In this document: piece after piece, positions 1 through 32,000 of the stretch
Position numbering within the stretch: position 1 is the first letter of the stretch
Layout of the letters: every line of letters begins with the position of its first letter
Origin: Candidatus Saccharimonadota bacterium
Lineage (GTDB): Bacteria > Patescibacteriota > Saccharimonadia > Saccharimonadales > Saccharimonadaceae
NCBI GenBank assembly: GCA_001029695.1
Contig: CP011211.1
Location: 1,006,684-1,038,683, forward strand
DNA: 32,000 bases
Reading direction: 5' to 3'
Notes under the pieces: generated by a model
What the model was told of the DNA's origin: nothing
What the model saw: the letters and a program-made list of their open reading frames with translations, nothing else
The model's database searches: none
Translations under genes and position numbers: made by a program

Positions 1-812
1 TCCTGGGTCGGCTGCTGTCCATATGACTGGAACTGATCAACTGGAGCTTGGGGAGCTACAGAAGGGGCTTCTTCGGCAAGATCAGGCACAGACTGAACGG
101 CGTCTGGCATCGCTTTTAGTTCTTGAGCGATTTGACTACTGACAGATTCACTTGTCGTTGGAGCAGCTGATTCTAGAGGGTGGATGATTCTTTCGCCAAG
201 TGTAGCTGGCCGTGGTGATGAGAATGGCGCAGTTGGCTGTGGAAGGGTGGCTTCAACTGGAGCAGGGGCAACTTGTTGTTGCTCTTGTGGTGCAACTGGC
301 GTATAGGCTTGGTCTGCCGGAGGCAAGACTGTTGGCTGTGGAGGGAGAGACTCGATTGTTGCTGCCGGAGCTGGAGCTACTTGTTGTTGCTCTTGTGGTG
401 CAACTGGCGCAGTCTGAGGTGCTGGCGAGCTTGGAGCGGCTTGTTGATCTCCAAGTACTTCATGAACGGTTCGGACGACATCCTCGATACCTACTTGTGA
501 CTTAACGAGGTAGCGATCGGCGCCTAGCTGTTCGCCGCGAGCGCGTTGGTCATCGCTGCTGAGTGCTGTCATCATGATGACCTTGATATCACGAGTCTCT
601 GTCGTGCTTCGAAGAATATCGAGCATATCAAAGCCGCTGATTTTTGGCATCATTACATCGCTTACAATAAGCTCTGGGCGTTCCTTGATTGCCATGGCAA
701 GCGCTTCTTCTCCATCGCCAGCGGATACGATGTCATATCCCTCGGCAAGAAGTCGAACTCCATAAATTTCTCTTAAGCTCTTGTCGTCTTCTACTAGTAG
801 TATCTTTGTCAT
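1..812 (-). CDS. Response regulator with a CheY-like receiver domain only, followed by a long P/Q/A-rich low-complexity tail. The 3' end runs off the window.
   Basis: Absent from the ORF track because no stop lies inside the window. ATG at 812..810 has GGAG 5 nt upstream. The translation MTKILLVEDDKSLREIYGVRLLAEGYDIVSAGDGEEALAMAIKERPELIVSDVMMPKISGFDMLDILR..IKVIMMTAL..GADRYLVK has the receiver DD, D, T and K motifs. The frame stays open to nt 1, and no DNA-binding output domain is visible. Confidence 0.85.
   Translation of the reverse strand, partial: MTKILLVEDDKSLREIYGVRLLAEGYDIVSAGDGEEALAMAIKERPELIVSDVMMPKISGFDMLDILRSTTETRDIKVIMMTALSSDDQRARGEQLGADRYLVKSQVGIEDVVRTVHEVLGDQQAAPSSPAPQTAPVAPQEQQQVAPAPAATIESLPPQPTVLPPADQAYTPVAPQEQQQVAPAPVEATLPQPTAPFSSPRPATLGERIIHPLESAAPTTSESVSSQIAQELKAMPDAVQSVPDLAEEAPSVAPQAPVDQFQSYGQQPTQ
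271..409. repeat. 31-nt perfect direct repeat inside the response-regulator tail
   Basis: acttgttgttgctcttgtggtgcaactggcg occurs at 271..301 and 379..409, 108 nt (36 codons) apart. It encodes a duplicated PVAPQEQQQVAP peptide on the minus strand. Confidence 0.9.
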
Positions 813-877
813 ATTGTCTCCATTTTACTAAAGCATTAGCGAAAATACTATACCTGCTTGTGTTTAAAGTTTTATTT

Positions 878-2884
<2,007 letters not shown>

Positions 2885-3145
2885 GAAGGAACTGCCGATG
2901 TTTTTAATGTCAGTCAGTGAGGCCCATAAAAAAAGAAGCAGTACAATTGATGCGATAAGAACAGTCGCTTCACATATGCGACGATGCCAAAACGGTGTGA
3001 GTGTCAGTGGTTTAATTGCCCATTCCCCTATTTATTTGCTGACGTGCTTGTGGTTATTATGCCTGATTTATAGTTTGTTCACAAGAGCTAAAGTACGGAG
3101 TTTAGCATAATTGAACTATACGTCGGAGACAAGTATGTGGTTTAT

Positions 3146-5329
3146 CTATATAGCCTGTTCTACTGAGAAGTTATCAAATTGCCAAGTTGTATCTGTTGTA
3201 TGGCCTGCGCTGAAGCCGGCAAATCCAGAAGGTTTTGTGCCTGTGTATGTTAGCGTGTCAGTAGCTATGCCGTTGATCCACATAGTGACTACTGCACTTG
3301 TGCCGTTTGTGTCCCATTTTGCGCTTACTCCAACAGTGTCACCTGGTGTTACTGTTGTCGATGGACCTTGGGCAGCGCTACCTCCACTGTCGACGAGATT
3401 AAGGCGTGCACCAAGCAGTTGTGAGGCCGAAGTCTGCGTGACACGCACTCCAAGGGCTGTTGTACCCGAACTGCCGACAGCTGATCGTGCACAGTCGATG
3501 ACGATTAGAGCAGTTGTCGAAGATAAGGTTGTTAGTTTTTCTGTGATCTTGATACTTGCGCGTGCATCAGCGAAGCCGGTTGCTACTGCAGCGGTTGAAT
3601 AGCCAGGTGATGCTCCGGCGCGAAGTATACCGCCAGAAACGGTGAATTTATCGGTGTTTGATGCAAGTGCATAATTCTTGGTCGTGCCGCCGTTTACGGT
3701 GTCTGTTGCACGGTTTGGCGTGCCGTAGAGGCTGCCCGATCCTGTGAAAGAGTCAGAGGTGTATGTCGACCATGTCGCCGACGGGGTGACGCTTGTCGAG
3801 GCTGAAGACTTAGCTGATCGATTACCCGCTGCGTCGTAGGCGGTAACCTTGAAGCTGACTGCTGTTCCATTGCTGAGTCCTGTGACGGTTATGGGGCTTG
3901 TTGAGTTCGTAGCAGCGATAGCCGAGTAGCCGTCGACTGAGCTGTATGCTTCGTATCCGACGACGGCGACATTGTCCGAAGAGGGTGTAAAGCTAAGGGT
4001 TGCTGAGCTGTCGCCAGCTATAGCACTTGGTGTACCTGGTACACTCGGTGCCGTTACGTCACCTCCTATCACGAGTGCGTATCCTCGTGATTTAAACTCA
4101 TGTTCGATGGCCGCATTGAGTACATTGTAGCCGGCGTCATTGAGGTGTAGTGTGTCGGTGCGAAGCTGCGACGGAGTGACACCATTTGCAATATCAGTCG
4201 TATCTTGGCCGGTTAGAGTGTAGCCAAGCGCGGTGATGACATTTGGGTCACGCACCCATGCTGCCACATCGACAAAGTTACTGGCGAAGGCGTCACGTAT
4301 AGCTGCATTTACCGCATCAAGCGTCGTGCGGTTTGCGCTTCCTGTTACTTCCGTGTTTATCGGTGGAATTGACAATACGAGAGCACGGTCTCGTTGACGA
4401 GTGTTTTTGAGCATCGACTCAATAAGCGCCGGAATTGCAGTAACCGCTCCTGGAAGCAATGTGGAGTTCCGTCCTGTCCAAATGATCGGTAGATGGTCGT
4501 GATATTCAAATCCAGTTTGGATCGGTGTTGATGCAGCAACATTTATAGCGTAGCCTGGCGTAGAACGTGTAAATGTATATGTCCAAGGGGTTGTACCTGG
4601 GTTGGTCGCCGTGAGCGTCCCTTTTACTCCCATGAGAGAGACGGAGAGTGAGCGCGTCGAGCCAACTGCAACTGCAGTTCCTTGAAGTATGTCGATATTT
4701 GGCGTGAGCGCTACGGGAGTCGAGGCGGCGGGAATAGTAATGTCTGTGACGACTCTTGCAGGTGCGCCACCCTGACGTGCGGCGATTTGGTCTGATTTTT
4801 GTGAGCCTATTCCGAAGCCTTGATTGTCAAGGCCGGTGCGGCCGATCGCTGCAAGAAGTGGCGCAAGGCGCGTTGACCAATTGGCAGTAAGCGAATCGCC
4901 CCATCGAACAATAGGTATCGCCGTGACCGGTACTGCGTCGCCTGTTGCTATAGTGACGTTGCCCGCTCCATTTGGAGTAACGCCATTGACGGATTTTACT
5001 ACTTGGGATGTTAGTGCAATCGGTGCGTAGGTGCTGTCACCAATTGTGGTGATCCGCGTGTCAGTTTCTGCTTGAGTGAGATATCCATCGAGCTCGGCGC
5101 GAACAGCGGCAGTAAGTTTATTTCGACTCACCGCATCTTCAGCGAGAGCTGTCGTCGTGACCGCTCCCGTTGCGAGAGCTACACTTGTGACAGAGTTTGG
5201 TGCAAGTGTGGCGCTCGTAACGCTGTTATCTTTGAGCAGACCGTCTGACGTATGTGACTGACTAAGATACTCGTTGAGAACTACTCCCCAATTACCGGCA
5301 TCTCCACCTGGTTGCGGTAAACGTGCCAT
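3146..5329 (-). CDS. Large multidomain protein: phage tail-fibre-like N-terminal repeats, SGNH/GDSL esterase, fibronectin type III and a ConA/LamG-like lectin C-terminus
   Basis: The N-terminus MARLPQPGGDAGNWGVVLNEYL is followed by repeated NSVTSxxLAxGAVT motifs. SGNH block I is VRWGDSLTANW and block V is DTLHLNDAGYN. The FN3-like stretch is PSVPGTPSAIAGDSSATLSFTPSSDNVAVVGYEAY..FKVTAYDAAGN. GAGGA lies upstream of the ATG. No signal peptide is visible. Confidence 0.8.
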   Translation of the reverse strand: MARLPQPGGDAGNWGVVLNEYLSQSHTSDGLLKDNSVTSATLAPNSVTSVALATGAVTTTALAEDAVSRNKLTAAVRAELDGYLTQAETDTRITTIGDSTYAPIALTSQVVKSVNGVTPNGAGNVTIATGDAVPVTAIPIVRWGDSLTANWSTRLAPLLAAIGRTGLDNQGFGIGSQKSDQIAARQGGAPARVVTDITIPAASTPVALTPNIDILQGTAVAVGSTRSLSVSLMGVKGTLTATNPGTTPWTYTFTRSTPGYAINVAASTPIQTGFEYHDHLPIIWTGRNSTLLPGAVTAIPALIESMLKNTRQRDRALVLSIPPINTEVTGSANRTTLDAVNAAIRDAFASNFVDVAAWVRDPNVITALGYTLTGQDTTDIANGVTPSQLRTDTLHLNDAGYNVLNAAIEHEFKSRGYALVIGGDVTAPSVPGTPSAIAGDSSATLSFTPSSDNVAVVGYEAYSSVDGYSAIAATNSTSPITVTGLSNGTAVSFKVTAYDAAGNRSAKSSASTSVTPSATWSTYTSDSFTGSGSLYGTPNRATDTVNGGTTKNYALASNTDKFTVSGGILRAGASPGYSTAAVATGFADARASIKITEKLTTLSSTTALIVIDCARSAVGSSGTTALGVRVTQTSASQLLGARLNLVDSGGSAAQGPSTTVTPGDTVGVSAKWDTNGTSAVVTMWINGIATDTLTYTGTKPSGFAGFSAGHTTDTTWQFDNFSVEQAI

Positions 5330-5376
5330 CTAATTACATCCTCGCTTTTTTACTGTACATTGTTAGTTATTAGTAT

Positions 5377-5409
5377 ACTACAAACTACTCATGCTAAGTA
5401 GTTTGTAGT
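5377..5409 (-). terminator. Hairpin downstream of the helicase gene; candidate terminator
   Basis: ctacaaactac (5378..5388) pairs with gtagtttgtag (5398..5408) around a 9-nt loop. It sits 25 nt after the helicase stop. The downstream tract is A/T-rich but has no clean U-run. Confidence 0.4.
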
Positions 5410-5433
5410 GATGAAATATGATGGGGCGCGGGG

Positions 5434-7404
5434 CTATTTATCGCGATATGAGGATACGATTGACTGCCCTACTGCGATCGAGACCATCGTCTGCGCAGTG
5501 TAGAGTGTGACGCCGCGGTGAGTGCGGGCACGAAATCGTTTCGTAAAGTAAAGATCCTTGTCAGATTTGATGATTTCGCGAGCAACTGTCTCGACGCTCT
5601 GATAATTTACATCAACATAGGGATATTTTCGCTGGATGATATTGATAAGCTCATTAAGACTGACATGGGCTGTATCTCCTACGCGAAGTCCCTGGCCTGT
5701 ATGAACAGCGCTTGGTAAGGTTGCGATACAGTCTTGAATTTGCTCCTCATCGTAGGCCTCGATTGCTTCGTGATGGCGCCGTACTAGTCGAATATCGATA
5801 TCTTGATGCTTTTTTAGATGGTTAAGCGCGAAACTATCGACGGCGAGCCGCGTCAATAATCGGCCTGCCGATGCGAAAGTGCGCACTTTTCCGTTTTGTT
5901 TTATTGATGCTTGACCGCGCGTGAGGCGCGGCAAGGTTTCAAGCAGTTCAGCATAGAGCGTGTAGTTATTGACGATGGTTTTTATTGAGCCGTATTGCTT
6001 AAAGATAGACTCAATGGATTGCTCTATAGTTGTCAGATGTAAAGGTGTGATGTCACCTATCGGTGCACCGTTTTTGATACTTTCAAGCGTGAAGATATCG
6101 GCCATAGAGACTTGCGGTGCAGTATTTGATGCGATAGCATCAACGATATCGATCGCGAGAGCAGGGCGGCCATCCGGCTTATTGCGTAAAATACGGCCAG
6201 TACGCTGACGAGCCGACACGAGTGATCTGGTTGGTCGAGCGTTGATGATGACGTTCGCGCGCTGGCTGTCCCAGCCTTCAGTGAGGACATCTATGTACGT
6301 TAATGCGTCGATGGTCCCCTTTTCGAGCTCGGCATAAATAGCTTGGCGAGCCGCTGCGGAGATGAGGCTTGTGATAGCATGAACACGGATCGGACGCGAA
6401 ATGCCAGCTTCATCTTCGATACGTTGGCTGGACAGCATATCGGCTAAAAGGCGTGGATGAGCCATAGTTTCACCCGGTATGCAGGCGATAATCGGTGTGT
6501 TGCCTGCTTGAATTAGCTGGGTGGCAATCGACACTATCATGCGGTTGCGCGTGGTATCATGAATTAACTGTCGTAGACTTCCGTTCTCGTATTCGCCAAG
6601 AGCGCTGAGCGAAAATTCTTGAGCAGTTGCCTCCGGTGCAGGGATGGCAACCGGAATAACCGGTGAGAGCATAGCTAGTTTAATCGCTTCTTTTAAATCA
6701 AGGCGATGGATCAAGTGTGGTAAAAGACTTTCGAGGCTACGAGACGCGTGGTAGTCGGGCGTGGCTGTAAAGCCGATGATTAATGTATCAGGGTCGATAT
6801 CTTGGATGATTTGTCGGCTGCTAGTGCCGAGCGCCTTGTGTCCTTCATCAAGAAAGATGATGTCGAAGTGCTGACTGACGAGATTGACAAGTGTAGTGCG
6901 ACTCTTTCCCTGTTCGTCGGTTGTTGTCATAGGTGTTGCGGCGAGCTTTGCGAGCGAGGCGTAAGTAGTAATTGTGACGTTAGCATCAAGTCCGCGCATG
7001 CCCGATGGTGTGTCGCTATAAAATGTCCCGACACTCATGTGCGGTGCAAACCCGGCAAATCCCTTGTCGCCACGACTCCCGCCGACAGTTTGGCGAACTA
7101 AGTCTTTGGTCGGTGTGACGACGAGAATTTTTGGTGGTTTTTCTGTTTGGTAGCTAAATGCTTCGGCGAGCGTCACGAACAAAACCGTCTTGCCTGTGCC
7201 TGTCGGAGCTTCTATATAGCCACGACGATTGCCGCGACGTAAAAATTCGACAGTATCTTTGATGATCGCTTTTTGATGTTCGTATAAAATATCTGCTTTT
7301 TTGCCGTCAGCTATAAATCGCTCTAGATTGCGGAGATATGGCGCGTCAATCTCTGTTATCGAGCTGGCTCCTTGGCTTGCGGATGGTACAGTTGCTGTCA
7401 TCAA
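5434..7404 (-). CDS. Superfamily-2 DEAD/DEAH-like helicase (ResIII-type core) with a roughly 200-aa C-terminal region of unknown function
   Basis: Motif I APTGTGKTV, motif II FLDEGH, motif III FTATP and motif VI QRTGRILR. Confidence 0.85.
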   Translation of the reverse strand: MMTATVPSASQGASSITEIDAPYLRNLERFIADGKKADILYEHQKAIIKDTVEFLRRGNRRGYIEAPTGTGKTVLFVTLAEAFSYQTEKPPKILVVTPTKDLVRQTVGGSRGDKGFAGFAPHMSVGTFYSDTPSGMRGLDANVTITTYASLAKLAATPMTTTDEQGKSRTTLVNLVSQHFDIIFLDEGHKALGTSSRQIIQDIDPDTLIIGFTATPDYHASRSLESLLPHLIHRLDLKEAIKLAMLSPVIPVAIPAPEATAQEFSLSALGEYENGSLRQLIHDTTRNRMIVSIATQLIQAGNTPIIACIPGETMAHPRLLADMLSSQRIEDEAGISRPIRVHAITSLISAAARQAIYAELEKGTIDALTYIDVLTEGWDSQRANVIINARPTRSLVSARQRTGRILRNKPDGRPALAIDIVDAIASNTAPQVSMADIFTLESIKNGAPIGDITPLHLTTIEQSIESIFKQYGSIKTIVNNYTLYAELLETLPRLTRGQASIKQNGKVRTFASAGRLLTRLAVDSFALNHLKKHQDIDIRLVRRHHEAIEAYDEEQIQDCIATLPSAVHTGQGLRVGDTAHVSLNELINIIQRKYPYVDVNYQSVETVAREIIKSDKDLYFTKRFRARTHRGVTLYTAQTMVSIAVGQSIVSSYRDK

Positions 7405-7467
7405 GCATCTATTATCTCATTTTAGGCGCGATCTGTCGCCTGTATGTTTTATGTAGCCGCTCTACTG

Positions 7468-7857
7468 CTACAAGCTCCACTCTTTTTGCCAGTTTTGCAT
7501 TTGTTTAATTTCGTTGGTCTGCGCATCTACGACGGCTTTGGCGAGGGCTTTGATTTCTTGATGTTTCGCATTGGCTTCGCCTGGAGCTGTGATCTCGACT
7601 GTACTCTCACGGTGGATGATCATCCCCTCTGTGAATGCCTTGTCTTAGACGTCACCTTTGAGTGCGGCGTACATCTTGTAGTCATCGCTGTCTTTTTGCA
7701 CTAATGAGCTGTCACTATCTTTACCTGCCATATTCATGTCGCTGTGACTGTCTTTCTTGTCGCTAAAGTAGCTGTTTAGTAGCGGACCAGCGATAAAAGC
7801 TGCAGCTACCACAAGGATTGCGGCAACTATGGTTAGTATGGTTGTTCGATTCTTCAT
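7468..7857 (-). pseudogene. DUF305-family membrane-anchored protein interrupted by an in-frame TAA
   Basis: ORF 7645..7857 (signal anchor ending ..YKMYAALKGDV) stops at TAA 7647..7645. The same frame continues as DKAFTEGMIIHRESTVEITAPGEANAKHQEIKALAKAVVDAQTNEIKQMQNWQKEWSL to the TAG at 7470..7468. The stop sits where the paralogs have an aromatic residue (KGDAFDEAY and SGETYDRNF). An AAGGAG RBS is intact. Confidence 0.8.
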
Positions 7858-7879
7858 AGTATCTCCTTTAGTAATATGT

Positions 7880-8233
7880 CTACCGTCTTGCTTTCGACAG
7901 ATTCGTTAGTATTTCGATAAGCTGAGGTTTTGGCGTGAAGCCGATGAGTCTCTGAGCTTCTTTTCCGTCAATGAAGATTGGCATATTCGGAATACTCTGG
8001 ACGTCCTGTTCGGCAGCAATCTGGCGGTTTTCTTCGTTTTCTGGAGTATCTTCAATGTTGATTTTTACGATATCGACAGTATCATCAAGCTCTTCGCTAG
8101 CTGCGTAAAGGTGCGGTGTCATTGCGACACACGGCGGACACCAGCTTGCCCAAAAATCAACAAGGACGACTTTTGGGTTTTGTAATACTTTTTCTTCAAA
8201 ATCTCTTCTTGTAGTAATGGTATAGATTGCCAT
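7880..8233 (-). CDS. Thioredoxin-family protein with a WCPPC active site
   Basis: VLVDFWASWCPPCVAM active-site motif. The length is 117 aa, no signal peptide is visible, and the gene lies inside copper operon 1. Confidence 0.9.
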   Translation of the reverse strand: MAIYTITTRRDFEEKVLQNPKVVLVDFWASWCPPCVAMTPHLYAASEELDDTVDIVKINIEDTPENEENRQIAAEQDVQSIPNMPIFIDGKEAQRLIGFTPKPQLIEILTNLSKARR

Positions 8234-8245
8234 GATTTAGCTCCT

Positions 8246-10171
8246 TTATGCCGTACGCCGAGGCGTTAGGCGTGTTTTGTTGAGTAATAACGAGCTGATG
8301 ACTACAGATATAGAGCTAAATGCCATCGCGAGGCCAGCAAGTTCGGGGCTAAGTGTGAGGCCAAGACCAACGAAGACGCCAGCGGCAATAGGAATGCCGA
8401 GTATGTTGTAGATGAATGCCCAAAATAGGTTGAGTTTGATGCGACCAAAGGTCTTTTGACTTAGTGCGAGTGCCTGCACGACATCCTGTAAGTTGTTTTT
8501 GACGAGGACAATACCGCCCGACTCAATCGCAATATCTGTACCTGAACCCATGGCGATACCAAGATCGGCAACAGCTAGTGCGGGTGCGTCATTGATACCA
8601 TCACCCACAAAGGCGACTTTGCCGTGCTGCTGTAATGATTTGACGTGATCAGCCTTGTCACTTGGCAATACGTCGGCAATTACTTCGTCAATGCCGACGA
8701 TCTCAGCGATCGCTTGAGCTACACGCTCATTGTCACCGGTGATCATAACAGTACGGAGGCCGCGCTTTTTGAGAGCAGTGATCGCCACAGCAGATGTGGT
8801 TTTTGGTGCATCCTGAATGGCAATGAGGCCAAGTGCTTTGTTGCTTTCGCCTACAATTACGACGGTTTTTGCTTCGCGTTGTAGGCGCTCCATCTCATGC
8901 TCAAGTTTTGCGTCGAGCTTTGTCGTCCCGAGCATTTTCGCATTGCCGATGAACGCGGATTTTTTCGCTACAGTAGCCATCACGCCCTTGCCTTCGACAG
9001 CCTTAAAGTTTTTGGCTTCTGCCACTTTAATACCAAGCGCCGCGGCTTTTTCCAGGATAGCGGCCGCAAGCGGATGCTCTGAGGAATGTTCAAGTGCAGC
9101 AGCGAGTGCTAGTACGGTTTTCTCGTCACCGATAATATCAGTGACGACAGGTTTACCGAGTGTAATTGTGCCAGTCTTATCGAAGACAACAGTCTGAATA
9201 TCATTGGCGGCTTCAAGAACTTCACCGCTTTTTATGAGAATACCGAGCTTTGCGCCGCGTCCAGTACCTACCATGAGGGCGGTCGGCGTGGCTAGTCCAA
9301 GCGCACATGGACACGCAATGATAACTACGGCGACCGCAAACAGCATTGCTGTCGCAGCATCGGCGCCAAGCAGTACAAACCAGACGACAAATGTGAGGAT
9401 TGCGATGATGAGTACTGCGGGTACGAATATGTTTGATATTTTATCAACTGTCTTTTGAATTGGCGCACGACTTACTTGTGCTCGTTTTACCATATCGACA
9501 ATCTGCGCAAGTAGCGTGTCGTTACCGATTTTAGTAGCCCTAAACATAAACGTACCGGATTTGTTAATTGTCGAGCCGATCACTGCATCACCGGTTTTCT
9601 TGGTAACTGGCATGCTTTCGCCCGTTACCATAGCTTCGTCAATGGTAGACGATCCTTCGGTGATTACACCGTCCACAGCGATCTTTTGTCCTGGTTTGAC
9701 ACGCAAGATATCACCAACCACTACTTCAGCAAGCGGTACTCTAAATAGCTTGCCGTCTCTCAGCACTTCGGCGTCCTTAGCTTGCAGTCCAAGTAGTTTT
9801 TCTATGGCGCTACTTGCTCGGCCCTTCATCAACTCTTCGAACAGCTGACCGAGTAAGATGAAGGTAATCACAAATGAGGCCACCTCAAAGAATACAGGCT
9901 GATGAACGAGCATAGCATAGATACTGTAAAGATATGCCGTGCTCGTACCGATCGCGATCAGAGTATCCATATTGGCGTTATGATTCTTGAAGGCTGCCCA
10001 TGCAGTACGAATAAACGGCCATGCAGCAATAGCCATTACTGCCGTAGTGAGTAAGAACATTGTCCATGCGTGACCCGGTAGCTCAAAGCCAAATAGCGGC
10101 CGCAAGATCATCTCGAGTAGCATCGGCAGTGATACTATGAGTGAAAAGATGAAACGATTTTTGACGTTCAT
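8246..10171 (-). CDS. copA: Copper-translocating P1B-1-type ATPase (CPC) lacking an N-terminal metal-binding domain
   Basis: DKTGTIT, ACPCALGLATP, GDGINDAPAL, the YN motif (FIYNILGIP) and MAFSSISVV. The track start at 10213 lies inside the upstream gene. The ATG at 10171 (MNVKNRF) overlaps the cupredoxin stop as TAATG, so I prefer it. Confidence 0.9.
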   Translation of the reverse strand: MNVKNRFIFSLIVSLPMLLEMILRPLFGFELPGHAWTMFLLTTAVMAIAAWPFIRTAWAAFKNHNANMDTLIAIGTSTAYLYSIYAMLVHQPVFFEVASFVITFILLGQLFEELMKGRASSAIEKLLGLQAKDAEVLRDGKLFRVPLAEVVVGDILRVKPGQKIAVDGVITEGSSTIDEAMVTGESMPVTKKTGDAVIGSTINKSGTFMFRATKIGNDTLLAQIVDMVKRAQVSRAPIQKTVDKISNIFVPAVLIIAILTFVVWFVLLGADAATAMLFAVAVVIIACPCALGLATPTALMVGTGRGAKLGILIKSGEVLEAANDIQTVVFDKTGTITLGKPVVTDIIGDEKTVLALAAALEHSSEHPLAAAILEKAAALGIKVAEAKNFKAVEGKGVMATVAKKSAFIGNAKMLGTTKLDAKLEHEMERLQREAKTVVIVGESNKALGLIAIQDAPKTTSAVAITALKKRGLRTVMITGDNERVAQAIAEIVGIDEVIADVLPSDKADHVKSLQQHGKVAFVGDGINDAPALAVADLGIAMGSGTDIAIESGGIVLVKNNLQDVVQALALSQKTFGRIKLNLFWAFIYNILGIPIAAGVFVGLGLTLSPELAGLAMAFSSISVVISSLLLNKTRLTPRRTA

Positions 10172-10545
10172 TACTTGATAATGACCTTTCCGTGAAACAT
10201 GTTCATGCCACAAGAGTACTGATACTCACCCGCTTTGCTTGTGTCGATCTCGATAGCGTGCTGCTCTCCGACGGGTAGCTCTTCGTTAATGCCAAAATCT
10301 GGGAATGTAACGTGCGAGAAACAACCCGATGGATCTTTGCGATCAAAAACAATATTTGCTGGTACGCCTTGCTTTAAGACAACAGTGTTTGGCGTGTAAC
10401 CACCGCTTACTGTCACTTCTACTTTTTGTTCATTATTTTCTGACATCACTGCCTCCGTTTCACTTGATTGACGTTTACCAAAGAACCACCATAGGATGAA
10501 CCCTATGAGTAAGGTGGCGCCGATGAGTACAAATAGTTTTTCCAT
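10171..10545 (-). CDS. Membrane-anchored cupredoxin-like copper-binding protein
   Basis: An N-terminal TM helix is followed by a small beta domain carrying candidate ligands: SGCFSHV and YSCGMNMFHG (Cys/His/Met pattern). The gene lies between csoR and copA. Confidence 0.75.
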   Translation of the reverse strand: MEKLFVLIGATLLIGFILWWFFGKRQSSETEAVMSENNEQKVEVTVSGGYTPNTVVLKQGVPANIVFDRKDPSGCFSHVTFPDFGINEELPVGEQHAIEIDTSKAGEYQYSCGMNMFHGKVIIK

Positions 10546-10557
10546 GTACGTTCCTTG

Positions 10558-10824
10558 TTATTTTCGCTTTAGTTTGTATACTTTTAATATTTCTTCGATA
10601 GCCTTGTCTTCTTCGTTGTTCTTTACCTGCTCGATGACGTGAGTGCATAGATGATTTTCGAGTAGTAGATCTTCTACTCCTGATAGCGCTGCTTTAACTG
10701 CTGAGGCTTGCGTGATAACGTCGATACAATACGTGTCTTCTTCTACCATTTTTTGTAGGCCACGAACCTGACCTTCGATAAGTTTGAGGCGACGAATCGC
10801 GCTTGATTTCGTTTCTTTCTTCAT
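10558..10824 (-). CDS. csoR: CsoR/RcnR-family metal-sensing repressor
   Basis: RLKLIEGQVRGLQKMVEEDTYCIDVITQASAVKAAL..LLENHLCTHV is a typical CsoR-family helix bundle. It is the first gene of copper operon 1. Confidence 0.9.
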   Translation of the reverse strand: MKKETKSSAIRRLKLIEGQVRGLQKMVEEDTYCIDVITQASAVKAALSGVEDLLLENHLCTHVIEQVKNNEEDKAIEEILKVYKLKRK

Positions 10825-10830
10825 AACTCC

Positions 10831-10859
10831 AATGTACCCCCTGGGGGTATCTATGTCAA
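10831..10859 (-). promoter_or_regulatory. csoR-copA promoter with an embedded palindromic CsoR-type operator
   Basis: The minus strand reads TTGACA (10859..10854), a 17-nt spacer, then TACATT (10836..10831). The spacer holds TACCCCC-N-GGGGGTA (10835..10849), two perfect 7-nt inverted arms around one central base. The -10 box ends 6 nt before the ATG at 10824. Confidence 0.65.
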
Positions 10860-11431
10860 CATCTATTTTCGCTAAAATGAGTCTGCGAGTTGTTCGATGC
10901 GCGTCTCATGGTGAAGTTTGTATATTAAAATACAAATAAAAAATACATCCGCAACGGATATGCCTCATATGGTGGCTCTTACATATCTACTCTTTATACC
11001 TCCATAGTCGTGGAGATAGCTCCTTAAGACTATTCTCTTATTCGACACGTAGCATCTTTAGCGCGTCAGAAGAACAATCAAACTATCTAACAGATAAGAA
11101 AAAGTTCCCTACTCTCAGTGGTGAAAATAAGACACTCATTCTAATCTGTAATTCTATTACGGTGCGATTTTACGCCGCAGTCCGAGCCAATTTTCGAAAA
11201 AATTCCTAAAGCTCAGCCCTGACGCCTTGCGAGTGTTTCACGCCTGCTCGCCCCACTCGAAAGCCCTTTGAATTATTTTTTATTCGCCGCCGAATTTCTT
11301 TTCTAGCTGGAAAGGACTTGGCCGGCGGTTCACCTACCGCCCAAGGCAGTAGAGTCAACACGGCTTTAGCCGGTATAGCTGACGCGTTATGCGCCCTCGT
11401 CCCGAGAGTATTGCGATTAACAAGAAAATTC

Positions 11432-11477
11432 AAATTACGCTATATCTGGTGTATATACACCAGATATAGCGTAATTT
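11432..11477. terminator. 46-nt perfect palindrome (23-bp arms, no spacer); likely a bidirectional terminator after the 2H gene
   Basis: aaattacgctatatctggtgtat|atacaccagatatagcgtaattt. It starts 22 nt after the stop of ORF 11500..11991 and is followed on the minus strand by GAATTTTCTTG. Confidence 0.5.
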
Positions 11478-11499
11478 TGTTTAACCCCTTGGATGGAGG

Positions 11500-11991
11500 T
11501 TATTTAACATCGGAAAAATTCAATGTCTTCAGGAGCTTTCTCTTGGTTGGTGAGCCATTTGGGAGTTTATCGATTATGGTTATATCATCAAACACAACAG
11601 AATCACCTTTATTCAGACGAACTGCTTCTTGAACAGTTGCATGTGCGCGATAGTTCTCAAGTATGTATTGAGGCTCATCAAAGATGGCATGTGCGTCCGA
11701 AAGGATACTTACTAAACTAGTATGTAGCTCCTGTAGTTCATCATTCATAATCATTGTTGTTACATGCACTTCTCTGTTTGGGCCAAAAAACTCATCTTCT
11801 CCGGCAGTAAGAGAAAAGGTCTTAAGATTACTACAGAGTTGTTTTATTTTGCCCAACAAAGTATCGTCCATCCTTTCAAGCTGAAAGCTTGGAACAATAG
11901 TGATGTGTAGAGGGTAATTTTCTGGCAGAAATTCATCTCCGTCTTGTAGTCTTTTCAATAGTTTAATGATTACATATCGTTGTGTTGTCAT
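11500..11991 (-). CDS. 2H phosphoesterase superfamily protein (LigT / 2'-5' RNA ligase / cyclic phosphodiesterase-like)
   Basis: Two HxTx motifs, PLHITIV and RAHATVQ, lie about 88 residues apart in a 163-aa protein. This is the 2H-fold signature. Confidence 0.75.
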   Translation of the reverse strand: MTTQRYVIIKLLKRLQDGDEFLPENYPLHITIVPSFQLERMDDTLLGKIKQLCSNLKTFSLTAGEDEFFGPNREVHVTTMIMNDELQELHTSLVSILSDAHAIFDEPQYILENYRAHATVQEAVRLNKGDSVVFDDITIIDKLPNGSPTKRKLLKTLNFSDVK

Positions 11992-11996
11992 TATTC

Positions 11997-12376
11997 TTAT
12001 ATCCTTTCAATCGTTAGTTGTATGCCGCATGACGCGAGGTCTTGGGAGTATATTTCAGAAAAATTTGAGATGGATAAATCGGGGTGCTTGATGCTGAGAT
12101 GGTTGAAAACTCTATTTCTCATACATTCCCTGACAAATACGTATTTTTGGAGTTCATAGAGAATATGTAAGTCATTTCGACCTTGCTCGCGAATCTTTTG
12201 TTTCGTCATCTCTATCTTCTCATCTACAATCGCAAGCCTTGTGTCTCTAATATTTTCATAGTCGGATACTAACGGGCTACGGGGTATTCATTCTCCATCT
12301 TTCGGGCTGTATAGCTCTTTCCTGACGCTGAAGGGCCTGAAATTATTACGGGGCTGTCTCGTCTGTATTCAATCAT
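11997..12376 (-). pseudogene. Polynucleotide-kinase-like P-loop kinase (AAA_33/Pnk-type) broken by a frameshift at a C4 run
   Basis: ATG 12376 gives MIEYRRDSPVIISGPSASGKSYTARKMENEYPVAR*, with the stop at 12271..12269. The -1 frame is open from 12287 and reads IPRSPLVSDYENIRDTRLAIVDEKIE, continuing into the track ORF 11997..12209. GxxxxGKS followed by vSxDxxR resembles the Walker A motif and catalytic Asp of Pnk-type kinases. One extra C in CCCC (plus-strand GGGG 12281..12284) would fuse the frames. Confidence 0.6.
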
Positions 12377-12466
12377 GTATATATTATACAATATTTTTCA
12401 CTAAAAGAAGTCATCAGTATACTGTTGATGGTATGTCATAATAGAAGTTAGCTTACAGGAGGAAAA

Positions 12467-13015
12467 ATGATAGAAGTAGAACGAAAATACAGAGTTTCAG
12501 ATAGTCAAAGTTACGTGAAGATTCTAGAGGAGATTGACGCACGAAACCTTGGCACAACAAGGCAGAAAGATCAGGTTTATTTACCTTCTTCTATCGGATC
12601 TTTTCGTGAATACGAGAAAGGTATGCCTATCGTACGTATACGCACCGAAGATGAAGCTGTTACATTGACGCTCAAAGCGGGCGGAGAGGCGCATTTTACT
12701 CACGAGGTTGAGACGATTGTTTCGGATGCTGAGGCTACTAGCCAAATTATAGAGACTCTCTCTATGCATCAGGTCATGGTGATTGACAAGACACGCACAA
12801 CCTACAGGTACGAGGGTTTTACTATTGCAATAGACCATGTTGTACATTTGGGTGATTTTCTCGAGGTCGAGATACTTGTTGATATAGAGTCAAAAGTAAC
12901 AGAAGCGGTGGAGTTAATCGACCTGTTTGCCAGCCAGAAGCTGGGATTATCATTAGACTCTGTCGAGAACGAACGATATGATGCATTACTTGAGCGTGCA
13001 AAGGTCGAGGAATAG
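12467..13015 (+). CDS. CYTH-domain protein (class IV adenylyl cyclase CyaB / triphosphate tunnel metalloenzyme family)
   Basis: The N-terminal ExExK signature is MIEVERKY. It is followed by VRIRTE, LTLK, HEVETIV, DKTRTTYRY and LGDFLEVEI. AGGAGG lies 6 nt upstream of the ATG. Confidence 0.85.
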   Translation: MIEVERKYRVSDSQSYVKILEEIDARNLGTTRQKDQVYLPSSIGSFREYEKGMPIVRIRTEDEAVTLTLKAGGEAHFTHEVETIVSDAEATSQIIETLSMHQVMVIDKTRTTYRYEGFTIAIDHVVHLGDFLEVEILVDIESKVTEAVELIDLFASQKLGLSLDSVENERYDALLERAKVEE

Positions 13016-13205
13016 TTCTTGTCTGGAGAGTATCACAGGGAGATAAGCTCATCAGTATCTTCGATGCTAGTCCACACATTAAGACTTGTGTCATCTCTTA
13101 GTTCTCCATAAGCGGTTGTATAGACTTTGATATCGTCTATGTCGGCACGCTGTCTGTTTGATAAAGTTTATCGGACACAATAATACCTGATGAAAGTGAG
13201 CTATT

Positions 13206-13433
13206 ATGACTAATCCAGACCCATTTCACGATAGACACCTTTACGAAGATGAGGATGCTATTAATTCGGCATTGAACTACCTCAAAATAAATCATCCCGA
13301 TGATGCTAATCGCAACTATGCAATTGCATTCTTGAAGTTCATGCAACGCTTCGCGTTCCATGCAGAAAAGACTAAAGGATTCGACTACGATACATTGTTC
13401 GAGCAATTCAAGAAGTCAGAGCAAAAAGACTAA
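13206..13433 (+). CDS. Small hypothetical protein (75 aa), paralog of ORF 14259..14516
   Basis: Shares the pattern D.I..aL.Y...N.P..A....A..FL ... fDyD.lf.qF.k with the 85-aa ORF. It is convergent with the coupling-protein fragment, and their stop codons overlap. Confidence 0.55.
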   Translation: MTNPDPFHDRHLYEDEDAINSALNYLKINHPDDANRNYAIAFLKFMQRFAFHAEKTKGFDYDTLFEQFKKSEQKD

Positions 13434-14065
13434 GCATCAAACATATCTTCTATGAGAGGATCGACTAGAACAGGTTGATCCTTTTTATTTTTCTCGATGC
13501 CAGTAACTCTTGATGTTCGTCTTTCGACTACTTTCTGTGTTGACTTTGGCTGCTCGGCTTTAGGTTCTTGTTTCGTGGCAAATGCTATTTGCGATACGGC
13601 TTTTACTGTCTGCGCGGTGTCCCTACTCCCTGCAGACTCAAGCAGTAGAGTCTGGCCTGAGAGTGGTTCCTGGGCTTTAATCGCTGACAGTTTCGCGTAG
13701 AAGTTATACGCAGGTAGGTTACTAATCTCTCCCTCGTCAATAAACGGCTTGAAAAGCGGCAATAATGCCTTTTCATCTTGAGGGTTCCCTGTTCTGAAGC
13801 AAATAACTGTTCCAACATTGGCTAAGATTATACTCACCATTTGCTGGTCATCCTGCTGTGACGTTGATTGTTCTGCCATTGTGAGGAATAAACGGTATTT
13901 GCGAGCTTCTGAAAGCATCTGGACAAATGATGCTGTCGCAAAGTTTTGGAACTCATCTACGTATAGGTAGTACGGTCGTCGATCCTCATGCTCGATTCGG
14001 GCACGACGAAGGCTGGCGAGTTGAAGTTTTGCGAGTACCGTAATACCGAATAGTTTTGAGAACCA
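13430..14065 (-). pseudogene. 3' fragment (about the last 211 codons) of a second VirD4/TraG-type coupling-protein gene
   Basis: SKLFGITVLAKLQLASLRRARIEHEDRRPYYLYVDEFQNFATASFVQMLSEARKYRLFLTMAEQSTSQQDD.. aligns with residues from about 655 to the end of the intact 866-aa T4CP (SELLGIMVIAKFQLASLRRVRVKQSERTPYYLYVDEFQNFATMSFVQMLSESRKYKLFLTMAEQSTSQQDD). The frame is closed by a TAG at 14068..14066. There is no N-terminal part and no Walker A. Confidence 0.85.
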
Positions 14066-14258
14066 CTAAAAACAGCCCACTACCAGAGGTAAATGAGCTG
14101 TTTAAATTGAAAACTTCGTTTCTATCTACGTATGGTGAGCCATGTGGATATTACCTGGAACTCTTTTCTACCCTATTTGATCAAACTGACCGACAGACTT
14201 GAAGACCTTGGTTTTCGGTATGTTGATAATAAAGTAATCGTACTAAAGGAGGAAACAG

Positions 14259-14516
14259 ATGACAAATGATATAATTAGAATAATGAAGAAAGTTGATGAG
14301 CAAATCGGTTACGACCTCAACGAGCAGGATATTGGCGCAGTATTGCGCTATATGCAGTTGAACGACCCCGAACACGCTACGCCAGAAAGAGCGGTGCGCT
14401 TTTTGGTGACATGGAAGAAAAGTCTTCGCAAGCGTGATATCAACAGTCCTCTTGAAGCCGATCTCGATGAGTTTTACAAACAATTCATCAAGACCGACTT
14501 AGAACAATCTGAATAG
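14259..14516 (+). CDS. Small hypothetical protein (85 aa), paralog of ORF 13206..13433
   Basis: A strong AAGGAGG lies 7 nt upstream. It is the first gene of a tightly spaced plus-strand trio. The paralogy is described under ORF 13206..13433. Confidence 0.65.
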   Translation: MTNDIIRIMKKVDEQIGYDLNEQDIGAVLRYMQLNDPEHATPERAVRFLVTWKKSLRKRDINSPLEADLDEFYKQFIKTDLEQSE

Positions 14517-14526
14517 GCGGCCTGTT

Positions 14527-14775
14527 ATGTCGCGTCGTTCTCATAAAAGTGGTCGCGGAAGTGCAATCGTCATTATAGTGGTTGCTGCTGCCGTCATAAT
14601 GTACTCGCAAGGCTGGTCGAGTACTGCAATATTCAACACCCTTGTCATCGGCTTGCTATTGATAGTAGTGGTAGGAATCTTTTACCGCCCTATCATTGGA
14701 GTGTTTCGTATCATCAGAGGATTGATACAAAAAACAGAGGCTCAAGCACATTGCTCGCTCAAACTTACCGATTGA
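14527..14775 (+). CDS. Small 2-TM membrane protein; probably the detached N-terminal half of the downstream Mrr-like nuclease
   Basis: Two hydrophobic helices, AIVIIVVAAAVIM and LVIGLLLIVVVGIF. The downstream nuclease frame is already open from 14726. Removing one A from the A6 run at 14729..14734 fuses the two ORFs. Confidence 0.6.
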   Translation: MSRRSHKSGRGSAIVIIVVAAAVIMYSQGWSSTAIFNTLVIGLLLIVVVGIFYRPIIGVFRIIRGLIQKTEAQAHCSLKLTD

Positions 14776-14779
14776 AGCT

Positions 14780-15091
14780 ATGACATGGGCGGAGTTTGAA
14801 TACTTTGTTGCCGACTGGCTGAGGAATCGAGGCTATACCGATGTACGGCTCACTGAACACTATGATTTGGGCGTTGATATTGTTGCCAAGAAAGACGGCA
14901 TTACGTGGGGCGTGCAAGTGAAACATTATAGTGGTTTGGTCGGTATTGAAGCAGTGCGACAAGTAGTTGTCGCACTCAAAAAGTACAAATGTGATCGTGC
15001 GATGGTCGTGACTAATAGTGTCTTTTCGCGGCCAGCTATTGAAATCGCTAATAGCCAAGATTGCGTGCTTATTGACGGTTCAAAACTGTAG
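14780..15091 (+). CDS. Minimal Mrr-like (PD-(D/E)xK) restriction-endonuclease-domain protein
   Basis: WAEFEYFVADWLRNRGY..DLGVDIVAKKDGITWGVQVKHY..AMVVTNSVFS matches the Mrr catalytic-core pattern (D, then E/Q-x-K). Confidence 0.75.
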   Translation: MTWAEFEYFVADWLRNRGYTDVRLTEHYDLGVDIVAKKDGITWGVQVKHYSGLVGIEAVRQVVVALKKYKCDRAMVVTNSVFSRPAIEIANSQDCVLIDGSKL

Positions 15092-15108
15092 TTGCCGTAC
15101 TAGAGGTA

Positions 15109-15330
15109 CTAAAATGGCAATATTTTTGACGATTTTACATTGAGAGCTTTGAGGATATTTTCAAAAGTCTCAATAGAGGCGTTTGCTTCACCGCGCTCAA
15201 TTTGCGCGTAATGATTCGTGCTGATATCAGCTTTTTCTGCAACTTCAACTTGAGTGAGGTGCTGCTTTTCGCGCACCTCACGCAGTTTACGTCCGATTAT
15301 CTGGAGTGAAATACTGGTCATTCTGTACAT
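15109..15330 (-). CDS. XRE-family helix-turn-helix transcriptional regulator
   Basis: LREVREKQHLTQVEVAEKADISTNHYAQIERGEANASIETFENILKAL. It lies directly downstream of the coupling-protein gene. A TGGTACAAT extended -10 (15340..15332) suggests that the ATG at 15321 may be the real start. Confidence 0.85.
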   Translation of the reverse strand: MYRMTSISLQIIGRKLREVREKQHLTQVEVAEKADISTNHYAQIERGEANASIETFENILKALNVKSSKILPF

Positions 15331-15368
15331 TATTGTACCATCTTACCGGTAATGTCATGTGGATAGAG

Positions 15369-17969
15369 CTATTCTTCGCCCGGTAGCTTGCGATGATGAG
15401 ACGAGGCTACTTTCTGCTCTAGAGATTTCTTTTTTGTCGGAGGTTGTTTGGTTTTGGCTGGTTTCACCACTTCTGGAGTGTACTTTATTGCATAGTTTTT
15501 GCGAGAGCCATCTATGATAGCTTGGCGGATATTCATACCCGAAGTGCTCTTATCTTTAATCAGCAATGTCTCGCCCGACAATGGTTCTTGTGATTGTATG
15601 GCAGCAATCCGCACGTAATAATTAAACGCTGGCAAGTTGGCGATTTCACCTTGCTCGACATAGGGCGCAAACATTTGCAGTAGGGCTTGCTCATCTGCCG
15701 GGTTGCCTGTTCTAAAGCAGACAATCGTGCCGACATTGGCAAGAATAATATTCACCATACGCTGATCGTCTTGTTGCGACGTAGATTGTTCGGCCATTGT
15801 GAGGAATAGTTTGTATTTACGCGACTCAGAGAGCATCTGTACGAATGACATGGTGGCAAAGTTTTGAAACTCATCGACGTACAGATAGTACGGCGTTCGT
15901 TCGGACTGCTTTACGCGAACGCGACGCAACGATGCAAGCTGGAACTTAGCGATTACCATAATGCCAAGCAGCTCCGAGGTATCTTCACCAAGGAGGCCTT
16001 TTGAGAAATTACAAATGAGGATTTTGCGATTGGTAAGAATATCATCAAAATCAATCGTTGATTTTTCTTGCTCCAAGATACGTTTGGCACTGGCCGAGAA
16101 AAGAAAGCGTCCGATTTTTGCCGTGATACCAGCCGCCATTTTGACTTGCTGCATACCTCCGGCCTTGCCAAACTCGTTGCGCCAGAAACGCTTGAGATTC
16201 TCATCGTCAAGCGAGGCGACAACCTTTTTTCGATAGGTCGGGTCGTTGATTAAGTCGTACACCGTGAACAGCGTGGCTTTTTCTTGTGTTAGTGCTGTTT
16301 GTACGGCATTACGCAACATATATTCGATACGATGGCCTCCCGAGTCGTCATCAGAAAATACCTTACGAAAAATAGAGACGATCGTTTCGGTAATGAGGTC
16401 TTTTTCGCGCAGTAATGCATCGCCATCTAGCTTTTCATCAATTTCCAGCAAGTTAAGTCCGATGGGATACGCGAGATCATCAGGATTAAAGTACACTACG
16501 TCTTTGATGCGTTCTTTTGGTACATGATTCAGCAGTGTTTCCGCCATGTCGCCGTGTGGGTCTACGACCGCCACTCCTTTACCATTTTGCATATCTTGGA
16601 CTATTTCGTACTGCAACATAGTTGTTTTGCCGCTGCCGGTGCCGCCGATAATATATTCATGGCGTTCGCGCTCTTGCTCCGTGAGGCCGATTGGCGTCTC
16701 GGTATTGTGATGAATATTTCTACCGATAATCACGTCAAACTGTTTGTTTTGTTTGAGTGATATTGGCGCTGGCAGCGTTCGACTAAGCGAAGTGATGAGG
16801 TTGTCAGTTTTGCTAACTTGGCTTGACGGGAAATGATACAGACTAGCCAGCTCCGTCGAGGCAAGAATGATCGCCGAATGACGGCGTAGCGACGGCAGCC
16901 GACGTGTGGCAGCTCGCTGGCGCAGTCTATCGACGACCGGCAATGTATGTTTTGCTTTGAGTGATTGATATGGCAGCACGCTATAGCCATCGAGCGCGGA
17001 TTTGAGTGCGGCAATGTGCTGCTTGGCCTCGGGGCTTTTGACGAGTACTCGTATATTGACTTGAAAAAGTGGATGTGTGACTTTTTGGTGCATCGTTTCC
17101 ATGAGTTCAAGTTCAAAGGCGCTCAATACTCGGGCTGGGCGATCGTGCGTAGTAATACGTGATCGTTGCTGCACGTCTCGCGTCTTGGCACTATAGTACT
17201 CCCTATGACTTGACGTCATGCCCATATAGACCTCGCCCGCTAGATCGGTCATGCTTGACGCCGCTTTGCCAAATACATTCGTAAAGCGCCCCATTGCCGA
17301 TAGTTGCTTGCCGCTGACTTGCTGCAAGATATTTTCGTTGCCGAGTATCTTGTGTGAGAGTATATCGGCTTCATGCAAACGGACAGGCGTGGCGATAAGC
17401 TGCAATACAATCTCTTCATCATCAGTCAGCTGCGTCATTGCGCCAGTTACATAGCCGAGGGGGTCATGTTGCTCAAATATCGAGGTGAGTGTCAATGGCA
17501 GTACGTAGTGGCCAGTCTCCCTAAACTCAATAACACTGTACGCGCCGTCCGTATTGCGCTCGACCTCTTTTACCTTTGAATCTGGTATATACGAGGTAAT
17601 GGCTTTTTGTATGTTTGATGAGCGGTTTTTTTCAATTTGGAGCAGATAGCGGATACCGTCTTTACGAGTTGAAACGATCTCAAAACTCATCACTGGCGAG
17701 CGATTGATGAGTCTATCTTTGGGTGATCGAGCGGCACGCATACCGTGAAGTACTGAGAATAGTTGTTCGGTTGCCTCTGGCGTTTTGGCGATGTTTGACG
17801 GTGGTGTAATCTCTAGCCACACCATGTCACGACCCAGCAGAAAGCGACGGTTCACAATAGTACGAACAACCAAAAAGATACTCACGCCCGCAACTATCGA
17901 GGCGATAATAACTAGAGCTGTAGGCCAGTACCGTATGGCGGCATCGACGTAATGGGATTGGGCGTCCAT
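15369..17969 (-). CDS. virD4: Type IV secretion coupling protein (VirD4/TraG-type ATPase)
   Basis: N-terminal TM helix (WPTALVIIASIVAGVSIFLVV), Walker A IIGGTGSGKTT and Walker B YYLYVDEFQNF. AGGAG lies 7 nt upstream. The gene overlaps the CHAP gene by 58 nt. Confidence 0.85.
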   Translation of the reverse strand: MDAQSHYVDAAIRYWPTALVIIASIVAGVSIFLVVRTIVNRRFLLGRDMVWLEITPPSNIAKTPEATEQLFSVLHGMRAARSPKDRLINRSPVMSFEIVSTRKDGIRYLLQIEKNRSSNIQKAITSYIPDSKVKEVERNTDGAYSVIEFRETGHYVLPLTLTSIFEQHDPLGYVTGAMTQLTDDEEIVLQLIATPVRLHEADILSHKILGNENILQQVSGKQLSAMGRFTNVFGKAASSMTDLAGEVYMGMTSSHREYYSAKTRDVQQRSRITTHDRPARVLSAFELELMETMHQKVTHPLFQVNIRVLVKSPEAKQHIAALKSALDGYSVLPYQSLKAKHTLPVVDRLRQRAATRRLPSLRRHSAIILASTELASLYHFPSSQVSKTDNLITSLSRTLPAPISLKQNKQFDVIIGRNIHHNTETPIGLTEQERERHEYIIGGTGSGKTTMLQYEIVQDMQNGKGVAVVDPHGDMAETLLNHVPKERIKDVVYFNPDDLAYPIGLNLLEIDEKLDGDALLREKDLITETIVSIFRKVFSDDDSGGHRIEYMLRNAVQTALTQEKATLFTVYDLINDPTYRKKVVASLDDENLKRFWRNEFGKAGGMQQVKMAAGITAKIGRFLFSASAKRILEQEKSTIDFDDILTNRKILICNFSKGLLGEDTSELLGIMVIAKFQLASLRRVRVKQSERTPYYLYVDEFQNFATMSFVQMLSESRKYKLFLTMAEQSTSQQDDQRMVNIILANVGTIVCFRTGNPADEQALLQMFAPYVEQGEIANLPAFNYYVRIAAIQSQEPLSGETLLIKDKSTSGMNIRQAIIDGSRKNYAIKYTPEVVKPAKTKQPPTKKKSLEQKVASSHHRKLPGEE

Positions 17970-18523
17970 GGCTGCGCTCCTATTTTATTGTGAATAAACG
18001 TGTAATGTACGGCCGCTTCTTTTGAAAACGTACGCTGCGAGACAACATTGAGCGTCGGAGCGTTCATCTCGGATATTGTCCACTCACCGCTAACTGTATT
18101 GACCTTGATAACATATGCCACATGGCCGTAGCCACCGCCGCCAACATCGGTTTGGAATACCGCACCGACAGCGGGTGTATTATTGACGGCGTAGTTTTGT
18201 GCGCGTGCATAATCATCCCACGTATTTGCATTACCCCATGTATTCGGTATCGGGCTACCTGCCCATTGCCGCATGGCATATGACCACCACGTACAGTTGC
18301 CCCATGCGTAGGTGTTACCAATCATCACGCCGCCCATATAGAAGCCTTGGGTTTCGGCGCTCTTTGCGTCAGGCGTATTCGCTAGCCAACTGAGGGTTGG
18401 CATCCCCATAGAGAACACGGCAACGACTGGCAAGCTGACGACAACAAACATCACTACAACGATCAGGGCAAGGATGCGCTTGATCTTGAAGCCTACAGCA
18501 AATAGCGCCACCTCTTGGTTCAT
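17912..18523 (-). CDS. Membrane-anchored CHAP-domain peptidoglycan hydrolase (functional VirB1 analogue)
   Basis: TM anchor ILALIVVVMFVVVSLPVVAVF. The CHAP signature is YAWGNCTWWSY, followed by GGYGHVAYVIKV (catalytic Cys and His). The start overlaps the VirB4 stop as ATGA. Confidence 0.85.
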   Translation of the reverse strand: MNQEVALFAVGFKIKRILALIVVVMFVVVSLPVVAVFSMGMPTLSWLANTPDAKSAETQGFYMGGVMIGNTYAWGNCTWWSYAMRQWAGSPIPNTWGNANTWDDYARAQNYAVNNTPAVGAVFQTDVGGGGYGHVAYVIKVNTVSGEWTISEMNAPTLNVVSQRTFSKEAAVHYTFIHNKIGAQPWTPNPITSMPPYGTGLQL

Positions 18524-20289
18524 GATGAATATAGCTCCGTCGGGTCTGTCGTGATGAGGGGATGTTCCTTTTCACTGGCCACCACCTTGACTGCGACGTG
18601 GTTTTGATCGGCAATCAGCAAGGCATCACCTCGTTCGCAGGTTAGTAGAAAGCTCTGCTCATATTCACTCAAATTAAACTCACTCACGACGCCTTTAATC
18701 GTCGTCGTATCTTGTCGCATAAGAATACGTAGCGCACTTTGTGAGGCAATGGCACGGCCGTAGTCACTCTTCAGAAAGTCGTTGGCTTGTTGCGAGATGA
18801 TTGATACACCAAGGTAGTATTTACGAGCGCGGCGCACCAGCCCAGCCACAAATCTCGCGGATTCTTCATGTTCAAGCAGTAGCCAGCCCTCATCTATGAT
18901 GAGAAGCCGTTTTTCGGGCTTGGCCATCACCTGATTTTTCACAAAGTTAGAAATAATCAGCATCATAATTTGGCGCATACTCTCTGGCAAGTCTTTGATA
19001 TCAAAGATAACGAGGCGGTTATCTAGCTCGATGTTGGTCTGCGAGTTAAATACCTCTGCCAACGAGCCAGAGATGTACCTTTCGAGTCGTTCACACAGTT
19101 TCATTTGCCCGAGGTCTTTTAGCTCGACATACAAATCTTCAAGTAATGACTGTTGATCTTTGGCTTTTTTGTAAATCTTGAGGATCGCCTTATCAACGGC
19201 GGCTTTTTCGCGTGATGACAAACCCTCTGCCATGAGGCCAATGACTTCGGTGAGGTCTTGGGTGTGTTCGGACAGGTCGTGTATCTTGTGGAATGTCGTA
19301 GCGAGATCGAATGGGTTAATCTTTTGTTTGCTCTTGGCCGAGAGTTTGATATACGTACCGCCAACCGACTCCGTCAGTCGCTTGTATTCTCGCTCTGGGT
19401 CGATGACGATGACGCGTGTACCCTGCATGAGCTGGCGCAGTATCTCAACCTTGGTGGTGTAGCTTTTGCCAGCACCAGACTGGGCGAACGTGATGGAATT
19501 GGCATTGTGGAGACTAAATCGATCAAGGATTACTAGCGAATTGTTTGATTTGTTGACACCATACAAAATACCACTCTCTTGCACGAGCTCAGACGACATG
19601 AATGGAAATGTGAGCGCTGCGCTAGAACTATCGAGGTTTCGTTTTTGCGCTAATTGATCTTCACCGCGCGGTAAGATTGACTGCAAGGCTTCGAGCTGTT
19701 GGTAGCGTGCGACTTTTGAGTAAAACAATCGTGCCGACATGGTGGCCTCAAGTAGCTTTGTAATCTTGTTTAGCTCTTCTAGTGTTTCGGCACGTAGGCT
19801 AATATAGATGGCCATTTGAAACAGCTTTTCTTGGCCACGCTGGATTTTGTCACGCAGCTCAATGGCTGATTCTAGTGGGTCGGTGATCTCCGACCCGACG
19901 ATCTTGCCAGCTCGCATCATCGCTCGCTTGGTACTCTCAAGCTCGGTAATCTTGCGGTGGAGTTTCGGTAGTGCCGACAAGGCACTGACTTCGTGTACGT
20001 GATAGCTGATGTCGGTATCGTGATTGAAATTGACAAGGCTATCCATCCAGCCAGAGTTAGCCACGAACGGATAGCCCGAGATGTAGAGCGTGCGCATATA
20101 CACACCGTCGATATGCAGATAATCGACATTTTCTTCTAGCCCAGCGTAAGACAAGATGTCGATGGCATCTTGCTCGCCAAACGTAATATCAAGTTCTTTC
20201 TGTCGATCAATCCGAGCCTGCTTGCGCCTTTGAGCTGGCGCGAGTAATTTTTGCTGGACGCTACTGAGCTTTTTTCGTACGTTTTGCAT
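18520..20289 (-). CDS. virB4: VirB4-type T4SS ATPase, C-terminal two-thirds including the ATPase domain
   Basis: Walker A FAQSGAGKSYT, Walker B LLIIDEGWLLL, and the upstream conserved block DGVYMRTLYISGYP typical of Gram-positive-type VirB4. It overlaps the upstream ORF by 29 nt in a different frame. Confidence 0.85.
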   Translation of the reverse strand: MQNVRKKLSSVQQKLLAPAQRRKQARIDRQKELDITFGEQDAIDILSYAGLEENVDYLHIDGVYMRTLYISGYPFVANSGWMDSLVNFNHDTDISYHVHEVSALSALPKLHRKITELESTKRAMMRAGKIVGSEITDPLESAIELRDKIQRGQEKLFQMAIYISLRAETLEELNKITKLLEATMSARLFYSKVARYQQLEALQSILPRGEDQLAQKRNLDSSSAALTFPFMSSELVQESGILYGVNKSNNSLVILDRFSLHNANSITFAQSGAGKSYTTKVEILRQLMQGTRVIVIDPEREYKRLTESVGGTYIKLSAKSKQKINPFDLATTFHKIHDLSEHTQDLTEVIGLMAEGLSSREKAAVDKAILKIYKKAKDQQSLLEDLYVELKDLGQMKLCERLERYISGSLAEVFNSQTNIELDNRLVIFDIKDLPESMRQIMMLIISNFVKNQVMAKPEKRLLIIDEGWLLLEHEESARFVAGLVRRARKYYLGVSIISQQANDFLKSDYGRAIASQSALRILMRQDTTTIKGVVSEFNLSEYEQSFLLTCERGDALLIADQNHVAVKVVASEKEHPLITTDPTELYSS

Positions 20290-20917
20290 GGTCTGCTCCT
20301 TTCTCGATGAGAGCGGTATGAATAATCTGCAAGGCCTGTTCGGTTAGCGGCTGCAACTTGGCCTGTGTCGGACTGTAAAAACTATAGAACAGGTCGAGGA
20401 CTTCGAGACTATCGAGCCGTTCGGCGTGCATACCGAGTCTGCTCATTCCCTTGATAATGATATCCATCTGTATCTTTAGCTGTTCGGACACGAGGTCAAA
20501 GTCTATTTTGCCGTGGACTTTATACGGCAAAACAATGTAGAAATGACGAGTCAGAATCTTGTTGTCAGTGATTAGCGAGCGGATAAACTCATCATAGTTT
20601 TGTAACTGGGTGCGATAGATCGGTACAGTTTCGCCGTCAAGCCGGTCTGCTAATTCTTCAAGGTATTTATCCATATCAATCTCACGTGTTCGGACAAGGA
20701 TTTGCAAGCTGGTTCCGACCGAGTTCAGAAAGCTCTCGTAGGTTTCGATGATGGCGTCTTGTTCGTATTCGCTACGTAGTTCAAAGTTGAGCGACGACAC
20801 TTGCAAGATTGCTCGGTACTCATTGTTCGGTAGCATCAAAATGCCATCGCGTACTCCCTTGAGTGCGATCTGATTACGTGAGCTGGTTTTATTCTTCGAT
20901 TTCCGTAAGCCTAACAT
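20261..20917 (-). CDS. virB4: VirB4 N-terminal domain encoded as a separate ORF (split gene or frameshift)
   Basis: GVRDGILMLPNNEYRAILQVSSLNFELRSEYEQDAIIETYESFLNS matches the N-terminal block of Gram-positive VirB4 proteins. I prefer the ATG at 20917 (GGAGG 5 nt upstream) over the track start at 20980. The ORF ends inside an A6 run shared with the next ORF. Confidence 0.7.
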   Translation of the reverse strand: MLGLRKSKNKTSSRNQIALKGVRDGILMLPNNEYRAILQVSSLNFELRSEYEQDAIIETYESFLNSVGTSLQILVRTREIDMDKYLEELADRLDGETVPIYRTQLQNYDEFIRSLITDNKILTRHFYIVLPYKVHGKIDFDLVSEQLKIQMDIIIKGMSRLGMHAERLDSLEVLDLFYSFYSPTQAKLQPLTEQALQIIHTALIEKGADHAKRTKKAQ

Positions 20918-21398
20918 GCAGGCCTCCTTTCTTTCCGGTTTCAAAACGGACTTTTGCGGCTGGGTTCTCAATCGTGGCAAGGACTCTGGCGGTCGTCGGT
21001 ATATCGAGCTGATTGCGCGATACTTGCTTAGTGACGACGGTGACGGTTTTTTCTGGCTGTTCTTGGTCTTTTCGTGCCGGGTAGTTTTCTCGCAGTGTGC
21101 TGACGTTTTTGTTAAACAGATAGTATTTCGGGCGAAGATTGTAGCGAAGTATGGTGACGAGCCAAAACGCCACCAGCTTACCCTTGATACGGATTGCTAG
21201 AATACAGAAGATCATCCCTACTACACCCATGATGACGTACTTGTAGATTGCACTGCCTATGAATGGCGGCAGCGCCACAAAGATGCCAGCTGCCGCAAAT
21301 ACTGGCACGATGAGTAGTAAGATTTGCGAAAAGCCAAGGTTGCCAATAATACGATCTTCGACAGTGGTGACTTGTGCTGGCACAACGGTCATTTTCAT
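20889..21398 (-). CDS. PrgI/TcpE-like small membrane protein (VirB3 analogue)
   Basis: EDRIIGNLGFSQILLLIVPVF followed by a second TM helix. It sits immediately upstream of VirB4, as in Gram-positive T4SS loci. Its start overlaps the upstream stop as ATGA. Confidence 0.65.
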   Translation of the reverse strand: MKMTVVPAQVTTVEDRIIGNLGFSQILLLIVPVFAAAGIFVALPPFIGSAIYKYVIMGVVGMIFCILAIRIKGKLVAFWLVTILRYNLRPKYYLFNKNVSTLRENYPARKDQEQPEKTVTVVTKQVSRNQLDIPTTARVLATIENPAAKVRFETGKKGGLHVRLTEIEE

Positions 21399-22894
21399 AG
21401 CGTCTTATCCTTACTGGTATTCTTCGGCAGAGTCGAGGGCGCAGGCACACGAGTAACTGTCACTTTGGGCGCTTCGTAGGTCGTGCCAGTTGGCTTGCTC
21501 TTTGGCGTCGGCGTTGCGGAATGGGTAATCTCGGCCGTACCTTTCTTGTTTGCATAACTAATACTTTGTGTTTTGCCGCTGCGGACTGCGTGCGATTCGA
21601 CACTTCTCATGGCTCGTGTTTTCTTGGCACTATCTGTTTTGGAGCTAATTGCACTGGTGGCCGCTTTTGTCTTGCCAGTCATATAGCTGACGCCGTTGAT
21701 GAACTGACCGCCGAGCTTCCTCATGTTGCGCGTCCCCATACTGACATAACTAAATTGCATCATGACGCTCTGCGTCTTGAGTAGCAGCAGAATGGTGGCA
21801 ATGCCCGTCACCATCGCCATCAATGTGTCGGGTACGGCGTTCTCGCCTGAAGCTGTCGCCATACCAGTGAATAACGAGGCCGACAGCTGGAGTATTACTA
21901 CATGGACGAATAGTACGAAGATCGTTGTCAGATAAGTCTTAAAGGTGGTTTCGGCAAAATCACGACAGCCCGGAATCAGCCAAACGAGACTAATCAATGG
22001 CGCGAGAACTGCGCCGATGTAGAGCGTCACCAGACGCATGACGTAGTAGACGAGTAGCACGATCGAACAGATGACAAATCCAACCATGATTAGCAGTGCC
22101 GCAACACCCAGGCCAGAAGTTTCCTCGACCACTTTCATCAGAGTATCCCAGACTGACGACGAGCCAGAGATTAACCCGACAGCCTTGATGAGTGCATTAG
22201 ACAGTGCAATAATACCGTCAATCAAGAAGATCGAGCTATTCATCAGAACGAATATTATCGCTACTCTGGGGAAAAGGTGCTTTGGCTCAACTTCATCGAA
22301 GCCTAGTGCTGACGCACTCATGACATGAAAGCCAATCAGCACCAAGACAAGGATAAATAGCACGTTGCCTATGCCAACCATTGCCAGCCAGAAGTTAAAT
22401 ACTGTCTGATTACTGGCCATTGTCGGCGTGGAGGTAGTAAAGAAATCTAGTGCATCGAGAAATGGCTTGGCGACAGCATTGATAATCTGCCCCAACAGAC
22501 CTGTGACGGCTTTAATAATCATATCCAGCAGGCCGTTACTTTGCTCCTCTTCTTTGATCGCCTCTAGGCTCGGAAGCGTAGCGTTGCCAGAGTTCGTTGG
22601 CGTGCCATAGGAGTTCGTTAGGATAGTCGTCAGTGTGATGGCCGCCAGCACAATAAGAAGGCCGAGCAGAGCTTTTTTGAGTATCTCTTTGGCGTGTTCC
22701 ATCTGGTCGGGTTTGCCGCTGCTGGTGATATACAGATAGCCAGATTGCACGATAAAGAACACGCAAGCTAATCCTGCTAATCCAGACAAAATCCGCACGA
22801 CAGGCATGACATACTCACGCATCGAGGTGATCGCCGTCGAAGTATCAGCGAAGAATGTTAGCCCTGATAGTAGGGTGTTCTCAAGCCCCCACAT
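21395..22894 (-). CDS. Polytopic VirB6-like T4SS membrane protein with an N-terminal pilin-like module
   Basis: At least 7 hydrophobic helices. Residues from about 30 to 95 (VVRILSGLAGLACVFFIVQSGYLYITSSGKPDQMEHAKEILKKALLGLLIVLAA) are clearly paralogous to the adjacent pilin. The C-terminal tail is basic and disordered. Confidence 0.7.
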   Translation of the reverse strand: MWGLENTLLSGLTFFADTSTAITSMREYVMPVVRILSGLAGLACVFFIVQSGYLYITSSGKPDQMEHAKEILKKALLGLLIVLAAITLTTILTNSYGTPTNSGNATLPSLEAIKEEEQSNGLLDMIIKAVTGLLGQIINAVAKPFLDALDFFTTSTPTMASNQTVFNFWLAMVGIGNVLFILVLVLIGFHVMSASALGFDEVEPKHLFPRVAIIFVLMNSSIFLIDGIIALSNALIKAVGLISGSSSVWDTLMKVVEETSGLGVAALLIMVGFVICSIVLLVYYVMRLVTLYIGAVLAPLISLVWLIPGCRDFAETTFKTYLTTIFVLFVHVVILQLSASLFTGMATASGENAVPDTLMAMVTGIATILLLLKTQSVMMQFSYVSMGTRNMRKLGGQFINGVSYMTGKTKAATSAISSKTDSAKKTRAMRSVESHAVRSGKTQSISYANKKGTAEITHSATPTPKSKPTGTTYEAPKVTVTRVPAPSTLPKNTSKDKTL

Positions 22895-22903
22895 AGCAGC
22901 TTG

Positions 22904-23245
22904 TTACCCTCCAAACGCCTGTTTTGCGATGGTAGTAACGATCTGTGCCAGCACGAACGCTGCAATGACAATGGCCAGACCAATCGCCGACCACGTCAGC
23001 GTGCGCTTTGCTTTGTCGAGCTGTTCTGGGTTGCCCGAGCTGGTGATGTAGGTGAATCCACCGACAACAAAGAAGCCGGTCGCAACGAGACCAGCCAAGC
23101 CCGCAAGGACGGTAATGACATTTCTAATAAAGCTCTCTACGTTACTCACGCCAGCCGTTTGTGCAAACGCTGGCTCCGCCAAAAATAACGGCAGCCCAAT
23201 CGCGACGAATGCTGCTATAAAATAGTATGTCTTTTTCATTCCCAT
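22904..23245 (-). CDS. T4SS pilin-like protein (VirB2/TrbC analogue)
   Basis: The signal peptide ends AFA|Q. It is followed by two hydrophobic helices flanking YITSSGNPEQLDKAKRTL. The protein is 113 aa and is the first gene of the T4SS operon. Confidence 0.7.
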   Translation of the reverse strand: MGMKKTYYFIAAFVAIGLPLFLAEPAFAQTAGVSNVESFIRNVITVLAGLAGLVATGFFVVGGFTYITSSGNPEQLDKAKRTLTWSAIGLAIVIAAFVLAQIVTTIAKQAFGG

Positions 23246-23366
23246 TCCATTCCCCCAGAGTTATTAACGTATCGGTAATCCCACCATGAGAGCAGCGTAA
23301 CAGCGTACCGTCCTTGGCTCTCCCACTTGTCATCAAAATATCAGAGGTAGACTATAGCTACAAGAC

Positions 23367-23420
23367 GGTACTTCAGGGGTACTATGGCACTTTCGTAATA
23401 GTAACGTACCCCGAAGTACC
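23367..23420. promoter_or_regulatory. Imperfect 15/16-bp inverted repeat in the T4SS upstream region
   Basis: ggtacttcaggggtac (23367..23382) and gtaccccgaagtacc (23406..23420) are reverse complements apart from one bulged A. They are separated by a 23-nt spacer and lie 120-175 nt upstream of the pilin ATG. Confidence 0.4.
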
Positions 23421-23541
23421 TGTATTTTATAGAGGCGAATCTCGCAGAATGTTATACCCTTGTGGCTATATAACGTGCATGAAAAATGTCGTAACAAGCA
23501 AACTATATTTCCTACACCTCGTTATGCGGTAAAATAGGTGC

Positions 23542-23853
23542 ATGAACAATCAGCTGAGATCAGAAAAAGTTGTCGTATCTGCGCCGTTCTCCTTTGCGGG
23601 ATCAACACAGCGCATCTGGAAAATGACGAACGTCGATAATGTTATTCTCAAACTATTTCTCATGCCGCTTGCCATCATAGTTATCGTGTTCGCTTGGATG
23701 TTTGTAGTGTGCTGGTACTTTGTTATCTATGTGCTATTCGGGCTTTGGTTTATACCATACCGGCTTCTGCGACGAGGTAGCCGCAAGCGCAAACAAGAGA
23801 AGCTTCGTCACCAGGAAGTGCTAGATGCCATTGAGCAGCGTAGGCAGCTATAA
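23542..23853 (+). CDS. Hypothetical 2-TM membrane protein with a basic C-terminal tail
   Basis: Hydrophobic helices LFLMPLAIIVIVFAWMFVV and WYFVIYVLFGLWFI, then RLLRRGSRKRKQEK. The gene is divergent from the T4SS operon. TAAAAT (23530..23535) ends 6 nt before the ATG. Confidence 0.6.
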   Translation: MNNQLRSEKVVVSAPFSFAGSTQRIWKMTNVDNVILKLFLMPLAIIVIVFAWMFVVCWYFVIYVLFGLWFIPYRLLRRGSRKRKQEKLRHQEVLDAIEQRRQL

Positions 23854-23860
23854 AACAAGC

Positions 23861-23881
23861 CACCCTCGACGAGCGAGGGTG
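23861..23881. terminator. Bidirectional rho-independent terminator
   Basis: caccctcg-acgag-cgagggtg is an 8-bp GC-rich stem. It lies between convergent genes, with T-rich tracts on both sides. Confidence 0.7.
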
Positions 23882-23925
23882 TGACTTCGCCTTTTCTTGC
23901 AGAAAAACCAAAGTAATAGATAGGG

Positions 23926-24282
23926 CTAGGCGCGTCTTTGCTGGTCGTAGAACCTTCGCGCTTTACGCATATTGTCGTGATGAGTATCGAACCAAGTCGC
24001 AAACTCGGTTGAGAGTTTCAGTAAACCTAGGCCTGCAATTGTAAGTGTGTATTCTACATGAGGAGGTATGGTTGGATATACAGAGCGTTCAATAATACCA
24101 GTGCGCTCCATCTCTCGTAGTGTCTCGGTGAGAACCTTTTGAGTAACACCGGGGAGCTGTCTTGAAAGTTCAGAATGCCTTTTCGTGTCTCGGCCTAGCA
24201 CTCCGACGATATGGAGTGTCCATTTGCGCGATAAAAGGCCAGCTGCGTGATCTCGCAACTGTCGCCGTGCTCGTGTAGCCAT
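23926..24282 (-). CDS. HxlR-family winged-helix transcriptional regulator
   Basis: LLSRKWTLHIVGVLGRDTKRHSELSRQLPGVTQKVLTETLREMERTGIIERSVYPTIPPHVEYTLT. I prefer the ATG at 24282 (MATRARR, GGAGG 7 nt upstream) over the track start at 24312. Confidence 0.85.
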   Translation of the reverse strand: MATRARRQLRDHAAGLLSRKWTLHIVGVLGRDTKRHSELSRQLPGVTQKVLTETLREMERTGIIERSVYPTIPPHVEYTLTIAGLGLLKLSTEFATWFDTHHDNMRKARRFYDQQRRA

Positions 24283-24361
24283 TGGAAAACCTCCTCTGGC
24301 GGCATCGTTCAAACGCTAGGAGGGTCAAAACTATCTCGTTGAAGACCGATTACCTGCCTAT

Positions 24362-24397
24362 CAAAAAGCACTCCAAAGGGCTCACCCTCGAAGTGCT
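24362..24397 (-). terminator. Rho-independent terminator after the cytochrome-b5-like gene
   Basis: The minus strand reads AGCACTTCGAGGGTGAGCCCTTTGGAGTGCT, a nested stem, followed by TTTTTGATA. Confidence 0.7.
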
Positions 24398-24469
24398 GCA
24401 TTTCTAAACACAAGACCCTTCAAAATAATGTAGCACATAAAACATCAGATGGTCAATATCCCAACCCCT

Positions 24470-24877
24470 CTACTTTGCAAGAGTTCCTAGCTTCAGTTGG
24501 TCAAGTTGTTCCTGAGCTACTTGACTATGCGGTGTACCCGAACCAATAGGCTGCCCATCTTCAGTAGTGCGAGAAGTAAATAAAGTTGTCGCATCTATCC
24601 CGCAAGCACGAACTACCTCATTGCCACCTGGATGACGATTTACAAAATCGGTAAGTTCGTACACTTGCCCTGAAATAACTGTCCAGCAGTCTGTTTTTGA
24701 GTTATGGGTGGCTATTTCGGCCATGGTGAACGTTTTGTTTTGTTGATTAGCAGTTGTGTCTTGCGTCGCTTTGGGCTTCTGATTATTCGAGCGATTCGTC
24801 AGTGTCCATACACCTGCTCCTATAAGAGCGAGTAGTAAGAGGGTGATCGTAATGAGTATGATTGTGTTTTTCTTCAT
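24470..24877 (-). CDS. Membrane-anchored cytochrome b5-like heme/steroid-binding-domain protein
   Basis: The N-terminal anchor is IILITITLLLLALIGAGVW. It is followed by FTMAEIATHNSKTDCWTVISGQVYELTDFVNRHPGGNEVVRACGIDATTLF, which contains the HPGG motif. Confidence 0.8.
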   Translation of the reverse strand: MKKNTIILITITLLLLALIGAGVWTLTNRSNNQKPKATQDTTANQQNKTFTMAEIATHNSKTDCWTVISGQVYELTDFVNRHPGGNEVVRACGIDATTLFTSRTTEDGQPIGSGTPHSQVAQEQLDQLKLGTLAK

Positions 24878-24915
24878 AACTAGTATTATCCTTTCTCCAG
24901 TATAATGAGGGTGTA

Positions 24916-25542
24916 GTGTATTATTTGATTAAACGTTATCGCACCTGGATTTTATTTGGAACAGTATCTACTGTAAGCATCGCTTTATGGCTCATGACAC
25001 TATCCGGGAGTGTTTCATCGATGTACCAATTCTTTCCTATACTCGGGGTTCTTGCATGGACAACGATGTGGGTTCACTATGTCGCAAGTTCTATCGGCAA
25101 ACCTGCTAATAGCAAGCGATTCGCAACGTGGACTGGACATATAGTTCTATTGTTCATAGTGATACATCCCAGTATTTTTTTGGTGCAACGCTTCCTCGAC
25201 ACCGGCTTACTCCCTCCAGAAAGCTACATCAGCTACGTTGGCTCCTATCGCGCATGGGCAGTGGCAATCGCGATAGCTGCGCTGGCAACGTTCTTGCTCT
25301 ATGATGTCCTAAAACATTTCCGTAGTAAGCGTATCGTACATGACATATGGTCGTATGTTGGTCTACTTCAAGCCTGTGCTATGGCGGCAATTTTTATACA
25401 CGGCTTAATACTTGGAATAAGTATGATCAGCGGCTACTTCATGCTGTGGTGGACATTCTTAGGGATATTGCTTGCTCCATGTCTTGTATTGCAAGTCGTT
25501 CGTGATTTTAAAGTATCCGATCGAACAAAAACAGAAGTTTAA
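24916..25542 (+). CDS. Polytopic membrane protein with 5-6 TM helices and several intramembrane His residues; function unknown
   Basis: The hydrophobic helices contain WVHY, GHIVLLFIVIHP and IFIHGL. It begins with a GTG and the exact start is uncertain. It is convergent with the last DUF305 gene, and their stop codons overlap. Confidence 0.6.
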   Translation: MYYLIKRYRTWILFGTVSTVSIALWLMTLSGSVSSMYQFFPILGVLAWTTMWVHYVASSIGKPANSKRFATWTGHIVLLFIVIHPSIFLVQRFLDTGLLPPESYISYVGSYRAWAVAIAIAALATFLLYDVLKHFRSKRIVHDIWSYVGLLQACAMAAIFIHGLILGISMISGYFMLWWTFLGILLAPCLVLQVVRDFKVSDRTKTEV

Positions 25543-26192
25543 TAACCCCAGTCTTTTTGCCACTGCTTCATCTGCTCGATTTCTATTGTCTGCGCGCTAA
25601 TAACGGCACTGGCGAGGTCTTTTATCTCTTGGTGTTTTGCATTGGTCGCGGCATATTGAGACATTTCAACTGCTTGCTCGTGGTGAAGAATCATTTGCTT
25701 CAGAAACTCTTTATCGTATGCTTCACCTTTTAAGCCTTGTAATTTGTTTTGCATCTCTATCATATCTCCGCCCATGTCCATGTCAGCACCGCCATGGCTA
25801 CCATGACCACCACTCATCGTTTCTTTATAGCTCCATGCTTTTTGCCATGCTCGCATTTGCATGATCTCTGCACTCTGACTCTGCACGATATTGCTCGCGA
25901 GTGTGCGAATCTCATCATGGGCAGTAACTGCCATTGCTTGTTCTGACATGTTCAGAGCACCTTCATGGTGAGCAAGCATGTCGGCAATGTACGCCTCATC
26001 AAATGCGTCTCCTTTTAAGTTTGCATATTTATTATCGCTTGCGGGTTTTTGTTTCTTTTCATCTGCTGTCGTGTTGCTTGTCTGTAGCGCCCCTTCAGGT
26101 ACTGGTTTTACTGAAAAGACTACAAAATACCAAACGGCAGCTGCGGCAATCGCAAGTACGACAATCACAGTGATAAATATTTTATTCTTCAT
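25539..26192 (-). CDS. DUF305-family protein with two repeats and a signal anchor
   Basis: DEAYIADMLAHHEGALNM and DKEFLKQMILHHEQAVEM, each followed by I(E/M)QM..WQK.WGY. An N-terminal TM helix is present. Confidence 0.85.
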   Translation of the reverse strand: MKNKIFITVIVVLAIAAAAVWYFVVFSVKPVPEGALQTSNTTADEKKQKPASDNKYANLKGDAFDEAYIADMLAHHEGALNMSEQAMAVTAHDEIRTLASNIVQSQSAEIMQMRAWQKAWSYKETMSGGHGSHGGADMDMGGDMIEMQNKLQGLKGEAYDKEFLKQMILHHEQAVEMSQYAATNAKHQEIKDLASAVISAQTIEIEQMKQWQKDWGY

Positions 26193-26202
26193 ATAACCTC
26201 AT

Positions 26203-26838
26203 CTAATTTCCTTTAGCTTGTAATTGTTTCATTGTCTGTATTTCCTCGGTTTGTTTTTTCACGGTCTTGTTCTTGATATTTATCATCTGACCAAACTGCA
26301 TGCCCTTTAAATACTCTGCGTTTGATATTTCATTTGCACCCTCATGATGGGCAATCATCAAGCGCAAGAATAGCTTATCTACCGAACTGCCTGTAGCAGA
26401 TTCAAGTTCACGCAGATCACTGAGGTTTGCCATCCCAGGATGAGTCGGGTACATATCGTGGCCTTCCATCTCAGGAAAATCAGACAGATTGAAATATGTC
26501 TCTTTCCACTCGGTAAGCCAGTTAATGTACTGTTTGGTGTCACTCGTTAGCTCATCGCTGATACGTACCGCCAGTTGGCGAACTTTGTCGTCGCTCGCAT
26601 TTTTCTTCGCGATGTCCGCCATCTGGATACCCTGCTGATTATGGACGATCATTTTCTTCGCAAAATCAGTATCCATGTAGTTATGCTCGTTTGGGTTAGC
26701 CGGTTTCTCACTTTTACTTGCTGACGGCATCGGCTTACTTTCTGGAGCGGAAGCTGACTGGTTTTGTGAAAACCACCAGCCTATTGCTGCTGCTCCGACT
26801 GCGAGCACAATAATCGTTCCTACAACTATCTTTCGCAT
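26203..26838 (-). CDS. Divergent DUF305-like protein with a signal anchor
   Basis: DTDFAKKMIVHNQQGIQM (HN in place of HH) and DKLFLRLMIAHHEGANEI. An N-terminal TM helix is present. Confidence 0.75.
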   Translation of the reverse strand: MRKIVVGTIIVLAVGAAAIGWWFSQNQSASAPESKPMPSASKSEKPANPNEHNYMDTDFAKKMIVHNQQGIQMADIAKKNASDDKVRQLAVRISDELTSDTKQYINWLTEWKETYFNLSDFPEMEGHDMYPTHPGMANLSDLRELESATGSSVDKLFLRLMIAHHEGANEISNAEYLKGMQFGQMINIKNKTVKKQTEEIQTMKQLQAKGN

Positions 26839-26855
26839 ATTTTTACCTCCTTGGC

Positions 26856-27374
26856 CTATCGTGCAAGCGGTTCGGGGCTTTTGCCCAGATTACGCGCAAC
26901 ATAGTCTTCTATTTTTTGCTGATCATACGCCAGTAATGTTTCACTCCTGCGCCATGAGCTTAATTCTATCGGCGATTTATTGGTTGCTCTTGGTGCAAGT
27001 ACTATCTTGGTTGGTTGAAACTTTGGATTCGCAAAAGGTGCTGACAAAAGTCGGGTCAATTTATCAACTTGGTCTTTCGGTAGGCTTGGTTGGTATGAAA
27101 TGTAGATTCCCCCATGCTCCATATTGTGTACCAGTTGATCGTCGCGGACTTCTGTATCGTACACGCCCCACGAAACAGGGTTTGCGTGAGCACCAGAAGT
27201 TGGCGGCTGGTCGCCGCCATACTTCTTGCTGTCCACATGTTCACGGCCGTGATCACTTTGTTCAACCCCTGGACGTGGTGGTTCCGGTGGTTTGTTTGCC
27301 TTTGCAGCAATGATTGCTCCAGTAAAACCAAGAGTAACAACTGCCAATACAGCGGGCAGGGTTCTAATTTTCAT
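26856..27374 (-). CDS. DUF3105-family membrane-anchored putative metal-binding protein
   Basis: PPTSGAHANPVSWGVYDTEV..LVHNMEHGGIYISYQP matches the DUF3105 pattern. An N-terminal anchor is present. Confidence 0.75.
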   Translation of the reverse strand: MKIRTLPAVLAVVTLGFTGAIIAAKANKPPEPPRPGVEQSDHGREHVDSKKYGGDQPPTSGAHANPVSWGVYDTEVRDDQLVHNMEHGGIYISYQPSLPKDQVDKLTRLLSAPFANPKFQPTKIVLAPRATNKSPIELSSWRRSETLLAYDQQKIEDYVARNLGKSPEPLAR

Positions 27375-28041
27375 AGCCCCAATCTTTTTGCCACTGCTTC
27401 ATTTGCTTGATTTCTTGTGTCTGAGCAGAAACGACAGCTTTGGTAAGATCTTTTAGCTCTTCGTGCTGTGCGTTTTTCTCACCAGGAGCAGCCATGTCGA
27501 TAGCCGACTGGTGGTGCATGATCATCTGCTCGATAAAAGCTTTGTCAAACTCATCACCCGTCTTTCCTTCCAGGGCGCTGTTCATACCAGTCATCTCATC
27601 CATCATACCCATAGCACTGTGATCCATCATATTGTCGGCACTTGTCGATGGATAACCCCATTCTTTTTGCCAAGCCGTCATCTGACTAATCTCACCCTCT
27701 TGAGCCGAGATGATGTCGTTCGCCATATCTTTCAACTCTTGGTGCTTGGCATTTTTCTGTGCTAGCTTCGCCATATCAACAGCACCTTGGTGGTGGGCTA
27801 TCATATTGGCGATGAAATTACGGTCGTATGTCTCACCACTCATGGCTGAGTACTGTTTGTACGTAGCACTATTGGTATCAACGAGCGAATCATTGTTTTT
27901 TGAACCATCCATATCCATGCCGGACATGCTGTCCGTATTTGATTTAGTCGTGTTGCCACGCAGGCCGTAGTAGAGCGCGCCGCCAGCGACTGCCAGCACG
28001 AGCACAACAGCAATGATAGTAAATAATTTCTTATTGTTCAT
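27364..28041 (-). CDS. DUF305-family protein with two repeats and a signal anchor
   Basis: DRNFIANMIAHHQGAVDM and DKAFIEQMIMHHQSAIDM. Both repeats end in QM..WQKEWGY or WQKDWGY. Confidence 0.85.
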   Translation of the reverse strand: MNNKKLFTIIAVVLVLAVAGGALYYGLRGNTTKSNTDSMSGMDMDGSKNNDSLVDTNSATYKQYSAMSGETYDRNFIANMIAHHQGAVDMAKLAQKNAKHQELKDMANDIISAQEGEISQMTAWQKEWGYPSTSADNMMDHSAMGMMDEMTGMNSALEGKTGDEFDKAFIEQMIMHHQSAIDMAAPGEKNAQHEELKDLTKAVVSAQTQEIKQMKQWQKDWGYEN

Positions 28042-28090
28042 AGATACTCCTAAGTTAGCTATTTAACGGTATTTTCGTAAATAGCTACTC

Positions 28091-28468
28091 TCAAGCGCGA
28101 AAGACTGCGAGCTTTATATAAGCTGGCGTGCTATCAGGAGGTGGTTCTCTATCTAGGGCAGCTCTTGTCTCTTGACCGTGTTTTTCTTCAAGGGCCAAGA
28201 GGGGCGATGTTTGGAACTGAACATAGAATGGAGGTTGTGGCTGGTCGTCCTCGTCTTTGTCAGCCTCCTCGATAACCTCATCTTTGTGAAGAGTTGCTGC
28301 GGTACAGGCAGTAAAACAACTTGACGAACTCGTCTGATGAGATGCGCCGCCCATTGAGTGTCCCATGCTGCTCATAGGCTGTAATGCGGCTGCATGTATA
28401 CCTAACGACAGTACGCTAAGTACTGTGAGCATAAATACGGAAACAACTCCATGGAAGACTCGTTTCAT
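28091..28468 (-). CDS. Secreted Met/His/Cys-rich hypothetical protein; possible copper binder
   Basis: A signal peptide is followed by MSSMGHSMGGASHQTSSSSCFTACTAATLH and then an acidic stretch. The gene lies inside copper operon 2. Confidence 0.5.
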   Translation of the reverse strand: MKRVFHGVVSVFMLTVLSVLSLGIHAAALQPMSSMGHSMGGASHQTSSSSCFTACTAATLHKDEVIEEADKDEDDQPQPPFYVQFQTSPLLALEEKHGQETRAALDREPPPDSTPAYIKLAVFRA

Positions 28469-28507
28469 ATCTCTATTTTACCGTACTTTGCTCTAAGCGT
28501 CATATTT

Positions 28508-29455
28508 CTAGTAGTTTGCCTCGCTGTAGTGAGGGAAGAAATCTTGATGGAGACTATCGCTACTCAACCCGTTATCTTCTAATTGCTTGCCGAGTATTTC
28601 TACCATTGGTTCGGGGCCTGATATGAAGACCTGAGATGAATTGATATCTGGCACGAGCTCAGTGAGCTTTTCGGCAGTAAGCGGTTCGCCGATGACGTAC
28701 TGGACTCTAAACTCTGGGTGGCGTTTGCTTGCCTCGTCGAACTCCACTTTGAATGGTAACTCATCAGTTCGACCATTATAAATAAGCGTTGCCGACACCG
28801 GCTGTCCGCTATGACCCCGTGCTTTTAACATGCTATAAAACGGCGTAATGCCGATGCCACCTGCGATGAACACTAACGGCTTATCACTTTCTTGCCAAAC
28901 GAAATCGCCGTCCGGCTGCTCAATGAGTTGTACTTCATCTCCAACTGCAAGAGCGGCCAACGCTTGCTTAAATGTCGTGCTGGTAACACGAGTGGTGACT
29001 TGAATAAAACCATCATGTGGCGTTGATGAAATCGTAAACCATCGCTTTGTACCTTCTTCATCGGGGTTATCGTGAGGGATTTCAATGCGGATGAACTGCC
29101 CCGGAGTCCACGACAAAGGTTGGTCAGCGGTGAAACGAAATGCCCAGATATTATCTGTCAGGTGTTCTTTTTCCTTTAATCGGAGCGTCGCTGTTGTCGG
29201 AATATGGTGGTGATGTTCATGACCCAGATGATGATCGGTATACTGCTCAGGGTTCTTATCGAATAGCTGAACGCATGTGGCGCAACACAAATAAATTCGT
29301 TTACCATCAACATCTCTGAAATGTCCGAGTTTTTCAGCCTCTGCTGTATCAATAGCGTCACCTGTTACTGGGCAGACGGCCATACGATCTACTGGGATAT
29401 CGGCTGCCTCACTGTCGTGATGATGATGGTGTTCATGTTCGTCGTGGTTGTGCAT
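28508..29455 (-). CDS. His-rich YHS/TRASH-type metal-binding domain fused to a ferredoxin-NADP reductase-like FAD/NAD(P) oxidoreductase
   Basis: HEHHHHH, then CPVTGDAID..DGKRIYLCCATCVQLFDKNPEQY (YHS-like). This is followed by RWFTISSTP (RxYS-type FAD motif) and FIAGGIGITPFYSML (NAD(P)-binding). GGAGG RBS present. Confidence 0.8.
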   Translation of the reverse strand: MHNHDEHEHHHHHDSEAADIPVDRMAVCPVTGDAIDTAEAEKLGHFRDVDGKRIYLCCATCVQLFDKNPEQYTDHHLGHEHHHHIPTTATLRLKEKEHLTDNIWAFRFTADQPLSWTPGQFIRIEIPHDNPDEEGTKRWFTISSTPHDGFIQVTTRVTSTTFKQALAALAVGDEVQLIEQPDGDFVWQESDKPLVFIAGGIGITPFYSMLKARGHSGQPVSATLIYNGRTDELPFKVEFDEASKRHPEFRVQYVIGEPLTAEKLTELVPDINSSQVFISGPEPMVEILGKQLEDNGLSSDSLHQDFFPHYSEANY

Positions 29456-29464
29456 ACTACCTCC

Positions 29465-31696
29465 TTATAATTTTATTCGTCGTAGGAACTGTGCATTGAT
29501 GGCGACAATAATCGTTGAAAGTGACATCAGGACTGCGCCGAGTGCTGGCGAAAGAACAAACCCAATTCCCGAGGTAACACCAGCCGCCAGTGGGATAGCG
29601 AGGGCGTTGTAGCCGGTCGCCCAGGCAAGGTTTTGCAGCATCTTGCGGTAGGTAGCTTTTGAAAGCGTGACGATCTTTGCTACGCCTCGTGGGTCGCTGC
29701 TTGCTAGCACGATTCCAGCCGACTCAATCGCCACATCCGTGCCCGCACCGATCGCGATACCAATATTAGCCTGCGTCAGCGCTGGCGCATCGTTCACGCC
29801 ATCACCAACCATGGCAACCCGGCTCCCATCTGCCTGTAACTTCTTGACTGTTTCGGCTTTATTCTCCGGCAGGACTTCGGCAAAGTACTCTTTAATACCG
29901 AGTTCTTTGGCTACCCAAGCAGCCACGCCTTTGCTGTCGCCGGTCAGCATAGCAACGCGTTTGCCCATATCATGCAGTCGGGCGACGGCTTCTTTGGACT
30001 CTTCGCGGATAACATCAGCCAGCATGATTGCGCCGAGAACGGTCTTATCCTCGACGACATACACGACCGTTTTTCCATCAGTTGAGGCTTCTTCTGCCGC
30101 TTTTTGTAACTCGCTATCAAGCTTTAGTTTCAGTTCTTCAAGTAACCTCGGACCACCCACATATACCATTTTGCCACCGGCTTTAGCTCGTACACCACGG
30201 CCAGAAAGTGCCGAAAAGTCAGTGGCGTGAGTTTCCGGCACATTTTGACCGTGTGCATACTGGAAAATTGCTTTTGCAATCGGATGCTCTGATTCGCGTT
30301 CGAGTGCGGCGGCAAGACTCAAGGTACGACCTTTGTCTTTAGCGAGGATATCAACCACACCTTGTTCACCCTTAGTGAGTGTGCCGGTCTTATCAAATAA
30401 CACGACATCTATATTGCGTGCTGATTCGAGTGCCATTCGTTCACGTACCAGCAGCCCATTCTTTGCCGCTAGTGTGGTAGAGATAGCCGTGACGAGCGGA
30501 ATAGCTAGACCCAGTGCATGTGGACAGGCAATCACCAGTACCGTGACAACTCGCTCAAAAATAAACCCTGCCGACGCACCAGCTATCCACCAGCCTATCC
30601 ATGTGAGGAGCGCTGCACCAAGCGCAACAAATGTGAGATAAAAGGCCGCTTTGTCTGCGAGTACCTGCGTCTTTGACTTGCTCGTCTGGGCGTCCTCGAC
30701 AAGTTTCATAATGCCAGCCAGCGCCGTGTCACCGCCAACTTTCGTGACTTCAATCGTCAAGGCGCCGTTTGCATTGATCGTCCCACCGATAACCTCAGCT
30801 CCGACTATTTTCTTCACCGGCCTTGACTCACCAGTCAGCATTGATTCATTAACTTCAGACTCGCCCTTGATAACTTTTCCATCTACCGGAACCTGCGCGC
30901 CAGGGCGAACCAGGACGGCATCACCTACTTTAAGCTGGCTCACTGAGACCTTGCGGCTTTCCCCATGTTCAACCAGCTCTGCTTCATCGGGTAGCAGCTT
31001 GGCAAGCTCATTGAGTGCGCCTTGTGCACTTTCCACCGACGCCATTTCCAGCCAGTGGCCGAGCAGCATAATCGTTACCAATGTCGCCAGCTCCCACCAG
31101 AAGTCCATACCACTGACGAGCTTGAGCGTCACGAGGCTGCTATAGATAAACGCAACGGTAATCGCCATTGAAATCAGCGTCATCATACCCGGCTGCCGAG
31201 CTGCAAGCTCCGCTTTTGCACTCTTGAGGAATACCAAGCCACCGTAAAAGAATATAATAATGCCAAACACTGCCGGAATGTATTCGCTACCAGCAAATGC
31301 CAAATGAACCCCAAACCAACTCTGTACCATCGGTGAAAATATCAGTGTCGGAATGGTCAGGAGGAGGCTAAGCCAAAACTTCTGCTTAAACATGTTTGGA
31401 TTGTGGCCAGCATGCTTGTCGTGATCGTCATGTTGGTCGTGCGATGATCGTTTAGTCTTCTCAAGCGCCATGTGGCATTTCGGACACATACCCGGTTTAT
31501 CTGATGTGACATCTGGATGCATTGGACAAGCGTATACGCTGCCATGCGCGGTGGCCGATGGATTACTATGGTCATGATCACCGTTGGTTTCGTCTTCCGT
31601 ATCATCATCAGATACTAGATTCATATTACATTTCGGGCATACCCCCGGCTCATTGCTGATAACCTCTGGATGCATCGGACATGTATATTTTGCCAT
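29465..31696 (-). CDS. copB: P1B-3 (CopB-like) copper P-type ATPase with a CPH motif, two N-terminal CPMHPE..CPKC modules and a His-rich linker
   Basis: YTCPMHPEVISNEPGVCPKCNMNL and YACPMHPDVTSDKPGMCPKCHMAL, then HDQHDDHDKHAGH. Core motifs are ACPHALGLAIP, DKTGTLT, GDGVNDAPAL, GYN and MSLSTIIV. Confidence 0.9.
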   Translation of the reverse strand: MAKYTCPMHPEVISNEPGVCPKCNMNLVSDDDTEDETNGDHDHSNPSATAHGSVYACPMHPDVTSDKPGMCPKCHMALEKTKRSSHDQHDDHDKHAGHNPNMFKQKFWLSLLLTIPTLIFSPMVQSWFGVHLAFAGSEYIPAVFGIIIFFYGGLVFLKSAKAELAARQPGMMTLISMAITVAFIYSSLVTLKLVSGMDFWWELATLVTIMLLGHWLEMASVESAQGALNELAKLLPDEAELVEHGESRKVSVSQLKVGDAVLVRPGAQVPVDGKVIKGESEVNESMLTGESRPVKKIVGAEVIGGTINANGALTIEVTKVGGDTALAGIMKLVEDAQTSKSKTQVLADKAAFYLTFVALGAALLTWIGWWIAGASAGFIFERVVTVLVIACPHALGLAIPLVTAISTTLAAKNGLLVRERMALESARNIDVVLFDKTGTLTKGEQGVVDILAKDKGRTLSLAAALERESEHPIAKAIFQYAHGQNVPETHATDFSALSGRGVRAKAGGKMVYVGGPRLLEELKLKLDSELQKAAEEASTDGKTVVYVVEDKTVLGAIMLADVIREESKEAVARLHDMGKRVAMLTGDSKGVAAWVAKELGIKEYFAEVLPENKAETVKKLQADGSRVAMVGDGVNDAPALTQANIGIAIGAGTDVAIESAGIVLASSDPRGVAKIVTLSKATYRKMLQNLAWATGYNALAIPLAAGVTSGIGFVLSPALGAVLMSLSTIIVAINAQFLRRIKL

Positions 31697-31722
31697 TTTC
31701 TATCCCTCCTAAATACCTATAG

Positions 31723-31992
31723 CTATTTCTTGCGCTTCAATTTATATACTTTCAGAATCTCTTCGGTTGCTTGCGCCTCGTTGCCGCTTCTTACCTGGTG
31801 AATGACATGGGTGCTTAAGTGATTTTCTAACAATAAGTCTTCAACACTCGACAGCGCCTCTTTAATCGCTGAAGCTTGGGTGATAATGTCGATACAATAT
31901 TTATCTTCTTCGACCATTTTTTGTAGACCGCGAATCTGACCTTCAATGATTTTCAGACGACGAATCGCGCGTGGTTTCATTTCTTTCTTCAT
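31723..31992 (-). CDS. csoR: CsoR/RcnR-family metal-sensing repressor (second copy)
   Basis: RLKIIEGQIRGLQKMVEEDKYCIDIITQASAIKEAL..LLENHLSTHV. It is about 75% identical to the copy at 10558..10824. Its promoter lies outside the window. Confidence 0.9.
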   Translation of the reverse strand: MKKEMKPRAIRRLKIIEGQIRGLQKMVEEDKYCIDIITQASAIKEALSSVEDLLLENHLSTHVIHQVRSGNEAQATEEILKVYKLKRKK

Positions 31993-32000
31993 AATTTAAT

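Follow-up and report, generated by a model that had tools for sequence, protein, structure and literature searches.

Two adjacent genes, not one frameshifted gene, encode VirB4 in a Saccharibacteria T4SS locus

A T4SS cluster in Saccharibacteria (CP011211.1) encodes its VirB4 in two overlapping open reading frames (ORFs), and the overlap contains a run of six A's. Here, the window is the whole 32,000-nt stretch of this contig that was analyzed, the N-ORF is the upstream frame, and the ATPase ORF is the downstream one. Does this layout reflect a gene broken by a 1-nt insertion, a sequencing error in a homopolymer, or a VirB4 that is genuinely bipartite? The first-pass annotation had left all three options open, and our analysis bears out the last of them, as both ORFs are under selection and are separate in 81 of 81 related loci. 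A monoderm-type T4SS cluster surrounds the two ORFs, with PrgI/VirB3, VirB6, cell wall hydrolase, and VirD4 genes all identified by Pfam. Its features are as follows.

22904..23245, minus strand: VirB2/TrbC-like T4SS pilin gene, the first of the cluster (Pfam T4SS_pilin, 1.2e-13; TrbC, 8e-12)
21395..22894, minus strand: VirB6/TrbL-like membrane protein with an N-terminal pilin-like domain (Pfam T4SS_pilin, 2.4e-9; TrbL, 3.2e-5)
20889..21398, minus strand: PrgI/VirB3-like protein (Pfam PrgI, 2.4e-6)
20261..20917, minus strand: TrsD-like gene, a free-standing VirB4 N-terminal module of 218 aa (the N-ORF; NCBIfam profiles, identity to the fused protein P0122, and dN/dS)
20296..20302, minus strand: Shine-Dalgarno (SD) sequence AAAGGAG of the ATPase gene, within the EKG codons of the upstream gene and 6 nt from the ATG (read from the sequence)
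20270..20275, minus strand: A6 run inside the 29-nt overlap, encoding KK in both frames, incidental (sequence and relatives)
18520..20289, minus strand: VirB4 ATPase subunit of 589 aa, in which the P-loop ATPase domain follows the latter half of the N-terminal domain (the ATPase ORF; Pfam, NCBIfam, and PDB)
17912..18523, minus strand: CHAP domain cell wall hydrolase in the VirB1 role (Pfam CHAP, 3.4e-17)
15369..17969, minus strand: VirD4-like coupling ATPase (Pfam TrwB_AAD_bind, T4SS-DNA_transf, and TraG-D_C)

The order of these genes recurs in three other loci (L001, L082, and L083). Overlapping junctions with embedded SD sequences run throughout the operon: the PrgI/VirB3-like and TrsD-like genes also overlap by exactly 29 nt (20889..20917, minus strand), a strong GGAGG lies 6 nt ahead of the ATG of the TrsD-like gene at 20917, and 4-nt overlaps occur at 21395-21398 and 18520-18523, with none at 22894/22904.

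At the junction, the minus strand reads ..GAC CAT GCA AAA CGT ACG AAA AAA GCT CAG TAG, with the stop codon of the N-ORF at 20261-20263. The N-ORF has 218 aa when counted from its ATG (the longest ORF opens with TTG at 20980), and the ATPase ORF starts with ATG at 20289 in frame +1 relative to the N-ORF. The initial description of a 29-nt overlap in different frames, at 20261..20289, therefore holds, as do the letters quoted for it and the position of the A6 run. Deleting one A from the run gives a single ORF, ..RTKKLSSVQQKLL.., and its 798 aa agree with the joined protein of about 800 aa that had been predicted for A5. We found no support for the further claim that VirB4 is split exactly at the homopolymer, in the sense that the run caused the split. 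The two ORFs would be joined by any 1-nt indel in the +1 overlap, wherever it fell, A/T runs of 6 or 7 bases number 25 in the window, and the split occurs in relatives both with and without such a run; the association of the split with a homopolymer is therefore no more than expected by chance. The run itself encodes Lys-Lys within a basic tail.

That the two ORFs are halves of VirB4 was also correct, since they are collinear on a single profile, the 752-position NCBIfam model for VirB4 CD1110 (NF045971). The N-ORF matches positions 11 to 172 (E = 1e-12), and the ATPase ORF matches positions 199 to 733 with 350 bits, above the curated cutoff of 325. In Pfam, the ATPase ORF matches P-loop_TraG (5.6e-24), AAA_10, and DUF87, and its translation includes the motifs GAGKS and IIDEGW. 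Searches of the N-ORF against Pfam with E values of up to 10 returned only noise, and a sequence search of the PDB returned nothing meaningful; a precomputed annotation gives PF26593 (TraC-like) for a protein identical to it. Residues 238 to 577 of the ATPase ORF match the VirB4 C-terminal domain in PDB entry 4AG5 (E = 4e-38), and the ATPase ORF thus also holds ~240 N-terminal domain residues. The cut falls within that domain and not where the N- and C-terminal domains meet. The complete VirB4 N-terminal domain is not found on the ATPase's own polypeptide, as its first ~190 residues are encoded separately in the window and in all 81 loci.

We modeled an artificial fusion of the two products with AlphaFold2 (pLDDT, 87.9; pTM, 0.84). 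Confidence was low at residues 1 to 9 and at ~200 to 245, a segment that spans the split. The top PDB matches of the model were the full-length TrwK/VirB4 chains of R388 (TM score, 0.67; E = 1e-29), and the overall VirB4 fold, including the N-terminal domain, was recovered for the joined single-chain sequence rather than for a two-chain complex. In the alignment, the split lies in a variable linker between two conserved blocks, where the split clade has ~40 more residues than fused homologues.

Comparison with orthologous loci had been proposed beforehand as one check on the three options, with orthologues split at the same place counting in favor of two genes, and such orthologues were found. 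With the joined protein as the query, we obtained 3,094 homologues, and sizes and coverage were taken from the best 120 of these (from NCBI, ENA, JGI, and Logan). All 120, at 90 to 100% identity, are 582 to 593 aa long and cover just 70 to 73% of the fusion query. We also scanned one genome per species and recovered 80 Saccharibacteria loci with an ATPase identity of 79 to 100%. Junctions were read in 81 loci, comprising 79 of the 80 scanned loci (L052 had no upstream DNA), the complete genome CP060232, and the window. The two ORFs are separate in all 81, and a single ORF occurs in none.

The junctions differ in detail. The overlap is 4 nt (ATGA type) in 27 loci, 8 nt in 21, and 11 nt in 8; overlaps of 1, 29, and 32 nt occur in five loci each, junctions of 0, 17, 26, 41, and 56 nt were seen once each, and three loci have short gaps. 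Relative to the upstream gene, 46 loci have the ATPase in frame +1, 34 have it in +2, and 1 has it in 0 (in frame past the stop). Start signals recur across these junctions: an SD-like motif lies 5 to 9 nt ahead of the ATPase start in 78 of the 81 loci, and 76 loci start the gene with ATG and the other 5 with GTG. The motif is supplied by a conserved feature of the upstream gene, its terminal ..EKG.. codons (GAGAAAGGAG). A runs of 5 or more are absent from the junction in most split loci and present in only a few close relatives. One locus with the same 29-nt overlap (L005) has AAGAAAG in place of AAAAAAG and is still split.

These comparisons bear directly on the idea that a recent 1-nt insertion in the homopolymer knocked out VirB4, either as fresh pseudogenization or as a phase-variable switch of the T4SS. 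Such an event would fit with the restoration of a single ORF by the removal of one A and with the presence of fused VirB4 in distant Saccharibacteria. It is contradicted by the fixation of the split in all 81 loci, at 79 to 100% ATPase identity and saturated synonymous divergence, with junctions and frames that differ among them, and by the lack of any close relative with A5 and a single ORF, whether among the best 120 proteins or the 81 loci. Pairwise dN/dS against the window is 0.025 to 0.08 for the N-ORF and ~0.02 for the ATPase, with dS ranging from 0.3 to >2, that is, to saturation. Both genes are under strong purifying selection and have long been maintained in the split state; the upstream ORF (dN/dS of 0.03 to 0.08) is therefore not decaying. 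Neither relaxed selection nor an intact single ORF in close relatives, as a frameshifted pseudogene would have, was found, and we regard a recent inactivating insertion as extremely improbable.

Copies that have truly decayed look different, as they carry internal nonsense codons. Two loci in the scan have such codons in TrsD-like and ATPase genes that are well conserved in other respects; these are probably decaying copies or assembly errors:

L045, positions 2549, 2579, and 3487: nonsense codons TAA, TGA, and TAG, affecting both genes
L057, position 4153: nonsense codon in the ATPase gene (CAA>TAA)

We considered stop codon recoding for L036, L045, and L057 and rejected it. The stops are a mixture of TAA, TGA, and TAG that align with L, K, Q, and S, which points to nonsense mutations or errors and not to recoding.

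Homopolymer indels are a common artifact of some sequencing technologies, and an error in run length, from sequencing or assembly and confined to one record, would also produce two ORFs from one. The exact ATPase protein is present on eight contigs, however, and an independent short-read ENA assembly (ERZ27254846, contig k141_2678548, MEGAHIT type) has the junction identical base for base, including A6. As the relatives are all split, including the best 120 homologues, the probability of such an error is negligible.

A third alternative would keep VirB4 in one piece at the protein level: programmed +1 ribosomal frameshifting or transcriptional slippage at A6 could yield a full-length fused VirB4, possibly beside the two separate products. 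The sequence A AAA AAG in the overlap is slippery in principle, and the 798-aa protein is exactly what a +1 slip at this site would produce. Against this, the A run is not conserved (it is interrupted in L005 and absent from most split loci), the frame relation is inconstant across loci (+1, +2, and 0), and conserved start signals (SD and ATG) belong to the downstream ORF itself. A run of six A's is also short for efficient slippage by RNA polymerase. We found no stimulatory RNA structure in the region 20195..20310 of the minus strand (z = -0.19; 94 of 200 shuffled sequences fold at least as well). The marks of a programmed frameshift (a conserved slippery site, a constant frame, the lack of an independent start, and an RNA structure) were not found, and this mechanism is very unlikely. 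There is only a slight chance that in one sub-lineage, in which A AAA AAG lies inside a +1 overlap of 26 to 41 nt (the window, L002 to L004, and L006), occasional +1 slippage would add a minor full-length VirB4 and make this a three-product locus. In a milder version of this idea, VirB4 would have undergone fission or fusion within Saccharibacteria, with the ..EKG.. motif recruited as a Shine-Dalgarno sequence. Nothing that we observed requires a minor fused VirB4 made by rare slippage at A6.

Within the same sub-lineage, L002, with an ATPase 99.7 to 100% identical, differs from the window by one C>T change in the overlap. The change is nonsense in the N frame (CAG>TAG) and synonymous in the ATPase frame (CTC>CTT), so that it is the ATPase frame that is conserved across the overlap. 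Translation of the ATPase from its own start would be expected to leave this pattern.

Taking these observations together, we consider it very likely that this Saccharibacteria lineage makes VirB4 as two polypeptides from adjacent genes, with translational coupling between them probable. The first product would be a 218-aa TrsD-like protein equivalent to the first ~190 residues of canonical monoderm VirB4, and the second would be a 589-aa subunit in which the P-loop ATPase follows the remainder of the N-terminal domain. Translation of the ATPase ORF would start from an SD and ATG of its own, which lie within the 3' end of the upstream gene; given these signals, ribosomes could either initiate independently on the ATPase gene or reinitiate after translating the upstream gene, and no frameshift would be needed. 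Judging from the sequence, a fused product is probably not made at all. The two products presumably associate noncovalently into a VirB4-shaped protomer, which would dock at the membrane on PrgI/VirB3 and power the T4SS.

A scan for promoters and terminators in the region from 15 to 24 kb yielded nothing bearing on the junction. Promoter-like sites numbered 10, compared to 11.2 in shuffled sequences. Terminator-like sites were about twice as frequent as expected (16 versus 8.9; standard deviation, 2.8); they include a 5-bp GC stem at 20219-20246, on the mRNA strand.

To place the two-gene form in the wider family, we searched exhaustively through representatives clustered at 50% identity and tallied architectures for the best 150. 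About 75 of these have room for an N-module ahead of the ATPase part and 24 do not; a stand-alone N-module cluster of 210 aa also occurs in the wider family. Among fused forms, the closest are P0122 (734 aa; 52% identity) and P0124 (727 aa), both assigned to Candidatus Saccharibacteria by NCBI and both in an operon with the same order as in the window (pilin-VirB6-PrgI-VirB4-hydrolase-VirD4). The N-ORF is 39% identical to residues 1 to 186 of P0122 and 33% identical to P0126. A fused form is also present on Bacillota plasmids other than those of Planococcus, for example, as an 831-aa protein in Bacillus mycoides. Compared with single-chain monoderm VirB4 (NF045971; including fused Saccharibacteria proteins such as MCY4088768.1), the two ORFs share the domain order and the fold and cover positions 11 to 733 of the 752 in the profile; the difference is that the single-chain protein is one polypeptide of 727 to 781 aa and the window encodes two. 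A single-chain VirB4 is also viable, given that the same operon in more distant Saccharibacteria contains a fused gene. We observed a single fused VirB4 in two such loci, L082 (5001-7205; 734 aa) and L083 (5001-7184; 727 aa), where the hydrolase that follows is an M23 peptidase in place of the CHAP hydrolase.

The two-gene VirB4 is real, ordinary for the phylum, and already known. The N-ORF product is small and shows homology to the VirB4 N-terminal part, and the N-ORF lies immediately upstream of a VirB4-like ATPase gene. TrsD has been described as a remote homologue of the VirB4 N terminus that is the most abundant T4SS component in Patescibacteria and is usually found beside virB4 (Quinonero-Coronel et al., Microb Genom 2025, PMC12102498). 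That study counted 2,272 TrsD homologues, of which 1,664 occur in association with VirB4. The TrsD copy of Southlakia epibionticum ML1 is listed there as essential (PMC12102498); the Patescibacteria T4SS has been reported to be essential for epibiotic growth (PMC12102498, PMC12857230). As in the window, the published system has a VirB4 N-terminus homologue of ~200 aa beside a shorter ATPase. The operon partners (a VirB2-like pilin, VirB6, and PrgI/VirB3) and the phylum are also the same. With TrsD beside virB4 in that study (PMC12102498), the arrangement is already published, and the window, which shows no substantive difference from it, is an instance of it. In PMC12102498 as consulted here, the words "split," "fission," and "two genes" do not appear, and neither the anatomy of the overlap and SD nor the fused variants in some Saccharibacteria are described. 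Our search of the literature for VirB4 that is split or encoded by two genes found no paper treating split VirB4 as such; the relevant work is filed under TrsD.

A similar layout exists on monoderm (MPF-FATA) conjugative plasmids of the pGO1-type subclass, where a small TrsD/TraD gene lies upstream of a TrsE-type ATPase gene (DUF87/VirB4). The N-ORF matches the NCBIfam TrsD/TraD model NF041427 with an E value of 9.1e-9 and 35 bits, far below the cutoff of 200. In tblastn searches, it matches annotated TrsD genes on Planococcus plasmids with an identity of 22% and E values of 1e-6 to 2e-6. On the Planococcus maritimus plasmid NZ_CP101821, TrsD (1181-2215) is followed by a DUF87 protein (2230-4101). 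This TrsD differs from the N-ORF in being longer (344 aa) and in its low sequence identity (22%), and a 14-nt gap, with no overlap, separates it from the ATPase gene.

For annotation, flagging these ORFs as a frameshifted pseudogene or "correcting" them into a single gene is to be avoided, and "TrsD-like VirB4 N-terminal subunit" is the name that the upstream ORF should carry. The natural cut point of VirB4 lies within the N-terminal domain, in a disordered linker past residue ~200, and it may aid construct design for the Patescibacteria T4SS.

The scan also gave several observations on the T4SS loci themselves. The ATPase subunit is unusually conserved, at 79 to 100% amino acid identity across 80 species representatives despite saturated synonymous sites, and the TrsD-like subunit, at 50 to 98% identity, evolves about twice as fast. 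Several Saccharibacteria genomes and MAGs hold two diverged copies of the T4SS ATPase locus. L005 and L041 both lie on JBATAC010000002.1 (892 kb), ~80 kb apart; their ATPases are 93% and 88% identical to that of the window, and both copies are split. Other MAGs with two copies are CAZNEX01 (L002 and L004) and DJJF01 (L029 and L059). Three near-identical T4SS loci, L042 (CAZAMC010000010.1), L001 (CP060232.1), and L070 (OY969576.1, 1.9 Mb), are in records labeled "Gammaproteobacteria," "Candidatus Nomurabacteria" (the name given for P0063), or "uncultured bacterium" with a 1.9-Mb chromosome. Misbinning, mislabeling, or transfer could account for these labels.

No tRNA genes were found in the window. 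A metal-handling cluster (24916..31696) adjoins the T4SS. The genes noted in this cluster, and a second P-type ATPase outside it, are as follows.

29465-31696: heavy-metal P-type ATPase with HMBD repeats
28508-29455: FAD/NAD oxidoreductase
25539-26192, 26203-26838, and 27364-28041: three paralogous DUF305 genes
8246-10213: second P-type ATPase

Between about 10000 and 14000, the window has a G+C content of 0.41 to 0.43, compared to 0.47 to 0.51 elsewhere, and contains only short ORFs; this region may be foreign or rich in noncoding DNA.

Follow-up and report, generated by a model that had tools for sequence, protein, structure and literature searches.

The need of bacteria for dedicated Cu(II) reductases in the cytoplasm is an open question. 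The P1B-3 pumps, once thought to be Cu(II) transporters, in fact move Cu(I) and are specific for it (PMC10654040), while the usual view holds that cytosolic copper is mostly Cu(I) already (PMC7558416). It is argued in a review from 2020 that the chemical reduction step may limit the rate, and the only specific prokaryotic cupric reductases named there are CcoG and A. fulgidus CopZ, the electron donors of both being unknown; the cupric reductase activity of NDH-2 proved unspecific (PMC7558416). CcoG of Rhodobacter capsulatus, which affects copper tolerance, is a proposed source of Cu(I) for chaperones and P1B ATPases (PMC7558416). It is membrane-bound, contains two [4Fe-4S] clusters and is tied to the cbb3 oxidase. 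A. fulgidus CopZ joins an Fe-S domain to an HMA (CopZ) chaperone and reduces Cu(II) (PMC7558416).

Here, a reductase gene located behind a P1B-3 pump gene in a Saccharibacteria genome was compared with these systems. The window analyzed comprises 32,000 nucleotides and represents the last 32 kb of the single 1.04-Mb contig (C1) of a genome that is 98.8% complete, and the named homologs of the gene product are from Saccharibacteria throughout. In the encoded fusion, a His tract is followed by a four-Cys YHS/TRASH domain, a His linker and an FNR-type FAD/NAD(P)H reductase (Table 1). Similarly to A. fulgidus CopZ, it combines soluble metal-binding and redox modules tied to a P1B pump, but the domains are unrelated and the fusion would have an NAD(P)H site of its own; no match to the HMA (CopZ) domain was found in the fusion or the genome. 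It has no homology to CcoG, from which it differs in being soluble and in having only four Cys and no ferredoxin motif, in a genome without a heme-copper oxidase match. The two-domain FAD/NAD(P) fold and its motifs are those of E. coli Fre and Fpr, cytochrome b5 reductase, the SpNOX dehydrogenase domain and the FNR modules of BenC, T4moF and Hmp. However, identity to known FNR reductases is 20-23% only, Ser replaces the FNR Cys, and no curated equivalog is reached. The extra domain of BenC/T4moF/Hmp-type proteins is a [2Fe-2S] ferredoxin or a globin, whereas the fusion has a YHS treble clef with His tracts. In fold, Cys ligand positions and association with copper genes, this YHS domain resembles those of M. 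phlei adenylyl cyclase, archaeal CopT, and the CusB-type and ArsR fusions; unlike the common D-x-x-C ... C-S-x-x-C form of YHS/TRASH proteins, it represents a four-Cys subtype, C-x-x-T ... C-C-x-x-C. No other YHS-FNR fusion was present among the best 150 YHS representatives, and no description of one was found in the literature searched, coverage of which was incomplete. Both domains are known and databases label the fusion automatically; what is new is the modularity of the metal-binding arm.

Table 1. Positions of the features of the copper operon, the fusion protein and adjoining genes (window coordinates unless a locus is given)
Feature	Position	Strand	Remark
csoR leader	31993..32000	-	
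csoR/ricR-family copper-sensing repressor	31723..31992	-	
copB, P1B-3 (CPH) copper ATPase, 743 aa	29465..31696	-	two N-terminal HMBD repeats, His-rich stretch
Ribosome-binding site of fusion	29460..29466	-	overlaps copB stop codon
His/YHS-FNR fusion gene, 315 aa, soluble	28508..29455	-	
N-terminal His tract, aa 2-13	29417..29452	-	predicted disordered; pLDDT < 50 for aa 1-18
YHS/TRASH domain, aa 24-73	29237..29386	-	invariant C28, C57, C58, C61 and D33
Second His tract, aa 75-84	29204..29233	-	in flexible linker
FAD-binding beta-barrel, aa 91-186	28898..29185	-	RxFT motif
NAD(P)-binding domain, aa 192-315	28511..28882	-	GGIGxTP, Ser279 for FNR Cys, D305-x-F307, short C-terminal extension
125-aa exported Met/His/Cys-rich protein	28091..28468	-	no family; conserved directly after fusion
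CopM-family (DUF305) protein 1	27364..28041	-	above NCBIfam cut-off
DUF3105 protein	26856..27374	-	membrane-anchored
DUF305 protein 2	26203..26838	-	below CopM cut-off
CopM-family (DUF305) protein 3	25539..26192	-	above cut-off
208-aa ferric-reductase-like membrane protein	24916..25542	+	three invariant His, two conserved Met; convergent with operon
Membrane-anchored cytochrome b5-like protein	24470..24877	-	divergent from membrane protein gene
ArsR-YHS regulators	L209:8141-8641, L220:8031-8549, L221:8317-8832		

The first-pass annotation of this gene had described a His-rich N-terminus, a Cys-bearing YHS-like module, an RxxS FAD motif, a GGIGITP NAD(P) motif and the absence of a signal peptide, in a gene immediately after a CPH-type ATPase. 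Two His tracts were indeed located, at aa 2-13 and aa 75-84, the latter forming the linker between YHS and FNR. The Cys-bearing module was recovered as well, with four Cys invariant in 115 homologs and with YHS/TRASH folds ranking first at weak scores. GGIGITP lies at aa 199-205, CPH at aa 391-393 of the pump, and 9 nt separate the gene from the copB stop. The FAD motif is present as described, but in the form R-x-F-T (R138-T141) and not RxxS, R-x-F-T being the cytochrome-b5-reductase-like form of RxY(S/T). The N-terminus is not hydrophobic (maximum 19-residue hydropathy 0.73 within the first 40 aa), and no signal or membrane segment was found across the 315 aa. The His run is unique among the 836 genome ORFs of at least 150 aa, and in the AlphaFold model of the full fusion (mean pLDDT 86) both His tracts are disordered.

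The reductase portion matches PF00970 (FAD_binding_6, aa 91-186) and PF00175 (NAD_binding_1, aa 196-287), both above cut-off, and Foldseek places the fusion among FNR-family folds (E about 1e-17, prob 1.0). The fusion belongs to the FNR superfamily by these sequence and fold matches, and flavin binding and NAD(P)H turnover are predicted. The motifs R138-x-F-T141, G200-x-G-x-T-P205 and D305-x-F307 are invariant or nearly so. The short loop following the FAD motif, together with the C-terminal extension, presumably points to FAD bound in the bacterial manner. Against the named NCBIfam equivalogs (Fpr, Fre, BenC, Hmp), the best score was 73 bits, below cut-offs of 230-500. Residues R138, T141, K163, R229, S279, D305, F307 and Y310 are equally conserved in fused proteins and their plain sister proteins, and comparison of the FNR core with the unlinked sister clade revealed no catalytic change specific to the fused proteins. 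The core is intact but unspecialised. In comparison with the closest locus, its dN is 0.098 and its dS 1.19 (dN/dS ~0.08). Two more FNR paralogs are encoded in the genome, and both share the Ser in place of the FNR Cys. In a quick, unrooted tree for which no AU test was made, the fused clade nests with plain FNRs.

Recognition of the Cys domain relies on weak scores. PF04945 matches the query at E=0.0011 and 19.3 bits, below the gathering cut-off of 30.3, and is precomputed on most homologs; furthermore, a profile built from the Cys domain retrieves proteins with strong YHS matches. The domain model (pLDDT 87) structurally resembles L24e, the diiron-hydroxylase YHS domain and FCS fingers best, weakly so (Z 4-5), while Foldseek yielded no match to it at E <= 0.001 and an Atlas search with the domain gave low-score YHS leads only. 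The domain may be assigned to the YHS/TRASH treble clefs, with a predicted metal-binding role. C28, C57, C58 and C61 are invariant in 115/115 homologs having the domain, and comparison with the closest locus (dN 0.035, dS 1.44, dN/dS ~0.02) argues for strong purifying selection on the YHS domain where it is present. A role of the four Cys as an Fe-S ferredoxin-like center was set aside, the domain being deletable and of treble-clef fold. It is the sole YHS match in the genome. The same subtype also occurs as free proteins of 61-79 aa, one of them beside cupredoxin-like and DUF3105-like genes. In some Saccharibacteria, the position directly upstream of copB is occupied not by CsoR but by ArsR-type regulators whose C-terminal domain is a canonical YHS. 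Complex prediction between the YHS domain and the N-terminal 100 aa of CopB scored 0.00, which speaks neither for nor against contact.

It can be observed from the homologs that the arm is modular. Among the 91 clusters nearest by FNR domain alone, His tract and YHS occur together in 81/91 and a His tract without YHS in 6/91. The second His tract is present in about a quarter of homologs and absent from ~74%, and a five-Cys DUF7128-like module has been added in at least 4. Three of the four YHS-deleted alleles read (L265, L266, L270) lie behind copB, the fourth near csoR-copM yet outside that unit. In these three, the short gene begins 2-14 nt past the copB stop and the CsoR box is intact, so that they represent real deletions and not start miscalls. 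Because the first His tract is joined to the second in all YHS-less alleles, recombination between the two tracts is the likely cause of YHS loss, judging from these junctions. Such alleles occupy several positions in the quick tree, and for one of them identity to the query is 66%, suggesting that the loss has been tolerated over a long time. The N-terminal His tract is kept in every copB-linked allele read, and plain sister FNRs have none. Since alleles without YHS remain behind copB, it is the reductase that is retained, and YHS is no obligatory gate; the arm behaves as an accessory metal-binding domain, not as an obligatory electron carrier or switch. In a separate 110-aa protein (P0203), a His tract, YHS and the first FNR residues run directly into the tail of the 125-aa protein encoded downstream, as though a deletion had taken out the reductase and spared the arm; an assembly artefact is the alternative.

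The order of the operon is csoR-copB-fusion-copM, with gaps between genes of -11 to 49 nt. The ATPase displays CPH in TM4, YN in TM5, MSxS in TM6 and a His-rich N-terminus, and matches TIGR01511 above cut-off. A palindromic CsoR box, ATACCCC-N4-GGGGTAT, is located at C1:2-19; on a circular contig it would lie just beyond the window end, with 9 nt between it and the csoR start. The box also precedes csoR in 9/9 fused loci tested, in the further cassettes read and in the second copper operon of the window, which supports both the joining of contig end to start and regulation by CsoR. With a csoR gene and a GC-rich palindromic operator upstream, the operon belongs to the predicted CsoR regulon. 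It should be noted that a loose pattern of the box has six occurrences in the genome, which equals chance expectation, and its fixed position is what counts; promoter and terminator scans remained at chance level. The second copper operon (7880-10824, minus strand) encodes CsoR, a CupA-like cupredoxin, a CPC-type CopA without N-terminal HMA domain and a thioredoxin, and has its own CsoR box at 10835.

The survey of linkage to P1B-3 ATPases revealed a strong, non-random copper link. Fused homologs of 60 to 85% identity lie directly behind copB in 9/9 distinct loci with unrelated flanking DNA, and in a tenth locus one gene stands between; unfused FNRs lie within 1 kb of such a pump in 0/80, with a P1B ATPase 2-4 kb away in 4/80, counts for which no p-value is given because kin are not independent. 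The 80 controls, from the pattern-scan matches listed in genome and metagenome contigs, had at least 3 kb on both sides. The closest plain sister FNRs (53-64%) have unrelated gene neighbors and no copper link. In the other direction the link is weak, the fusion being found in 2/251 genomes of the order and 2/401 of the phylum, against CopB-like pumps in about 70/251. None of 40 other Saccharibacteria CopB loci contains it, which implies that the pumps work without it, and two of them have the same cassette with the fusion missing from its slot; the fusion is thus an optional accessory of the copB operon. Near other copper loci, a second FNR of 285 aa lies just upstream of csoR in L190 and L193, and a 425-aa NOX-like protein, a ferric-reductase membrane domain fused to FNR (L224:10380-11657), lies 2.2 kb from a copB.

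The copper cassette is probably mobile, as part of an integrative conjugative element of Saccharibacteria, according to the genes on either side of it. One side is formed by a conjugation module (15369-23245, minus strand) with VirB2 pilin, VirB6, a PrgI-like protein, VirB4, CHAP and a coupling protein; the other, across the contig join (C1:1990-4764), by a relaxase-like gene, a serine recombinase and tRNA-Glu. The conjugation/recombinase layout around the cassette recurs in L186/L187. The tRNA-Glu end showed no att-site duplication, and the element borders were not located. A 162-aa ORF (13430-13918, minus strand) repeats the C-terminal part of the coupling protein (15369-17969), which suggests a remnant of an earlier element. 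ARAGORN listed 41 tRNAs in the genome, one with a four-base anticodon loop (C1:41056-41132), while a few expected ones were unlisted. Elsewhere in the genome (L002:3-2196; C1 about 317-320 kb), an ApbE flavin transferase gene precedes a gene that combines an NqrB/RnfD-like membrane domain with an FNR module, possibly an outward electron-transfer unit.

Regarding the cell context, HMA/CopZ, GCS2, BshC, flavodoxin, COX1 and multicopper oxidase gave no match in the 98.8% complete genome, with controls working. Matches to PF02955 hinted at a glutathione synthase, yet the best of them is RimK; two weaker ones are ATP-grasp matches without assignment. CopZ and glutathione/bacillithiol synthesis were accordingly not found by these genome searches, and other thiol routes or uptake from the host are possible. 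As neither COX1 nor multicopper oxidase was found, detoxification is indicated rather than cuproenzyme assembly, and the latter role was set aside for the query genome. Two related His-only cassettes do adjoin such genes: L265:1-2693 a heme-copper oxidase operon and L266:7321-8466 a nitrite-reductase-like multicopper protein.

A copper-related role of some kind is very probable for the fusion. Considering the fold, the intact FNR motifs, the operon position, the CsoR box and the selection on both domains, we tentatively regard it as an optional, copper-induced chaperone-reductase, with the catalytic part inferred. In such a process, rising copper would release the operon from CsoR, and copper would be captured by the flexible His tract or tracts, which favor Cu(II). 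Hydride would pass from NAD(P)H onto FAD in the FNR domain, and FAD may then pass electrons one at a time to the tethered Cu(II), or to Cys residues that Cu(II) has oxidised, so that copper would be reduced or its site kept in the reduced state. The YHS thiolates would hold Cu(I) and pass it to the N-terminal metal-binding domains or the entry site of CopB, from which it would be exported to CopM-type binders outside. YHS may improve holding and hand-over and would be dispensable for the core job because His-only alleles persist. The first-pass annotation had proposed either a Cu(II) reductase or a metal-gated electron donor feeding the pump. The wording of the latter is loose, since a P1B ATPase requires ATP and Cu(I), not electrons, and gating is weakened by alleles that lack the whole YHS yet keep their place in the operon. 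A Cu(II) reductase would agree with a Cu(I)-specific pump (PMC10654040) and with a genome in which CopZ and glutathione/bacillithiol synthesis were not found.

The chaperone-reductase reading is favored by the tie to copB in fused loci and its absence in unfused FNRs, by the CsoR box before csoR in this genome, the nine fused loci and further cassettes, and by a His tract that accompanies copB-linked alleles and is lacking from copper-unlinked sisters. The free-standing occurrence of the same YHS subtype, once in a copper-type cluster, the lack of HMA/CopZ, GCS2 and BshC matches and the indication of detoxification point in the same direction, as do CcoG and A. fulgidus CopZ as precedents for supplying Cu(I) to P1B pumps (PMC7558416). 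Against it stand the absence of the fusion from the other CopB loci, the usual view that most cytosolic copper is Cu(I) to begin with, and the unspecific NDH-2 precedent (PMC7558416). The FNR core, moreover, carries no copper-specific change and two other FNR paralogs are available, and flavin-driven reduction of Cu(II) in air involves a risk of redox cycling. The unspecialised core, indistinguishable from that of unlinked sister FNRs, would also suit general redox support under copper stress, where a Fre/Fpr-like flavin reductase co-induced with the pump renews reduced flavin or returns oxidised protein thiols or metal centers to the reduced state, and the His/YHS arm serves as a flavin-independent metal sponge or chaperone; we consider this possible but doubtful. 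The closest sequence relatives include Fre and Fpr, the modular arm is joined via a disordered linker, and selenocysteine in some YHS proteins hints at redox-active thiols in the family. Nevertheless, the genome already has other FNR paralogs, a flavodoxin acceptor was not found by genome search, and the presence of fusion and His tract in all copB-linked alleles is simpler if metal and flavin act together.

The adjoining 208-aa membrane protein is a possible, not obligatory, partner of the fusion. Three of its His are invariant and it is similar to PF01794 clusters (score 0.91-0.93), and a soluble FNR beside a separate ferric-reductase-like membrane protein recalls Fre-MsrQ (PMC11031084). The fusion could then be the cytoplasmic half of a split NOX-like chain, in which the membrane protein and then the anchored cytochrome b5 would receive the electrons for reduction or repair of an extracellular target. 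The membrane protein and b5 genes follow the cassette in the window, L184, L186, L265 and L276, and the membrane protein gene is often divergent from that of an anchored cytochrome b5 (8/30 loci). Unlike in Fre-MsrQ, however, the two genes are not consistently co-occurring: 102/251 genomes of the order contain the membrane protein and 2/251 the fusion, and the membrane protein is missing from most cassettes, with at least 7 loci lacking it, and was not found in the fusion-bearing G082. Its gene, moreover, has the opposite orientation and is not part of the CsoR unit, and the chain is unlikely. Switching of the reductase by copper on YHS has a direct precedent in the copper-specific activation of the M. 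phlei YHS adenylyl cyclase (PMC4626032) and would agree with the strong purifying selection on YHS. It is nonetheless decidedly unlikely, given YHS-less alleles that persist in the same slot, expression already gated by CsoR and domains joined by a disordered linker of variable length. The existence of free YHS proteins of the same subtype, a mobile cassette that collects cargo and the nesting of the fused clade with plain FNRs would be compatible with a passenger, that is, a chance fusion between the gene of a free YHS chaperone and a cassette-captured FNR, the metal arm alone mattering for copper. It is YHS, however, that is lost and the FNR part that is kept, with invariant catalytic residues, a dN/dS of about 0.08 and copB linkage persisting down to 60% identity, which makes a passenger very improbable.

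If the chaperone-reductase reading is true, the fusion would perform the Cu(II)-to-Cu(I) step for export by the pump, for which few dedicated enzymes are known. It combines an NAD(P)H donor site, a metal arm and a tight link to copB, and natural controls exist in the His-only alleles, the alleles with an extra module and the arm-less sister FNRs, so that the question is directly testable in vitro. If general redox support is the true function, the fusion would be a stress flavin reductase of the ordinary kind, apart from its unusual tag. A bolder proposal, about which we are rather skeptical, would add the fusion to the prokaryotic cupric reductases as a third type: a flavoenzyme that is soluble, depends on NAD(P)H and needs no partner. 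Its own copper-chaperone arm would replace both CopZ and low-molecular-weight thiols in the reduced genomes of Saccharibacteria, and the enzyme would deliver Cu(I) directly to CopB and spread with a mobile cassette. The fusion may also show how copper is handled in Saccharibacteria where CopZ and the common thiol pathways are not found.
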